64,000 nt of DNA from an uncultured Acidobacteriota bacterium (lineage in GTDB: Bacteria > Acidobacteriota > Thermoanaerobaculia > Gp7-AA8). Numbering within the stretch: the first letter of the stretch is position 1; each line of letters opens with the position of its first letter. The notes under the pieces are model-generated. The model was not told where the DNA came from. It saw only the letters and a program-made list of their open reading frames with translations, and did not search any database. The DNA lies in assembly GCA_963822445.1 (NCBI GenBank), contig CAWGHO010000003.1, positions 1,184,001 to 1,248,000 of the forward strand, written 5' to 3'. Of this stretch, positions 1-64,000 are shown in pieces. The translations under genes were made by a program, and so were the position numbers.

Positions 1-1
1 C

Positions 2-825
2 TGGCAGGAGGGGCGGATCGACGACGCCATGGCCGCCATCGGGGAGAGCATCTCCCTCTACGATCTCGCCCGGAATCAGAACGGCGCCGCCCACAGCCGC
101 CTGAACCTCGGCATCCTCTGCTTCGCCCGGGGAGACTGGCAGCGCGCGCGCCGCTATCTCGTGCAATCGCGGCGCATCCGCGCCGCGAGCGGGGCAACGT
201 CCGGCCTGGCCCTCGTGCTCCTGAACCTCGGCCAGGTGGAACTGGCCAGCGGGAAGTTGAGCCTCGCGCGCCGCTACCTCGATGAGAGCGCGGAGCGGAG
301 CCGTGCCGCCGGCGAGGAGCATGAGGCGCTCTTCGCGGAGATGGCCCTGGCCCAGATCGACCTTTTCGAGAATCGGATCGACGATGCCGCGGCGCGGATC
401 GGCCAGATCATGCGCGCTCGCCAGGCCCTGACCGGGGATGCGCTGGTTCAGGCCCTCTGGCTGCAGGCGCTCATCGAGTGCCGCCGTGGAAACGTCGACC
501 ATGCCATCGACCTCGCCAGGGATGCCCGGCGGAAGGCCCACGGGACCGGAATTGCTGAGTCCAGTGCCGATGCCTGCCGGGCTCTTGGCACAATTTACCG
601 ATCGGCCGGCCGGTTCGACGACGCAAAGGCCCTTCTGGACGAGTCCCTGATGCTGGCGCGGAAGGCCGAGGACCCTTATCGGAGGGCGCTTGCTGATTCG
701 AGCTCTCGGAAGTGACCGGCGACTCGGTTCGGGCGAGCTCTGCAGTGACCGTTTTCAAGCGGTTGGGGGCCAAATACGACCTCACACGGGCCAAATTTGG
801 AAAGTTGCTCGCCCCGAAAATGTGA
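2..825 (+). CDS. TPR-repeat protein, 5'-truncated by the window edge, with an apparent 1-nt frameshift near 695
   Basis: Frame is open from position 2 with TPR-like repeats (LNLGILCFARGDW, LNLGQVELASG). The track ORF stops at 715, but the -1 frame continues FELSEVTG...VFKRLGAKYDLTRA to TGA 823-825, matching the C-termini of the paralogs at 4242 and 5614. Confidence 0.75.
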
Positions 826-933
826 TCTACGTCACATTCTGACTCTTTCAGACTTCCCTCACGCTCAGTTGGTAGTAGGTTCGCACTAGGCGGCGGTCGG
901 AACCGAGACAATACAGAGAAGCTGAGGACTCAC

Positions 934-3900
934 ATGACGGGCAAAGTGCGGCAGTCACATTGCGTCGTAATGATGTGGGCAGTAATCGCGGTTGTTCTGA
1001 GCACCACGACGTCGTTTGCAGCAACACCATCCGCGTACGTCGAGCAATCACTGCTCGACCGGCGTGGCAACGTGCCGGTCATCGTGACCGCACGGGACTC
1101 GCGAACCGCGGCCCTGGCGGTTCGCAGCGCCGGCGGGCGCGTCACCAGCGACCTCTGGATCGTCGACGCGGTCGCCGCGAGCGTCCCCGTTCGCTCGATC
1201 GAGCGTCTGGCGAAGAAGCCCGGGATCGTCTCCGTCGTCGAGAACAAGCAGGTTCGCGCGGCGGGCGAGTGGAACGGATGGGTGAGCGATCTGCGCATCC
1301 TGAAGGGCCAGTACTCGGTCGCCGGCACGATGTACGGAGCGCCGACGCACCTTCCCGACGGCGGCTTCGTCCAGGTCGGGACCGAGGGCGAAATCCTGAT
1401 CGTCAACGCCGACGGCTCGGAGAAAGCGCGCGTGAAGCTCACGAACGGCGGCCCGTTCTACGGCTCGGCCGGCGCCGACGCCAGCGGCCGCATCTTCGTC
1501 CCCGCGGTCTACGGCGTGATGTACGGGCTTTCCGCGGACGGAGCGATCCTCTGGGAAAACGCGTCGATGCTGAACACGACGTACTTTTACCCGACGCCCG
1601 TCGTCTCCAGCGACGGCACGGTCATCGTCGTCGCCTACAACGGCGTCGTCTACGGCTTCGACCCCGACAACGGCTCGATCCGCTGGTCGCAGTCGATCCT
1701 CCGCAACAACGCCGAGTACAAGACCTCGCCGATCATTGGACCGGACGACACGATGTACGTCAGCAGCGACAACGGTGAAGTCTTCGCCGTGACGTCGACC
1801 GGCGGTGTGAAGTGGTCGGCCAGCATCAACGGCAACCAGAAGGGGAGCTACGCGGGGGCCACGCCGGTTCTACGCGGCGGCACGCTGTACGTCAACGCCG
1901 GCTCGAAGCTCGTCGGATTCGACGCGGCCATGGGCGCGATCCGCTTTTCCTTCACCGCCGATTCGACGCTGATCGGATCACCGACGCTCGCGCCGGACGG
2001 CGGCGTCATCATCGCCTCGGCGGCCAAGGTCTACGCCCTGACCTCCACCGGACAGATGCAGTGGACGGCGGCGTCCACCGGCAACGTCTTCATCCGCCAG
2101 CCGCTGGTCTCGCCCGACAACACCAGCGTTTACGTCGCCATCGACACCGCCAAAGGCAAGACCGCGCAGGGCATCACCGCCTTCAAGCGCGTTGGTGGCC
2201 AGGCCAAGTGGACCGCACCGTACGCGCTCGGCGTGAACACGCTCATCGCCGATCCAGTCATCGACGCCGACGGCGGCGTGATCTTCACCGCCTCGAACAC
2301 GAGCATGTATCGCCTCAATCCGGACGGTACCGAGTCGCACCGCCTCAAGACCCACACCGCGATCACGCATCTCTCCCAGGCTTCGGACTCGGGCAACATC
2401 GTCATCCGCCTCAGCGCCGCCCCGCAGCTCATGTTCGCCGGCCGCCTGCCGAACGCATGGAACGGCCGCCCCGACGTGGAGAAGGGCTCATCGAGGGGCC
2501 GGTACAAGCTCGTCAATCCGTACACCGTCGACATCGGCGCCGATCAGGTTCACAAGAAGACGGTCACTGGTACGTCGACGTTCCTCCGCGGCAACGGTGT
2601 CACCGTCGCCGTCGTGGACAGCGGCGTGTACTGGGATCCCGACGTGAAGTCGATCCTCGGTCCCCAGCTCCAGCAGCAGTTCGCCGGCCAGGCTGACTAC
2701 GTCGATCCGACCTGCGGCTCCGCGTCGGGCTGCACCCAGCATGGCGACTACGCCTTCTTCGATTTCAACGGCAGCCGCGACACGTACGGCCACGGCACGC
2801 ACGTCGCCGGCACGGTCTCGAACAAGCTCCTCTACGAAGCGCTCGCGCAGGGGCAGAACTCCGACCAGATCTTCATCGGCGTGGCGCCCGACGCGAAGAT
2901 TCTGAGCGTCCGCGTCCTCGGCTCCGACGGCACCGGCTCATACGAGTCGGTGGTCAAGGGCATCCAGTACGTCGTCGACAACAAGGACAAGTACGGCGTG
3001 CGCGTGCTGAACCTCAGCATCAGCGCCTTCGCTACGGTTCCGTACTTCGTCGACCCGCTCAATCGCGCGGTCGAGCGGGCCTGGCAGAAGGGGATCGTCG
3101 TTCTCGCCGCGGCCGGTAACGTCGGCCCGTTCGCGCAGACGATCACCGTGCCCGGCAACGATCCCTACGTCATCACCGTCGGCGCGGTGAACTCGCGGCG
3201 TACCGCGGGCTACTGGAAGGACGACATCGTCGCGGGCTGGTCCGCCACCGGACCGACGCATGACGGATTCGTGAAGCCGGACATCCTCGCGCCGGGCTCG
3301 CAGATCGTGTCGTACATGTACAACGATCCGAGCGGCACGAACACGCCGGCGCTCGTTCGCCAGCATCCCGACTATTCATCCGACCCGACCCTGTTCCGCA
3401 TGAACGGAACGAGCATGGCCACGGGCGTTGCCTCCGGCGTCGTCGCACTGATGCTGCAGGCCAACCCGAGCCTCACGCCCGACCAGGTGAAGTTCCGCCT
3501 CATGGACACCGCGCGTGCATCGCTCGAAGGCGACGAGCCGGCATTCAACGTGTTCCAGCAGGGCGCCGGACGCATCTGGGCACCCGATGCGGTCTTCGCC
3601 ACGTCGACCGCGGCGGCCAATGCGGGTTTGAGTCTCCCCGGCGATCTCGCGCGCGGCTATGAGACCGTCGAGGACCTGGCGTACCACTATCAGGGCCCGG
3701 TGCAGAGACAGCTCAGCGACGGCGGTAACGCGTGGCTCTACTACGTCGACAACGGCGGCGAGATGATCGGCCTCGGCGTATCTGATCTGAACGGCCGCTG
3801 GCTCAGCCGGAGCGATGCTCTCAGTGGGGCCTATGCCTGGGGCGGCGGAACGTCCTTCACCTGGGCCGGCGGTCTGTCCGGCGTCGATCTAGCCAAGAAC

Positions 3901-4218
3901 GGTCATGTCACCTGGAGCAGCATCAAGCTGATCTGGGGCGGCGGCGGGCCAGGTGGCGCCATCAAGCTGATCTGGGGCGGCCTCACCGGCAGCATCAAGT
4001 TGATCTGGGGCGGCTCGGGTCCCTGGGAGGGCGGCCCGGCCTGGGGCAGCATCAAGCTGATCTGGGGCGGCGACGCCGGAACGTACGCGGGCTCGCGCAT
4101 GTCGTGGGTGAGCTCCGTCTCAACGCATCGTCCGACCGGAAGCAACCACGCCTGGGTCGGAGACGATTGGGTCGAGCCACCCGTCAACACCACTCCATCC
4201 CCTGCAGGTACGCAATAG
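934..4218 (+). CDS. Secreted S8 (subtilisin-like) serine protease with PQQ-like beta-propeller insert and C-terminal IKLIWGG repeats
   Basis: Signal peptide; catalytic motifs VAVVDSG, YGHGTHVAG, AAAGN and GTSMAT; propeller repeats (G.VY..D...G.I.W) in the N-terminal half. Confidence 0.92.
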   Translation: MTGKVRQSHCVVMMWAVIAVVLSTTTSFAATPSAYVEQSLLDRRGNVPVIVTARDSRTAALAVRSAGGRVTSDLWIVDAVAASVPVRSIERLAKKPGIVSVVENKQVRAAGEWNGWVSDLRILKGQYSVAGTMYGAPTHLPDGGFVQVGTEGEILIVNADGSEKARVKLTNGGPFYGSAGADASGRIFVPAVYGVMYGLSADGAILWENASMLNTTYFYPTPVVSSDGTVIVVAYNGVVYGFDPDNGSIRWSQSILRNNAEYKTSPIIGPDDTMYVSSDNGEVFAVTSTGGVKWSASINGNQKGSYAGATPVLRGGTLYVNAGSKLVGFDAAMGAIRFSFTADSTLIGSPTLAPDGGVIIASAAKVYALTSTGQMQWTAASTGNVFIRQPLVSPDNTSVYVAIDTAKGKTAQGITAFKRVGGQAKWTAPYALGVNTLIADPVIDADGGVIFTASNTSMYRLNPDGTESHRLKTHTAITHLSQASDSGNIVIRLSAAPQLMFAGRLPNAWNGRPDVEKGSSRGRYKLVNPYTVDIGADQVHKKTVTGTSTFLRGNGVTVAVVDSGVYWDPDVKSILGPQLQQQFAGQADYVDPTCGSASGCTQHGDYAFFDFNGSRDTYGHGTHVAGTVSNKLLYEALAQGQNSDQIFIGVAPDAKILSVRVLGSDGTGSYESVVKGIQYVVDNKDKYGVRVLNLSISAFATVPYFVDPLNRAVERAWQKGIVVLAAAGNVGPFAQTITVPGNDPYVITVGAVNSRRTAGYWKDDIVAGWSATGPTHDGFVKPDILAPGSQIVSYMYNDPSGTNTPALVRQHPDYSSDPTLFRMNGTSMATGVASGVVALMLQANPSLTPDQVKFRLMDTARASLEGDEPAFNVFQQGAGRIWAPDAVFATSTAAANAGLSLPGDLARGYETVEDLAYHYQGPVQRQLSDGGNAWLYYVDNGGEMIGLGVSDLNGRWLSRSDALSGAYAWGGGTSFTWAGGLSGVDLAKNGHVTWSSIKLIWGGGGPGGAIKLIWGGLTGSIKLIWGGSGPWEGGPAWGSIKLIWGGDAGTYAGSRMSWVSSVSTHRPTGSNHAWVGDDWVEPPVNTTPSPAGTQ
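3922..4071 (+). repeat. Four copies of a 21-nt coding repeat encoding IKLIWGG
   Basis: atcaagctgatctggggcggc at 3922, 3961, 3994 (one synonymous change) and 4051. Confidence 0.95.
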
Positions 4219-4241
4219 AGAGGTAGGCATCGCAAGGAGAC

Positions 4242-5525
4242 ATGCAGATGACTACCGAGGCAACGATTCAAGCGGTTCGGCGATTGAAGGCCCTCGGCCG
4301 GTACGTCGACGCCGAGGGGGAGCTGGAACGGGCTCTCGACCAGAACGGAAACCTGCAGACGCTCGAGCGGGTCTCGCTTCTGTACGAGCTCGCCGATGTC
4401 TGCTCGAAGGTCGGCGCGTGGCAACGCGGCCAGACCGTGATCGACGAGGCACTGGAGCTTCTGGGCCCCCACGCGGAAGTGCAGCACTCCGATCTCTGGA
4501 TCGCGCTCATGGAGCGGCGGGCCTGGATCTACTTCCGCCAGACCCGTCTGCGCGACGCGCGGGCGACCGCGCTGAAGCTTCTGGCGAAACTGAACAACCA
4601 GGACTCGAGCTCGGCGCACCTCGCCAGCATCTACAACACCCTCGGCGGCGTCGCGTACAGCGAAGGCCGTGCAGAAGAAGGGATGCGCGCCATCGAGCGG
4701 AGCATCGAGCACTACGAAAAGGCCGGCGACAGGTCGGGGCTGGCCACGGCGCGCATGAACTTCGGCGTGCTTCTTCTGACGGAAGGGAAGTGGCCTGAAG
4801 CCGCGGAGCAATTCGCGGAATCGGACCGCGTTCGGCGCGATTTGCCCGATCAAACCGGCCGGTCGTCGAATCTCTTGAACCTCGGTCTGCTCGAGCTTTC
4901 TCTGGGAGAGCATGACAAAGCCCGCCAGCATCTCGACGAGAGTCTGGCCATGAGCGAGGAGACCGGCGAATGCCACGTCGCCTCGCACGCGCAACTCGGT
5001 CTCGCGTATCTGGCGCTCATCGAGTCACGCGTCGATGATGCCGACAGGTATGTCAACGCGGCGATCGCCCGCGACGACCGGATGTGCGGTGACGATCGCG
5101 TTCAGGCGACCTGGGTGCGCGCTCTCATCGAGTGCGAGCGCGGATCGACCGATCGGGCCGTGAAACTGGCCAGCGAAGCGCGAAAGATCGCGCAGGAGTC
5201 CTCGCTCGTCGATTGGGAAGCCGATTGCTGCCGGGCCATCGGCATCGCGCACTTGCGTTCGAAGGAGTACGACACGGCGCACAACTTCTTCGCCGAGTCC
5301 GCGTCGCTCGCGCAACGAGCGTCCGATCCGTACCGCCGCGCGCTGGCGCTGCTCGAGATCAGCACCCTGTGCCACGAAGCGTCATGCAGCGACGCTTCGG
5401 CCGCCGAGCGCTGGTCCGCGCAGGGCCGGACGAGCGTCGACGAGGCCGCGAAGGTGTTCCAGCATCTCGGCGCGAAGCGCGATCTGGCGCGCGCCGAGTC
5501 GGTGCGCGCGAATTTCGCGGCGTAG
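4242..5525 (+). CDS. TPR-repeat protein (MalT/STAND-type TPR sensor domain, stand-alone)
   Basis: RBS aaggag; repeats YNTLGGVAY, MNFGVLLL, LNLGLLEL; C-terminal DPYRRALALLE shared with both neighbouring TPR proteins. Confidence 0.85.
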   Translation: MQMTTEATIQAVRRLKALGRYVDAEGELERALDQNGNLQTLERVSLLYELADVCSKVGAWQRGQTVIDEALELLGPHAEVQHSDLWIALMERRAWIYFRQTRLRDARATALKLLAKLNNQDSSSAHLASIYNTLGGVAYSEGRAEEGMRAIERSIEHYEKAGDRSGLATARMNFGVLLLTEGKWPEAAEQFAESDRVRRDLPDQTGRSSNLLNLGLLELSLGEHDKARQHLDESLAMSEETGECHVASHAQLGLAYLALIESRVDDADRYVNAAIARDDRMCGDDRVQATWVRALIECERGSTDRAVKLASEARKIAQESSLVDWEADCCRAIGIAHLRSKEYDTAHNFFAESASLAQRASDPYRRALALLEISTLCHEASCSDASAAERWSAQGRTSVDEAAKVFQHLGAKRDLARAESVRANFAA

Positions 5526-5613
5526 TGGAGTGCGGCGGCTCTGCCGCCGCTTTCCGACGCCGGAGGCGCGCTCCGCGCGCAGCCAAAGCGGCGGCAGAGC
5601 CGCCGCACTCCAC
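5525..5613. repeat. Perfect 29-bp inverted repeat (REP-like palindromic element) between convergent genes
   Basis: gtggagtgcggcggctctgccgccgcttt (5525-5553) and its exact reverse complement (5585-5613); each arm is itself a hairpin (gcggcggc-tct-gccgccgc). Confidence 0.9.
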
Positions 5614-8600
5614 CTACAACATCGCCGTGGCGCGCTGCGCATCATGCGCGGCGCCGAGCCGCGCCAACGTCCGCGCGGCTTCCTCGATCAACTCATTGCA
5701 TTTGCGCGCGTTTCCCAACTCCAGTAGCGCCAGCGCTTCGCGATACGGATCGCTCGCTTTCCTCGCGGCCTCGATCGATCTCTGAAACGCGATCTCCGCG
5801 GCCGCGCCATCGCCGCGACGCGCATGCAACGATCCGAGGACGCGCATGGAGTCCGCCTCCGAATCTCTCACGCCGAATTCACAGGCGGTCCGGCAGGCTT
5901 CCTCGGCCATCACGATCGCGTCATCGACCGACCTCTCCGCCGCGATCAATGCCGAGACCCACTGGATGTCGATGCGATGGTCATTCGTCAGCGCGCGGTC
6001 GTACGCGGTCAGGCTCTGCAGCGCCGTCTCGGCATCGCCGATCCGCTTCTCCAGGATCGCCACCTGCGCCAGGCCGATCAGCGCTGCCGCAGCGACCATG
6101 TCTTCGCCGAGATGCACGCTCACGGAAAGACTGGCCTCGCAATCGCGGCGAGCCGCGGCATGCTCGCCCATGGCCATGTGCAGTGCGGCGAGGTTCAGCA
6201 GGTTCTCCGCGCGGCCGACGACGTAGCCGATCTCGCGGCGGATGAAATCCGATCGCTCGTAGCTCTCCGCCGCCTCCTTCCACCGGCCCTGGCCGTAGTA
6301 CAGGATGCCCAGGTTCATGTGCGCGTTGGCCTTGCCGAAGAGGTAGCCGATCTTGTGGTAGATCGCGAGGCTCTTGCGGACGTACTCCGCGGCCTGCTCC
6401 AGACGTCCGTACTTCCAGAGCACGCCGCCAAGCGTGTTGTAGAGATTCGCGAGCAGCACCGGCTCAGCGGCGTTGTCGGACTCGACTTCGCGCGCGAGCT
6501 CGTCGGCGATCAGAAGCGATTCGTCGAGGCGCTGCTGACGGAAGCGCACCCAGGCCAGGCGCTCGCGGATGGTCCGCCGCACCGCGGTTGATTCGGTTCC
6601 GGCGAATTCGGCGATGGTCAGCGACGCCATGTCGAGATGCTGCGCCGCTTCTTCGAGCATGCCCTCGCGCGCCTCGACGTCGGCAAGCTCCACGAGCAGA
6701 TCGATCAGCAGGCGGAACGGCGGACGCTCGAGCTGCGACGCGCGATTCGAAACGTCGATCAGCGCGTCCTCGAGAATCCTGCGCGTCTCGCTGAGGCGGC
6801 CGAGGAACTTCAGTGAGCGCCCGTGCAACAGCTCGAGGCGGTTGTACTCGTCGCGATCGAACTCCGGGAGGATCCGGACGATGTCGAGCGCGCGGCGGTA
6901 GTGATCCGCGGCAACGTCGTTCGCATGGCGGCGCGCGGAGCGTTCCGCCGCGCCGAGCAGATACGGCACCGCCTTCGCGGCTTCGCCACTTTCGGAGTAG
7001 TGGTACGCGAGCACCTCGTCGCGCTCGTTCGCCGGCCAGAAGCTGCCTTTTTCCACTGCTTCGGCGACCTCGCGATGCATTTCCTGGCGATCGCGTTTGA
7101 GCAGCGTGCTGTGAATCGCTTCCTGAATGAGCGCGTGGCGGAACGCGTATCCCTTCTCCAGGCCGAACGCCTCTTCCTCGAGGAACTCGCGGGCCTCGAG
7201 CTCCTCGAGAGCATCGACGGTGTCGATCGGTGCCCCGGCCAGGAGCTGCTGGAGCAGACGCACGGGGAAGGACCGGCCGAGGATTGCCGCGCGTTGCAGC
7301 ACGCGGCGAAGCTCGCGGGGGAGGCAATCGAAGCGCGTGACCATCAGCCCGCGCAGGCTCGACGGCACGTCATGGAGCACAGCCGCTGCCTCGCCGGTCA
7401 CCCGCCACTCGCCGGCGGTTCCGACGAGGCCTCCGCGATCGAGGAGCATCCGCACCAGCTCCTCGACGTAGAGCGGATTGCCTTCGGCGCGATTGATGAT
7501 CTTCTGCCGCAGCGCGACTGCCTCGACCGAATCGCCCGGAACGAGCTGCTTCACGAGACGCCGCGAATCGGTTGCGCCAAGCGGCTCGAGATCGATCTCG
7601 GAGAAGTGCTCGCCATGCGCGGCGGCCATCTCCACCAGCGGCCGGATCGTGGTGGCGCGCTCGAGATGGCGGGAGATCACGATCATCATCAGCGGCTGAT
7701 CGCCGGCGGACTGGATGAAGTACTGGAGGAAATCGCGCGACGCGGAATCGACCCAGTGCAGATCGTCGAACAGGAGCACGGCCGGTTTGTTGCGCGTGGC
7801 GGCGATGATGATCCGTCGCAGCGCGGCGTGGGTCTGCTCCTGGAGCATGGCCTCGTCGAGAAGGCGCAGTCGGTGTTCGGAAACCTCGTCGCTCTGCGGA
7901 AGGCCGAGGACGTTGAGAACGTACGGGGTCACCTCGGCTTCGGGAAGGTCGTGCGCAGCGATGAATGCCGCTGCTGCCTGTGACTGCGCGGCCGCGGGAT
8001 CGGCCGCGTCGATGCCGAGGATGGCGCGGAGGAGATCGGCGGCCAGGGTGAGCGGGCGGGAACGGCTCAAGGCAATGCAGCGCGCGCCGTAAATCGAGAC
8101 CGCGTCGTTGTCGAGCGTGCGGATGAACTCATGCACGAGCCGGGTCTTGCCGACGCCGGCCTCGCCGCACACGAACGCGATCTGCGTGACGCCGGTCGCG
8201 CGCATGCGTCGCAGCGATTCCTGGAGGAGGGCCGTGGCCGACTCGCGTCCGATGAGGGGGATGGTCATCCCCGGGACGCCGCGTTGCGGCCCGACGTGCG
8301 GCTGCACGCCGGCAACGCGGTAGGCCGTGACCGGGCGCGAGATCCCTTTCAGCGAAAGCGGCGGGACGGTCTCGTAGCGGAAATTCGCCGAAGTGCGGTT
8401 GTATGTTTCCTCGCTGACCAGCACGGAGCCCGGCTCCGCCGCGGTCTGCAGCCGCGAGGCGAGATTCACCGTGTCGCCGATGACCGTGTATTCCGTGTGC
8501 GCGGCGCTGCCGATCTTTCCGGCGATCACCTCACCGGTGTGCACGCCGATGCGGATGCGGAACTGAAAGCCGTGTTGCGCGGCGAGGCGCTCGCGCATCG

Positions 8601-9072
8601 GCCGGATCACGCGCTGCATGTCCCAGGCGGCGCGGACGGCGCGCTCGGCGTCGTTCTCATGGGCGGCGGGAGCTCCGAAGAGCGCCATCAGGCCGTCGCC
8701 CGTGAATTTGTCGATCGTGCCTTCGTATTCGTTGACCACGTCGGCGAGAAGCTTGAGGGCCTCGTCGATGAACGAGTAGACGTCTTCGCTGTCGAGGCGG
8801 CTGGAGGTGGCGGTGAAGTCGGTGACGTCGGCGAACAGCACCGTGACCTCGCGCCGCTCTGTCGACGGCCCCTCGGCCGGATCTTCCGCGCGGATGGTGA
8901 AAGAGTGCGCGCCCTCGCGCGTCAGGGCCGCGCCGCAGGAAGAGCAGAAACGGCTGCCGGCGGCATTGGAAACGCCGCAGCGGGCGCAATCGGTACGGAC
9001 GGGAGATCCGCACCTCCGGCAATCCGCCGAATCAGCGGACATCTGTGAACCGCAATTCGGGCAGAAACGCAC
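5614..9072 (-). CDS. Double zinc-ribbon / class III adenylate cyclase / AAA (STAND-type) ATPase / TPR protein
   Basis: Four CxxC pairs at the N-terminus; cyclase motifs LFADVTDFT, DKFTGDG and GDTVNLASRL; Walker A GEAGVGKT, Walker B LLFDDLHW; C-terminal TPRs. Confidence 0.92.
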   Translation of the reverse strand: MRFCPNCGSQMSADSADCRRCGSPVRTDCARCGVSNAAGSRFCSSCGAALTREGAHSFTIRAEDPAEGPSTERREVTVLFADVTDFTATSSRLDSEDVYSFIDEALKLLADVVNEYEGTIDKFTGDGLMALFGAPAAHENDAERAVRAAWDMQRVIRPMRERLAAQHGFQFRIRIGVHTGEVIAGKIGSAAHTEYTVIGDTVNLASRLQTAAEPGSVLVSEETYNRTSANFRYETVPPLSLKGISRPVTAYRVAGVQPHVGPQRGVPGMTIPLIGRESATALLQESLRRMRATGVTQIAFVCGEAGVGKTRLVHEFIRTLDNDAVSIYGARCIALSRSRPLTLAADLLRAILGIDAADPAAAQSQAAAAFIAAHDLPEAEVTPYVLNVLGLPQSDEVSEHRLRLLDEAMLQEQTHAALRRIIIAATRNKPAVLLFDDLHWVDSASRDFLQYFIQSAGDQPLMMIVISRHLERATTIRPLVEMAAAHGEHFSEIDLEPLGATDSRRLVKQLVPGDSVEAVALRQKIINRAEGNPLYVEELVRMLLDRGGLVGTAGEWRVTGEAAAVLHDVPSSLRGLMVTRFDCLPRELRRVLQRAAILGRSFPVRLLQQLLAGAPIDTVDALEELEAREFLEEEAFGLEKGYAFRHALIQEAIHSTLLKRDRQEMHREVAEAVEKGSFWPANERDEVLAYHYSESGEAAKAVPYLLGAAERSARRHANDVAADHYRRALDIVRILPEFDRDEYNRLELLHGRSLKFLGRLSETRRILEDALIDVSNRASQLERPPFRLLIDLLVELADVEAREGMLEEAAQHLDMASLTIAEFAGTESTAVRRTIRERLAWVRFRQQRLDESLLIADELAREVESDNAAEPVLLANLYNTLGGVLWKYGRLEQAAEYVRKSLAIYHKIGYLFGKANAHMNLGILYYGQGRWKEAAESYERSDFIRREIGYVVGRAENLLNLAALHMAMGEHAAARRDCEASLSVSVHLGEDMVAAAALIGLAQVAILEKRIGDAETALQSLTAYDRALTNDHRIDIQWVSALIAAERSVDDAIVMAEEACRTACEFGVRDSEADSMRVLGSLHARRGDGAAAEIAFQRSIEAARKASDPYREALALLELGNARKCNELIEEAARTLARLGAAHDAQRATAML

Positions 9073-9188
9073 TTTTGACGGGCTCCCGGGAACGTGATGA
9101 CCGATATTGCCACTACTGGTTTTGGAATCGGTATGCGAAAAACAGACCCAGCAGCAGCAAGTTGCCGGCCGACCGCCCGGCCTGAAAG

Positions 9189-10766
9189 GTGCAAGCGCGC
9201 TCGGCGGTGAGTATTCGGCGGTTCTTCATCGCTTTCGCGCTGATTGCGCTGGCTTGTGGACGCGAGCAGCAGCGCGCGCCCACGCCGGCACCGGCCCCGG
9301 TGCAACCGCGCGACGGCGGCACGCTCACCCGCCGGCTGGAGAACGAGGTCACCACTCTCAACTACCTCCTCCACACGACGGACTACGAGCGGAACGTTCT
9401 CGCCTATCTGTACGACCCGCTCATCGATCTCGACGAGAACCTGCAACCGATTCCCGGCACGGCGGCGAGTTGGACGGTCTCTCCCGACCGGCTGACCTAC
9501 ACGCTGAAGCTCGATCCGCGGTCGACGTTCAGCGACGGCAAGCCCGTTCGCGCCAGCGACATCGTCTTCACCATCCGCAAGATCATCGAGGCCGAGTCGA
9601 TGCAGTACTCGTCGTTCTTCACCGGGCTCGATCTGAACCGGTTGCGCGCGCTCGACGACAGGACCGTCGAAGTGGTCTTCACCGAGCCGCACGTGGCCCG
9701 CTGGTACGCCTTCAACATCGGCGTGTTACCGGAGCACGTTTACGGCAAGGGCGATTTCAAGAACGACTTCAACGACATGGCCGTCGGCAACGGGCCCTAC
9801 GTGCTCGCGCGCCGCCAGGCGGAACAGCCGATCACGCTCGAGCGGCGTGCCGACTACTGGCGCGAGAAGCCGCACATTCAGCGCATCGTCTTCAAGGTCA
9901 TCGGCGACACCACCGTGGCCTGGAACGCGATGAAGCGGGGCGACATCGACGAGATGCGGCTCAAGACCGACTTCTGGGCTCGCGAGAAGAACGCGCCGAA
10001 CGTCGAGTTCCACGACGTCTGGGCCCTTCAGTACAACTGCATCGCCTGGAACAACCGCGATCCCATCCTGCGCGACCCGCGCGTCCGCCGCGCGCTGGCC
10101 ATGGCCTTCGACACGAAGCAGGTCATCGACACGATGTACCACGGCCAGGCCCGCGCCATCAGCGGCCCGTTCACGCCCGATCAGTGGGCATACAACGCCG
10201 CCGTTCCGCCGGTGAAGTTCGATCTCGCCGGCGCGCGGAAGCTGCTCGACGAGGCGGGATGGAAAGACAAGAAGCTCGCACTGACGATGATCCTTCCCGC
10301 CGGCAACACCGTCGGCCTCGAGCAGGGGCAGATCCTGCAGGATGCCCTGGGGAAGATCGGCGTGACGCTGAGCGTGCAGGCCCTCGAAGGGGCGGCGTTC
10401 TTCGAGCACATCATGCGCGGCAACTACCAGTCGGCCTTTTTCGCCTGGTCTCTCGATCCCGAGCCCGATCTCTATCCGCTGTTCCACTCGACCCAGATCC
10501 CGCCGGCCGGGATGAACGTGATCGGCTACTCGAATCCCGAAGTGGATCGGGCCATCGACGAGGCCCGCCGCACGTTCGACCTTCCCACGCGGCGAGCCGC
10601 CTACCACCGCCTTCATGTCATGCTCGCCGCCGATCAGCCGTATCTCTGGACGCTGCAGCTCGCCCAGAAGTGGGCCGTGAACAAGAGAGTGAAGAACGTG
10701 AAAGTGTCGAAGGGCTTCGGACTGTTCATTTGGCATCCCGGGCCGAAGCAGTGGTGGCTTCAATAG
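9189..10766 (+). CDS. ABC transporter substrate-binding lipoprotein, family 5 (oligopeptide/OppA-like)
   Basis: Lipobox IALAC; motifs LYDPL, FSDGKPVRASDIVFT, GNGPY, LRDPRVRRALAMAFD. Start could also be GTG 9207. Confidence 0.9.
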   Translation: MQARSAVSIRRFFIAFALIALACGREQQRAPTPAPAPVQPRDGGTLTRRLENEVTTLNYLLHTTDYERNVLAYLYDPLIDLDENLQPIPGTAASWTVSPDRLTYTLKLDPRSTFSDGKPVRASDIVFTIRKIIEAESMQYSSFFTGLDLNRLRALDDRTVEVVFTEPHVARWYAFNIGVLPEHVYGKGDFKNDFNDMAVGNGPYVLARRQAEQPITLERRADYWREKPHIQRIVFKVIGDTTVAWNAMKRGDIDEMRLKTDFWAREKNAPNVEFHDVWALQYNCIAWNNRDPILRDPRVRRALAMAFDTKQVIDTMYHGQARAISGPFTPDQWAYNAAVPPVKFDLAGARKLLDEAGWKDKKLALTMILPAGNTVGLEQGQILQDALGKIGVTLSVQALEGAAFFEHIMRGNYQSAFFAWSLDPEPDLYPLFHSTQIPPAGMNVIGYSNPEVDRAIDEARRTFDLPTRRAAYHRLHVMLAADQPYLWTLQLAQKWAVNKRVKNVKVSKGFGLFIWHPGPKQWWLQ

Positions 10767-11590
10767 AGCATTCGCTGCATCTGCCCGACGGCGAGCGCGG
10801 TCATCTGCTGGTCATGCTGCACGGCTGCGTGCAGCCGGCGAGCGAGCTCGCGATCGCCACGCGCATGAACGCCGCCGCCGCGGCGAAGGGCTGGGCGGTG
10901 TTGTGGCCCCAGCAGTCGCAGGCCGCGCATGAATTGCGCTGCTGGAACTGGTACCTGCCCGACCATCAGAACCGCGGTGCCGGCGAGCCGGCGATGCTCG
11001 CTGAGCTCATTCGCGATGTGCGCGCCGAGCACGGTCTCGATCGCGTGTTTCTCGGCGGCATTTCCGCCGGCGCGGCGATGAGCGCGGTGCTCGCGGCGAA
11101 CTATCCCGAGATGATCACGGCCATCGCGATGCACTCCGGAATCGCATTCGGTGCGGCGTCGACCGTGGCCGGCGCGCTCACGGCCATGCGCACCGGCGAT
11201 CTGGATCCGCTCGCGCTCGGAGTCCAGGCGAATCAGGCGATGGGCGAGCGAGCACGCGTGATTCCGACGCTCGTGCTGCACGGCCGCCAGGATGCAGCGC
11301 TCCATCCGCGCAACGGGACGAATCTCGCCGGGCAGTGGGCCGTGGCAAACGCAATCGCCCTCGGCAAACCGGCGGCGATTCCGTCATCGCGAGAAACGAC
11401 TCATCGCGAGGAAGGCCGTTACGACGCGACGATCGTCACCTACGACGACGTCGACGTCGAGGAATGGCGCATCGCCCCCCTCGGACATGCCTGGTCGGGC
11501 GGATCAGCCGAGGCGACGTATACCGATCCGAAGGGTCCCGACGCGACGAGGGCCGTGATCGACTTCTTCAGCCGTTTTTCCCGACCTTGA
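10751..11590 (+). CDS. PHB depolymerase family esterase (LpqC-like alpha/beta hydrolase)
   Basis: MLHGCVQ, CWNW, nucleophile GISAG and GHAWSGG motifs; start placed at GTG 10751 overlapping the upstream stop. Confidence 0.85.
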   Translation: MVASIEHSLHLPDGERGHLLVMLHGCVQPASELAIATRMNAAAAAKGWAVLWPQQSQAAHELRCWNWYLPDHQNRGAGEPAMLAELIRDVRAEHGLDRVFLGGISAGAAMSAVLAANYPEMITAIAMHSGIAFGAASTVAGALTAMRTGDLDPLALGVQANQAMGERARVIPTLVLHGRQDAALHPRNGTNLAGQWAVANAIALGKPAAIPSSRETTHREEGRYDATIVTYDDVDVEEWRIAPLGHAWSGGSAEATYTDPKGPDATRAVIDFFSRFSRP

Positions 11591-12629
11591 CCTCGTCGCC
11601 GACCACGTCCTCGACGTAGAGCATCTTCGAGAGCACCAGCGCCGCGGCCAGCAGCGGCTCGGCCACCAGCATCCCCATCACGCCGAAGACGATCGCCATC
11701 GCCGACACCCCCACGACCGTGAGCACCGGCGGGATGTCGAGGCGCTTTTCGAGGATCAGCGGCGTGATCACGTTGCCCTCGAGCTGCTGGACGATCACGT
11801 AGAGAACGACCACGGCCAGCGCCTTCTGCGGCGAGTCGACGAGCGCGATGCCGATCGCCGGGATCGCACTGACGAACGGTCCGAAGAAGGGGATCAGCTC
11901 CATCAGTCCCGCGAGCAGACCGAGCGCCGCCGCCCCTTTCACGCCCAACAATGCCAGCCCGATTCCGGTGATCAGCCCGATGGCGACCATCGCGATCAGC
12001 CGCGCGATCAGCCATTGCCGCAGCGTTTGCGCGAGGGTCGTCAGCACTTCGCGCGCTCGCGGCCGCGATCGATGCGGAACGAGATGCAGGATGCCGTCGC
12101 GATACTTGCCCGGCTCCGCGGCGATGTACATCCCGATGAAGAGCACGATCACCACGCCGCCGATCGCGCCGAACACCGAGGAGATGATCGGGAAGAGGAA
12201 CTTCGTCGCGCCGCGCAGCTCTTTCGTCAGTTGCGCGGACAGGCCGCCACCCTGCTTTTTCTGCTGCGGCGTGTCGAGACCGAGCGCCTTCGACGCGCCG
12301 GAGGACCCGAACTTCTTCTCGATCTCGTCGATGACTTTCGGCAGCTCTTTGGCGATCTCGCCGGTCTGCCTGCGCACCGCGGGCGCGACCATCGCCCCGA
12401 TGCCGATCAGCAGTCCGATGACCACGATCATCGAGATCGCCGCGCCGAGGCCGCGCCGTACTTTGAATTTTTCGAGGAAGTCGACCGCGCGGGCCAGCGC
12501 CAGTCCGAGCAGCACGCCGAGGAGGGTGACGATGAAGATGGCGTGGGCGATCCAGAGGAAACGGAGGGCGATGAGGACCGCGAAGACGATCGCCGTGACC
12601 TTCAACGCCGTAGCTGCACGGATCTCCAC
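11568..12629 (-). CDS. AI-2E family transporter
   Basis: Multi-TM protein with LIPFFGP and QQLEGNVITP motifs. Confidence 0.88.
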   Translation of the reverse strand: MEIRAATALKVTAIVFAVLIALRFLWIAHAIFIVTLLGVLLGLALARAVDFLEKFKVRRGLGAAISMIVVIGLLIGIGAMVAPAVRRQTGEIAKELPKVIDEIEKKFGSSGASKALGLDTPQQKKQGGGLSAQLTKELRGATKFLFPIISSVFGAIGGVVIVLFIGMYIAAEPGKYRDGILHLVPHRSRPRAREVLTTLAQTLRQWLIARLIAMVAIGLITGIGLALLGVKGAAALGLLAGLMELIPFFGPFVSAIPAIGIALVDSPQKALAVVVLYVIVQQLEGNVITPLILEKRLDIPPVLTVVGVSAMAIVFGVMGMLVAEPLLAAALVLSKMLYVEDVVGDEVKVGKNG

Positions 12630-12665
12630 GCTCCGAACGGGGAGCAGATGTTGTGCCCGGCAGTC

Positions 12666-13127
12666 CTATTGCCGTCTCGCGAGCACCCCATCCATCGTGA
12701 AGTACAGCGAAGCCAGACGCTGCGCGACCTGAGGATCGCCCTGCGCGAGCTGCACGGAAATCGCGTCGCGCGACGAGGCGTACGAACCGAGCGCGCCGCG
12801 CGTGCGCGGTTGCTCGGCGAGACCGGGATCGTCAGCCAGTCGCGCACACCCGTCGAAGAACCGGCGCGCGGCCAGCGCCGCGTTCGCGTAGTTGCTGCGC
12901 TGGGCTTCGAGCGCGGCGATGCCGAGGTCACGGTGGGTGTTGGCCAGCTCCAGGTCGAGCGTCGTCGCTCGCAGCGTCTTCGCCTGCCGATCGGCACGCA
13001 GGCGCTGGGGCGCGTACCCGGCCACGAACGATCCAACGAGAAGCCCGATTACGAGCAGCACGCTCTTCGGGGACATGCGCGAGCTGCGGGTTGGCGCCGG
13101 CGGGGGAGGAGCGGAAGCTGGTTGCAT
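12666..13127 (-). CDS. Hypothetical membrane-anchored helical protein
   Basis: One N-terminal TM segment; same strand as and closely spaced to its neighbours. Confidence 0.6.
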   Translation of the reverse strand: MQPASAPPPPAPTRSSRMSPKSVLLVIGLLVGSFVAGYAPQRLRADRQAKTLRATTLDLELANTHRDLGIAALEAQRSNYANAALAARRFFDGCARLADDPGLAEQPRTRGALGSYASSRDAISVQLAQGDPQVAQRLASLYFTMDGVLARRQ

Positions 13128-13136
13128 GAGAGGACT

Positions 13137-16100
13137 TTAGTTGAGCTGAGCCATGTCGCGCACGGTCTCGGCGAGCTGCATCGGGTCGACCGGCTTCTTC
13201 AGAAACGCGTCGAAGCCGCGCGCAAGCGCATTCTCCCGATCCTCGGGACGCCCGAACGCGGTCAGGGCAATGACCGGCACGCGCCGTCCGGAGTCTCGCA
13301 GCTTGCGCACGAAGTCGTAGCCATCCTCGCCGGGCATGGCGATGTCGCAAACCACGACATCCGGGTTTCCATCGCCCATCGTCTCGAACGCCTCGGCCAC
13401 GGTTTCCGCGCAGGTCACGTCTGCCCCGGCGCGGCGGAGAATCGTGGCCACGACGTCGCGCGTCGGTTGGTGATCGTCGATGACCAGCACGGACTTTCCC
13501 TGCAGCGAAGGAAGCTCGGACTCGCCGGTGGCTTTCCCTGAACCGATCCTGCTCGCGTCGCAAAGCACCGGCAATTCCAGAGTGAACGTCGATCCGCGGC
13601 CTTCGCCCTCGCTCTGCGCGCTGATGCTTCCGCCGTGCAACTCGACGAGCGAGCGGACAATGGCCAGGCCGAGGCCGATGCCGCCGTGCGCGCGGGTGGT
13701 GGAGCTGTCCTGCTGGCGGAACGGCTCGAAGACGTGCGCCAGAAACGATCGAGGAATGCCCATGCCGCTGTCGCGAACGACGAGCGTCACCGTCTCCTCG
13801 GTCGCGGAAAGGCGGACGATCACGTTTCCGCCGCGCGGCGTGAACTTGATCGCGTTCGTCATCAGGTTCCAGATGATCTGCTGCAATCGCGCGGGGTCGC
13901 CGAGAACTGGCGGAATCTGCGCGGGGAAGCTCGTCAGCACCTCGATGTTCTTCGCCGCCGCTGCTGGTTGCACGGTGGCGACTGCGGCTTCCGCGACCGT
14001 GCGCAGGTCGACCGAGTCCATCTGGATGCGCATCTTCCCGGCCATGATCCGCGACATGTCGAGGATGTCTTCGATCAGGTCCATCTGCATGGTCGCGCTG
14101 CGCTCGATGGCGTCGACGGCCTGCTGCATGTCCGCGCCGTCGAGGCCCATCTTGAGCATGCGCGCCCAGCCGAGGACCGCGGTCATGGGCGTGCGAAGCT
14201 CGTGGGAGAGCGTGGCCAGGAACTCGTCCTTCGCGCGATTGGCGTCCTGGGCCGCGGTGTACAGCCGGGCGTTGTCCACCGCGACCGAAGCGCGCCGCGC
14301 GACCTCCTCGGCGAACTCCAGATCGGCCTCGGTGAAGCGGCGGTTCGAATCGGAGGAAACGAGCGTGAGCGTGCCGAATACCCTCTCCCGCGTCTTCAGC
14401 GGGACGACGATGAACGAGACGATGTTCAACGACTTGAGCACGGCGCGGTGTTCTTCCGAAGTCTGCGCGGCCTCGATGAGCTCGGGCGGGACGAACGACA
14501 TCCACTCCGCCTGGCCGGTGCGGATCACGCGCGTGACGGTGTCGGTTTTCGGATCGGGAGGGAAACGGCGGCGCAGCTCGTGGGCAAGCTCGACTTTCGC
14601 CGGGTCCTTGTGCGCAACGGCGAGACGCCGGTGCGGTCCACCTTCTTCATCAGCGATGTCGACGGCGCACCAATCCGCGACCTCGGGGACCATCAGGCTG
14701 GCCAGCGTTTTCAGGGTGGTCTCGTAGTCGAGTGATGACGTCAGGACGTCGGTGGCCTTGCCGAGAAAGCGCTGCCGGTCATCGGCGACTTTGCGCTCGT
14801 CGATGTCCATCGTCGTGCCGACCCACTCGACGATCGCGCCCTGCTCGTCGAGGAGCGGAACCGCGGTCGTGGCGTGCCAGCGATACCCGCCGGCTCGCGA
14901 CCGCAAGCGGAACTCGCGGGCCATCGGCGTTTGTGTGTCGACCGCGGTCTTCCAATCTGCGACCACCTGGTCGCGATCGTCGGGATGAATTGCTTCGGCC
15001 CAGCCCCAGCCGAGGATCTCTTCCGGGGTCTGGCCGGTGATGTCGCGCCAGGAAGGAATGTCGACCGTGACCCGGCCGTCCGGCGCGGCGATCCAGATGG
15101 CCTGCGCGTTCGGCGCAGCCATCACCAGCGATTTGTAGCGGGCCTCGCTGCGCGCGAGCCGCTCGCGTTCCCGGCGGACGGCGTCGTAGAGGCGGACGTT
15201 GTCGATGGCGATTCCCGCTTGCGCGGCCAGGGCCACGGCGATCTGTTCTTCGCTTTCCGTGAAGACGCCCGTTTCCTCGTGGCCGAAGAAAAGACCGCCC
15301 AGCACTTCGCCGGAGCGCGACACCACGGGCACGGCCAGGTAACTCGCGACGGGAAGATGTCCCTCGGGCATGCCGTGATGGGGCGCGTTCCTGCCGTAGC
15401 GCGGATCGCGGCGGATGTCCGCGCTGCGGACGACACCCGTTCCGCTGAACGTCGGCTCGAATACGGCGGTGTTGCGCGGCATGGGGAAGCGGGAGAAGGC
15501 CTCGCGCGGAACGCCGGAGATCGTGTAGAGCGTGTACGACTCGCCGGCTTCGTTGATGACGTTGTAAAAGAACGCGCCGAATTGCGCGTTGGTGAGCTCA
15601 GTGGCCGCGTCGGTGACGGCCTGCACGACGCGTTGCAGATCGAGCTCGCCGGCCACGACGCGCGCCGCTTCGGCGAAGCGATCGAACTTGCGCGCGCTGA
15701 CCGCGGCCGACAGCAGCTCGCCGATGATCGCGCCGAGGTGATGCTCTTCCTCGGAGATCTCGCGAGGCGTGCGGAAGTAGCAGGAGAGCGTGCCCGCGGC
15801 CTCACCGCGAATGCTGAGCGGGATGACGAATGCCTGGCGGATGCCCTGGACGTCGTAGAAGACGCGGCGGTCGGCAGCCAGCGGCCAGGCCGCGATGTCG
15901 GTGACGAACGGACCCTTCGAGAGGACCGATTCGTTGCGCTTCTCCTCGATCGAATAGAGAGCGTATTCCGCGGACAGTCCGCGGCCGGAAGTGATCTCCC
16001 AGCGGCCAACGCGGCCGTCGTATCGCCAGATCGCGTAGGCATCGGCGGGGATGATCTCCGGGACGATCTCCAGAACCTTTTCCACGAGGTTGCGCGACGG

Positions 16101-16166
16101 GAGATCGGAGCGGAGAAGGCTCGATACACGCGCAAGTGCGGCAAGACGGGGCGAGGTATCGGACAT
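13137..16166 (-). CDS. Hybrid histidine kinase (GAF-GAF-PAS-GAF-HisKA-HATPase-REC)
   Basis: H-box LSHELRTP, NLMTNAIKFT, DSGMGI, GLGLAI; receiver CDIAMPGEDG. Start 16166 chosen to avoid overlap with the divergent gene. Confidence 0.93.
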   Translation of the reverse strand: MSDTSPRLAALARVSSLLRSDLPSRNLVEKVLEIVPEIIPADAYAIWRYDGRVGRWEITSGRGLSAEYALYSIEEKRNESVLSKGPFVTDIAAWPLAADRRVFYDVQGIRQAFVIPLSIRGEAAGTLSCYFRTPREISEEEHHLGAIIGELLSAAVSARKFDRFAEAARVVAGELDLQRVVQAVTDAATELTNAQFGAFFYNVINEAGESYTLYTISGVPREAFSRFPMPRNTAVFEPTFSGTGVVRSADIRRDPRYGRNAPHHGMPEGHLPVASYLAVPVVSRSGEVLGGLFFGHEETGVFTESEEQIAVALAAQAGIAIDNVRLYDAVRRERERLARSEARYKSLVMAAPNAQAIWIAAPDGRVTVDIPSWRDITGQTPEEILGWGWAEAIHPDDRDQVVADWKTAVDTQTPMAREFRLRSRAGGYRWHATTAVPLLDEQGAIVEWVGTTMDIDERKVADDRQRFLGKATDVLTSSLDYETTLKTLASLMVPEVADWCAVDIADEEGGPHRRLAVAHKDPAKVELAHELRRRFPPDPKTDTVTRVIRTGQAEWMSFVPPELIEAAQTSEEHRAVLKSLNIVSFIVVPLKTRERVFGTLTLVSSDSNRRFTEADLEFAEEVARRASVAVDNARLYTAAQDANRAKDEFLATLSHELRTPMTAVLGWARMLKMGLDGADMQQAVDAIERSATMQMDLIEDILDMSRIMAGKMRIQMDSVDLRTVAEAAVATVQPAAAAKNIEVLTSFPAQIPPVLGDPARLQQIIWNLMTNAIKFTPRGGNVIVRLSATEETVTLVVRDSGMGIPRSFLAHVFEPFRQQDSSTTRAHGGIGLGLAIVRSLVELHGGSISAQSEGEGRGSTFTLELPVLCDASRIGSGKATGESELPSLQGKSVLVIDDHQPTRDVVATILRRAGADVTCAETVAEAFETMGDGNPDVVVCDIAMPGEDGYDFVRKLRDSGRRVPVIALTAFGRPEDRENALARGFDAFLKKPVDPMQLAETVRDMAQLN

Positions 16167-16200
16167 TGCGACCGCCGGATTGTGATGCAATGTGAGATCC

Positions 16201-17259
16201 ATGCGTATGGCCTTCGTGAGCGCGGCGGTGCTGGTCTCGCTGTCGGCATCAGCCGATGTTCGCCGCGGGGGAATCGCGTTCCATTACGCCACGCCGCTCA
16301 CCGCGCGCGAGCTCGATTGGTTCGGCCGCTTCGAGGTGCTGGTCACGCACGATCCACTGCCGCGCGCGCAGGTCGACGCGCTCCGTCGCCGCGGAACGAA
16401 GCTCGTGTTGTACGAATGGGCGGTCGCGTTCTACACCTCGCGCGCGACGACGTGGGACAAGTCCCTTCCGCCCTCCGCTCTCCTGAACCGCAAGCCGTTG
16501 CGCGGGCATCTCGGCGCGAACGACTCCGACGCGTTCTACTTCGATCCGGGTTCGCGCGAGCATCAGCAGGGCCGCGCGGAACAACTCGCGCGGCGGTTGC
16601 GGGCCATCGGTTACGACGGCGCGTTCCTCGATACGACCACGTCCGCCAGCGTGCATCCGGCCGCGCTGACCGAATATCGGCGGCGCCATCCGGACCTCGA
16701 TTACGACAGGGCCTTCGCCCGTTTTCTGAAGAGTCTCCGCGCCGCGGGGATGATGATCGTGACCAATCAGGGATACCGCCGCGCCGATGATGTGCTGCCG
16801 CACGTCGACTGGGACGTGACCGAGAGCCTGATCACGTATCCGCAGGAAGGCTCTTTTACGCTGCGGCCGTGGAACGCGCCCGGCGATCTGTGGAACAGCA
16901 CTGCCTTTCTGTTTCGGAAGCTGATCTCGCCCGCGCAACGCAGGTACCCGCGCGTCCGCTTCGCACACATCAACTACCTCACGAAAGCGGATCCGAAAAC
17001 GATCGAGCAAATCATCGCCATCGCCCGCCTCTACGATCACGACGCGTTCCTGGCCATGGCCGATCTGAGCAAAGTGATCGAGACCGATCTGTACTTTTTC
17101 GATCTCGGCCGTCCGAAGCCGCGGGTAGAAACGGCCCGCGGCGCCTATCGCGATTTCGAGAACGGCTTCGTCGCCTACAACGCGAGCGCGAAGCCGATGA
17201 AGGTAGGGAAGGTGGTCGTGCCGCCGTCGAGCGCGATCATCCTGAGGCAACCTCGATGA
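16201..17259 (+). CDS. Secreted putative glycoside hydrolase (PelA/GH114-like alpha-1,4-galactosaminidase-type TIM barrel)
   Basis: Signal peptide; GYDGAFLDT, VTNQG and VTESL motifs typical of PelA/GH114-like hydrolases; located next to pelF/pelG. Confidence 0.65.
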   Translation: MRMAFVSAAVLVSLSASADVRRGGIAFHYATPLTARELDWFGRFEVLVTHDPLPRAQVDALRRRGTKLVLYEWAVAFYTSRATTWDKSLPPSALLNRKPLRGHLGANDSDAFYFDPGSREHQQGRAEQLARRLRAIGYDGAFLDTTTSASVHPAALTEYRRRHPDLDYDRAFARFLKSLRAAGMMIVTNQGYRRADDVLPHVDWDVTESLITYPQEGSFTLRPWNAPGDLWNSTAFLFRKLISPAQRRYPRVRFAHINYLTKADPKTIEQIIAIARLYDHDAFLAMADLSKVIETDLYFFDLGRPKPRVETARGAYRDFENGFVAYNASAKPMKVGKVVVPPSSAIILRQPR

Positions 17260-18155
17260 TCGAGCTTCGCGAGGGGGCGGCCTCGGATCGCGAAGAGATC
17301 CTCGCCCTGCGCAAACGCTGTTTTCCCGATGACGATCTCGAGAAGCAGGACCCGCGGTTCTGGGACTGGGAGTTCGGCTCCGGCCGCACCTTCATGGCCG
17401 TCGACGGCAGCCGCTGCATCGCTCACCTCGGCTTTTATCCACAGACCTACGTGATCGACGGCGAGAGCGTGACTGCGATGCTGGCCGTCGATGCGATGAC
17501 CGATCCCGAGTACCGCCGCCAGCATCTGTTCACGCGCGTCGCCGAATTCGCCCGCGACAAGTTGCGCGACGCCGTTCAATTGAGCACGGCCTGGCAGATC
17601 CGCGACGCGGTCTTGCCGGCCATGGCCGTGAATGGATGGAAGCCGCTGCTTCGAGCCTCGGTGCTGGTCAAACCGATCGCATTGCGCTCGATCGCGGGCG
17701 AACTGCCGGCTGCAACGGCCACGTTTCCCGAGCTGCCGCTGCTCGCGACGGTGAATCGCGCCGTGCGAACGACGGACTACCTCGACTGGCGCTTCAAAAA
17801 GAATCCGCTCTGGCAATACGCGATCGACGCGAATGACCATGCCTACGTCGTCACCCGCCGCACGACCCTGCGCGGTTACGACACGCTGGCCATCGCCGAC
17901 ATCGGTTGGCGCCCCGGCCAGTCGCGCGAGGCGCGCCTGCTGCTGCGCGATGCCATCGCCCGCGGCCGCGCCGCCGGCGTCCAGCTCGCCGCCGTGCTCA
18001 TGACCCTCGGCCACCCGGCCCTGCCGACGTTCGTGCGCTCCGGATTCCTGCCGTCGCCGCACCGTTTCCGCTTCCTGGTCAACGTTTTCGACGAGCGCCT
18101 CCGCCTCGGCCGGGCGAAATGGGCGCTGACCTGGGCGGACACCGACCACTTGTGA
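17256..18155 (+). CDS. GNAT family N-acetyltransferase
   Basis: ATGA overlap with the upstream gene; acetyl-CoA motif DAMTDPEYRRQHLF. Confidence 0.8.
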   Translation: MIELREGAASDREEILALRKRCFPDDDLEKQDPRFWDWEFGSGRTFMAVDGSRCIAHLGFYPQTYVIDGESVTAMLAVDAMTDPEYRRQHLFTRVAEFARDKLRDAVQLSTAWQIRDAVLPAMAVNGWKPLLRASVLVKPIALRSIAGELPAATATFPELPLLATVNRAVRTTDYLDWRFKKNPLWQYAIDANDHAYVVTRRTTLRGYDTLAIADIGWRPGQSREARLLLRDAIARGRAAGVQLAAVLMTLGHPALPTFVRSGFLPSPHRFRFLVNVFDERLRLGRAKWALTWADTDHL

Positions 18156-18184
18156 TCTGGCACGATGTATGGTACAACGTATGG
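18150..18184 (+). promoter_or_regulatory. Putative sigma70 promoter with operator repeats for the vapBC module
   Basis: TTGTGA (18150-18155), 17-bp spacer, TACAAC (18173-18178) with an upstream TGn; GTATGG direct repeats at 18167 and 18179 flank the -10. Confidence 0.5.
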
Positions 18185-18188
18185 CATT

Positions 18189-18416
18189 ATGAAGAAGACC
18201 ACCATCTACCTTCCGGACGACCTCAAAAAGAAGGTCGAGGCGGCGGCCAAGGCCGGGCGTCAGTCGGAAGCCGACGTCATCCGTGACGCGATCTCGAGTG
18301 CAGTCGACGCAAAGCCGATCTATCCCGCTCCGCGCGTGCCGCTGCCCGGGATGAAGCTCGGGGATCCGACGATCGCGGAGCGCGCCGGCGATCTGCTCGA
18401 AGGCTTCGGCGAGTGA
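18189..18416 (+). CDS. vapB: Ribbon-helix-helix (CopG-like) antitoxin, VapB-like
   Basis: MKKTTIYLPDDLKKKV...SEADVIRDAI RHH pattern; overlaps the PIN gene start. Confidence 0.85.
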   Translation: MKKTTIYLPDDLKKKVEAAAKAGRQSEADVIRDAISSAVDAKPIYPAPRVPLPGMKLGDPTIAERAGDLLEGFGE

Positions 18417-18832
18417 TCCTGCTCGACACGAGCGGCCTGCTGGCTGCGCTTTTCGACGACCAGCGTCATCACGAGGAGTGTGCGGACGTCCTGCGGAATG
18501 CCCAGGGGCCGCTGATCCTGTCGCCGTTCGTGCTTGCTGAGACCGACTACCTGATCCAGAAGTACGCCGGCGTGAAAGCGGAACTGATGTTTCTCGAGGA
18601 CGTCGCGCGCGGCGCGTACAAGCTCGTCGACATTCGTCCCGACGACATGACGGACATTCGAGTCATGGTGTTGCGCTACAAAGACCTGAACATCGGCGTC
18701 ACCGATGCGTCTTTGATCGTGTTGGCTGACCGCTTCGATTGCCGCGACATATTGACGCTCGACATCCGCCACTTCCGGGCCACGCGGCCGACGACGAAGA
18801 AGAGCTTTCGCATCCTTCCCGCCGATCTCTGA
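18413..18832 (+). CDS. vapC: PIN-domain toxin, VapC-like
   Basis: ILLDTS, AETDY, TDASL and TLD.RHF conserved acidic PIN residues. Confidence 0.9.
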   Translation: MILLDTSGLLAALFDDQRHHEECADVLRNAQGPLILSPFVLAETDYLIQKYAGVKAELMFLEDVARGAYKLVDIRPDDMTDIRVMVLRYKDLNIGVTDASLIVLADRFDCRDILTLDIRHFRATRPTTKKSFRILPADL

Positions 18833-19599
18833 TGCCGCACGCGCTCTTTGTCTTCGCCCATCAGGATGACGAGATCGCGACGGCGACGCGTCTTCTCCAT
18901 CTCCTTCGTCAAGGCTGGACCGTTTCCATCGTCTACCTCACCAACGGGGAAGGCGGCCGCGCGAAGTCGGATGTCCGCGATGAGGAAACGCGGAGAGTAC
19001 TGGCGCAGCTCGGCGTCGATCTGTCGCGCGTTCACTTCGCGGGATCGCGCGAGCGCATTCCCGACGGGCGGCTCTTCCTGCATCTCGATCGCTCGCTGCA
19101 GTTGCTCGAGGAATCGGTCGCTGAAGCGGATGAAGCCTGGACGCTGGCGTACGAGGGCGGACATCACGATCACGACGCCGCGCATCTCGTGGCCATGGCC
19201 TACGCGGCGAAGCGGGGAGTGCCACTCTTCGAGATGCCGCTGTATCACGGCTACGGCTTGCCCGGCCCGTTCTTCAACACCCTCGCGCCCTTGCGCATCG
19301 GCGGAACGTGGTCGGCGCGGCAGATCGCGTTCTCCGAAGGATTTCGCATTGCCCTGCTCTGCCGTTTCTACACGTCGCAGCGCAAGACGTGGCTCGGATT
19401 GCTGCCCGAGGCGCTTCTGCGGCTGGCGGTGGGACGGCGGGAGTGGACGCGCGAGGCCGATCTCGACCGACTCCGCGACAAGCCCCATCGCGGAAAGCTG
19501 TTCTACGAGCGGCGGTTCGGCGTCACGTGGGAGGACTTCGAGGCGAAGGCGAAGCCGTTTGTGGCTGCGATTGCGCCGCATCCTCCTCGGCCGGCTTGA
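18832..19599 (+). CDS. PIG-L/LmbE family deacetylase
   Basis: AHQDDE, TNGE and GGHHDH motifs; TGATG coupling with the vapC stop. Confidence 0.85.
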   Translation: MPHALFVFAHQDDEIATATRLLHLLRQGWTVSIVYLTNGEGGRAKSDVRDEETRRVLAQLGVDLSRVHFAGSRERIPDGRLFLHLDRSLQLLEESVAEADEAWTLAYEGGHHDHDAAHLVAMAYAAKRGVPLFEMPLYHGYGLPGPFFNTLAPLRIGGTWSARQIAFSEGFRIALLCRFYTSQRKTWLGLLPEALLRLAVGRREWTREADLDRLRDKPHRGKLFYERRFGVTWEDFEAKAKPFVAAIAPHPPRPA

Positions 19600-20587
19600 C
19601 GAGCGGGCCGCCGTTGATCGGCTCGCGCGGAACGGCCTGCAGATCGAGATTCACCGCCGAGACCAGCAGCTGCACGCCGATCATGATCATCATCGCCGAC
19701 AGCACCACCGTGCCGACCGGCGCACCGACGGAGCGGCTCGCGTACCACCACCAGTGATAGCCGCCGTAGATCAGGCCGGCCAGCAGCAGCGGCAGGCCGC
19801 ACGCGATCTGAAACGACTCGACGGTGAAGTCGTAGACGAAGTTCTTGAGCGTGATGCGGCGCAGCAGGCAGGCGAGGAGGCGGCCGGGAAACTGGCGCAT
19901 CACGCGGCCGATGCGCAGGCTCGACGTCTCGCCGGCGTACCTCGCCGGCATCGACACTTCATGTACCACCGCGCCGAGGACGTAGAGGTGGCCGAGCATC
20001 GAGGTTTCGAAAAAGTAGGTCGGATCGACCTTCTTCAGCGGGATCTGCGAGAGCACGTCCGCGCGGATGGCGACGAAGCCGTTGGTCGGATCGAAGCATT
20101 GCCAGTATCCGGTCGCGGCCTTCGCCAGGAAGCTGAGGACGACGTTGCCGATGCGCCGCACGGTCGGCATCGAGCGCAAGGCCTGGAAGTCGCGGAATCG
20201 ATTGCCTTTCGTGTAGTCGGCCGTTCCGTCGACGAGCGGCTGCACGAGCTGGGGCATGAGCCAGAGCGGCATCTGCCCGTCGCCGTCCACTTTCACGACG
20301 ACGTCGGCCCCGGCTTCGAGGGCCTTCTGAAAGCCGGTGATCATCGCGCCGCCGACGCCGCGGTTCACCTCGTGATGCAAGACGATGATCCGGGGATCGA
20401 GCTGCGCGTAACGTTCCGCGACCGCGGCGGTGTCGTCCTGCGACGCGTCGTCGACGACGATGATGGTCTTTACGATCGGCGGCATCTGCCGCAGCACGTC
20501 GCCGAGGTGCGTCGCAACGTTGTAGGCGGGAACGACGGCGATGACGTGCGCATCGGGCCGCTTCCGAAGCTGCAGCCGCGAGCTCAT
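19523..20587 (-). CDS. Glycosyltransferase family 2 (polyprenol-phosphate glycosyltransferase-like)
   Basis: VVPAYN, VVDDAS.D, DGDGQ motifs and two C-terminal TMs. Confidence 0.9.
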   Translation of the reverse strand: MSSRLQLRKRPDAHVIAVVPAYNVATHLGDVLRQMPPIVKTIIVVDDASQDDTAAVAERYAQLDPRIIVLHHEVNRGVGGAMITGFQKALEAGADVVVKVDGDGQMPLWLMPQLVQPLVDGTADYTKGNRFRDFQALRSMPTVRRIGNVVLSFLAKAATGYWQCFDPTNGFVAIRADVLSQIPLKKVDPTYFFETSMLGHLYVLGAVVHEVSMPARYAGETSSLRIGRVMRQFPGRLLACLLRRITLKNFVYDFTVESFQIACGLPLLLAGLIYGGYHWWWYASRSVGAPVGTVVLSAMMIMIGVQLLVSAVNLDLQAVPREPINGGPLVKPAEEDAAQSQPQTASPSPRSPPT

Positions 20588-22590
20588 CGCGCCGCCTCCG
20601 CGAGCCGATTGGTCTCTTCCTGAGTGCGTTGGATGACGTACACGCGCACGTTCTCATCATCCATGAAGATCCGCATGTCGCGGTGATTGAGTTGATAGAG
20701 AAAGCACCACGTCTGCAGACGTTGCTCGATGTCGGCGCGCGAGAACTGCGTGGCCCACGTGTTGATCTGGAAGCGGTGCGGCACTTTCTCCACGGCGATG
20801 AAAACATACCGCGTCGGAATCGGCAGCTGTCGCGCCTCGGGGTCGTAACGCTCCAGAAAATCGGCGGCGGACAGATGGAACCCGCGGCCGAGGACCATCG
20901 GGAACTCCTGGCCGTAGGTGACGAGCGTCCAGGTGAAGGGCTCGATCTTCCGCTGGATCTCGAGCACCGCGTACGCCGTCGCGCCGTAGCCGGAGTAGTT
21001 GATCAGTTTGTCGTGCGCGCCGGCGAGAGGCACGCGCCACAGCCACAGCGCGAGCGCGGCCACGGTGATGATGCGCGCGAGCTTCACCCGCGAGAGCTCG
21101 AAGATCGCGATGCCGAGAAGGATGGCCAGGGTCATGGCCAGCCAGCCGGCGTTGCGGCGGACCTCGATGATCTCCGGCCAGCCGAATCGCGAGGCGAGGT
21201 GGGTCGCGGTGAAGACGAAGGTCGCGGCGGCGATCCAGTAGTGCTTCCGGAAGAGCAGGGCGATGGCGATGACCAGGCAGGCGATGAGGAACGGTGTGAT
21301 CGCGACCCAGGTCACGATCCGCGCGGTGTCCCCTTCGCGCAGGAAGGGGAAGTAGTAAGCCGCGGCCGAGCCCGCGCTGTTGGCGCTCGCGGCATCGCGG
21401 GCGCCGACGTTCGGGTAGGCGATGTAGCCGAGCATCCACGTCGAGCCGATGACGATTCCTGCCGCGCCGAGAAGCATGGCCCGTCCGATCTCGCGCACGT
21501 TCGCGCGTTGGACGAGGACGGTGATACCGGAGAGGAGCACCAGCGGGACGGCGACGCCGGGGTGGGTGGCGGCGATGGCGGCGGTGCAGAAGAGGAAGCC
21601 GCTGAGGTGCCACCAGCTCTCTCTCTTCAGCAGGAACATGACCGCCGGGAACAGCAGCACGATGGCCAGTTCCTGCGGCAACGTCGCGGTCTGGCGCTGA
21701 AACACGGTCTGCAGGACATCGAACTCGCCGCTCGTCTCCGGAAGGTCCGCGTACGTCATTCGCTCGAACGCACGAGCGTCGGCGATGTTCTCGGTGGCCA
21801 TGCTGCCGCCGAGGAGGAAGTACTGGCTCGCGCCGCCGATCATCGTGGCGAAGAGCAACCCGGCCACGAGTCCGGCGACGAGGCTGCGCGACAACCGTCG
21901 CGCTGCATCGGCAACGGCGAGAGTCATCAGCACGCCGACGATCGGTCCGAAGAAATTCAGCAGCAGGATCGAATCGACATTCGTGAGATCGCGAATGGCC
22001 ATCAGCAGGAAATGCATCCCGCGCGGATACGGTCCCCAGGCGGGATCGACCTGCTTGCCCTGCTCGAGCAGGCGGATCAAGTAGAGGTGAACGTAAGTGT
22101 CCGAGAAACCGAGATTCGCGGTTGCGAACGGCCGGTAAAGGCGAATCGCCGCCGCGACCGCGACCAGCGACGACCACGCGGCGATCTGCCACGAGAACCC
22201 GAAACGCGATCGCGTCCGCCGCAGCACGCGGCGCATCCGGCGGCGCACGTTCACCCTTCCTTCGATCACGTTCAGCGCTGAAACGACGACGGTTCGATAG
22301 AGATCGCGCAGTTGCCCCGCGGGCGAGCGTCCCGTGACGCGCGCGCGAACGGCGAGAACCAGCGCGGCGATGGCCAGAACGAGCGTCAACGACGAATAGA
22401 TGTTGAGAAGCGTCAGCAGTTGCCCGCCGAGAGTCAGAAGGGTGATGCCGGCGGCGAGGCACCACCAGAACCACTCCAGGCGGTCCAGCTCCGCCGGACG
22501 TTTGCGCGCGAGCCGCGGCACGACGAGGAACAGCAGCACCAGCGCCGCCGTGATGCGCAGAACCGCGTCGATGCCGAGGAGCGTGTACAT
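20584..22590 (-). CDS. Polytopic membrane protein, possibly a GT-C type transferase
   Basis: Many TMs; SDTYVH and YPRGMH loops resemble GT-C-like proteins; coupled between pelG and GT2. Confidence 0.6.
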   Translation of the reverse strand: MYTLLGIDAVLRITAALVLLFLVVPRLARKRPAELDRLEWFWWCLAAGITLLTLGGQLLTLLNIYSSLTLVLAIAALVLAVRARVTGRSPAGQLRDLYRTVVVSALNVIEGRVNVRRRMRRVLRRTRSRFGFSWQIAAWSSLVAVAAAIRLYRPFATANLGFSDTYVHLYLIRLLEQGKQVDPAWGPYPRGMHFLLMAIRDLTNVDSILLLNFFGPIVGVLMTLAVADAARRLSRSLVAGLVAGLLFATMIGGASQYFLLGGSMATENIADARAFERMTYADLPETSGEFDVLQTVFQRQTATLPQELAIVLLFPAVMFLLKRESWWHLSGFLFCTAAIAATHPGVAVPLVLLSGITVLVQRANVREIGRAMLLGAAGIVIGSTWMLGYIAYPNVGARDAASANSAGSAAAYYFPFLREGDTARIVTWVAITPFLIACLVIAIALLFRKHYWIAAATFVFTATHLASRFGWPEIIEVRRNAGWLAMTLAILLGIAIFELSRVKLARIITVAALALWLWRVPLAGAHDKLINYSGYGATAYAVLEIQRKIEPFTWTLVTYGQEFPMVLGRGFHLSAADFLERYDPEARQLPIPTRYVFIAVEKVPHRFQINTWATQFSRADIEQRLQTWCFLYQLNHRDMRIFMDDENVRVYVIQRTQEETNRLAEAAR

Positions 22591-22591
22591 G

Positions 22592-24190
22592 TCAGTAAGC
22601 GGCGTAGTAGTGATAGTCGAGTCCCGCGAGCACTTCGCGGATCGACCGGGACGTGAGAATGGCCATGACCACCGCGCCGGCGAGCAGGCCCAGAACCGCG
22701 TACGAATAGCTGATGGCCCGGCTGCAGATGAATCCGACGGCGATGTTGACCGCGAGCGCGATTCCGACCGCGCGCACGACCATCTCCACGCGCGACAGCG
22801 TCAGCAGCATGAGTGTGTTCTGCAGCGCGAACATGAAGATCACATACGCGATCGTCGCCAGCACGAACACGCGGGCGGTGGTCGGCGCACGGAGCGCCTC
22901 GTAGACCGGCAGCGACGGGATCTCGCGCAGCGTCAACGCCACCGCGACGGCCACGAACACCGCGACGACGGCCGCACCGCCGAGGATGAAGCCGCGGCGG
23001 CGGTGCTCATCGATCGACTTCGCCGTGAAGCGCTCGGTCTCGATGCTCTTCACCCGTTTCTCGTTCGGAACGAGCGTCTCCGAGAACCTGCGCGTCGCAT
23101 GCTCGACCACGCCGCTGAGCAGCATGACCACGATCAGCGCCAGGTCCATCCCCAGCTCGTACCGCACGTTCAGCCAGAAACCGTACGGCGGAAAGTCCTC
23201 GCGGCCCGTTCCCGACGTCCAGGCGATTACCCGATCGGCGAAGAGGAAGCTGTTGTAGAGCAGACCGTAAAGAAAGAACCGCGACGTGCTGTACACGAGC
23301 ACAGTCAGCCGCGGCGGATTGACAGCGCCCTGGCCCGTGCCGCCCCGTGCCATGGCGTTGAGGTGATGCAGCGCGAGCGCGAAGCTGAGTACGTCCGCGA
23401 CGAGAAGTCCGATCGCATTCGCGAGGATCGGCGGCGCTCCGAATCCTTTCGCCGCGATCAGTACCATCGCCAGCGCAATCGCCGTCGTCAGAAAGAAAAG
23501 CCAGGTCTTGCGCACGAGGTAGATCAGCGCCCAGTTCAGCCAGAGAATCGCCAGCGCCACGTAATAACCGGCGGCGGTGAGCACGATCGACCAGGGCAGC
23601 AATCCGAAAATCGCATTGATCGCCAGTGCTGGAATCAGCAATGCCAGCACGATCCGCAGCGCGATGGACCACGCCCGCAGCGCGGTCCATCGCGCCAGCC
23701 ACTCTTCCTGCTGATACACGTAGAACAGGCCGCGGCGGACGATGGCCTGCATGAAGCCGCCCGTTACCACGTAACTGGCGATGAAGCCGAGGGCGATGGC
23801 GGTGCCGATGCGCAGATCCATTTCGATCGCGCCCCACACGCCGTAACCCCAGACGACCATGGTCACGGCCTGCAACGCCATCGGCAGCGAGAAACTGAGG
23901 CCGATGATGTAGTTCCGGAGAAACCGTCCCAGCGCCGAAACACGGGGCTGGGGATCCTCGGGCTCCGCTTCGAATCGCAACCGATCCTCGAGAAACCACG
24001 AGTAGATGCGCCGCGCCAGATCGAACAGATCGCGCGCGTCGTAATCGGCGCGCGCATCGGAATCGCGCAAGCCCATGACCTCGAGCTGCGCCGCGATCTC
24101 CCACTCGTCTTTCGGAATGCCGATCAGATCGATGACCTGCTGGGCGAGGTCGTGGGCGGGCGTGGCGGCGGGTGCGGGATGGGCGGTCAT
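22592..24190 (-). CDS. pelG: PelG-like exopolysaccharide transporter
   Basis: About 12 TMs with a FADRVIAW motif; ATGA-coupled to the pelF stop. The true start is 24190, not 25204. Confidence 0.7.
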   Translation of the reverse strand: MTAHPAPAATPAHDLAQQVIDLIGIPKDEWEIAAQLEVMGLRDSDARADYDARDLFDLARRIYSWFLEDRLRFEAEPEDPQPRVSALGRFLRNYIIGLSFSLPMALQAVTMVVWGYGVWGAIEMDLRIGTAIALGFIASYVVTGGFMQAIVRRGLFYVYQQEEWLARWTALRAWSIALRIVLALLIPALAINAIFGLLPWSIVLTAAGYYVALAILWLNWALIYLVRKTWLFFLTTAIALAMVLIAAKGFGAPPILANAIGLLVADVLSFALALHHLNAMARGGTGQGAVNPPRLTVLVYSTSRFFLYGLLYNSFLFADRVIAWTSGTGREDFPPYGFWLNVRYELGMDLALIVVMLLSGVVEHATRRFSETLVPNEKRVKSIETERFTAKSIDEHRRRGFILGGAAVVAVFVAVAVALTLREIPSLPVYEALRAPTTARVFVLATIAYVIFMFALQNTLMLLTLSRVEMVVRAVGIALAVNIAVGFICSRAISYSYAVLGLLAGAVVMAILTSRSIREVLAGLDYHYYAAY

Positions 24191-25668
24191 GCCGCCAGGT
24201 GCCTGTACAGATCGAGATATCGGCCGATGGAGTGATCGAGGCGGAATTCGTCGAGCACGCGGGCCCGCGCTTTTGCGCCGAGGCGGAGGCGGAGGTGGTG
24301 ATCGTCGAGGAGCTTTGCGACTTCCACGGCGAAGCGCTCGTCGTCGCGCGGCTTGACCAGAACGCCGCAGCCTTCGAGTGCCTCGCCGACGCCACCGACG
24401 TCGCTGGCGACGATCGCCTTTTCGCAAGCCATGGCCTCGATGACCGAATACGGAAACGCTTCGGAAATCGAGGTCAGCAGAACGACATCCGCATCGCGAT
24501 ACGCGCCGACGACATCCTCGGTCGCCGAGCCGATGGTCACGCGATCCTCGACGCCGAGGCGTTTGCGCAGGGTGAGGCAGCGGCGGTAGTAGGCCTCGTC
24601 CGCGACGGCGCCGTGAACCGTGAACTTCGCCTTCGGATGCGTGTCCTTCAGGCGTGCCGCGACGCGCAGCAGCGTCTCGATGTCCTTCAGCGGATCGATG
24701 CGCGCCGTCGCCACGACGTGATGCTCGCCGTGCAGTTTGGGAGTGGCGGTGAAATGCTCGGGATCGACGCCGTTGTAGATCACCCGGATCTTCTGCTGCG
24801 GTGTTCCATGCGCGACTTCCCAGCGGGTGTTGTAGTGGCAGACCGGCGCGACGACGTCGGCGAAGTGGTAGTTCGCGCGGACGATCGCGGTGATGAGATT
24901 CATCAGAAACTGCTTGCAGAAGAAGAGTCGGCGGAAGCGCGAGAGAAACAGGTATTGCTCGCGCAGATACACGCCATGTTCGGTGAGGATCATCGGCGTG
25001 CCGTGCCGCACTTTCGCGGTGATGCAGGGAATGCCGCAGAACGCCGCCGCTGTCGAATGAGTGACATCCGTCTTCGGCACGCGCACGTTGAGCACGATCA
25101 GGAAGTGGTAGAGCCAGCGCAGGCACTCGGTGAGATCGAACACGGACGGAAGCTGATGTTCGGGGCCGGGCCGAGTCGTCCGTTCGGACAACTCCCTGCT
25201 GCACTTTTCGACGCTGCTCTTGAACTCGTTCCAGACCGCGCGTGATTTGAAGGTCGCGTTGTAGTCATGAACGCGAAAGTAGTCTTCGAGCGCGACCAGC
25301 ACGTTGCCGAGGGTTGGCGAGTCGTCCGGTGCGGAGCAGACGACGGTGAGGAACTTGCGGAAGTGGGGGAGGAACTCGCGCTCGATCGCTTCGTCGGTCG
25401 TGCGGCGTTTGCGGTCGTAAAGCTGGGCGAAGGCGATCTCGGTCATGAACTCGGCCGGCTCTTCGATGCCCCACAGCGGGACGTTGAGAATCCGGCGCAC
25501 GTTGTCCGGCGGCTCGAACTTCTGCTCGATGTGCGGATTCATCATCAACGGCAGGAGGGTCCAGCGAACGTCGGGCGTGTTGCGCAGCAGGGCATCGCAC
25601 CAGGTGCTCACCCCGCCCGCGCTGTACGGATACGTCCCCTCGGTGGTCATGAGGATGGAGAGCATCAC
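24187..25668 (-). CDS. pelF: GT4 glycosyltransferase PelF
   Basis: Diagnostic EGTYPYSAGGVSTW, LTEHGVYLRE, ARIDPLKDI and SISEAFP motifs. Confidence 0.9.
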   Translation of the reverse strand: MMLSILMTTEGTYPYSAGGVSTWCDALLRNTPDVRWTLLPLMMNPHIEQKFEPPDNVRRILNVPLWGIEEPAEFMTEIAFAQLYDRKRRTTDEAIEREFLPHFRKFLTVVCSAPDDSPTLGNVLVALEDYFRVHDYNATFKSRAVWNEFKSSVEKCSRELSERTTRPGPEHQLPSVFDLTECLRWLYHFLIVLNVRVPKTDVTHSTAAAFCGIPCITAKVRHGTPMILTEHGVYLREQYLFLSRFRRLFFCKQFLMNLITAIVRANYHFADVVAPVCHYNTRWEVAHGTPQQKIRVIYNGVDPEHFTATPKLHGEHHVVATARIDPLKDIETLLRVAARLKDTHPKAKFTVHGAVADEAYYRRCLTLRKRLGVEDRVTIGSATEDVVGAYRDADVVLLTSISEAFPYSVIEAMACEKAIVASDVGGVGEALEGCGVLVKPRDDERFAVEVAKLLDDHHLRLRLGAKARARVLDEFRLDHSIGRYLDLYRHLAA

Positions 25669-26933
25669 TGCCCCCCGATCGGCGATGACACCCGTTGCTG
25701 CAGCGATCCCGACTGCGCGCCCCACTTGAGCCGCTGCTGCAGCTTCCAGCGATCGACACGAACGGAGAGGAGATCGCTTTCGCGCCGCGCGACGTGCGCC
25801 GCCGCATCGACGAGATCGGCTTGCGGACGCACGCCGGCCGTGACCAGCCGCGCCACCGATTCCTCGCGTCTCTTCGCCACGTTGACCGCTTCGGTGAGGA
25901 TCTCGATCCGCTTGTCGGCAGCCGCGACGGCGAGCCAGAGCAGGTCGAGACGATTGCGGGTCGCGGTCGCGGTGAGGTTCCGCACGCGCACCGCTTCATC
26001 CGCCTCGATCCGCGCCTCGGCCAGACGTCGCGCGGCGGCCGCATCGAGCAGCGGAAAGGACATGGACACGCGAAGGCCGTAGATGCCGAACGCGCCTTCC
26101 TCGACGTCCGAGCGGAACGTGCTCGGGACGGCGGCCATCCCGCCGAACGCGGAGAGCATGAACTGAGGTCGATGCAGCGCGACGGCATCCTGCAATGCGA
26201 GTCGCTTGCGTTGTTCCATCAGCGCCGCGCGCGCGACCGCGGCATCGGCCTCGACGATGCTGTCGATGCGGATCTCTTTGAGCATCGGCTCGTCGCGAAT
26301 TTCGAGCGCTGCGTGAAGCGCTTCCCCGGACGTGTCGCCGATCATCTGCTTGAGACGGGTCTCGGCTTCGAGGCGTCCGAGCTCGAGATCGACGAGCTGC
26401 GATTCGGTGGCGAGGGCCTGGTCTTCCCACTGGGCGGCGGTGAGGTTCGAGATCTGTCCCGTGTCGAGCATGATCTGCGCGCGATCGCGAAGAATCGCCG
26501 CGCGCCGCGCGCCTTCGGCCAGAAGCTGGATGCGCTGCTCGGCGATGTACAGATCGCCGAACGCTTCGAGCGTCTCGCGAAACACATCCTCGGCTTCATC
26601 GAGTGCGCGGCGACGGACGATCTGGGCGTCGGCGCGAATGCCAAGCCGCCGACGCTCCTCCGCACCGCGGCTGAAGAGCGGGTAATCGACATTGACGAGC
26701 GCCGTGAACGCGTCGATGCGGCCGACGTTCTGATTGAGAAGATTCAGATTTTCCGCGGTGCTGATTCCGGCTTCCGCGCGGATCACCGGCAGCGTGCGGA
26801 AGGGGAGGGCCTCGATGATCTGGGCGCGATCGTCGTACGTAGTCGCGGCCGCGCGCGTGCGCATGGCCCGCTCCAGTGCCGCGGGGAAGGTGAGAGTGGC
26901 AGCCAGCGTGACGATGGCGACGGCGTTCATCAC
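25665..26933 (-). CDS. TolC family outer membrane protein
   Basis: Signal peptide, coiled helices alternating with beta-strand segments (VNVDYPLF, VSMSFPLL); coupled to the HlyD gene. Confidence 0.7.
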   Translation of the reverse strand: MMNAVAIVTLAATLTFPAALERAMRTRAAATTYDDRAQIIEALPFRTLPVIRAEAGISTAENLNLLNQNVGRIDAFTALVNVDYPLFSRGAEERRRLGIRADAQIVRRRALDEAEDVFRETLEAFGDLYIAEQRIQLLAEGARRAAILRDRAQIMLDTGQISNLTAAQWEDQALATESQLVDLELGRLEAETRLKQMIGDTSGEALHAALEIRDEPMLKEIRIDSIVEADAAVARAALMEQRKRLALQDAVALHRPQFMLSAFGGMAAVPSTFRSDVEEGAFGIYGLRVSMSFPLLDAAAARRLAEARIEADEAVRVRNLTATATRNRLDLLWLAVAAADKRIEILTEAVNVAKRREESVARLVTAGVRPQADLVDAAAHVARRESDLLSVRVDRWKLQQRLKWGAQSGSLQQRVSSPIGGQ

Positions 26934-27859
26934 TTCACCGTGATCACGGCCTGCTGCCCGACCTGCAGGACGCCGTCGGGATTCGGTAGATCGACCACGA
27001 GGACCGCGCCGCCCGCGCCAGGCACGACCCTCTTCACCGGAACCGTGAATTTGCGCGGCGGGACGGTGAAGACCTTGACCTCGACCGGGACGCCGGCGCG
27101 GACGTAACGCACGAGCTCCGGCGCGATCGCGCCGCGAACGTCGACGGTGGCGTTGTTCGCGATCTCGACGACCGGGTCGCGCGGGAAGATGCTGTCGCCG
27201 ACGCGGGCATGCACGCGGGTGATGACGCCGCCGATCGGCGCAACCACGCGCAGGAGCGACTTGCGTTCACTGACGACTGCCTCGTCCGCGCGCGCTTTGT
27301 CGAGCTCGAGTTGGAGAAGGCTGGTGTCGGTCTGCACGACTTTGATCGACGCCCGCTCTTTTTCGGCGAGGTAATCGCGAAGCGCGGCGGCGTACTCGTT
27401 CTCCGCGTTCTCGAGCTCTTCCTTCGAGACGTCGCGGGTCTTGAACAGCTCGCGGTAGCGCTCCCGTTTGGTCTCGCGATTCTTGAGGATCTCCGCGGAG
27501 GCGCGCTCGCGGGCGCCGGAGTCGCCGAGGATCAGGGAGGTGGCGATCGGTCTGCGGGCGTCGCGGAGGCGCTGTTCGGCGACCGCGATCTGCGCGCGAA
27601 CGTGAGCGAGATCACGTTCGATGGAGGCGTTATTCAGCGTGGCCAGGAGCTGTCCGGGCTGCACGGTGGCCCCTTCGGCGACGTCGACCGTGGCCACGCG
27701 GCCGTCGACGGGGGCGATGGCGGTCGCGGTCTGCGCGCTCGCAACCTGCGCGCGGATCTCGACTTTCGGGACGTCCGCCGCCGCGACGTCGTCTTCCTTG
27801 TCGCAGCGCACGACGAGCAGCGACGCGGCAATGCAAGCCAGCATGAGGGTCGCGCGCAA
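26930..27859 (-). CDS. HlyD/RND periplasmic adaptor (membrane fusion) protein
   Basis: Lipoyl half-motifs APVDGRV..V.V.EG..V.PGQLL and VAPIGGVI; TTG start with GGAGG RBS. Confidence 0.85.
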   Translation of the reverse strand: MRATLMLACIAASLLVVRCDKEDDVAAADVPKVEIRAQVASAQTATAIAPVDGRVATVDVAEGATVQPGQLLATLNNASIERDLAHVRAQIAVAEQRLRDARRPIATSLILGDSGARERASAEILKNRETKRERYRELFKTRDVSKEELENAENEYAAALRDYLAEKERASIKVVQTDTSLLQLELDKARADEAVVSERKSLLRVVAPIGGVITRVHARVGDSIFPRDPVVEIANNATVDVRGAIAPELVRYVRAGVPVEVKVFTVPPRKFTVPVKRVVPGAGGAVLVVDLPNPDGVLQVGQQAVITVK

Positions 27860-27935
27860 TTGTGTGTTGACCTCCGGAACCCACCGGCGAAGTTCTTGCA
27901 GACTCTGCTGCAAAAAGCGTGTCATACGCCTGTTC

Positions 27936-29219
27936 ATGAAACGTCTGCCTTTTGCAGTAGCCATGGTCGTGTTGGTGCTCGGGTTGATCGCCGGTGCTGC
28001 CGCGGCATGGACGATTGTCCACCAGGCGCGGCGAACCGCGGCAGAAGAAGTTGCAGCGGCCGTGGCGATCGCCAAATCGAATCCAGCCGCCGTCGCCTCA
28101 CTCGAGTCACTTCCCGCCGTGCAATCGGTGCGCGTTCATGACGCCGCCGGAAAGCTCATCGCCGAGTTCCAGCGCCCTGCCGCACGTTACGGTCTCGCCG
28201 AGCGTCTCGCGCCGGCCGAGGTCGTATGCGATTCGGGAACGGACGGCTCGGTCTGCGTCGAGTCGTCGCCCGGCGCGATCGTGGGAGCGGTGCGAACCGC
28301 GTCGCTCCTCGCCGCGATCGTGCCGCTGGTCGCAGGTCTGGCGGGCTTCATCGCCGGCCGTGCGCTGGCCGCATCGGCCGACGCGCGCCTCCGCCGCATG
28401 AGCGACGTCATCGACAAGGCCTCGCGCGAGCGTGACTGGTCGCAGCGGCTCGAGCCCGCCGCGGGAGAGCTGGGAAGGCTGATTACCTCCATCAACGAGC
28501 TCCTCGCGCAGATCCAGGAACGCGAGATTGCGGTCCGTCGCCGGACGCTGGAGGTCGAGGCAGTCAACAAGGATCTCGAATCGTTCGCCTACTCCGTGTC
28601 GCACGATCTGCGCTCGCCCCTCGGATCGATCGATGGCTTCACCCAGGCGCTCGAACTGGATTACGGCGATAAGTTCGACGACACAGCCCGCGAGTACCTC
28701 GGCTGGATCCACGAAGCCATCCGCCAGATGCGCGATCTCATCGACGGCCTGCTGCAGATGTCGCGGCTCGCCAAATATGAAGTGCAGCGGGAGACGGTCG
28801 ACCTCAGCTCGATCGCGCAAAGCGTTGCTGATTCACTGAAGCAGAACCAGCCCGACCGGGCGGTGAAGTTCGAGATTCGCGATGGCGTGAGCGCGGTCGG
28901 TGACGAGCGTCTCCTTCGCGCGGTGCTGGAGAACCTCATCGGAAACGCCTGGAAGTTCACACGGAACAAAACGGACGCGCGCATCGAGTTCGGCGCGGCC
29001 GGCGACGCGTTTTACATCCGCGACAACGGCGCGGGCTTCGATCCGGCACATGCCGCGAAGATGTTCCGCCCGTTCCAGCGGCTGCATTCCGCGCGCGAAT
29101 TCGAAGGAACCGGGATCGGTCTGGCGACGGTGCAGAAGATCGTCGAACGGCATGGCGGACGGGCCTGGGCGGAGGGTGAAGTGGAAAAAGGCGCCACGAT
29201 TTACTTCACGACAGGATGA
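27936..29219 (+). CDS. Membrane sensor histidine kinase (HAMP-HisKA-HATPase)
   Basis: Two TMs; SVSHDLRSP, NLIGNAWKFT, DNGAGF, GIGLA. Confidence 0.92.
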   Translation: MKRLPFAVAMVVLVLGLIAGAAAAWTIVHQARRTAAEEVAAAVAIAKSNPAAVASLESLPAVQSVRVHDAAGKLIAEFQRPAARYGLAERLAPAEVVCDSGTDGSVCVESSPGAIVGAVRTASLLAAIVPLVAGLAGFIAGRALAASADARLRRMSDVIDKASRERDWSQRLEPAAGELGRLITSINELLAQIQEREIAVRRRTLEVEAVNKDLESFAYSVSHDLRSPLGSIDGFTQALELDYGDKFDDTAREYLGWIHEAIRQMRDLIDGLLQMSRLAKYEVQRETVDLSSIAQSVADSLKQNQPDRAVKFEIRDGVSAVGDERLLRAVLENLIGNAWKFTRNKTDARIEFGAAGDAFYIRDNGAGFDPAHAAKMFRPFQRLHSAREFEGTGIGLATVQKIVERHGGRAWAEGEVEKGATIYFTTG

Positions 29220-30742
29220 AGAAGCCGCTGCGACTGCTCCTCGTCGAGGATTCCGATCTCGACGCCGCGCACCTGCTTCTGGAGCTGCGCCGTGGCGGCT
29301 TCGAGCTGGAGATAACGCGCGTCGAGACCGCCGAGGATTTCGAGCGCGAGATGCGGTCGGGCACGCCGTGGGACCTCATCATCAGCGACTACCACCTGCC
29401 GCGATTCAGCGCGCCGCAGGCTCTCGAGATCTACCGCTGGTCCGGCCTGGACGTGCCGTTCATCGTCGTGTCGGGCGCGGTGGGCGAGGAAACGGCGGTG
29501 GAGCTGATGCGCTCCGGCGCGCACGACTATCTGCTCAAGCATCGCCTGACGCGTCTCGCGGCCGCGGTCGAGCAGCACGTGCAGCAGGCTCACGAGCGCG
29601 CGAGAGGACGGCAGGCCGAGGATCTCTTTCAGTCGGTGCTGCGCGCGTCTCCGATGCCGAGCCTGATCGTCGATCGCGCGACCGCGTTCGTGGTCGACGG
29701 CAGTGACAGCTTCCGCCGCACGTTCATGGACGCCAATCGCGGGGCCGGGCGAGGTCTGTTCGACCTGGTCGACTTTTCCCACCCCGAGCGCGTCGAGCAG
29801 TTGATCGCCCGCGGATCGGGGACGGCCTGGTATGCCGTGTATTACGTCGGCGGCGTCGCCCGCATGGCCAATCTGCGCTGCTACTCGGTCGAGCATTCCG
29901 GCGCGACGTACGCCTATCTGATTCTCGAAGACGTCACCGAGCAGCATTACCTGAAGGCAGCGTTCGACGCCGTGCCGGAACCGCTGCTGATCATCAGCTC
30001 GCAGCAGAAACTGCTCTACGGAAACCGCGCGGCCGAGGAGCTGTTCGGGAATCTCTACTTCGGGATGGAGGTCGCGCCGCTGCTGCGCGACGAGACGCTC
30101 GCCGATTTATGGTGGAGCAACCTGGAGCGCCATCAGGTGCAGCGCGTGCGCATGGCCAATCGCCCGTACGAGGCCAAGGCCGTGCCGTTCCGCTTTGCCG
30201 GGGAGTCGCAGACTTCGACGATCCTCACGTTCGAAGACGTTGCCGACGAAGAGGAGCTGCGCCGCCAGGCGACGCACGACGCGCTCACGGGCATCTTCAA
30301 TCTCAGACATTTCGAGAGCGTGCTGGCGGAGCAGTTGCCCCAGGGGGGAACGCTCGCGCTGCTCGATCTCGACCATTTCAAGCCGATCAACGACGAGCTC
30401 GGACATGCCGCTGGGGACAAGGCCCTGTCGCTTTTCTCCGGAACGGTGCGCGCCCTTCTCCGTCCGGACGATGTCTTTGCGCGGATCGGCGGTGATGAGT
30501 TCGCGGTGTTCTTCCCCCGCACGTCGCTCGACGGGGCGGTCAGCCTCATCGACGCGATCTACGCGCGGCTGTTGCAGTCTCCGCTGCAGTTCGATGACGT
30601 GACGCGCCCGTTCAGCGCATCCACGGGCCTCGCTGTTGCGAAGAGGGACGACTCGCCGGAGACGCTGAAGCGCCGGGCCGATGAGGCGCTGTACGAGGCC
30701 AAGCGGCAGGGGAGAGGGAGATGGGTAGTCGCCGAATCGTGA
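29216..30742 (+). CDS. Response-regulator diguanylate cyclase (REC-PAS-GGDEF)
   Basis: Receiver domain; DLDHFKPIND, I-site RPDD and an intact GGDEF. Confidence 0.92.
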   Translation: MKKPLRLLLVEDSDLDAAHLLLELRRGGFELEITRVETAEDFEREMRSGTPWDLIISDYHLPRFSAPQALEIYRWSGLDVPFIVVSGAVGEETAVELMRSGAHDYLLKHRLTRLAAAVEQHVQQAHERARGRQAEDLFQSVLRASPMPSLIVDRATAFVVDGSDSFRRTFMDANRGAGRGLFDLVDFSHPERVEQLIARGSGTAWYAVYYVGGVARMANLRCYSVEHSGATYAYLILEDVTEQHYLKAAFDAVPEPLLIISSQQKLLYGNRAAEELFGNLYFGMEVAPLLRDETLADLWWSNLERHQVQRVRMANRPYEAKAVPFRFAGESQTSTILTFEDVADEEELRRQATHDALTGIFNLRHFESVLAEQLPQGGTLALLDLDHFKPINDELGHAAGDKALSLFSGTVRALLRPDDVFARIGGDEFAVFFPRTSLDGAVSLIDAIYARLLQSPLQFDDVTRPFSASTGLAVAKRDDSPETLKRRADEALYEAKRQGRGRWVVAES

Positions 30743-30782
30743 GAGGCCGTGCGGCGGAAAATGCCGGCGTCCTCGCCGCCGC

Positions 30783-31856
30783 CTACATCGCCGGCTGCTT
30801 GGCCACCTTCCGATAAAAAAAATCATCCTTCGCATCGTCCGGCGCTGAGCGGATGGTGCAGTTCAGGCAATCCACACCGGCGCGTGTGCGAATGAACTCT
30901 TCGCGCAAGGCGGCGAGCGGCGCTCCGTTCCAGATCGCGTCGAAGCTGTCGATCATCAGATTGCCGACCGGCGGCCGCGTCCAGGCCATGCAGGGATAGA
31001 CATCGCCGTTCGGGTGGATGGCGATGGTCGTCCAGGGCAGCTGGCAGATCATGGCCTGGCCCTGCTCGTCGAACAGATCGATGCGCGTCGGGCGTCCGCG
31101 GAGATAGCCCGCGTCTTCGATGCCCGTTCTCGCGACGAATGCGGCCAGCTGTTCGCGGCAGCGTTGCACTTTCGCCCAGAAGAGCGGGTCCTGCGTTTCC
31201 TGAATTACGGCGTCACTCATGCGCGACACCGTGCGAACCGCGATCTGCTCCGGCCGCACCTCTTCCATCAGCGCCAGGAACTCTTCGAAGTGATCGATGT
31301 TCGGCTCCGACAGGACGTGATTGATGCGCAGCGCTGGAATGGACGATCGCCGCATCGTTTGAAACAGGCGGACGTTGGCCATGACGTGGTCGAAACGCGA
31401 GCCGGTGCGCAGGCGCTCGAAGACTTCGCGCGTGCCGCCGTCGATGGAGAACGTGAACCGGTTGATGCCGGCGTCGAAGACTTTCTCCAGGATTCGAGGA
31501 TTGAGCAGCGTTCCGTTGGTGATGATGTCGCTGAACGGGACGCCCGCCTCGCGTACGCGCGCGAGCCGGTCCGGAAACTCGCGGGTCATGAACGGCTCGG
31601 TCATGATCGAAAGGCAGAGGTAATTCGTGTGTGGGAAAACGTCCTCGACGATCCGCTCGAAGAGCTCCACGGGCATGTCGTACTTGGCGATGCCGTCGAC
31701 GCGCGCATCGCTGAAGCCGCAGGTGCGGCAGCGGAGATTGCACTTGTTGTTCTGGTCCATGTAGACGCTGAGGAAGCGTCCGTTCGCCGCACTCGGACCG
31801 GTCCAGGAGAGCTTGTGCTTCAGGACGTCGTGATCGTCGAGGGGATGGGAAGTCAC
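30783..31856 (-). CDS. Radical SAM protein with SPASM/twitch domain
   Basis: CNLRCRTC motif; C-terminal CQLPW...GDVYPC...CLNC. Confidence 0.88.
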   Translation of the reverse strand: MTSHPLDDHDVLKHKLSWTGPSAANGRFLSVYMDQNNKCNLRCRTCGFSDARVDGIAKYDMPVELFERIVEDVFPHTNYLCLSIMTEPFMTREFPDRLARVREAGVPFSDIITNGTLLNPRILEKVFDAGINRFTFSIDGGTREVFERLRTGSRFDHVMANVRLFQTMRRSSIPALRINHVLSEPNIDHFEEFLALMEEVRPEQIAVRTVSRMSDAVIQETQDPLFWAKVQRCREQLAAFVARTGIEDAGYLRGRPTRIDLFDEQGQAMICQLPWTTIAIHPNGDVYPCMAWTRPPVGNLMIDSFDAIWNGAPLAALREEFIRTRAGVDCLNCTIRSAPDDAKDDFFYRKVAKQPAM

Positions 31857-31887
31857 CGGAGAGGTACGCGGCTGCCAGCGACGCCGT

Positions 31888-32637
31888 TTATTGACTGAAG
31901 AACTGCCGCGCTTCTTCGAGCGTCATCGGCTGGGCGAACTGAAAGCCCTGCATCAGCGTCACCCCGATCGCGCGAAGCGTGTCCGCGTCGCTCGCATCGG
32001 AAACGCCTTCGGCCACCAGCTCGGCCTCGAAATCTGTCGCCAGTTGCTGCAGCGAGGCGATGACGGCCCGGCGCCGCGGATCGCGCGAACAACCTTCGAC
32101 GAAGAAGCGGTCGACTTTCAGATAGTCGGGGTCGACGTCGAGGAGCATCTTGAAGTTCGACTGGCCGAGGCCGATGTCGTCGAGGGCGATTTCCAGTCCC
32201 AGCTCGCGGAGCTGTTCGATCGACGAACGGAAGCTCACTCCATCCCAGGGTGGCGCGTGCTCGACGATTTCGGCGGTCAGCCGCGACAGCTCGATGGACG
32301 TCGCCGCGCACGTGCCGCGGAGGAAATCGATGAAGCCGTGATCGCGGCCGAGGGTCGATGCGTGCACGTTGAAGGACAGGCGCAAGGTCGAGGGGAGTGA
32401 CGAGGCGCCGCGCAGCGCCGCGGAGATGCAGGCGCGGTCGACGAGCGACTCTTCCCGTTTGCGGCGGACGTATTCGAAGAGCACCGCGGCGGACTCGAAG
32501 TTCGTGCCTTTGGGACCGCGGGAAAGGCACTCCAGGCCGAACGTCTCCATCGTCGTGCCGTTCGTGCGAAACACCGGCTGGTAGACCGGCGTGATGCCGC
32601 CGGGCTGCAGGATCTTGTTGATCGCCGGCCCGGTCAC
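31888..32637 (-). CDS. Stand-alone EAL-domain c-di-GMP phosphodiesterase
   Basis: YQP, ECL (EAL variant), DDIG, KVD, AEGV and QG motifs. Confidence 0.88.
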   Translation of the reverse strand: MTGPAINKILQPGGITPVYQPVFRTNGTTMETFGLECLSRGPKGTNFESAAVLFEYVRRKREESLVDRACISAALRGASSLPSTLRLSFNVHASTLGRDHGFIDFLRGTCAATSIELSRLTAEIVEHAPPWDGVSFRSSIEQLRELGLEIALDDIGLGQSNFKMLLDVDPDYLKVDRFFVEGCSRDPRRRAVIASLQQLATDFEAELVAEGVSDASDADTLRAIGVTLMQGFQFAQPMTLEEARQFFSQ

Positions 32638-33032
32638 CGCGCGTCGAGCAGGTTCATGGCCACGCTGGCGATCTCCATCATCGCTTTGGGCTTGTGGAGA
32701 AACGCGTCGGCGCCGCGGTTGTACGACTCCCGCTCGATCTCCGGCGTGCCGAATGCGCTCAGCAGAATCACCCGCGTGTTGGCGCAGCGCTGGTGGACGT
32801 CGGCCACGATCTGCAGGCCTTCCACGCCGCCGATGCCGGTCAGCCGGAGGTCGGCGATGACCAGGTCGTAACCGCGATTAGCGAGCAGGGCCTGCGCTTC
32901 CTCGAGCTCGTGGGCGGAATCGACGATGTACCCGAGACCCTCGAAATAGCGGCGCATGGCCAGAACAATGAGCTCTTCGTCGTCGACGATGAGAATGCGC
33001 GCCGCCCGTTTCGCCGCCTGCTGAGGGAACAT
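32634..33032 (-). CDS. Single-domain response regulator
   Basis: ILIVDDE, phospho-Asp in IADL, LSAF and KP motifs. Confidence 0.9.
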   Translation of the reverse strand: MFPQQAAKRAARILIVDDEELIVLAMRRYFEGLGYIVDSAHELEEAQALLANRGYDLVIADLRLTGIGGVEGLQIVADVHQRCANTRVILLSAFGTPEIERESYNRGADAFLHKPKAMMEIASVAMNLLDAR

Positions 33033-33041
33033 CTGGGTCTC

Positions 33042-34892
33042 CTAAGGTGCTCGATGGACCGGGAAGCGTACGGTAAGCAGCGCCCCTCCGTCGTCCCCAT
33101 TCCTTGCAGCGATGGTGCCACCGTGCTCATCCACAATGCGCTGGACGATCGACAGTCCCAGTCCTGTCCCTCCGCGCCTCCGGGTAAAAAACGGTTGGAA
33201 AACCTTGCTCATGTCGACCGGATCGAAGCCCGGGCCATGGTCGCGGACGGTGCATTCGATGGTGTCGCCGTTCAGCCGCGCGGTGACCTGCACTTCCTGC
33301 CCCGGCTTGGAGTGCTGCACTGCGTTGGTGATCAGGTTGTCGAACGCGTGTCCGAGGCGGTTCGCATCCATCAACATTGGAAGGCCGGCCTCGATCTCGT
33401 ACGAAATGCGCACCGACGACTTGCCCGCGAGCTGCGTGCAGCGCTCGATCACGTCCGGGAGAACGGCATCCAGCGATCCGTGGGTGAGATCGAGCGTCCA
33501 GCTCTTGCCGTATTCGAGGAGGTTTTCCATCAGCCGGTTCAGCCGGTCCAGCCAGGTGCGCAGCACGCCGCCGAGCTCCGCGAACTCCGGCTCGTCGGGC
33601 AGCATGGCCTCGAGCGCATCGACGGTGAGGCCCATGCCGAAAATCGGATTGCGAACCTCGTGGGCGACGCCGGCGACGAGCTCGCCGAGGGCGGCCAGCT
33701 GCTCGCCGCGGCGGACGGATTCCTGAAGCTGGACGAGATCGGTCGTGTCGCGCATGACCACGATGGCCCGGTCGTCGCTCTCGCTTTCCGACCAGTACCA
33801 GCTCGCGCTGACGTCCCAGGTCCGCTCGCCGGCGGCGATGTGAGCGGTGCAGGGGGCGTGGCTGTCCCGCACGGCCGCGACGATGTCGGTCAGCGTTTTC
33901 CACGGCTCCTCGGCAGTGAAAGCGATCTTGCGATGAAGCACGTCGAGGAACTCGCCGGCCCCGACGAGATCGCGAGCGACGCGATTGAGACGGGTGATCG
34001 TTCCATCGAGGCGGGTGATGAAGATCGGCAGCTCGATGGCGTCGAAGGTCAGGCTCCACTCGCGCCCTTTGCGCTCGATCATCGTTTCCAGCTTGCGGCG
34101 CTCGATGAGGCGGCCCAGCGAGGCGCCGGCGCGAAGGAGGGCGCGGCGGCCCTGCTCGCTCATCGGGCGCACGGCGCGGGTGAGCAGCTCGAGGACGCCG
34201 ACGAAGCGTCCTCCATCGTGAAGAGGAACCGCCGCCGCGCCGTGCAATCCCGCCGCGGATGCGCTTTCGGCGCGCACGAATCCCGATTCGTCGTACAGAT
34301 CGGCGATCCAGACCACGTCGTTCGTCGCCCAGGCCCGCCCCGGAACGCCATGTCCATGGGTGAAGTGAAGCTCGCTTACACGCTCGCGGAACCTCGTCGC
34401 GTTCATCCCCGGCCGCGACCAGATCGTCTTCGCCTCGAGCGAGGTGCCCTTCCCGTCGAGAAGCCAGAGAACGGCGCAGTCCCAGTTGTCGGATTCGCCG
34501 ATGAACTCGAGGACGTCATCGATGATCCGGTCGAGCGGCTTGTCGCTGGCGAAGATGCGCGTGACGGCGAGCTCCATGACGTCTTCGCGCTCGCCGCGGC
34601 TCATGTCGGTGACGTCGCGGGCCACGAAAATCGCGCCATGGCGGCTGACGGGCATCCCCGAAACGCTGAAGAAGCGCTCGACGCCGTCGATGACGCTTCG
34701 CACGTCCGATGTGACGTTGCGGCCGGCCAGGACGCGGGGAGCGAGAGCGCGCCAGCTTTCCTCCAGCTCGCGCGATTCGAGTTTGCGGTAGGCCGCGTTG
34801 GCCCGCGTCACCTGGAGCTGATCGTCAACCAGCCAGACGGGGTCGACCAGTATCTGAAACAGCGCCCGGCCAACACCGTCGTCATCCTTCAT
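33042..34892 (-). CDS. Cytoplasmic PAS-GAF-PAS sensor histidine kinase
   Basis: VAHEVRNP, NLITNAV, DHGPG and GTGLGL motifs. Confidence 0.9.
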   Translation of the reverse strand: MKDDDGVGRALFQILVDPVWLVDDQLQVTRANAAYRKLESRELEESWRALAPRVLAGRNVTSDVRSVIDGVERFFSVSGMPVSRHGAIFVARDVTDMSRGEREDVMELAVTRIFASDKPLDRIIDDVLEFIGESDNWDCAVLWLLDGKGTSLEAKTIWSRPGMNATRFRERVSELHFTHGHGVPGRAWATNDVVWIADLYDESGFVRAESASAAGLHGAAAVPLHDGGRFVGVLELLTRAVRPMSEQGRRALLRAGASLGRLIERRKLETMIERKGREWSLTFDAIELPIFITRLDGTITRLNRVARDLVGAGEFLDVLHRKIAFTAEEPWKTLTDIVAAVRDSHAPCTAHIAAGERTWDVSASWYWSESESDDRAIVVMRDTTDLVQLQESVRRGEQLAALGELVAGVAHEVRNPIFGMGLTVDALEAMLPDEPEFAELGGVLRTWLDRLNRLMENLLEYGKSWTLDLTHGSLDAVLPDVIERCTQLAGKSSVRISYEIEAGLPMLMDANRLGHAFDNLITNAVQHSKPGQEVQVTARLNGDTIECTVRDHGPGFDPVDMSKVFQPFFTRRRGGTGLGLSIVQRIVDEHGGTIAARNGDDGGALLTVRFPVHRAP

Positions 34893-34899
34893 TGTTGTC

Positions 34900-34944
34900 C
34901 CGCTATGATCGCGCCGCTTTGCGCGCGCTCAAAATTTTCGCGGG
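34900..34944 (+). repeat. Left copy of a 45-bp direct repeat (duplicated prs promoter and first codons)
   Basis: ccgctatgatcgcgccgctttgcgcgcgctcaaaattttcgcggg matches 39780-39824 with one mismatch. Confidence 0.93.
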
Positions 34945-34945
34945 A

Positions 34946-35161
34946 TCAATTCGACTTCGTATGCCTTTCGGAAGGCTGCGTGGCGGAGTCTCGGGCGGCA
35001 GAAACGCCCGGCTCGGCGTCGAGCGCTGATTCGTGAGTCTCGCGCAGGCTCAGGACGAGCTCCCGCGCCTGGAAGGCCAGAGTTCGGAACGTATCGCTGC
35101 AGATGGGACAAAGGCGATCGTTCGTCGCCACGAAACCGGAGCAGCCCGCACAAATCGGCAA
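34946..35161 (-). CDS. Small zinc-ribbon protein (71 aa)
   Basis: aaaggggg RBS-like stretch, TTG start, MPICAGC-x10-CPIC. Confidence 0.5.
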   Translation of the reverse strand: MPICAGCSGFVATNDRLCPICSDTFRTLAFQARELVLSLRETHESALDAEPGVSAARDSATQPSERHTKSN

Positions 35162-35202
35162 GTGGTCACCCCCTTTGAGGAGTGACTGGCGGGGGCAAGT
35201 CC

Positions 35203-37152
35203 CTACCCGGTACCGAATGGAGAGCGGCGATGCCGGTCGCCCGTCGAGCTGCGATCGGCGACGTCGAGGGAATTGCCGTTTTCGTCGAGCGGCAGCAGCA
35301 GGTGCACGGAAGTCCCTTTGCCGGGATCGCTTTCGAGGAAGATCTGGCCGCCGTGGTCCTTCACGATCTTGTGGACGAGGGCCAGACCCAGCCCGGTGGC
35401 GCCCTGCTTGGTGGTGAACATCGGCTCGAGGGCCTTTTTCAGGACAGTTGGCGTCATGCCCGCCCCGATGTCGGTCACTTCGAAGTGAACATGGGGTCCA
35501 GCTCGATCGCGGGTGGCCGAGATCGTGATGACGCCTCCGCCGGGCATCGCGTCGCGTGCGTTCTCGGCCAGCCGTATGAACGCTTCCCGAAGCTGATCGC
35601 CGTCGGCGATGATCCGAAGCGACTCGTCGGGAAGCTGGATCCGCACGCCGATGTTCGGCCCGACCACTTTGGCGAGCTCGTGGCGAAGATCGTCGAGATA
35701 GGAAGGGACGGCGATCGGAGTTACGACCGGTTCGTTCTGGCGCGAATAGCGAAGAATTTCCCGGGTGATGTTCCGGCCCCGCAAGGCCGAAGACTTCATT
35801 CCCTGAACGAGGCGCCGCAGCTTGTCGTCGGCGACGCGCCGCTCGAGCACGTCGCACACCGGGATGATGGCCATGAGCACGTTGTTGAAGTCGTGAGCCA
35901 TGGCCGTAGCCAGGCGGCCCAGGCCGGCCACACGCTCAGCGACCTCCAGGCGCCTGGCCGTCGCCGTTCGCTCGCTGATGTCGAGGAATGACCAGACCGC
36001 CCCACGCCAGTTGCCGTCGATGACGATCGGCGAGAGCGTGATCTCCGCCGGGAACGGCTCGCCGTTTCGGTACAGGCGTTCTTCGATCCGGACGGCCTCG
36101 CTGGTGCTCTGGGCTCGCAGGATCCAGCAAAGAGGATCGCTGCATCCGAAGTGAATCATGGCGTGTAGCGGCGTTCCGGCAGCGCTGGTTGCGTTGACGC
36201 CGAACATGAGCAACGCGGATTCGTTGACCAGCGTGCAGCGGCCGTCCGCGTCCGTGGCGATGATTCCCTCGTAAGCCGCCTGCAACAGGCGATGAACTTC
36301 GGCGGCGAGATGCTGACTGTTCATCTCCGCTTCTCTGCGCGCGGTGACGTCGATGACGAACGCTTCGACCACATCCGATGCGATCCGGGCCTGGACGTCG
36401 ACGTAGATGATCGTCGAGTCCTTTCGGGCCAGCCGGAACTCGCCTCGCGCGAAACCGTCACGGAGGAGATCGCTCTCGAAGCGCAGGCGTTCGCGTTGAC
36501 GCAGGAAGTGGGCGTGGAGCGGCACGGCCAGCAATTCGGCCCGATCGGGGTAGCCGAGGAGGCTCACCAGGAAATGGTTGGCGGCCAGCATGCGGCCGTC
36601 GAATCCCGCACGGCAGATGCCGATGGGCGCACCTTCGAAGAGGTTGCGGTAACGGTCTTCCGAATCGACGAAGTCCGACTCGCGACGCCGCTCTTCCGTG
36701 ACGTCGCGGTTCAGAGTGAGCACCGCCACGCCGCCTTCGTAGGGAATCGGGAGTGCATGGATGTCGAGGAGGAAGGGCGTGCCGTCACACCGCAGTTGAC
36801 GGCTCTCGAACCGGACGCTTTCGCCGGCCAGCACGCGGGCCATTTGCCGCTGGCCTTCGGAAACGTCGACGGAGATGGTCTTCATGTCCAGGCCGACGAA
36901 CTCATTCCGGCTGAAGCCATAGACGCGACAGGCTTCATCGTTGACGTCGATCACGATCTCTTCGGGAGTGAGAATCAGCGCCGGCTCGTGAATGGACTCG
37001 AAGTAGCGGTGATAGTCGGCTTCCCGCGAGCTCTGGCCCGAATCATCGGAGCGGGTTGGTGGCTGCGTGACGAGCCCGTTCGCGATTGCATTCGAACGGC
37101 GCGGCGATCCGGAACTGGGTACTCCAGCGGCTCCCAATCGCCCGTCAATCAT
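35203..37152 (-). CDS. Multi-PAS sensor histidine kinase
   Basis: Three PAS-like segments; MAHDFNN, NARDAM, DIGAGM, TGLGL. Start position uncertain. Confidence 0.88.
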   Translation of the reverse strand: MIDGRLGAAGVPSSGSPRRSNAIANGLVTQPPTRSDDSGQSSREADYHRYFESIHEPALILTPEEIVIDVNDEACRVYGFSRNEFVGLDMKTISVDVSEGQRQMARVLAGESVRFESRQLRCDGTPFLLDIHALPIPYEGGVAVLTLNRDVTEERRRESDFVDSEDRYRNLFEGAPIGICRAGFDGRMLAANHFLVSLLGYPDRAELLAVPLHAHFLRQRERLRFESDLLRDGFARGEFRLARKDSTIIYVDVQARIASDVVEAFVIDVTARREAEMNSQHLAAEVHRLLQAAYEGIIATDADGRCTLVNESALLMFGVNATSAAGTPLHAMIHFGCSDPLCWILRAQSTSEAVRIEERLYRNGEPFPAEITLSPIVIDGNWRGAVWSFLDISERTATARRLEVAERVAGLGRLATAMAHDFNNVLMAIIPVCDVLERRVADDKLRRLVQGMKSSALRGRNITREILRYSRQNEPVVTPIAVPSYLDDLRHELAKVVGPNIGVRIQLPDESLRIIADGDQLREAFIRLAENARDAMPGGGVITISATRDRAGPHVHFEVTDIGAGMTPTVLKKALEPMFTTKQGATGLGLALVHKIVKDHGGQIFLESDPGKGTSVHLLLPLDENGNSLDVADRSSTGDRHRRSPFGTG

Positions 37153-37212
37153 CGTGTTCAGTGATTGTCGTCGAAACGGAGCTCCTGGCGGTTTCCAGTC
37201 ATGAAACTTTCG

Positions 37213-39683
37213 TCACACCTCCTGACGGAAATTGCCTACGACCTTCTCGATGAGAAGCAGAAGCTCGGAGGCTTCGTACGGTTTGGTGAGGAACTCCACG
37301 TTGGGGTGAGCGAGATGTTCTCGAAGCGTGGAAGGATCGGCGTGGCCGGTGGAGAAGATGACGGGCAATTCCGGCCACCGCCGTGCGATCTCCAGATAGA
37401 CGGCGTCGCCGGAAATGTCAGGCAGGCCGATGTCCAGCACGACCACGTCGGGTACGAATTGTTCGATCGCAGCGACGGCTTCCGCGCCACGCGAGATGAG
37501 CTTCACCTCCATCCGCTCGATCTCCATCAGGATCTCGATTCCCGCGGACACCGCATGTTCGTCTTCGACCAGGAGAACCTTGCAGCCGGCCAGTGCGCCT
37601 TCCCGGTGCTGGGCAACCTGGGGCAACGGCGGCGCATCCGAGGTTCTGAGGAACACGTGGAAGGCCGCGCCTTCGCCGAGCTTGCTCGCCGCAAAGACAT
37701 GTCCGCCGTGCGCGGTGATGACCTGTCGAACCAGCGCCAGTCCGAGTCCCGTGCCTCCCACTTTCTTGGTCGTGAAAAGCGGCTCGAACAGATGTTTCAT
37801 CACCTCGGGCCGAATACCGGTTCCTGTATCGGCCACCGTGAAGTGAACGAACTGCTCAGGGTCGGGCACTGCACCGAACGGGAACTGGGCGCCGGGAGCG
37901 GTGGCCGCCGCGGTCAGGCGGATCTTCCCCCCGGTCGGCATGGCGTCACGCGCGTTGAGAATCAGATTGAGAAAGACCTGATGCAATTGCTGGGGATCGC
38001 CCAGCATCCCCTCCACATCGATCGAAATATCGACGTCGATCAGCATGTGTGACGGCAAGAGCGGCCTGGCCTGATCGATGAGCTGCACCACCCAGGTCTG
38101 CACGTCGATCTGCTCGAGCGTCGGTTCGGATGGTTGCGTGAAACGCAGGATCTCGTGGGATACCTTTTTCCCCGCTGAACCGCCAGTGCGATGTAGTTCA
38201 GAGACTTTCTGATGTCCGGGTTGTCGGGTGCGCGCGAGCCGATGACTTCGATGAACGGCTGGATTCCCATGAGCACGTTGTTGAATTCGTGCGCGATCGT
38301 CGCCGCCAGGCGGCCCAGACTCTCCACGCGCCGCGCCTGCTCGAGATCCTGCTCGAGGCGTTTGCGCTCGGTGACGTCCTGGAAGGTGATCACGGCGCCG
38401 GTGATGGCCGTGTCTTCGTAGATCGGCGTGACCACGTACTCGACGGGGAACCATGTTCCATCCGGTCGCCAGAAGATGTCGTCGGTGATGGCCCGCGGTT
38501 TCCCATCCTGCAGCGTGAAGTAATCCGGACACTCCTCCCAGGGATACGGAGTTCCGTCGGACCGCGTGTGATGCACCATGGCGTGACGCAGGCGTCCGCT
38601 GAGATCATCGAGCCGCCATCCGCTGATCTCTTCCGCGGCCGGGTTCATCAGCATCGTGTGGCCCTTCATGTCGATGCCGCAGATCCCCTCGCCGGCCGCC
38701 TCGAGAATTGCGGACGTGTTCCGCTGCAGCTCGTGAATGGTTTGCTCGGCCCGTCGCTCATTGGTGATGTCGCGGATGACGGCCATGGCTCCCAGAGGCG
38801 CGCCGTCCTCGTCGAAGACCGGCTTGGCCGAAGCGAGAGCGATTCGCCGGGCCGTGTTGCGTGTGCGCACTTCGACGAGCATCTTTTCGACTGTTTCGCC
38901 GTGGAGCGCGCGGACGAGGGGCCTGTCGTCGTAAGGGATCGGACGGCCCGTTTGGGGGTTCCGATACTCCAGATCCTCTGCGAAGTCTTCGAGCGTCTGG
39001 TACGCCACCGCTCTCGTTTCGTGCGGCCGATTGGCGAACATCACCCGTCCTTTGGGGTCGCAGACGATGACCCGCTCATCCAGCCCATCGAGCAGCGCGG
39101 CCAGATATCGGTGCTCTCGCCGCAGCACCGCGTCGGCTCCCTGGATCTTGCGGTACGCCTCGTCGAGCTCCGCATGGGCGACCTCCAGGTCACGCTGGTG
39201 CTCGCGCGACCGCCGGGCATCCCCGACGAGCTTGAGGAAATTCGGTACGACGATCGGCATGGCCAGGGCGGTGATCACCGATGCGGTGGCGGTGATCATC
39301 TTGACCGCGCCCGAAAGCCAGTAGGTGGCATTCCAGATCGTCCAGACCTCCATGAAGTGCGTGGCGCCGCAAGCGACGATGAAGACGCCGAAGGCGAGGA
39401 TGATCCAGTGGAACGGGATCTCACGCCGCACGCGATGGACGACATAGATCAATGACGCCGAGATGGCCACGTATGCGCCGCCGATCAGGAGATCCGATAC
39501 GAGGTGGAGCGATACGAGCGAGCGCGTCCAGAGATAGCAGTGCCCGTGCGGCATGTAGCTGGATGCGAAGAGGTTGCGAACGACGCCCGGCCACAGCAAC
39601 GGTGTCGCCAGCGTGATCACTGCCATCGCGGCAAGGGTTCGCCATCCAACCGAGGAAGGCCTCGGCGTGATGCTGGTGTTCAT
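37213..39683 (-). CDS. Ethylene-receptor-like hybrid histidine kinase (ETR1-type TM domain, PAS-PAS, HisKA, HATPase, REC), split by a -1 frameshift at ~38168
   Basis: Start ATG 39683 with ggagg RBS; SDLLIGGAY and FIVACGATH motifs; H-box IAHEFNN lies in the 38040..39755 ORF and HATPase+REC in the 37213..38532 ORF. Confidence 0.85.
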
Positions 39684-39779
39684 TGTTCCTCCGGACGTTG
39701 CTGAAGCAGGGTCCTGACCAACGATACGACGCCCGCGGGGATTTTGGTTCCCCATTTAATGAAGGTATCGGGAGGGGTG

Positions 39780-39824
39780 CCGCTATAATCGCGCCGCTTT
39801 GCGCGCGCTCAAAATTTTCGCGGG
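39780..39824 (+). repeat. Right copy of the 45-bp direct repeat, containing the TATAAT box and the prs start
   Basis: ccgctataatcgcgccgctttgcgcgcgctcaaaattttcgcggg; TATAAT at 39784-39789, TTG start at 39799. Confidence 0.93.
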
Positions 39825-40743
39825 TCGCTCTCACCCTGCGCTCACCGATGAGATCTGCAAGACCCTCGAGGTCGAGCGCGGCCACGTGACGCTCTACAGC
39901 TTCTCGGACGGTGAGCATTACGTGCAGATCGACGAGAACGTCCGCGGCGCGGACGTCTTCGTGATCCAGCCCGTTTCGCCGCCGTCGGTGAACGATCACC
40001 TGATGGAGCTCTTGATCATGCTCGACGCATTCAAGCGCTCCTCGGCACGCCGCATCACCGCCGTCCTCCCGTACTACGGCTACGCGCGCCAGGACCGGAA
40101 GGACAAGCCCCGCGTTCCGATCACGGCGAAGCTCGTCGCGGACCTGATCAGCAAGGCCGGCGCGGATCGCGTGCTCACTCTCGATCTGCATGCCGCGCAG
40201 ATTCAGGGCTTCTTCAACATTCCCGTCGATCACCTTTTCGCAGCTCCGGTGATCGTCGGACATCTGAAAACGCTCGACCTGCACGATCTGACCATCGTCT
40301 CGCCCGACGCCGGCGGCGTGGAGCGCGCCCGGGCCTACGCCAAGCGTCTGGGCGCCTCCCTGGCCATCATCGACAAACGCCGTTTCGCCGCGAACCAGAC
40401 CGAGGTGATGAACATCATCGGCGAGGTCGAGGACCGGAACGTGTTCGTGGTCGACGACATCATCGACACGGCCGGGACGCTCATTCACTCGGCCCAGGCC
40501 CTTTTCGAGAAGGGCGCCCGGTCGATTTCCGCCGCCTGCACCCACGCCGTCCTGTCCGGCCCCGCCATCCAGCGCATCAACTCCTCGAAGCTGGACCAGG
40601 TCATCACGACCAACAGCATCCCCACCGAGGAAAAGGAAGCGGACTGCTCGAAGCTCAAGACCCTGTCCATCGCCCCGCTGCTGGCCGAGGCCATCAAGCG
40701 GATTCATGCGGAGGATTCGGTTTCGAGCCTCTTCGAGATGTAG
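39799..40743 (+). CDS. prs: Ribose-phosphate pyrophosphokinase
   Basis: FSDGE, PYYGYARQDRK, DLHAAQIQGFF, VSPDAGG and VDDIIDTAGT motifs. Confidence 0.98.
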   Translation: MRALKIFAGRSHPALTDEICKTLEVERGHVTLYSFSDGEHYVQIDENVRGADVFVIQPVSPPSVNDHLMELLIMLDAFKRSSARRITAVLPYYGYARQDRKDKPRVPITAKLVADLISKAGADRVLTLDLHAAQIQGFFNIPVDHLFAAPVIVGHLKTLDLHDLTIVSPDAGGVERARAYAKRLGASLAIIDKRRFAANQTEVMNIIGEVEDRNVFVVDDIIDTAGTLIHSAQALFEKGARSISAACTHAVLSGPAIQRINSSKLDQVITTNSIPTEEKEADCSKLKTLSIAPLLAEAIKRIHAEDSVSSLFEM

Positions 40744-40827
40744 TTGCGGGGTTACGGGGTTTCGGGGTTACGAGGGAGCTGATGACCGGTTCCACCTCGA
40801 AACCCCGAAACCCCGCAACCTCGTAAC
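40743..40827. repeat. Inverted arrays of 8-bp tandem repeats (4 + 4 units)
   Basis: gttgcggg gttacggg gtttcggg gttacgag (40743-40774) versus ctcgaaac cccgaaac cccgcaac ctcgtaac (40796-40827). Confidence 0.85.
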
Positions 40828-40895
40828 GGGAATAAGCCTCCATTTCCAGAGATTTAGGCCGTTCTGTCGAACCAGAAAACCAAGGAGTCAGCAAC

Positions 40896-41552
40896 ATGGC
40901 TGAAGTGACGTTGGAAGTCAGCAAACGGGAGACGACCGGAAAAGAGATCGCCAAGAAGCTTCGGCGCGATGGAAAGGTTCCGGCCGTGGTGTACGGCGCG
41001 AAGCGCGATCCGGTGGCGATCACCGTCGATCGCAAGGCCGTCTCCGAGCTCATTCAGAAGAGCGAGCACGGCGTCCGCTCGGTGTTCCTGCTGAAGATGG
41101 CGGGAACGGACCAGCAGCGGCACGCGATGATCAAGGAGATCACCATCGACCCGCTCTCCCGGAAGATGACCCACATCGACTTCGTCCGCGTGCTGATGGA
41201 CGAAAAGGTCAAGGTCACCATCCCCGTGCACCTCAACGGCACGGCCATCGGCGTGAAAGAGGGCGGCGTGCTCGACTTTCAGGTCCGCGAGCTTCACGTG
41301 GAGTGCCTGCCGAACGCGATTCCCGACTCGATCGAAGTCGACGTGGCCCCGCTGGGCGGACACGAGTACTACCGGGTCAAGGACCTGATCGTCCCCGAGG
41401 GCGTGAAGGTGCTCGACGATCCGGAGCGCGTGGTCGTCGGTGTGACCCATCTGAAGGCCGAGGTTGTGGAGCCGACGGCGGAAGCCGCCGCGGTCGCCGA
41501 GCCCGAGGTCATCAAGAAGGGCAAGCCCGAGGACGAGAAAGACAAGAAGTAA
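40896..41552 (+). CDS. rplY: 50S ribosomal protein L25 / general stress protein Ctc
   Basis: LRRDGKVPAVVYG, HIDF and the Ctc C-terminal domain; canonical prs-rplY synteny. Confidence 0.97.
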   Translation: MAEVTLEVSKRETTGKEIAKKLRRDGKVPAVVYGAKRDPVAITVDRKAVSELIQKSEHGVRSVFLLKMAGTDQQRHAMIKEITIDPLSRKMTHIDFVRVLMDEKVKVTIPVHLNGTAIGVKEGGVLDFQVRELHVECLPNAIPDSIEVDVAPLGGHEYYRVKDLIVPEGVKVLDDPERVVVGVTHLKAEVVEPTAEAAAVAEPEVIKKGKPEDEKDKK

Positions 41553-41574
41553 CGAATCCCAACTTCGAGATTTC

Positions 41575-41611
41575 AAAGCCCCGCGAGACAATCGCGGGGC
41601 TTTTTTGTTTT
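41575..41611 (+). terminator. Rho-independent terminator after rplY
   Basis: aaagccccgcga-gacaa-tcgcggggcttt stem followed by a T-run. Confidence 0.9.
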
Positions 41612-41624
41612 CAGGGGAGTGCAC

Positions 41625-42164
41625 ATGTCCAGACTGACCAGACTCACCAGAGACCAGGTATCCGGCGACGTTCGCGAGCTTTACGAGACCGTCGGCCAGG
41701 CCCGCGGGAACGTGCCGAACATGTTCCGGGTCTATGCCCATCGTCCGGAGTTGCTGAAGACCATGGTTGCGCACCTGAACGCCGTCACGAACAGTGGCAC
41801 CGTGCCCGTGCGGACGAAAGAGCTCGTGGCCACGCTCGTCTCGCGCATCAACCACTGCGAGTATTGAAACCGCTCGCACACCGCGCAGGCTGCGCGGTTC
41901 GGAGCGGGTGACGAGCAGCTCTCGCAGCTGCTCGATTACGAGCACGGTCCTTTCACCGACGCGGAGAAAGCGGCCCTGGCGTATGCCGAGCGGCTGACGC
42001 TCGATCCTCACGGGATCGACGACGTGCTGTTCGCGCGGCTGCGCGAGCATTACGACGAAGGGGAGATCGTGGAGATCTCGGCGATGGCGGGACTGTTCAA
42101 CTACTTCAACCGCGTCAACGACGCCTTGCAGATGCAGCCGACCCAGCCGGGAGAAGGATTGTGA
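41625..42164 (+). CDS. AhpD/carboxymuconolactone decarboxylase-family peroxidase, probable selenoprotein (CEYU, UGA at 41865-41867)
   Basis: The in-frame TGA sits where the second Cys of the AhpD N-x-C-x-Y-C-x-x-x-H motif is expected. The frame continues with family-like sequence (AEKAALAYAERLT...EIVEI...LFNYFNRVNDAL) to TGA 42162-42164, coupled to the next gene. Confidence 0.82.
41870..41907 (+). promoter_or_regulatory. Putative bacterial SECIS element
   Basis: Lower stem ccgctc/gagcgg, upper stem accgcgca/tgcgcggt, G-starting apical loop about 20 nt after the UGA. Confidence 0.7.
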
Positions 42165-43237
42165 GACGCGCGTTCCTGATGCTTTTGCTCGTCACGGCCT
42201 GCGCGAAAAAAGAGATGAGCGTCGCCGTCGTCGATCTTCCGGCCGGCGCGGTCGTCCCGTACGTCTCCGGCGATGGCGCGATCAGCTACATGGACGACAA
42301 GGCCAAGGCTTTCCGCATGATCACCTACCGCGACGGCCAGTTTTCGGAGCCGCGCACGATCGCGACCGACGAGGCGATGCTGATCAATCGCGCCGACTTT
42401 CCGTCGATCTCCGCCAACGGCAAGGACGTCGTTGCCGCATGGTCGACGCGGAAAGAGCATGGCTCGATCGTGCATGTCGCGAAATCGAGCGACGGCGGCG
42501 CAACGTGGTCCTCGCCGCGCACTCCGCATCCCGACGTCATCTCCCAGTTCGGCTTCGTCGCCCTGGCCGGCGAGGACTTCGTGTTTCTCGACGGGCGGAA
42601 GCTCGAAGGAGGCATGGAAGGAAACGGGGAGATGGAGTTGCGCGCGAGCGACGGCACAGCCCTCGATCCGCGCGTATGCGATTGCTGTCAGACCGCGATC
42701 GCCACAACCAGCGAGGGTCCGGTCGTCGCGTACCGCGACCGTTCGGCGGATGAAGTTCGCGACATCTCCATCGTCCGCAAGACGGCAACGGGATGGACGC
42801 AGCCGAAGGCCCTCAACGCCGACGGCTGGAAGATCCCCGGCTGTCCGGTGAACGGACCGCAGCTCGATGCCGATGGAAAACGCGTCGTGGCGGCCTGGTT
42901 CACCGGCGCGAACAACGATCCTCGCGTTTACGTCGCGTTTTCCGAGGACGCCGGTGCAACGTTCGGCAAGCCGATTCGCGTCGACGGCGGTCAGGCCGCT
43001 GGTCGCGTCGACGCTGTTCTCCTTCCCGACGGATCCGCGGCCGTGACCTGGGTCGCCCAGACCGGCGGCAAGTCCCAGCTCCACCTCCGCCGCATCAACC
43101 CCGACGCCACCCTCGGCAACCCGATTCCTCTCGGCGAATGCACCGGATTTCCGCGCGCCGCCGTTTGGGATGAGAATGTCGCCGTCGTCTGGAGCAGGCC
43201 CGGCGGCGCACACCTGGCAATCATCGAAAGGCTTTGA
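42161..43237 (+). CDS. BNR/Asp-box repeat (sialidase-like fold) lipoprotein
   Basis: Lipobox VTAC; Asp-boxes SSDGGATW and SEDAGATF; Cys motifs VCDCC and GCPVNGP. Confidence 0.75.
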   Translation: MRRAFLMLLLVTACAKKEMSVAVVDLPAGAVVPYVSGDGAISYMDDKAKAFRMITYRDGQFSEPRTIATDEAMLINRADFPSISANGKDVVAAWSTRKEHGSIVHVAKSSDGGATWSSPRTPHPDVISQFGFVALAGEDFVFLDGRKLEGGMEGNGEMELRASDGTALDPRVCDCCQTAIATTSEGPVVAYRDRSADEVRDISIVRKTATGWTQPKALNADGWKIPGCPVNGPQLDADGKRVVAAWFTGANNDPRVYVAFSEDAGATFGKPIRVDGGQAAGRVDAVLLPDGSAAVTWVAQTGGKSQLHLRRINPDATLGNPIPLGECTGFPRAAVWDENVAVVWSRPGGAHLAIIERL

Positions 43238-43818
43238 AACGGATGAAAAGACTCGGAGTGACTCTGGCCATCGCGATGCTCGTGGCGACGGCGTGCAAAC
43301 GTGAAGAGAAGGCCGAGCAGCCGGCACGGACGTTCGACAAACCGGGCAAGGCCACCTCGACGCGACCGGCGCCACCGCCGCCCGCTGCAGGCACCGAGGT
43401 CGGGTCGATGATGCCGGAGTACTCGGCGATGTGGCTGGACGGCTCGAAGTTCGAGCTGGAGACGCGCAAGGGAAACGTGGTGCTGCTCAACCTCTGGGCG
43501 ACGTGGTGCGGGCCGTGCCGCTACGAGATTCCCGAGCTGCAGACCATTCACGACAAGTACGCCGCGAAGAAGTTCGAGGTCATCGGGGTGAGCGTCGACG
43601 AGAGCGGCGTGGAATCGGTGCGCGATTTCGTGAAGGAACACGAGATGCGCTATCCGATCGTGCTCGATGCCGAGGGGAAGCTGGCCAACGTGTTTCAGAC
43701 CTCGGTGTTGCCGACCTCGGTGGTCATCGATCGAACGGGGAAGATCGTCTGGAAGAAATTCGGCGCGATCATGCCCAACGACGCGGAACTGACGAAAGCG
43801 ATCGAGTCGGCGTTGTAG
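43234..43818 (+). CDS. TlpA/ResA-family thiol-disulfide oxidoreductase lipoprotein
   Basis: Lipobox ATAC; NLWATWCGPCRYEIP active site. Confidence 0.92.
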   Translation: MKRMKRLGVTLAIAMLVATACKREEKAEQPARTFDKPGKATSTRPAPPPPAAGTEVGSMMPEYSAMWLDGSKFELETRKGNVVLLNLWATWCGPCRYEIPELQTIHDKYAAKKFEVIGVSVDESGVESVRDFVKEHEMRYPIVLDAEGKLANVFQTSVLPTSVVIDRTGKIVWKKFGAIMPNDAELTKAIESAL

Positions 43819-43827
43819 TGAGAGTTT

Positions 43828-43966
43828 ATCCTTCGCGCGGGCGGGGGTCGGGGGCGCGCGGAGGATCTACGGTTACACCGCGACGGCCGGAGCGACAGGC
43901 GCTGCACGTTGGGCCACGGCGTTGCCGGTGTGACCGTAGATCCTCCGTCGCTGCGCGCCGAAGGAT
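43828..43966. repeat. Nested inverted-repeat element between convergent genes
   Basis: 22-bp arms 43859-43880 and 43926-43947 (one mismatch) plus outer atccttcg/cgaaggat arms. Confidence 0.75.
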
Positions 43967-43973
43967 TGAGTGG

Positions 43974-44156
43974 TTACGTCCTACGCCGGTCGGGCGTCTC
44001 GCGGGCGATGGTCCGCCGGTCGCGCTGCCGCTGAATGAACTCCCGGATGTTTCGCGCCATCTGTCCCATCAGCAGGCGCATCGGGATGTACGCGAGACCG
44101 ATAGCGATGGCGAGCGCTACCGCGAGTGCAACAATCAGAACCAGAAGTGACGTCAT
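43974..44156 (-). CDS. Small single-TM membrane protein
   Basis: Hydrophobic N-terminus, basic C-terminus (RRTIARETPDRR). Confidence 0.55.
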   Translation of the reverse strand: MTSLLVLIVALAVALAIAIGLAYIPMRLLMGQMARNIREFIQRQRDRRTIARETPDRRRT

Positions 44157-44214
44157 CGAACCATGCCTCACTCTCTGAATAGCAAGCCGCCTGCCGAACG
44201 TTGCGCTGTCAGAA

Positions 44215-45300
44215 ATGGGTGAGATTTACGACACACTGGCGATCGACGAGCGGCTGCACGAGCCGCTTCGCGCGGCTTTGCGAGGCGAATCTGCCGCGTG
44301 GCCGGCAGATCTGACCGCGGACGAGATCGAGGCGCTGATCGAACACGGCGTCGTGCCGCTGGTTTACCGCGTCGTGCATTTGCCGCAATTGCGCGAGCTG
44401 GCCATCCGCGCCGCGGGAGTCGAGCCGCAGCGCCTCGCCGATCTGCGCGAAGTTCTCGAGGCGCTGGCGAAACGCGGGGTCGATGCGCTCATCCTCAAAG
44501 GCAGCGCGCTCGCGTACGAGATCTACGACGCGCCGGAGCTCCGCCCCCGCGGCGACACCGATCTGCTGATTTCGCGCGAGGCTTTGGAAGCGACTCGCGA
44601 AGCGCTGGCTGGTCTCGGATTCGAGGAGATTCCGGGCAGCGGCGACGAGCATGGCGTTCGCCAGGCGCTGTTCACACGCGGACCGCATACCTACGACGTT
44701 CACTGGTCGGTCGCCAACACTGCCGTTTTGCAGGGGGTTTTGCCGTTCGACGAGGTTCGCCGGCGCGCGGTGCCGTTGCCGCGCATTTCCGAGCATGGCC
44801 GCGGCCTGTCGCACGTCGACGCGCTTCTGCTCGCGTGCGTGCATCGCGTCGCCCATCACCACGACAGCGATCGCCTGATCTGGCTGTGCGACATCGCACT
44901 GCTGCGCGATCGGATGTCCGCGGAGGAGCATCAACAGTTCTGGCAGCTCGCGTCGGAACGGTGGATCGTCGGGATTTGTGAGCGGGCCGTGGAGCTGGCC
45001 GATGAGTGGATGTCACGCCCACCGCGGCATCGCGCCGAAAATTATTTATCCGAGGATGGGATCCGCCGCGATGAGCCTTCGCGCGTGCTGATGAACCGCC
45101 GCATTACCCGCGGTCGAGTCCTCGCCGCGAATCTGCGCGCATTGCCGTGGCGATCGCGGGCGCGCAGGATGTGGCAGCTCGCGTTTCCGCCGGCCTCGTT
45201 CGTCAAACGGAGCTTCGGCACGCGGAACCGGCTCGCGCTGCCATGGCTGTACGTGTACAGGGGAGCGAGAGGGATCGTGCGGTTGTTGCGGCGCGTTTAA
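44215..45300 (+). CDS. Nucleotidyltransferase family protein (RiPP-cluster associated type), copy 1
   Basis: LILKGSALA, RPRGDTDLL, YDVHW and LIWLCDI motifs. Confidence 0.85.
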   Translation: MGEIYDTLAIDERLHEPLRAALRGESAAWPADLTADEIEALIEHGVVPLVYRVVHLPQLRELAIRAAGVEPQRLADLREVLEALAKRGVDALILKGSALAYEIYDAPELRPRGDTDLLISREALEATREALAGLGFEEIPGSGDEHGVRQALFTRGPHTYDVHWSVANTAVLQGVLPFDEVRRRAVPLPRISEHGRGLSHVDALLLACVHRVAHHHDSDRLIWLCDIALLRDRMSAEEHQQFWQLASERWIVGICERAVELADEWMSRPPRHRAENYLSEDGIRRDEPSRVLMNRRITRGRVLAANLRALPWRSRARRMWQLAFPPASFVKRSFGTRNRLALPWLYVYRGARGIVRLLRRV

Positions 45301-45677
45301 ACCGGCACTTCGTCTTCCGCGCACTGGCGGACATGCTCGATCAGCTGGCTGATGTCGAACGGCTTCGACAGCACGCGGAACACCGGCCTGGCCTCCGCCG
45401 CTTCGCTGCCGCCCTGCATGTTCGCGGTCATCACGATCACCGGCGCGGGCGCGGGGTGCTGCTCCAGGAACCGCAGCACGCCGTGGCCGTCCACGCGGGG
45501 CATCATCAGGTCCAACAGGACCGTGGCGTAGTCGTTACGAGTCAGTTTCTCGATGGCCTCGAATCCGTCACGGGCGCTCTCGACTTCGAATTGTTCACGG
45601 CGCAAAACGCGCTCGACCATCGTCCGAATGGCGTCGTCATCATCGACGACCAGGATGGGTTTTCGTTTCTCCGACAA
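45297..45677 (-). CDS. Single-domain response regulator
   Basis: ILVVDDD, LLDLMMPRVDG and KPF motifs; TTG start with gggagg RBS. Confidence 0.88.
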   Translation of the reverse strand: MSEKRKPILVVDDDDAIRTMVERVLRREQFEVESARDGFEAIEKLTRNDYATVLLDLMMPRVDGHGVLRFLEQHPAPAPVIVMTANMQGGSEAAEARPVFRVLSKPFDISQLIEHVRQCAEDEVPV

Positions 45678-45743
45678 CCGGGCCTCCCCGGGCCCAACCA
45701 AAGCAAACGGATTGCCAGCCGGATGACGTATCTTGGAGACGTT

Positions 45744-46073
45744 ATGAGCACTCTGGCCAAAGAGAAATGCGTTCCCTGCCGCGGCGGCGAGCCACCCATG
45801 CAGGGCCGGCTTCTGCGCGAGCTCGAGGGCCAGCTCGGGCCCGGCTGGAAGGTCGTCGTCGACCATCATCTTGAAAAAGAGATCGATTTTCCCGATTTCG
45901 CCACGGGGCTGGCCTACGTCAACCGCGTCGGAGCGCTGGCCGAGGAGGAAGGGCACCATCCCGACCTCTTCCTGGCCTGGGGAAAAGTGCGCATTTCGAT
46001 CTATACCCACAAGGTCGATGGCCTGACCCGCAGCGACTTCATCCTGGCCGCCAAGATCGATCAGCTAGAATGA
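45744..46073 (+). CDS. phhB: Pterin-4-alpha-carbinolamine dehydratase
   Basis: CVPCRGG, AEEEGHHPDL, THKVDGL..SDFILAAKID. Confidence 0.93.
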   Translation: MSTLAKEKCVPCRGGEPPMQGRLLRELEGQLGPGWKVVVDHHLEKEIDFPDFATGLAYVNRVGALAEEEGHHPDLFLAWGKVRISIYTHKVDGLTRSDFILAAKIDQLE

Positions 46074-46390
46074 GTCCGGTCCAGATGCCCGAAACGATGA
46101 TTGATGGAGCCCGTGTGTACCGTCACGCGGACGATGTGATCTGCCGTCAGGTCGGCACGGAGTCGATCCTCGTCCCGATCAAGAACAACGTGGGCAGCCT
46201 CGACTACATCTACACGCTCTCGGAGGTCGCGGCGCGGATCTGGGCGCTCCTCGACGGGACGCGCTCGATCGACGAAGTGGTGAGCACCATCTGTGAGGAG
46301 TACGAGGTAACCCGGGAGCAGGCAGCCGCTGACGTGGCTGAGCTCGTCTCGGATCTCGAGAACGTGTCGCTTGTTTTGCAGAAGAGCTGA
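46070..46390 (+). CDS. PqqD-family RiPP recognition element (RRE)
   Basis: YTLSEVAARIWALLDG..SIDEVV...EY.V......DV motif. Confidence 0.9.
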   Translation: MSPVQMPETMIDGARVYRHADDVICRQVGTESILVPIKNNVGSLDYIYTLSEVAARIWALLDGTRSIDEVVSTICEEYEVTREQAAADVAELVSDLENVSLVLQKS

Positions 46391-46394
46391 ATCA

Positions 46395-47651
46395 ATGATC
46401 GAAACGCGCCAATATTCGGACTTCAGCAGATCGGTTTTCGGGGCCGTCACGTCTATGCGCATCCCGATGAACGGAACGATCGAGATCTCGAATCGCTGCC
46501 CGCTCGAATGCGCGCACTGCTACAACAACCTGCCGATGAACGACGCGTCGGCCCGGAAGCGCGAGCTCACCACCGAGGAGCATTACAAGCTCCTCGACGA
46601 GCTGTCCGAGCTGGGAACCCTCTGGCTGCTCTTCACCGGCGGCGAGATTTTCGCGCGCCATGACTTCCTCGACATCTACCGCTACGCCAAGAAGCGCGGC
46701 TTCCTGATCACGCTCTTCACGAACGGCACGATGATCACCGAGCGCATCGCCGATGAGCTGGCGCGCATCCGGCCGTTCACGATCGAGATCACGCTCTACG
46801 GCCGCACCAAAGCGACGTACGAAGCGCTCACCGGCGTTCCGGGCTCGTTCGAGAAATGCATCCGCGGCATCCATCTGCTGCTCGAGCGCAAGCTGCCGCT
46901 CAAGCTGAAGACCGTCGCCCTGACGATCAACAAGCACGAGATCCAGGCCATGAAGCGCTTCGCCGAGGAGCTGGGCTGCGAGTTCAAGTTCGATCCGATG
47001 ATCAACCCGCGCATAGATTGCTCTGCGAGTCCGCTCGCCGTGCGGTTGACGCCGGAGGACATCGTCGGCCTCGATCTCGACGAGCCGAAGCGCGTCACGG
47101 AATGGCGCCGCATGGCGCTCGACTTCGCGGTCGTGCACCCGGAAGGGGAAACGCCGAAGGTTTACGACTGCGGCGGCGGGATGAACTCGTTCGCCATCGA
47201 TCCTTACGGCGAGCTGACGATCTGCGTGCTCTCGCACCAGGACACCTACAACGTCCGCAACGGCGTCCGCGACGGCTGGGAGAACTTCATCGGCAAGGTG
47301 CGCAACAAGCGCATCACCCGCGTCACCAAATGCACGAACTGCCAACTCAAGTCCCTGTGCGGCTCGTGCGCGGCGACGGCGGAGCTGGAGATGGGTGATC
47401 CCGAGGCGCCGGTCGATTTTCTCTGCAAGACCGCGCATCTGCGCGCGGAAGTCTTCGACGTGCCGGTGACCCCGCACGGCGACTGCGAATACTGCGGCGA
47501 TCAGAAAGAAACGATCACGACGATGGCCGAGCGCGTCCGCGCGAGGCGTTCGGGCGATCTGGCCGAGGCCATTGCCGCAACGCCGATGGCGGCCATGGAA
47601 GCGAAGGGCGGATGCGGACCGTCCTGCGGCAGTTGTTCGGTCGGGCGATAA
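46395..47651 (+). CDS. Radical SAM/SPASM peptide maturase
   Basis: CPLECAHC, TGGE; SPASM CGGG...DPYGELTIC...CTNC..KSLCGSC...FLC; extra Cys-rich tail. Confidence 0.92.
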   Translation: MIETRQYSDFSRSVFGAVTSMRIPMNGTIEISNRCPLECAHCYNNLPMNDASARKRELTTEEHYKLLDELSELGTLWLLFTGGEIFARHDFLDIYRYAKKRGFLITLFTNGTMITERIADELARIRPFTIEITLYGRTKATYEALTGVPGSFEKCIRGIHLLLERKLPLKLKTVALTINKHEIQAMKRFAEELGCEFKFDPMINPRIDCSASPLAVRLTPEDIVGLDLDEPKRVTEWRRMALDFAVVHPEGETPKVYDCGGGMNSFAIDPYGELTICVLSHQDTYNVRNGVRDGWENFIGKVRNKRITRVTKCTNCQLKSLCGSCAATAELEMGDPEAPVDFLCKTAHLRAEVFDVPVTPHGDCEYCGDQKETITTMAERVRARRSGDLAEAIAATPMAAMEAKGGCGPSCGSCSVGR

Positions 47652-47663
47652 TCAGGAGAGACG

Positions 47664-47843
47664 ATGAAAAATCAGAACGGTCAGCGCAACGGCAAGAAAC
47701 CATACGAGCGTCCGGTCGTGGCCCGCTTCGAGCTGCGCACCGAGGAAGCAGTCCTCGGATTCTGCAAGACCGACGGCACTTCCGGCCCGAGCAACGTCGG
47801 CGGCTGCATCAACGTCAACGTCTGCCGCATCAACGGCTCGTAG
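47664..47843 (+). CDS. Putative RiPP precursor, 59 aa: MKNQNGQRNGKKPYERPVVARFELRTEEAVLGFCKTDGTSGPSNVGGCINVNVCRINGS
   Basis: aggag RBS; RRE-binding-type KPYxxP leader motif; three Cys in the C-terminal half; directly follows the rSAM gene. Confidence 0.85.
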   Translation: MKNQNGQRNGKKPYERPVVARFELRTEEAVLGFCKTDGTSGPSNVGGCINVNVCRINGS

Positions 47844-47848
47844 ACGCC

Positions 47849-48712
47849 GTGTCCGACGATCACTTCCTGCAGATCGGCGGGATCACGATCGCCCTCCGCT
47901 GCACGGACGATCGCGTGCGCTGGCAATGGAGCCCCGCGACCCACCGCTTCCTGATCTCCCCCCAACACGCCGACGTCGAGATCGAAGTCGGCGTTCTCGA
48001 TTCAGCGTTCCCCACCGGTGGTGAGCTCGTCTTCGATTCCGGCGCGGTCTGGCGGATGTACCGCGACGGCGACGGTTACCGCATCGAGTGCTACTCCGAT
48101 TCGTTCGAAGCAGGTCCCTACAAAGTCGCGCGTTTCGATTCGTCGTTTACCCGCGGCGAGATTCGCATCCGCCCCGACATTCTTCCACTCCAGCTCGCAC
48201 CGATCGACTACCCCCTCGACGAGCTGCTCATGGTCAACCTCCTCGGCCGCAACCGCGGTGTGGAGCTCCACTCCTGCGGTGTGATCGATCACGCCGGCCG
48301 CGGCCATCTCTTCGTCGGCATGTCCGGCGCCGGTAAAAGCACGACCGCGCACTTGTGGGAAGGCGCGTCGCACGGAGTCGTGAGCGATGACCGGGTGATC
48401 CTCCGCGAGGAGGATGGCGCGTTGTGGATGTATGGGACGCCGTGGCATGGCGAGGCCGAGCTGTCGATGGCGACGCGCGCGCCGCTCGTGGATGTCTATC
48501 TGCTCGTGCAGGCCGGGGCGAACGAGATTCGACCGATTCCGCATGCGGAATCGGTGGCGCGTCTGTTCGGCTGCGCCTTCCCGCCGTTCTACGACGCGCC
48601 GTCGGTCGATTACACGCTCGGGTTTCTCGACCGGCTGGTGAATGCCCTTCCCGTTCGCGAGCTGCGCTTCGTTCGCGATCGAAGCGTCGTCGACCTGGTG
48701 CTCGCGGCATGA
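47849..48712 (+). CDS. HPr kinase-like P-loop protein (putative peptide kinase)
   Basis: LHSCGV, GMSGAGKST and VSDD motifs; GTG start after the precursor. Confidence 0.75.
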   Translation: MSDDHFLQIGGITIALRCTDDRVRWQWSPATHRFLISPQHADVEIEVGVLDSAFPTGGELVFDSGAVWRMYRDGDGYRIECYSDSFEAGPYKVARFDSSFTRGEIRIRPDILPLQLAPIDYPLDELLMVNLLGRNRGVELHSCGVIDHAGRGHLFVGMSGAGKSTTAHLWEGASHGVVSDDRVILREEDGALWMYGTPWHGEAELSMATRAPLVDVYLLVQAGANEIRPIPHAESVARLFGCAFPPFYDAPSVDYTLGFLDRLVNALPVRELRFVRDRSVVDLVLAA

Positions 48713-49149
48713 CTCTCGAGGCCGCGGACGTGATCGCGGACCTGCTCGCGCGCGGCCACTCCGTGCGCTTTCGCGCGACCGGCCACAGCATGCATCCGAT
48801 CATCCGCTGCGACGACTACCTGCTCGTCGAGCCGGTTTCGACCATCGTCCGCGGCAGCGTGGTGCTGACGCTCGCCGAACGTGGATTGACGGCGCATCGC
48901 GTGGTCGAAGTCGCGGATGGAATGGTCGTGACGTGCGGCGACAACGTCACCGGTCCGGATCCAGCGATTGAAAGTTCGCGCGTGTTGGGCGTGGTCACGC
49001 ACGCGGAGCGGAACGGCCGGACGCGGCGGGTGATCGCTTTGTCAGGTGTCGCGCTGAACGTGTGGCGATTCGCGTTGCGGGCGCTAATCCACTTTGCGCC
49101 GGACGCTCATCTCCGACGTGTTCCCCGTCGCGTCGATGGCGATCGCTGA
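48709..49149 (+). CDS. S24/S26 family peptidase (putative leader peptidase)
   Basis: GHSMHP, AHRV and GDN motifs; ATGA coupling. Confidence 0.8.
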   Translation: MTLEAADVIADLLARGHSVRFRATGHSMHPIIRCDDYLLVEPVSTIVRGSVVLTLAERGLTAHRVVEVADGMVVTCGDNVTGPDPAIESSRVLGVVTHAERNGRTRRVIALSGVALNVWRFALRALIHFAPDAHLRRVPRRVDGDR

Positions 49150-51114
49150 AAACGCGCGTTCCTCCGGCCTCGCGCTCGGCATCACTTCTTTCGCCCAGAT
49201 GTCGTTCTCCTCGTCGATGCCACCTCGCGTGCGATCGCTGATCGCCAGGGCGGGGAAGGGGAACGAAACCTCGAATGTGCCGTCGGCGGCGGTGTTGGTC
49301 GCGCCGAGGTAGTTGAATTCGCCGATAGACGGAAGGGAGCGCTCGCGCGTTGCCGTCGTCATCGACTCGCTCTCGTTCTCATCGCCGCGGATGCGTGGCA
49401 TCTCCTGCTGTTTCTCCTCGCGAACGCCGGACGTGACGTACGACTGATACAGCTCGACGAGCTCGCCCGGGCACGCGCGGCCGCGGACGACGACGACATC
49501 GCTGCCGACGCGGACGCTGTCGATGCGAGGCGGGGAGATGCCCCCGTTCGGCAATCCCTCGGCGCGCGCGCAGTTCTCGGCCGCGCGTCGCAATGCATTC
49601 GGTTCGGCGGCGCCGATGTCGAGCACGATCGGCCGCAGGCCGTTTTCGTCGAAGCGGTTCGCGCTCAGGCGGTTCTCGCGCGGTGCGGTGGTCTCGAACG
49701 GCGCGACGGTCACTCCGCCGAGGCGATTCCACATGATGTCGTTGCGGGTGATGACGTTGCGCGACGAACCGGGTGACAACAAGATGCCCGCCACGTTGCT
49801 GCTGATGGTGCAGCCGTCGATGGTGTTCCCGTTCGCGGGATGCGAGCCGTCGGTCGCGCCGAGGACGATGCCGGCGCCGCTGTTCGCGGCGATGAGCGAG
49901 GAGCGGATCGACGATCCGTCCGAGATCACCACGATTCCGCCGCCGGACTGCTGTGCGCCGCAGCGGGTCACTTCCAACCGCTCGCCATCGAGTCTGGCTC
50001 CGGACGCGACGTAAATCCCGGCGCTCGATTGCGACGTGACCAGTACGTGGCGGGCGATGGTGGTTCCCTTGTCGATGCGAATGCCGTTCGTTCCGCCGGT
50101 GACGGCGTAGCCATCCGGCGCCGCGCCGATCATCACGTGCTCGATGCGCGCGTCGCCCTTGAAGTGGACCGGCACCGCCGGACCATGAATGGCCAGCGAA
50201 CGGATTGCACACGCTCCGCTGCACACCAGGCCCGCCTCGCCGCGCGCGATGAGCTCCAGTTCCGGCTTTTCCTGCCGCACGATCTGGCGGTCTTCCAGAC
50301 GGAGGTCAGCCGGCTCGCCGAGGCGGCCGGGATGGGCATTCAGGACCGAAGCAGGGGAGAGGAAGTTGTAGGCGGTGCCGTCGATGATCGTGTCGTTGCC
50401 GGTGATCTCCGGAAGCGGCGCGCCGAGGATGATCGACCACCAGCGCGGCGGCACGCCCATCACGGTCTCGCGTTGCTCCGGCGCACGCGTGACGGGCACG
50501 AAGCGCATGCGATTCGGAGCGTCGAGGGTGTTGGCGTTGACGACGAACTGCCGGAGCGAGCCCTGAATCTGCTCGCCGTCGTTCGTCGAGGTGACGACGT
50601 TGAAGCTGAAGGCGAAGTCGATGTCGGTGGCCGTATCGCGCAGCGTCACGCCGGCGACGTGCTCGGAGGTCATCAGCGCTGAGGCGTTGTCCGACGCGGC
50701 CGTGCGTCCGCCGAAGCAGGGTCCTTCGAAATAGCTGGCCTGCGCCGTCCCGTCGGGATGCGAACAGAGCGCGCCGGACGGTCCGAACGTCTGCTCCGGC
50801 CAGGCCTGGCCCGGACGAACGGTGCGCGAGTCGATGGCGACCCAGTAGTCACCGGCTCGTTGCACGCGGAAGGTGTAAACGCCGGCGGCGTTCGTCGTCG
50901 CCGCCGCGACGGCAACATCGTCCGCCGAAGGCGTGCGGTCGCCGCCATCGCGATACAACTTCGCGGTGGCGCCCGGAACGGGCATGAAGTGCTGCCGCAA
51001 GCCGAGCGCGGGCGCGTCTTCGTAGACGGTTCCGGCAATCGTCAATTGACCTTCGACAGAAATCCCCAAAAACCCAGCAACCAAGCAACCCAGCAACCTC
51101 TGCATGGTCGTCAT
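49084..51114 (-). CDS. Secreted right-handed parallel beta-helix protein with an N-terminal SdrD-B-like domain
   Basis: Signal peptide; GSLRQFV.NAN and N...GI beta-helix repeats; TSEMS C-terminal motif. Confidence 0.7.
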   Translation of the reverse strand: MTTMQRLLGCLVAGFLGISVEGQLTIAGTVYEDAPALGLRQHFMPVPGATAKLYRDGGDRTPSADDVAVAAATTNAAGVYTFRVQRAGDYWVAIDSRTVRPGQAWPEQTFGPSGALCSHPDGTAQASYFEGPCFGGRTAASDNASALMTSEHVAGVTLRDTATDIDFAFSFNVVTSTNDGEQIQGSLRQFVVNANTLDAPNRMRFVPVTRAPEQRETVMGVPPRWWSIILGAPLPEITGNDTIIDGTAYNFLSPASVLNAHPGRLGEPADLRLEDRQIVRQEKPELELIARGEAGLVCSGACAIRSLAIHGPAVPVHFKGDARIEHVMIGAAPDGYAVTGGTNGIRIDKGTTIARHVLVTSQSSAGIYVASGARLDGERLEVTRCGAQQSGGGIVVISDGSSIRSSLIAANSGAGIVLGATDGSHPANGNTIDGCTISSNVAGILLSPGSSRNVITRNDIMWNRLGGVTVAPFETTAPRENRLSANRFDENGLRPIVLDIGAAEPNALRRAAENCARAEGLPNGGISPPRIDSVRVGSDVVVVRGRACPGELVELYQSYVTSGVREEKQQEMPRIRGDENESESMTTATRERSLPSIGEFNYLGATNTAADGTFEVSFPFPALAISDRTRGGIDEENDIWAKEVMPSARPEERAFSAIAIDATGNTSEMSVRRKVD

Positions 51115-51115
51115 G

Positions 51116-52192
51116 TTAAACGAGGGCCCGGTCGCGCAACTCGCGCTTGATGAAGGCGTAGACGATCGGCGCCATGACCACGCCCCCCACACCGAAAGCC
51201 GCCTCGCCGACGATGATGGCCAGAAGGATCTCCCAGGCCTGCGAATCGGTCTCGCCGCCGACGATGCGCGAATTGATCAGGTACTCCAGTTTGTGGATGA
51301 CCACGAGGAAGGTCAGCGACGCCACCGCCGTCCCGATGGAGACCCCCATCGACAGGATGGTGATGACCGTGTTCGAGATCAGATTGCCGAGAACCGGGAT
51401 CAGGCCGCAGAGGAAGGTGACGATGACCAGCGTCGTCGCGAAGGGAACATGGATGCCGAAGAGCGGCAGCACGACCAGCAGGTACAGGCCGGTCAACGTG
51501 GTGTTGACGGCCGAGATCTTCACCTGGGCCATGGCGATGCGCGAGAAGGCGTGGGCGAAGCGGTCCACTTTTTCCACGAGATGGCGGGCCAGCGGGCCGC
51601 GATTCACGTCGTCGTGCTTCGTCACGTGCCGGAAGAACACCAGCAGCGCGAGCAGGCCGCCCATGATCATGTAGAAGAAGCCGATGGTCAGCCAGAGACC
51701 GCCCGCGCGAATGGTCTGCGCGTGCGTTTTCAGCCAGGTCGCGACAGTCAGCTTGAAGTCTTCCGCATCGGTCATGACCTCGGGGATGAACTGCCGCCCC
51801 AGACCGCCCAGCCACAGCCGTACCGACCCGAGAATCTCCGCCATCTGCTCCATCATCTCGGGCAGGTTGCCTGCGCCGCGGCGAAGCATCATCGCCGTCA
51901 ACGCGATCAGTCCGGTGATGACGATGCCGGTGACTGTCGTGACGGCGAGCAGGGCCAGCGGGCGGACGACACCGTGGGACATCCTTCCCTTGAACCGCTC
52001 GGAGACGCGATCGAGGATCAGGTAGAGGGCCAGGCCCATGATCAGGGCCGGGACGAGGTCCTGCCAGAGCACGAACAGAACGCCCGCCGCGACGACCGCG
52101 TAGGCGGTGATCTCTTCCCACGGCATGCGCTGGCGCGGCTGCGGAGCAGGCGCGTCTTCGAGCGCGATGGGGACGATCGGGCTGGTGGACAT
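51116..52192 (-). CDS. AI-2E family transporter
   Basis: AQVKIS, GLIPVLGN and HKLEY motifs, multi-TM. Confidence 0.85.
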   Translation of the reverse strand: MSTSPIVPIALEDAPAPQPRQRMPWEEITAYAVVAAGVLFVLWQDLVPALIMGLALYLILDRVSERFKGRMSHGVVRPLALLAVTTVTGIVITGLIALTAMMLRRGAGNLPEMMEQMAEILGSVRLWLGGLGRQFIPEVMTDAEDFKLTVATWLKTHAQTIRAGGLWLTIGFFYMIMGGLLALLVFFRHVTKHDDVNRGPLARHLVEKVDRFAHAFSRIAMAQVKISAVNTTLTGLYLLVVLPLFGIHVPFATTLVIVTFLCGLIPVLGNLISNTVITILSMGVSIGTAVASLTFLVVIHKLEYLINSRIVGGETDSQAWEILLAIIVGEAAFGVGGVVMAPIVYAFIKRELRDRALV

Positions 52193-52253
52193 TGCACAGA
52201 TTGTAGTCGGTCGGGGGGAACAGGCCGTACGCTTGCAGGAGTTGCGAACCAGC

Positions 52254-53291
52254 ATGATCGCTTCGCAGTTGCGCGAGCCGCTTCGGCGAATCCTAGAGAA
52301 GCGCGAAGTCGCCGCGCTGATCGGCGAGGGGATCGGCCCGCTGATGTACGCGGCGACACACGATCCTCGATTTCACGCCGAGGCTTTGCGGGTTGCGGCG
52401 GCGGAGCCGTTGCGGCTGGAGGATTTGCGCGAGGTTCTGCAGGCGATCGGCGTGCGTGCGCTGCTGGTGAAAGGCACTGCCCTGGCCTATGACCTTTACG
52501 CGCAACCGGAGCATCGTCCGCGCACCGATACCGATCTGCTCATCGCACGGAACGACCTTCCCGCGGTTCGCACGGCCATGGCGCGACTGGGATTCGAAGA
52601 GCAGATCACCAGCGGCGACGAGCATGGCCTCCGGCAGGTCGGCTTTTCGCGCGTCGATCGCTTCGGCGTCGAGCATCTGTACGACGTGCATTGGGCTGTC
52701 GCGAACTCGCCGCTGTTCGCCGATGTCATTCGCATCGAAGAGGTCGAGCCGGTTCCATTGCCGAAGATCGATGCGAACGCCTACGGACTCTCGCGCGTCG
52801 ATGCGCTGCTCCTGGCTTGCATCCATCGCGTTGCCCATCACCACGATGATGAGCGGCTGATCTGGCTGGCCGACATCGCTCTGCTCCGCTCGCGGATGAC
52901 CATCGAGGAGCACCGCCTGTTCTGGGAGCGCGCCGCCGAGCGGCGCGTGCTCGCGGTCTGCCGCCGCTCCATCGACGTTGCCGAAAGCTGGTTCGGCGGC
53001 GAAGCGGAACACGCCGCGGAGCGATTCCTGAGGCCGGAGCAACTGGCGCAGGATGAGCCGTCGCGCGTGCTGCTCGATCGCGACGTGACCTATGGGCGGG
53101 CGACGCTCGCTGAAATGCGCGCGCTGCCGTGGAGCGCACGGCTCACGCGGTTGCGCCAGCTCGCCTTTCCGCCACGCGCATTCATGGAGGAAGCGTTCGC
53201 CACGCGCAGCGCGATCGCATTGCCGTGGCTTTACGTCTACCGCGGCGCTCGCGGCGTGGCGCGGCTCTTCCGACGGGCGGCCGACTTATGA
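52254..53291 (+). CDS. Nucleotidyltransferase family protein (lasso-cluster associated), copy 2
   Basis: LLVKGTALA, RPRTDTDLL, YDVHW and ACIHRVAHHH; clear paralog of 44215..45300. Confidence 0.85.
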   Translation: MIASQLREPLRRILEKREVAALIGEGIGPLMYAATHDPRFHAEALRVAAAEPLRLEDLREVLQAIGVRALLVKGTALAYDLYAQPEHRPRTDTDLLIARNDLPAVRTAMARLGFEEQITSGDEHGLRQVGFSRVDRFGVEHLYDVHWAVANSPLFADVIRIEEVEPVPLPKIDANAYGLSRVDALLLACIHRVAHHHDDERLIWLADIALLRSRMTIEEHRLFWERAAERRVLAVCRRSIDVAESWFGGEAEHAAERFLRPEQLAQDEPSRVLLDRDVTYGRATLAEMRALPWSARLTRLRQLAFPPRAFMEEAFATRSAIALPWLYVYRGARGVARLFRRAADL

Positions 53292-53719
53292 AGAGGTTGC
53301 GCAGGTTCTTCGCGCTGCCGCCCGACGAGCGAAGACTGCTGATCGCCGCGGCGGCGCGCCTCGTCATCGCGCGGATGCTTCTCTCGACGATCGGCGTCTC
53401 GCGCACGCGACGCTGGCTCGCGAACAACAGCGAGTCGCACATCGATGGCGCTTCCGCGGCGCGCATCGCCCAGTCGGTCCTGCGCATCGCGCCGCATCTG
53501 CCGCTGCGCACGAACTGTCTCGATCGCGCGGTCGCGCTCTGGTGGCTGCTGTCCTCGCGCGGTCTGGCCGCCGACCTCCGCCTCGGCGTCCGCAAGAAAG
53601 ACGACGCCTCCCTCGGCGCACACGCCTGGGTCGAGCATGAAGGGATCGTGCTTCTCGACGACGAGGCCGCGCATTACCTGCCGCTCGACGCGCCGATGCT
53701 CGCCTCCGGAGGACGATGA
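53288..53719 (+). CDS. Lasso peptide leader peptidase (B2 protein, transglutaminase-like)
   Basis: NCLDRA, LGV and AHAWVE catalytic motifs. Confidence 0.92.
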   Translation: MKRLRRFFALPPDERRLLIAAAARLVIARMLLSTIGVSRTRRWLANNSESHIDGASAARIAQSVLRIAPHLPLRTNCLDRAVALWWLLSSRGLAADLRLGVRKKDDASLGAHAWVEHEGIVLLDDEAAHYLPLDAPMLASGGR

Positions 53720-55479
53720 GCGGCTACGCGGCGCTGGTCCGGTTCGACGGCGCGCCGATCGACGAGGCGTTCGTTTCGTACCTCGCCAATTCGATCCGCT
53801 TCCGCGGTCCGGACGGCGACGGGCAATGGATCGGCGAGCAGGCGGCGATGGTCCATTCGCTGCTCGCCACGAACGGCACCGCCAAGCAGCCCGTGCGTCT
53901 CGGCGAGACGGTCATCGCCGGAGACATCCGCATCGACGGCCGCGATCGGGCCGATCCGTCGAGCGATGCCGAAGTCGTCCTGCGGGCGTATGCGAAGTGG
54001 GGCGACGCCTTCCTCGAGCACCTCATCGGCGATTTCAGCTTCGCCATCTGGGACGGCGCGCAACGCCGGCTCGTCTGCGCTCGGGACCACTTCGCCCGGC
54101 GTCCGCTGTTCGTGACCCGGCACGACGGCGCGGTGCTGGTCACGAACAATCTGACGACACTGCTGGACATCCCCGGCCTGGCGGACGATCTCGACGACGC
54201 GGCCGTCGCCGACTTTCTGCTGTTCGGCAGAAATCTGCACGCGGAACGGACGACGTTCGCGCGCATCTCCCGCGTGCCGGCCGCGCATTCGCTCGTCGTG
54301 ACGGCGCAGGGGCAGCAACTGCGACGCTACTGGTCGATTCCGATGCGCGACGCGCCGCGGCGGATCTCGGAAGCCGATGCCCAGGCGGAGTTTCGCGACG
54401 TTCTCACGCAGGCCGTCATGGACCGGGCCCGCGCCGTTCGGATCGTGATCTCGCTTAGCGGGGGGATGGATTCGAATGCCGTCGCATCGGCGTTGACGCG
54501 GCAACGGACCACCGGCGTGAGCGCCCTGACCAACGTCTGGACGGAAATGTTCGCGGACGACGAAGGGCGGCTGGCGAAGATCGCCGCCGATCACTACGGA
54601 ATCCCCATCGAATTTCACGTCGCCGACCGGTGCGAGGCCTTCGAGGGCTGGGACGATCGCCGCGTCCGCGGTCTGGAACCGACCGACGAGCCCTGCACGG
54701 CGCTCTTTCACACGTTCGTCGCGGCCGCGCTGGCGAAGGGGCGGGTGATCCTCACCGGCGAGGGAGGCGATCCCGCGCTCTACACGTCGCACGACTACTT
54801 TTTCAATCTGCTGAAGCGCATGCGCTGGCTGCGATTCCTCCGCGATGCGGTGGGCTTTACCATCACCCGGCGCCGGCGTCCGCCGCTGCTTCTCCGCTCG
54901 CAAATGCTGCGGGTCATGGGCCGACAGCGCACGCCGGACTATCCGGATTGGATCACGCCGGAGCTCGAAGCCCGTCTGCACCTTCGCGACCGCTGGGACG
55001 AGATTTACGGACCGCCGCGCCCGCCCGTGCATCCCTATCGCGCCGGGGCGTGGCACCTGATCGACAGCGCCACCTGGGCCCGCACGTTCGAGGCGAACGA
55101 CGCCGGCGCGACCGGCAAACCGCTGGAGTGGTCGTCGCCCTATTTCGACGTCCGGCTGATCGAATTTCTCTTCTCTCTGCCGCCGATGCCGCATTCCGCC
55201 AACAAGGACATCGTGAGACAGGGCCTGCGCGGATGGATCCCTGACGAGCTCCTCCGCCGGAGGAAGACCCCCCTGCCGATGGACACCAGCGCGGTGCGGT
55301 TCGAACAGACCGCGCCGAAGTGGCTGAAAACGGTGGAATTGGCGGTCGGGCTCGACAATTGGCTAAAGCGGCCTACACTTTGCGAAGCAGTACGTAAGGG
55401 CGGCTCGCACTACCAATATTCGCAGCAGGCATTCGCGGTCTCCTTTGCTCTATGGCTAAGCAAACGGCAGCGGTCGTGA
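53716..55479 (+). CDS. Lasso peptide cyclase (asparagine synthetase-like C protein)
   Basis: RGPD, ARD and SLSGGMDS, TGEGGD motifs; begins MSG, lacking the Cys needed for glutaminase activity. Confidence 0.88.
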   Translation: MSGYAALVRFDGAPIDEAFVSYLANSIRFRGPDGDGQWIGEQAAMVHSLLATNGTAKQPVRLGETVIAGDIRIDGRDRADPSSDAEVVLRAYAKWGDAFLEHLIGDFSFAIWDGAQRRLVCARDHFARRPLFVTRHDGAVLVTNNLTTLLDIPGLADDLDDAAVADFLLFGRNLHAERTTFARISRVPAAHSLVVTAQGQQLRRYWSIPMRDAPRRISEADAQAEFRDVLTQAVMDRARAVRIVISLSGGMDSNAVASALTRQRTTGVSALTNVWTEMFADDEGRLAKIAADHYGIPIEFHVADRCEAFEGWDDRRVRGLEPTDEPCTALFHTFVAAALAKGRVILTGEGGDPALYTSHDYFFNLLKRMRWLRFLRDAVGFTITRRRRPPLLLRSQMLRVMGRQRTPDYPDWITPELEARLHLRDRWDEIYGPPRPPVHPYRAGAWHLIDSATWARTFEANDAGATGKPLEWSSPYFDVRLIEFLFSLPPMPHSANKDIVRQGLRGWIPDELLRRRKTPLPMDTSAVRFEQTAPKWLKTVELAVGLDNWLKRPTLCEAVRKGGSHYQYSQQAFAVSFALWLSKRQRS

Positions 55480-55607
55480 GTTCTCGAAAGCCGTACGCAT
55501 CGCCACGTTTGACGCGGTATGGATCGGTCCGCGCGCTCACTCGCGAGCTGGGGTGCTACACCAACAAAGACAGCGGCTCGAACGCTGTCTGCCGCCGCTC
55601 GCCGTAG
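55476..55607 (+). CDS. Lasso peptide precursor, 43 aa: MSSRKPYASPRLTRYGSVRALTR-ELGCYTNKDSGSNAVCRRSP
   Basis: GTGA-coupled to the cyclase; leader YxxPxL...G.....T(-2); Asp at core position 9. Confidence 0.88.
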   Translation: MSSRKPYASPRLTRYGSVRALTRELGCYTNKDSGSNAVCRRSP

Positions 55608-55610
55608 GCC

Positions 55611-56543
55611 GTGTTCCATTACCGCGTCTACGGCCTTCAGATCACCTCTGCGATCCCCATCGACGGTCTGATTCCCAACGATGACGCGCCAGGCGACTGC
55701 GAGCTGTTCGCCGGGCCGGTGGACATGCTGCCCGCCGACGAGGCGATCGTCCTCGACACGTCGCCGCTGATCGAGGAAGGGGAGCCGGGAACGCGCGTGG
55801 AGCGCAGCCGCAACGACCGGGGCACGTTCGTCTTCGAGTTCCTCGACGGCACGCGCTTCCGCATCGACGAATCGGGCCGCCGCATCACCGCGCACATTGA
55901 ATCAAGCACCCCCGAGGACATGGCCACGTACCTGCTCGGGCCGATCCTCGCCTTCATCGTCCGGCTGCGCGGCGCACTGGCACTTCACGCCGGGGCCGTA
56001 GTTCTCGACGATCACGCTCTGCTCATCACCGGCGTCGCCGGCGCCGGCAAATCGACGACCGCCGCCGCATTCCTCGGCCGCGGCGCATCGCTGTTGAGTG
56101 ACGACGTCTCCGTGATCGACTGTCAGGGCGATACGCCGCACGTTTTTCCGGGCTATCCGCGGGTGCGGCTCTGGGACGACTCCGCGGCCGCGCTGTACGG
56201 ATCGCCGGAAGCGCTGCCGCTGCTGACACCGACCTGGTCGAAGCGCTTCGTCGACGCGCGCCGGCAATTCGCAACCGGCAGCGTTCCCATTCGCGCCATC
56301 GTCGTTCTCGCGCCGCGTCACGACGCCCCGCCGCATACGCGACCACTCGCCGGTCACGAAGCGGCCATGGCCCTGCTCGTCCGCACGTCGATGACCCACT
56401 TGCTCACGCCCGAACAACGCAAGGCCGAGCTGGATCAGGTGACGCGTGTCGCGGAACGCGTCCCCATCATCGAAGTGACGCCGCGCGATGACCTCCGCGC
56501 GACGGGCGAGCTGGTTGATGCAATCGCCGCCGCGATACTGTGA
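55611..56543 (+). CDS. HPr kinase-like lasso peptide kinase
   Basis: LHAGAV, GVAGAGKST and LSDD motifs; located within the lasso operon. Confidence 0.82.
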   Translation: MFHYRVYGLQITSAIPIDGLIPNDDAPGDCELFAGPVDMLPADEAIVLDTSPLIEEGEPGTRVERSRNDRGTFVFEFLDGTRFRIDESGRRITAHIESSTPEDMATYLLGPILAFIVRLRGALALHAGAVVLDDHALLITGVAGAGKSTTAAAFLGRGASLLSDDVSVIDCQGDTPHVFPGYPRVRLWDDSAAALYGSPEALPLLTPTWSKRFVDARRQFATGSVPIRAIVVLAPRHDAPPHTRPLAGHEAAMALLVRTSMTHLLTPEQRKAELDQVTRVAERVPIIEVTPRDDLRATGELVDAIAAAIL

Positions 56544-56547
56544 AGCC

Positions 56548-56835
56548 ATGCGCTGGGACGCGACGTTCCGTGCGGCCGATCACGTGGTCGCGAAACTGGT
56601 CGGCGAAGAGCTGGTCCTGCTCGATTACGAAGGTGAGGTCTACTACGGCCTCGATCCCGTCGGCGCGCGCATCTGGGAGCTCCTCACCGCCGGCAGAACC
56701 CTCGGCGAGATCATCGACACGCTGCTCGCCGAATACGACGTGACCCGCGATCAGCTCGCCGCCGACGTGGAGCGGGTGGTGGGGGAACTGGAGAGTAACG
56801 GGCTAGTGAAAGTCGTGACTGGCCACGTCCCCTAA
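56548..56835 (+). CDS. PqqD-family RRE (lasso B1 protein)
   Basis: ELVLLD...YYGLDPVGARIWELL...EYDV motif. Confidence 0.92.
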   Translation: MRWDATFRAADHVVAKLVGEELVLLDYEGEVYYGLDPVGARIWELLTAGRTLGEIIDTLLAEYDVTRDQLAADVERVVGELESNGLVKVVTGHVP

Positions 56836-59800
56836 TCCCTCCAGCCCCCAGAACTTCTCCGCCTTCACCGACGGCTGCCCCTCCAGGTTCTGCACGATCC
56901 CTTCGACGATCAGGCCGGAGTTGCGAAGGATCGTGCTGCGCTCGTCGGAGAAGAGGCGAGGGCTGACGATGGCCTGCGAGAGCCCGGTCTCGTCCTCGAG
57001 CGTGAGGAAGACGAAGCCTTTCGCGGTTCCCGGACGCTGGCGGACGATCACCGCGCCGGCCGTGGTCACGCGGCTGCCGTTGCGGGCCGTCTTCAACTGC
57101 GCCGCGGTGAGAATGCCCTGCTTTTTCAGGTGCGGACGGAAGTGCTCGAGGAGATGGCGGCCGGTGGTCAGCTCCATCGCGTTGTAATCGGCCATCGTCT
57201 CTTCGGCGGCGAGCATCTCCGGCAGCGGCGATCCCTTTGAATGTGATGTTTCCTCGAACAGCTCGCCGCCCGGTTTTGCCGCGTACGACGCCTGCCACAG
57301 CGCGGCGCGTCGCGTCAGACCGAACGATCCCAGCGCACCGGCGTACGCGAGCTTCGTCATCTGATCGTCGCGCAGGCGCGCACGGCGCGCGAGATCGTCC
57401 GCGGACGTGAACGGCTGCGCGGCCTCGATGCGCCGTCCCGTATCGGCGCGCAGCCCTTTCACGAATCGCAGGCCGAGGCGGACGGCGTTGTTTTCCCAGC
57501 GGCACATCCAGCCCGATTTGTTCACGTCCACCGGCAGGACCTTCGTCCGATGCCGCTGCGCGTCCTTGATCAATGTCGCCGGGTGGTAGAAGCCCATCGG
57601 CCAGGCATTGAGCAGCGAGATATAAAACGCCGCCGGATGATGCGCCTTGAGATACGCGCTGGCGTAGGCGATGAGCGCGAAGCTCGCCGCGTGCGACTCC
57701 GGGAAACCGTAAAGAGCGAAGGAAGTGATCGACTTGACGATCTGGTCCTGCGCCGCGATGCCGATCCCGTTCGTGGTCATGCCCGCGCGCAGGCGCTTCT
57801 CGATGTCCTGCATCCGCTCCATCGACCGCTTGAACCCCATCGCCCGCCGCAGCTCCTCGGCCTCACCGCCGGTGAAATTCGCCGCGACCATCGCGATCTT
57901 GAGAAGCTGCTCCTGGAACAGCGGAACGCCGAGAGTTCGCTCGAGGATCGGCTCGAGACAGGGATGGGGATACTCGACCGGTACCTTTCCCTGACGTCGA
58001 TCGAAAAACGGCTTGATCATGCCGCCGACGATCGGACCGGGGCGGATGATGGCCACCTGCACGACGATGTCGTAGAAGGTCTTCGGCGCGTTGCGCGGCA
58101 GGGAGGCCATCTGCGCGCGGCTCTCGACCTGGAACATGCCGATGGTGTCGGCCTCGTTCAGCATCTTGTAAACGGCGGGATCGTCCTGGGGCAGATGGGC
58201 AAGGTCAACTTCTTTACCTTCGCACCGGCGGATCATCGGAATCGCTTCCTCGATCGCGGCTAGCATCCCCAGTCCGAGGAGGTCCACTTTGATGATGCCC
58301 AGGTCCGCGCAGTCTTCCTTGTCCCATTGGCAGACCACGCGGCCGGGCATGGCCGCGGGCTCGAGCGGCACTACTTCGTCGAGGCGGCCCTTGGCCAGGA
58401 CCATGCCGCCGGAGTGCTGGCCGAGGTGGCGGGGGAGGTTCTGGATCTGGAGGTAGTGCCGCATGAAGTGCTGCACGCGGAGGTCGTCCGGATCGAAGCC
58501 GCTCCTGGCCAGTTCCTGCGGAAGGTTGTCGATCTGTTCGCGGATCTCGCCGAAGTGCCAGGTGCTCACGGTCTTGGAGAGCTTGTCGGCCTGCTCGAGT
58601 GAGAAGCCGAGAGCCTTGCCGACTTCGCGCGCGGCGGAGCGGTCGCGGTAGGTGATGACGTTCGCGGTCATGGCCGCGCCGTGCTTTCCGTATTTTTCGT
58701 AGACGTGCTGGATGACTTTCTCGCGCTGATCGCCGGACGGCAGGTCGAGGTCGATGTCCGGCCACTCGCCTCGTTCTTCCGAGAGGAATCGCTCGAAAAG
58801 CAGGTCCATCTTCACCGGATCGATGGCGGTGATGCCGAGGGCGTAGCAGACCGCGCTGTTCGCCGCGGAGCCGCGGCCCTGCACGAGGATCTTCGAGCGA
58901 TTGCAGAACTGAACGATGTCCCAGACGATCAGGAAGTAGCCCGCGAGCTGGAGCTTCTCGATCATGTTCAGCTCCTTCTCGATCTGCCGCTGCGCTTTCG
59001 CGGTCAGAGGGCGGAAGCGGGCGGTGGCCGCGTTCCAGGCGATCTTGCGGAGAAAGGAGTCGTTGGTCTCGCCGGGCGGCAACGGGTAGTCGGGGAACTG
59101 ATAGCCGAGGTCGGCCAGGGTGAAGTCGAGGGTGTTGGCGAGCTCCCAGGCGCCGGTGATGGCCGACGGGAGATCGGCGAAGAGCTTGTCCATCTCAGCA
59201 GCTGATTTGATGTGGCGCTCGCGATTGATGCCGAGGAGCTGGCCGGCTGTGTCGACGTTCCTCCCTTCGCGGATGCAGGTGAGGATGTCGTGCAGCTCCT
59301 TGTCCTCGGCACGCGCATACCGGACGCCGTTCGTCGCTACAAGGGGTAGACCGAGCTTTCCGGCTAAATCGACCAGCCGGACGTTGTGGTGTTCCTCCTC
59401 CCGATTGAAGTGCCGCTGCAATTCGACATGCGTGCGCCCGCTGAAGATGCCACTGATCTTGTGCACCGTGGCGTCGTCGGCACGGGTGAGGCAATGCAGC
59501 CCGGCGGCGTGCTGCTCGATGAGCTCCCAGGTGTAGCGGGCCTCGCCTTTGGGATGCTCGAGCGCCCCCGCAGTGAGCAACCGGCAGAGGTTTTTGTAGC
59601 CGGCGCGATTCTCGACGAGGAGGGTGATCGTCCTCGTCTCATCCATCCGCAGCTCGGAGCCGATGAGCGCCTTCACCCCGTTCTTCCTGGCCGCCGTGTG
59701 AAAGCGCGGCGCGCCATACAGGCCATTGGCATCGACGATGGCCATGGCCGGCAGATCTTTCTGGATGGCCTGGTAGATGAGGTCTTCGGGCAGGCTCGAC

Positions 59801-60054
59801 CCGTTGAGAAATGAGAAGGAGCTGGCCGCGCGCAACTCCGCGTACGGTCTGTTCGTTTTCTTCGGTTTCCTCTTCTTCGGCGGCGGCGCGTCCTCTTCTT
59901 CTTTGTACGTCCCGCCCCATTGCTCGTGAACGTAGGGGATGTGGTCGTACTCGCAGGAGAGCGGCACCGCCGCCGCGCGCTCCTTGACCTTCTCCTTCTG
60001 CGCACCGGGAGGGTGGTGGGTGATGGCGAGGGCGTCGAGGTCGCGGGTGGGCAT
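56803..60054 (-). CDS. dnaE2: Error-prone DNA polymerase III alpha subunit
   Basis: GRGSAANS, PDIDLD, FPESHA and RQRPGTAKG motifs; C-terminal SHDFH tail typical of DnaE2. Confidence 0.95.
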   Translation of the reverse strand: MPTRDLDALAITHHPPGAQKEKVKERAAAVPLSCEYDHIPYVHEQWGGTYKEEEDAPPPKKRKPKKTNRPYAELRAASSFSFLNGSSLPEDLIYQAIQKDLPAMAIVDANGLYGAPRFHTAARKNGVKALIGSELRMDETRTITLLVENRAGYKNLCRLLTAGALEHPKGEARYTWELIEQHAAGLHCLTRADDATVHKISGIFSGRTHVELQRHFNREEEHHNVRLVDLAGKLGLPLVATNGVRYARAEDKELHDILTCIREGRNVDTAGQLLGINRERHIKSAAEMDKLFADLPSAITGAWELANTLDFTLADLGYQFPDYPLPPGETNDSFLRKIAWNAATARFRPLTAKAQRQIEKELNMIEKLQLAGYFLIVWDIVQFCNRSKILVQGRGSAANSAVCYALGITAIDPVKMDLLFERFLSEERGEWPDIDLDLPSGDQREKVIQHVYEKYGKHGAAMTANVITYRDRSAAREVGKALGFSLEQADKLSKTVSTWHFGEIREQIDNLPQELARSGFDPDDLRVQHFMRHYLQIQNLPRHLGQHSGGMVLAKGRLDEVVPLEPAAMPGRVVCQWDKEDCADLGIIKVDLLGLGMLAAIEEAIPMIRRCEGKEVDLAHLPQDDPAVYKMLNEADTIGMFQVESRAQMASLPRNAPKTFYDIVVQVAIIRPGPIVGGMIKPFFDRRQGKVPVEYPHPCLEPILERTLGVPLFQEQLLKIAMVAANFTGGEAEELRRAMGFKRSMERMQDIEKRLRAGMTTNGIGIAAQDQIVKSITSFALYGFPESHAASFALIAYASAYLKAHHPAAFYISLLNAWPMGFYHPATLIKDAQRHRTKVLPVDVNKSGWMCRWENNAVRLGLRFVKGLRADTGRRIEAAQPFTSADDLARRARLRDDQMTKLAYAGALGSFGLTRRAALWQASYAAKPGGELFEETSHSKGSPLPEMLAAEETMADYNAMELTTGRHLLEHFRPHLKKQGILTAAQLKTARNGSRVTTAGAVIVRQRPGTAKGFVFLTLEDETGLSQAIVSPRLFSDERSTILRNSGLIVEGIVQNLEGQPSVKAEKFWGLEGLGDVASHDFH

Positions 60055-60055
60055 T

Positions 60056-60087
60056 GAATGCAGAAGGCAGAATGCAGAATGCAGAAA
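60056..60087 (+). repeat. Heptamer tandem array (GAATGCA x4, one variant)
   Basis: gaatgca gaaggca gaatgca gaatgca. Confidence 0.9.
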
Positions 60088-60097
60088 TGGCTGTGGG

Positions 60098-60448
60098 TTA
60101 ACGCGGGGGGCTGGCTTTGCGGAGGATCGTGGTGAGGATGGCCACGATCTCGTTTGCTTCCTGCGTCAACGGTGCGATGCGGGAGGGCTTTACGATCTCT
60201 GTTGCGGCGAGTAGGCGTAGCCAGTAGAGGCTTTCGCGCGCTTCCTTCAGTGCGACACGGCACTTGGCAATGAAGTCAGCCTTGCTCTGGCCGGCCTCGG
60301 CTTCCTCGAGGTTTGCGCCTACCGATGTTCCGGCGGAAAGAAGTTGGCCGAGAAGGGGCCGAACCGCGTTCCGCTGGCTGATCGAAGTCGTATAGAGCCT
60401 CACGACCCGACAAGCGAACCGAAACGTTCTCTCCTGAATCTCCTTCAT
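60098..60448 (-). CDS. Four helix bundle protein (23S rRNA IVP-like family)
   Basis: RT..FA, Q..SAGTSVGANLEEA, S..DF and KEARES.YWL motifs. Confidence 0.92.
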   Translation of the reverse strand: MKEIQERTFRFACRVVRLYTTSISQRNAVRPLLGQLLSAGTSVGANLEEAEAGQSKADFIAKCRVALKEARESLYWLRLLAATEIVKPSRIAPLTQEANEIVAILTTILRKASPPR

Positions 60449-60450
60449 CG

Positions 60451-60485
60451 TTCTGCATTCTGCATTCTGCATTCTGCATTCTGCA
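60451..60485 (+). repeat. Heptamer tandem array (TTCTGCA x5), inverted relative to 60056-60087
   Basis: Five perfect ttctgca units. Confidence 0.92.
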
Positions 60486-60602
60486 TTTCCCCATTCCTCT
60501 ACCTACCGTGGACAGCCTCCCCGTGAAACCTTCTACGAAGGCGTTCGTAACCCACTAACGTTTCTGGAATCCCACCGTCAGACACTCCGAAAGAGAACCC
60601 TC

Positions 60603-62657
60603 ATGACCTTCCGACCCTTGCTCGTCTCGCTCCTCCTCGCCTGCGCGACCCTCGCCTCCGCGCAGACCACCGCGCCCCCGCCCAACCCCGTCGAAGGTAA
60701 GAAAATCTTCCTGCCGGCGGACTTCACGCAGTTCGCGCCGCGCACCGCGCTGGACATGCTCAATCGCGTGCCGGGCTTCTCCATCAAAGAAGAAGATGGC
60801 GACCGCGGCCTCGGCGAGGCCAGCGGCAACGTCGTCATCAACGGCCAGCGCCTCTCCGGCAAATCGAACGACGTCATCACGGAGCTGAGCCGCATCCCGG
60901 CCGGCAACGTCGAGCGCATCGAGCTCGTCGAAGGGGAGACCCTCAAGATCACCGGCCTCTCCGGCCAGGTTGCGAACGTCATCGTCAAGTCGACCGGCAT
61001 CACCGGCCAGTGGGCGTACCGCCCCGAGTTCCGCTCGTACTACACCGATCCGCTCTTCTCGCGGTTCGAAGTGTCCGTCAGCGGAACGAAAGGACCGGTC
61101 CAGTACACCCTCGGTCTCGACAACCGCGGCAACCGCAGCGGCGCCGGCGGACCGACGTGGATCTTTCATCCCGATGGCTCGCTGATGGAAGAGCGCGACG
61201 AGCAGTGGCGCGGCAACGTCGAGCAGCCGCGACTCAGCGGCCGGTTCGTCTTCGATGCGCCCGGCGACGCGAAGGCCAACCTCAATCTGTTGTACGGCCG
61301 CCTGACCTACGACTACCTCGAAACCGGCACGCGCATCAGCGCGGACTCGGCGGACCTTTCACGAACGGTGACCGTGGACGAGCACGGCCACAACTACGAG
61401 ATCAGCGGCGACTACGAGCTGGCCCTCGGCAAAGGGCGGCTGAAGTTCATCGGCGTCGGCCGCGGCTCGCGGTATCCGAGCGAGGTCACGGTGATCGATC
61501 GGTTCGCCGATGAGGCGACCGCGGTCGGCGACCGTTTCACGCAGATCGGCGACGACCGGGAAATGATCGCCCGCAGCGAGTATCGCTGGACGACCGGCGG
61601 CTCGGAATGGCAGGTCTCCGCGGAGGGGGCGTACAACAGTCTCGATAACGTCTCGCGGCTCTTCGAAATGAACGCGAACGGCGGTTTCGACGAGGTCCAG
61701 CTCGAGGGCGGCATCGCCAAGGTCGAAGAGGACCGCTACCAGATCATGGGCAGCTACGGACGCTCGCTGTCCCCGACGTTGACGATGAAGCTCGCGGCGG
61801 GCGGCGAGTATTCACAACTCGCGCAGGTGGGCGCGGGCGGCACGACGCGCACGTTCTATCGTCCGAAAGGGGAGGCCTCGGCAGCATGGAAGGTCTCGCC
61901 GCGCACGGACCTGAACGTCAAGCTCGCGCGTCGCGTCGGTCAGCTCAACTTCTTCGATTTCCTCGCGTCGGTGGACGTGTCGAACGACGTGAAGACGGAC
62001 GCGAATCCCGATCTCGTTCCTGAACAGAGCTGGGACCTCGAGCTCGAAGGCGTTCGCAACCTCGGCACGCTGGGGTCGACGACACTGCGGCTTTACGGAC
62101 GGCTGATCGACGACATCATCGACTACGTTCCGATCGGCACGACCGGCCAGGCGCCGGGCAATCTCGATCACGCGATGCTCTACGGCATCGAGTCGCGCAG
62201 CACCTTCAACCTCGACCGGTTCGGCTGGACCGGTGCCCGTTTCGACGCGCACCTCGGCTGGCAGGACAGCGAAGTCGAAGATCCGCTCACCGGCGAGAAG
62301 CGCCCGATCAGCCGCAGCCTGCAGGAGTTCTTCAGCTTCGCCCTGCGGCACGACATAGCGAAAACGGATTGGGCGTGGGGAACGGGTTACTCGTATCAGC
62401 TCAACGCGAAGAACTACCGGCTCACCGAGGTCGGCAGACAGTGGGAAGGTCCCGTGTGGGGTGACGTGTACATCGAGAACAAAGACGTGTACGGCCTCAC
62501 GGTCCGCGCGGGCGTGTACAACCTCCTCGCCGCGGACAGCATGTGGGATCGCACCGTTTACGACGGCCGCCGGACGACGGGACAGGTCGCATTCGTCGAG
62601 CATCGCGACCGGCAGATCGGTCCGATCTTCTCGTTCCAGGTGCGCGGAAAGTTCTAA
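60603..62657 (+). CDS. TonB-dependent receptor-like outer membrane protein
   Basis: Signal peptide, plug motif DMLNRVPGF...NVVING, NPDLVPE and a C-terminal Phe. Confidence 0.88.
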   Translation: MTFRPLLVSLLLACATLASAQTTAPPPNPVEGKKIFLPADFTQFAPRTALDMLNRVPGFSIKEEDGDRGLGEASGNVVINGQRLSGKSNDVITELSRIPAGNVERIELVEGETLKITGLSGQVANVIVKSTGITGQWAYRPEFRSYYTDPLFSRFEVSVSGTKGPVQYTLGLDNRGNRSGAGGPTWIFHPDGSLMEERDEQWRGNVEQPRLSGRFVFDAPGDAKANLNLLYGRLTYDYLETGTRISADSADLSRTVTVDEHGHNYEISGDYELALGKGRLKFIGVGRGSRYPSEVTVIDRFADEATAVGDRFTQIGDDREMIARSEYRWTTGGSEWQVSAEGAYNSLDNVSRLFEMNANGGFDEVQLEGGIAKVEEDRYQIMGSYGRSLSPTLTMKLAAGGEYSQLAQVGAGGTTRTFYRPKGEASAAWKVSPRTDLNVKLARRVGQLNFFDFLASVDVSNDVKTDANPDLVPEQSWDLELEGVRNLGTLGSTTLRLYGRLIDDIIDYVPIGTTGQAPGNLDHAMLYGIESRSTFNLDRFGWTGARFDAHLGWQDSEVEDPLTGEKRPISRSLQEFFSFALRHDIAKTDWAWGTGYSYQLNAKNYRLTEVGRQWEGPVWGDVYIENKDVYGLTVRAGVYNLLAADSMWDRTVYDGRRTTGQVAFVEHRDRQIGPIFSFQVRGKF

Positions 62658-63485
62658 GTGAAGATGACCCGTCTGGCGATGTTGCTGGTCACCATCGTCG
62701 TCTCATGGACGATGGCGGCCGGCGACATCGAGGTCTGGGTCCGCGGAAAGCGTGTCGACGCAGGCGCGAAACGGCACCCGGATGAGCTCCGGGTGCTGTT
62801 CATCGGCAACAGCCTGACCTACTTCAATGAAATGCCCTGGCTGACCGAGGAGGTCGCGAAATCCCTCGGCGTGAAGCCGCTGCTGCGAACTCATTTCTCG
62901 GGACGGAGCGGCTCGACGCTCAAGCAACACTTCGAGCGCAGCCGGACCCTTCGCGCGATCCGTGAGGGTAAATACGCGTACGTCGTGCTGCAGCCGCAGA
63001 GCACGGAGATCGTGCGCACTCCCGCGGAGACGTTTCAGTACGCGAAGAAGCTGGACGAGGAGATCAAGCGGAGCGGTGCGAAGACGATCCTCTTCCTGAC
63101 GTGGGCGCCGCTGACCGCGTCGCACGACCAGGCCGCGTACAACCGCCAGTTCGCGAAGCTGGCGAAGGAGCTCGGCGCGCCGATCGCGCCGGTCGGCATC
63201 GCCTGGGACGCTTTGCGCAAGCACGGGGTGGAGATGTTCGACGAGGGCGGCCTGCACGCGAATCTCGCCGGCTCCTATCTCTCCGCCTGCGTATTCGTGG
63301 CGATGCTCTACAAGAAACCGCCGCTCAACGCCGTACACACCTTCGACGTGAAGTTCGCCGAGGAGCAGTTCTATCGCCATTCGCTGGTGAACGATCGCCT
63401 GAGCGACGCGACCGCCGCGAAGATTCAGCGCGCAGCGTGGGCGGTGGTGCAGGGCAAGATTGGCGGCGGCACGTGCAGTCGATGA
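62658..63485 (+). CDS. Secreted SGNH/GDSL hydrolase family protein
   Basis: LFIGNSLTY block I and GLHANLAGSY block V. Confidence 0.8.
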   Translation: MKMTRLAMLLVTIVVSWTMAAGDIEVWVRGKRVDAGAKRHPDELRVLFIGNSLTYFNEMPWLTEEVAKSLGVKPLLRTHFSGRSGSTLKQHFERSRTLRAIREGKYAYVVLQPQSTEIVRTPAETFQYAKKLDEEIKRSGAKTILFLTWAPLTASHDQAAYNRQFAKLAKELGAPIAPVGIAWDALRKHGVEMFDEGGLHANLAGSYLSACVFVAMLYKKPPLNAVHTFDVKFAEEQFYRHSLVNDRLSDATAAKIQRAAWAVVQGKIGGGTCSR

Positions 63486-63601
63486 ACGTGACCTCCTCGT
63501 CCACGGAACCCCGTTTGAGTGTCGGAGTGAGTGATGATCCGCACGAAGCCCGCTTGGAGGAGGTCGTTCTCTTAAGACACCCGGCCCGGAACTTTGTGGC
63601 G

Positions 63602-64000
63602 TCAGTTCGCGGATTTCGGCCCCGCTCTCGGTGGGACGCTCTCCAGGAACACTTTCTCGATCGACCAGGTAGCCGGCGTCGGCGGTGGCGTGGCACGATC
63701 GCCGGCGGCCGTGATCATCAGAAGCCGTTCGAGTGAGCTCGCGGGCTCCACGGCCCGGACGCCGTTCCATTCGAGGATCCAGGGGTTGGCTAGAGGTTCA
63801 TCAGTCGTGAGTAAAAAGTAGGTGTCGACGCCATAAGGCGGACTGATTGTGAACTCCGCGCTCTTTCCCAGATCGATCTCCACCGGGGGAGGTGCCGCGG
63901 GGAAACGGTTTTCGACCGATCCCTTTCGAGGAAACAACAGAACACTCCTGCCGTGGTTGTCGATGTTGAAGGCGTAGACGTATCGCGGCGTGACGCGCGG
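63602..64000 (-). CDS. C-terminal part of a larger protein (DUF4384-like domain, tentative), truncated by the window edge
   Basis: Frame is open from 64000: YVYAFNID..G...LLFP...PPYGVDTY. Confidence 0.5.
   Translation of the reverse strand, partial: PRVTPRYVYAFNIDNHGRSVLLFPRKGSVENRFPAAPPPVEIDLGKSAEFTISPPYGVDTYFLLTTDEPLANPWILEWNGVRAVEPASSLERLLMITAAGDRATPPPTPATWSIEKVFLESVPPRAGPKSAN

Follow-up and report, generated by a model that had tools for sequence, protein, structure and literature searches.

The window (the whole 64,000-nucleotide stretch of DNA that was analyzed) carries six genes on the plus strand between 52254 and 56835, in the order nucleotidyltransferase (N), B2, cyclase (C), precursor (A), kinase (K), and B1, which is the order given by the first-pass annotation (Table 1). 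Its description of these genes as tightly coupled was correct, since all junctions have overlaps or gaps of only 3–28 nt: N and B2 overlap by 4 nt, B2 and C by 4 nt, and C and A by 28 nt, and gaps of 3 nt and 4 nt separate A from K and K from B1. The domains of a complete split-B lasso cluster with kinase and nucleotidyltransferase are present, also as previously read, and catalytic motifs are intact in the five enzymes. We note that C, K, and B1 scored under the curated cut-offs in NCBIfam, as K did in Pfam.

Table 1. Coordinates of the lasso operon and the neighboring cassette in the window.
Feature	Coordinates	Strand	Evidence or sequence
N (PF14907 nucleotidyltransferase, PsmN-like putative tailoring enzyme)	52254-53291	+	PF14907, E 1.3e-24
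B2 (transglutaminase-like leader peptidase)	53288-53719 (ATG 53288)	+	PF13471, E 3e-21; NF033537
C (asparagine-synthetase-like lasso cyclase)	53716-55479	+	Asn_synthase and GATase domains; PF00733, E 1.4e-26
A (precursor, 51 aa)	55452-55607	+	NF033521 lasso leader, 23.3 bits, cut-off 19
A leader, 31 aa	55452-55544	+	MAKQTAAVVSSRKPYASPRLTRYGSVRALTR
A core, 20 aa and stop	55545-55607	+	ELGCYTNKDSGSNAVCRRSP
K (HPr-kinase-like peptide kinase)	55611-56543	+	weak HPr-kinase matches only
B1 (PqqD-family RiPP recognition element)	56548-56835	+	PF05402, E 3e-21
NTase2 (paralogue of N, 52% identical)	44215-45300		
Cassette: PqqD2, radical-SAM, A2 (59-aa Cys-rich precursor), K2 (HprK-like), S24 peptidase	45723-49149		
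Radical-SAM/SPASM enzyme	46395-47651		

No convincing promoter was found upstream of N, and the sole sigma-70-like site lies inside C (55352–55379). A hairpin within A (55568–55590), first flagged as a terminator-like site on the minus strand, was considered as an attenuator and rejected, as the fold of 55545–55625 (z = -0.58) was equalled by 59 of 200 shuffles. Scanning the window for Rfam families and tRNAs gave no match.

The enzymes predicted to mature the peptide retain their characteristic residues. B2 scored 82.7 bits against NF033537, over the cut-off of 33, and its catalytic residues, the Cys of NCLDRA and the His of AHAWVE, were unchanged in all 57 aligned relatives. For C, the top NCBIfam model was the lasso cyclase NF033535 (E 2e-74; 251 bits, under the cut-off of 525), the score against TIGR01536 was 174 bits (under the cut-off of 267), and the PP-loop SGGMDS is intact. 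The protein starts Met-Ser-Gly, and Ser is found at residue 2 in 73 of 76 family members. Class-II glutamine amidotransferases require a Cys nucleophile at this position. With Ser at residue 2, C is already unlikely to work as an ordinary amidotransferase, the possibility raised in the first-pass annotation. In NCBIfam, B1 scored best against the models for lasso PqqD chaperones, with 51.6 and 49.4 bits (under their cut-offs); an alternative in-frame ATG for this gene lies at 56518.

The two putative tailoring enzymes were characterized by motif and fold. In N, residues K73, G74, R88, D92, D94, and H191, which make up hG[GS] and DxD motifs, were invariant across a 22-sequence alignment. The sequence had no significant match in the PDB (best E 0.19), and only the fold search was informative: N (AF2 model, pLDDT 86.6) matched Pol-beta-type nucleotidyltransferases, namely MenT1 (E 4.6e-4, target-normalised TM 0.61) and ANT(2'')-Ia (E 0.06–0.09, target-normalised TM 0.61–0.62). 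Sequence matches of K were weak (PF07475, 23.9 bits against a cut-off of 33.3; TIGR04352, E 7e-10; PDB HprK 3tqf, E 0.0015), and its model (AF2, pLDDT 93.6) has the predicted fold of a PEPCK/HprK P-loop kinase. Residues H126, G141, G144, G146, K147, S148, D164, and D165 of K were conserved in 63–71 of 71 relatives, and the spacing of this H-G-G-G-K-S-D-D motif is that of BsfK. Distant relatives of K occur in a plasmid collection at 27–37% identity, one of them in a D-B1-B2-C-K cluster of Sulfitobacter and another alone in Tistrella; K2 gave only partial matches there.

The precursor A carries a YxxPxL...T leader motif, with Tyr15, Pro18, Leu20, and Thr30 at -17, -14, -12, and -2 relative to a core that begins at Glu32 of the precursor, and this is the register described for lasso leaders (PMC10368454). 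A profile of family leaders found the A leader at E 1.3e-9 among 1232 reading-frame segments of the window; its only other match was the A2 ORF (E 0.012), and no further lasso precursor was found in the window. Four database homologues (50–52 aa, 69–88% identical) keep the core pattern, which together with the leader-profile match argues that A is not a chance ORF. Conserved in A and in all four are E1, G3, C4, Y5, K8, D9, and the run S12-N-A-V-C16-R-R-S19, and the variation falls in leader residues and at ring positions 2, 6, and 7. Among these five precursors, Thr6 and Ser10 vary and Ser12 is as conserved as Ser19. Asp9 of the core and Glu32 and Gly34 (precursor numbering) were invariant in six aligned precursors. 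The linear core, ELGCYTNKDSGSNAVCRRSP, has a computed mass of 2155.97 Da, contains Asp9 and two cysteines (Cys4 and Cys16), and ends in R-R-S-P, as the earlier report of a Ser-Pro end implies; its close homologues end in S-P or S-L. The predicted ring spans 9 residues, from Glu1 to Asp9.

Relatives of C place the cluster within a wider group of loci. We confirmed 188 such relatives and examined the best 80, which were 29%–41% identical to C, with Acidobacteriota MAGs as the source of 62 of the 80. The window cluster is part of a large clade, mainly of Acidobacteriota, with the conserved core C-A-K. Within these best 80 of 188 loci, a precursor followed C within at most 400 nt in 67, the order C-A-K was found in 59, and a kinase was present in 71. 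Placement of the precursor after the cyclase, which had been called unusual, is thus the norm, and A likewise follows C in the psm cluster discussed below and is listed after C in clusters of soil Acidobacteria (PMC9064862). What is unusual in the window operon is its outer order, with N-B2 upstream and B1 downstream: in the same 80 loci, N was followed by B2 in none and K by B1 in one. The closest cyclase among 185,579 species genomes was just 41% identical to C, so that function is transferred across a long distance. Its locus (L027) also has a Glu1 precursor, whose C-terminal Thr aligned with Ser19 of A; B1, B2, and K are all absent within ±6 kb, so it is of no help for synteny. A literature search found no characterized product from the clade, although the genome-mining tables of Zhu 2016 (JBC) and Tietz 2017 (RODEO) may list its clusters.

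Family precursors (75 peptides from 71 sources) shared several features with A. Thr(-2) was present in 74 of 75, and Asp or Glu occupied core position 9 in 51. The first core residue varied widely (T 23, S 16, A 11, G 7, K 6, N 3, F 2, E 2, R 2, M 2, V 1), with Glu1 thus among the rare ones, and Cys occurred in only two cores, one of them that of the window. Ser or Thr lay within the last four residues in 70 of 75 cores and was the very last residue in only 17; [KR][ST] followed by 0–3 residues ended 54 cores, and position 3 was Ser or Thr in 17. Judged from these predicted cores, a Ser/Thr close to the C-terminus, though not in the last position, characterizes the family. The earlier suggestion that the modification site may differ is therefore plausible, but it describes the family and is not peculiar to the window peptide.

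We found no ABC_tran or S9 peptidase domain in a Pfam scan of 44 window ORFs, in line with the initial observation that no ABC exporter or isopeptidase is adjacent. In a set of 34 window ORFs, nine had no Pfam family match, so the window may encode a transporter that is not recognizable. The AI-2E transporter on the minus strand (51116–52255) was considered as the missing exporter but was not supported, with a homologue in 0 of the best 80 of 188 related loci (E<1e-5). Genes near the relatives, labeled by eye from their sequences, included methyltransferase-like (33 loci), ABC ATPase-like (26), and ABC-2 permease-like (13) genes, again among the best 80 of 188; in tblastn searches, these neighbors had no match in the window at E<=0.01.

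The operon shares many features with the psm cluster of Bacillus pseudomycoides, which has the order C-A-K-B1-B2-N-D (PMC6993621). Compared by description, both have split B1 and B2, C, A right after C, an HprK-type kinase right after A, and a PF14907-type nucleotidyltransferase with a catalytic DxD, and both rings are 9-membered (Ala1–Glu9 in psm, predicted Glu1–Asp9 in the window). However, psm has D, which the window order lacks, and the psm core starts with Ala, has no Cys, and ends in Ser, whereas the window core starts with Glu, has Cys4 and Cys16, and ends in Ser-Pro. PsmK (poly)phosphorylates its precursor, and PsmN, through D134 and D136, is needed for the addition of a +162 Da hexose on the phosphate (PMC6993621). 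The kinases of the paeninodin, ThcoK, and SyanK systems work on the linear precursor ahead of B2 and C (PMC9266682) and have the His-Lys-Asp-Asp catalytic set in common with K. These kinases modify a Ser that is strictly C-terminal, whereas the window peptide and most of the family have Ser/Thr 1–2 residues earlier, and the paeninodin cluster has no nucleotidyltransferase (PMC6993621), unlike the window.

The first-pass annotation had treated kinase and nucleotidyltransferase clusters as mainly Firmicute systems that modify a C-terminal Ser, which proved too narrow. The relatives described above are mostly from Acidobacteriota, SyanK is from Sphingobium (PMC9266682), and the bsf cluster of Bradymonas sediminis (Deltaproteobacteria) has both K and N, with BsfK phosphorylating Ser3 and B1 stimulating the kinase (PMC10368454). 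The window operon resembles bsf as a non-Firmicute cluster with K and N and the same kinase motif spacing, and it resembles the sister cluster mmv in having no D exporter (PMC10368454). In contrast, bsf has Ile(-2), Gly1–Asp8, Ser3 phosphorylation, and an encoded D, where the window has Thr(-2), Glu1–Asp9, and Gly3. In BI-32169 and other class III lasso peptides, one Cys lies in the ring and a second in the tail (PMC13352647), and Cys4 and Cys16 could likewise give a ring-tail disulfide. We found no mention of kinase or nucleotidyltransferase tailoring of class III peptides in the available part of PMC13352647 or in the literature search.

The gene cluster at 52254–56835 is real and, it appears, intact, and these comparisons suggest that it is likely a lasso operon, N-B2-C-A-K-B1, with a product that is probably phosphate-decorated. 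By analogy with the characterized paeninodin, pseudomycoidin, and BsfA systems, K, as an HprK/PEPCK-fold P-loop kinase, would phosphorylate the still-linear precursor, most likely at Ser19 in R-R-S-P, and N, with its predicted Pol-beta fold and DxD, would extend the phosphate, with a hexose as in pseudomycoidin or with a nucleotide. B2 would then cleave after Thr(-2)-Arg(-1), and C would adenylate the Asp9 side chain and join it to the Glu1 alpha-amine, giving a 9-residue ring around the tail. A disulfide would probably link Cys4 in the ring to Cys16 in the tail, in the manner of class III lasso peptides. Ser19 is the likely phospho-acceptor, but we treat it as a preference rather than a result, since BsfK is an example of such a kinase acting within the ring region. 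We counted against this explanation the equal conservation of Ser12, the fact that the C-terminal Ser of the PadeK type is not last here, and the silence of the bsf cluster in every host tried (PMC10368454).

An unlikely alternative is that the lasso peptide is made as described but that K and N behave differently, acting on Ser12, Thr6, or Ser10, adding a nucleotide, or serving the neighboring cassette. BsfK targets Ser3 and not the C-terminus (PMC10368454), and the direct chemistry of PsmN is still unsettled (PMC6993621, PMC9266682). Additionally, Ser12 is conserved in A and all four close homologues, and a second set of K, nucleotidyltransferase, and recognition element lies 3–8 kb upstream. 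However, K directly follows A after a 3-nt gap, neither Thr6 nor Ser10 is constant across the five close precursors, and a Ser/Thr in the last four residues (70 of 75 family cores), with K/R before it in 54, is far more common than one at position 3 (just 17).

A different core boundary in the same operon is very unlikely. A cut after Leu33 would make Gly3 residue 1 and give a 7-residue Gly-Asp ring. Characterized lasso peptides most often start with Gly, and lasso rings of seven residues exist; this boundary would restore the usual Gly1, and Gly34 is invariant in the six aligned precursors. However, Glu32 is invariant in the same six, and Thr would move to -4 and Y/P/L to -19/-16/-14, away from the fixed -17/-14/-12/-2. 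The residue after T-x is highly variable in the family, so a non-Gly start is normal there.

The radical-SAM cassette lies 3.1 kb upstream of the lasso operon, with NTase2 given as 4 kb further up. Both loci have the local order enzyme-precursor-kinase, their recognition elements are 42% and their nucleotidyltransferases 52% identical, and the leader motif KKPYxxPx is common to A and A2. A2 and its 16 homologues have an invariant Gly-Ser end. A2-type precursors were found in none of the best 80 of 188 lasso loci, with only weak cross-matches to lasso leaders (best E 0.029), and we found no published description of a cassette of PqqD, radical-SAM enzyme, Cys-rich precursor, HprK-like kinase, and S24 peptidase.

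This proximity raises the idea that Cys4 and Cys16 are substrates of the neighboring radical-SAM/SPASM enzyme, giving a thioether-bridged lasso hybrid from both cassettes. Cys is present in just 2 of 75 family cores, including that of the window, which also has the radical-SAM cassette, and PqqD2 and B1 share 42% identity. When PqqD2 was folded with the lasso precursor, the score was 0.59 and that of the best control 0.01, a verdict of "weak support." Among solved complexes, 116 of 157 attained the mark, as did 2 of 215 mismatched pairs, and passing scores of at most 0.60 included just 18 of the 157 solved complexes but both passing mismatches; runs agreed in at least 93% of contacts with a partner pLDDT of at least 52, and the alignment was custom, so these counts are approximate. 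Since RRE-leader complexes have been solved and both leaders share KKPYxxPx, the weak pass may reflect likeness only. We consider the hybrid highly improbable, as a conserved Cys-rich precursor belonging to the cassette lies between the radical-SAM gene and K2 and explains the enzyme with no need of the lasso peptide, two genes on the minus strand lie between the cassettes, and, among the best 80 of 188 lasso loci (E<1e-5), a K2- or S24-like ORF occurred in none and a radical-SAM-like one in L010 only.

The two loci may form a twin RiPP island. Here the HprK-like kinase and PF14907 nucleotidyltransferase may form a portable, leader-guided module for C-terminus tailoring in two unrelated RiPP classes, and the radical-SAM cassette may be a new phosphorylated RiPP class; we hold this as possible rather than probable.

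The kind of cluster described here is already known, and the window's branch of it is large, mostly unstudied, and soil-bacterial. Few lasso peptide systems with kinase and nucleotidyltransferase tailoring have been characterized, and the nucleotidyltransferase chemistry is still unsettled (PMC6993621, PMC9266682). The clade departs from textbook rules in having nearly any residue at core position 1 and a predicted hydroxyl acceptor near the C-terminus, not at it. Given the conserved ring-tail Cys pair of the window peptide, its product would combine a class III-type lock with phospho-tailoring. To our knowledge, the combination of a class III lasso peptide with phosphorylation would be new. 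Additionally, with a kinase of its own and a C-terminal Ser that is invariant, the radical-SAM cassette makes it possible to test the idea that the tailoring module is not restricted to lasso peptides.

The lasso cluster is real and, judged from its genes, looks functional. ORF listing and family scans resolved six co-directional genes at 52254–56835 on the + strand, in the order nucleotidyltransferase (N), protease (B2), cyclase (C), precursor (A), kinase (K) and PqqD chaperone (B1), which confirms the operon proposed in the first-pass annotation. The genes are also tightly coupled, as had been claimed, the junctions from N to B1 being overlaps of 4, 4 and 28 nt followed by gaps of 3 and 4 nt. 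A convergent DnaE2-like gene overlaps the end of B1 downstream, and a divergent AI-2E-family transporter gene lies upstream of N. At 52107–52256, if the longest ORFs are taken, the transporter (minus strand, ATG at 52255) and N (ATG at 52254) would begin back to back with zero intergenic DNA; more likely, translation of the transporter begins further in, at ATG 52192 or 52126, leaving 61–127 nt. The transporter is not a conserved neighbor of the family, occurring in none of the best 80 related loci. The sole sigma-70-like promoter match in 51800–57200 (one found, 0.3 +/- 0.5 expected) falls at 55352–55379 (+), inside the 3' part of C, with 73 nt between it and the start of A. On this weak evidence, it might boost transcription of A, K and B1.

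Features of the lasso operon and of the second cassette upstream of it (window coordinates)
Feature	Position	Strand	Observations
TlpA/ResA-like thiol-disulfide oxidoreductase	43234–43818	+	Directly upstream of NTase2
NTase2 (nucleotidyltransferase)	44215–45300	+	52% identical to N
Pterin-4a-carbinolamine-dehydratase-like (PCD-like)	45723–46073	+	
PqqD2	46070–46390	+	PF05402, E 1.6e-17; 4-nt overlap with PCD-like gene
Radical-SAM/SPASM protein	46395–47651	+	Many peptide-maturase models matched, all below cut-off
A2 (putative precursor)	47664–47843	+	59 aa, Cys-rich; AGGAG 6 nt before ATG
K2 (kinase)	GTG 47849–48712	+	HprK-like; H / P-loop / DD set intact
S24-type peptidase	48709–49149	+	4-nt overlap with K2
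N	First gene	+	PF14907, "uncharacterised nucleotidyltransferase"
B2	ATG at 53288	+	Lasso B2 protease; NF033537 above cut-off
C		+	Asparagine-synthetase-like; best NCBIfam model is lasso cyclase
A		+	51-aa ORF; passes NCBIfam lasso-leader model NF033521
K		+	310 aa; HPr-kinase matches weak
B1		+	PqqD-family protein

C was used for a genome scan that returned 188 relatives but no identical genome; the best 80 loci, at 29%–41% identity to C, were retained. Going by record titles, 62 of these 80 belong to Acidobacteriota lineages, a count in which some order and family names are presumed to fall in that phylum. K was present in 71 of the 80, C was followed by K within 900 nt in 63, and the order C-A-K occurred in 59. 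Since A lies no more than 400 nt after C in 67 of the best 80 loci, the position of the precursor, previously described as unusual, is normal for the family. The order B1-B2-C was found in 47 loci and a nucleotidyltransferase within ±6 kb in 24, with K directly followed by B1 in one and N directly followed by B2 in none. What is unusual in the window's operon is the outer gene arrangement only. Soil-metagenome Acidobacteria clusters also have A listed after C (PMC9064862).

Several relatives show features of their own. The closest cyclase, 41% identical, comes from a Thermoanaerobaculia MAG (locus L027, 6001–7829); a precursor with Glu at core position 1 follows it, and B1, B2 and K were undetected within ±6 kb. 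L027 may thus represent a locus reduced to C and A, comparable to a cyanobacterial cluster without B noted in the pseudomycoidin paper (PMC6993621). A gene of ~380 aa, labeled methyltransferase-like by eye from a VMDVGTGPG-type motif, often follows K (33 of the best 80 loci, e.g., L046, 9673–10821) and has no counterpart in the window. On a Sulfitobacter indolifex plasmid (NZ_CP084955.1, 27660–34261), an annotated D-B1-B2-C-K lasso cluster adjoins a sulfotransferase; its precursor is unannotated, and its kinase is 27% identical to K.

The first-pass annotation had also noted the absence of an adjacent ABC exporter or isopeptidase. This agrees with the Pfam scan, in which none of the 44 window ORFs carried an ABC_tran or prolyl-oligopeptidase domain; nine ORFs in one 34-ORF batch of those 44 matched no family. 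An ABC ATPase-like neighbor (labeled by eye) occurs in 26 of the best 80 relatives' loci, and tblastn found no counterpart of it in the window.

The leader of A carries Tyr15, Pro18, Leu20 and Thr30. Placed in the published register, where these residues stand at -17, -14, -12 and -2 (PMC10368454), they set the core start at Glu32 (residue 1) and give the predicted core ELGCYTNKDSGSNAVCRRSP. Calculated monoisotopic neutral masses are 2155.974 Da for the linear core, 2137.963 Da for the lactam and 2135.948 Da for the lactam with disulfide; adding phosphate gives 2215.914 Da, phosphate with one hexose 2377.967 Da, phosphate with two hexoses 2540.020 Da, and AMP 2465.000 Da. Four database proteins, 69%–88% identical to A, keep E1, G3, C4, Y5, K8, D9 and S12-N-A-V-C16-R-R-S19, with variation in the leader and at ring positions 2, 6 and 7. 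For the wider family, 87 peptides were matched in a motif search, 12 of which were removed by hand as false positives (not beside C, no KKxY leader); the 75 retained come from 71 sources, namely 70 loci and the window. Thr(-2) was found in 74 of the 75, under a search pattern in which I, V and A were permitted as well. Core position 1 held T in 23, S in 16, A in 11, G in 7, K in 6, N in 3, F, E, R and M in 2 each, and V in 1. Asp or Glu occupied core position 9 in 51 precursors. Within positions 7–11, it stood at position 10 only in 19 (including L002, L004, L008, L019 and L020), at 8 only in two and at 11 only in one, and was absent from two. Counted after the T-x site, the position-10 cores would imply a ring of 10 residues or else a cleavage site shifted one residue downstream, with Thr at -3. 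Most precursors (70/75) had Ser or Thr among the last four core residues, preceded by K or R in 54; it occupied the last position in 17 cores, the penultimate in 31 and the antepenultimate in 27 (counts not exclusive). The R-R-S-P end of A fits this [KR]-[ST]-x pattern, and Ser19 lines up with the Thr that ends the L027 precursor, the nearest with Glu1. Only two of the 75 cores contain Cys, those of the window and L080.

Alignment with relatives shows that the catalytic sets of B2, C, K and N are intact. The catalytic Cys and His of B2 were kept in 57/57 sequences, and the PP-loop SGGxDS of C is conserved. Residue 2 of C is Ser in 73 of 76 aligned sequences. Glutamine-hydrolysing AsnB enzymes need an N-terminal Cys, and its absence argues against C being an ordinary amidotransferase, the reading under which the first-pass annotation would have given up the cluster. 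In K, H126, G141, G144, G146, K147, S148, D164 and D165 were kept in 63–71 of 71 sequences, and in N, K73, G74, R88, D92, D94 and H191 were invariant (22/22). AlphaFold gave confident models of N and K (pLDDT 86.6 and 93.6, respectively). In fold searches, N resembled Pol-beta-type nucleotidyltransferases (among them MenT toxins, JHP933, ANT(2'')-Ia and LnuA), and K resembled PEPCK and the catalytic domain of HprK.

These enzymes have characterized counterparts. The motif spacing of K is exactly that of H148-G163-G166-G168-K169-S170-D186-D187, which mutagenesis showed to be important in BsfK, the kinase of the Bradymonas sediminis (bsf) cluster (PMC10368454). BsfK targets Ser3 and is stimulated by B1; the bsf cluster comprises A, B1, B2, C, D, K and N, has a sister cluster without D, and was silent in all hosts tried (PMC10368454). 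The pseudomycoidin cluster has the order C-A-K-B1-B2-N-D; there the precursor's C-terminal Ser receives one or two phosphates from the kinase PsmK, and the presence of one or two hexoses on the phosphate depends on the nucleotidyltransferase PsmN (PMC6993621). D92 and D94 of N match the DxD pair required in PsmN, for which the same ANT(2'') likeness was reported (PMC6993621). For paeninodin, ThcoK and SyanK, the acceptor is likewise the C-terminal Ser, and the kinase works on the linear precursor (PMC9266682). A limited literature search found no characterized kinase-type lasso peptide from Acidobacteriota. The cluster is less exceptional than first described, being a variant of the known kinase- and nucleotidyltransferase-tailored kind within a large, uncharacterized, Acidobacteriota-centered clade. 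It is set apart by gene order, Glu1, the conserved ring-tail Cys pair and a Ser that is penultimate rather than terminal.

Upstream of the operon lies a second, RiPP-like cassette (44215–49149) with a putative precursor, A2, found by a profile of lasso leaders at E 0.012 (next match 0.91). A2 and its 16 homologues (62%–98% identity) all carry the invariant features KKxYxxP, RFELRTEEAVLGFCK, three Cys and Gly-Ser at the C-terminus. A2 matched none of the NCBIfam or Pfam models and resembles Atlas clusters of 52–110 "hypothetical proteins" that occur most often in Acidobacteriota and Thermodesulfobacteriota. The best NCBIfam model for PqqD2 is also a lasso PqqD, and PqqD2 is 42% identical to B1; K2 resembles K around the P-loop only (30% over 126 residues). 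Judged by its proximity, the TlpA/ResA-like protein could help to form disulfides in one or other of the two peptides with Cys. Elsewhere in the window, another radical-SAM/SPASM protein (30783–31856, -), with twitch/SPASM maturase models below cut-off, sits beside an EAL-domain gene, and six large ORFs of 94–870 aa in a run (18320–27107) had no Pfam family at E ≤ 1e-4.

Pairing of PqqD2 with the lasso precursor is weakly supported by a co-fold of the two, which scored 0.59 against 0.01 for the best control. The mark was reached by 116/157 solved complexes and 2/215 mismatches, counts that hold roughly as our own alignment was used; at scores of ≤0.60 it was reached by only 18/157 solved complexes and by both passing mismatches. 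Runs agreed in at least 93% of contacts, with partner pLDDT of at least 52. Because RRE-leader complexes are already solved and the leaders are alike, this score may show likeness only. Additionally, A2-type ORFs were absent from the best 80 lasso loci, so the lasso operon and the radical-SAM cassette are not usually linked. Literature searches found no paper on a peptide system combining radical-SAM, HprK-like and PqqD proteins, and neither a family model nor a paper was found for the A2 precursor or its cassette. We consider this neighboring radical-SAM-kinase cassette a more novel object than the lasso operon.
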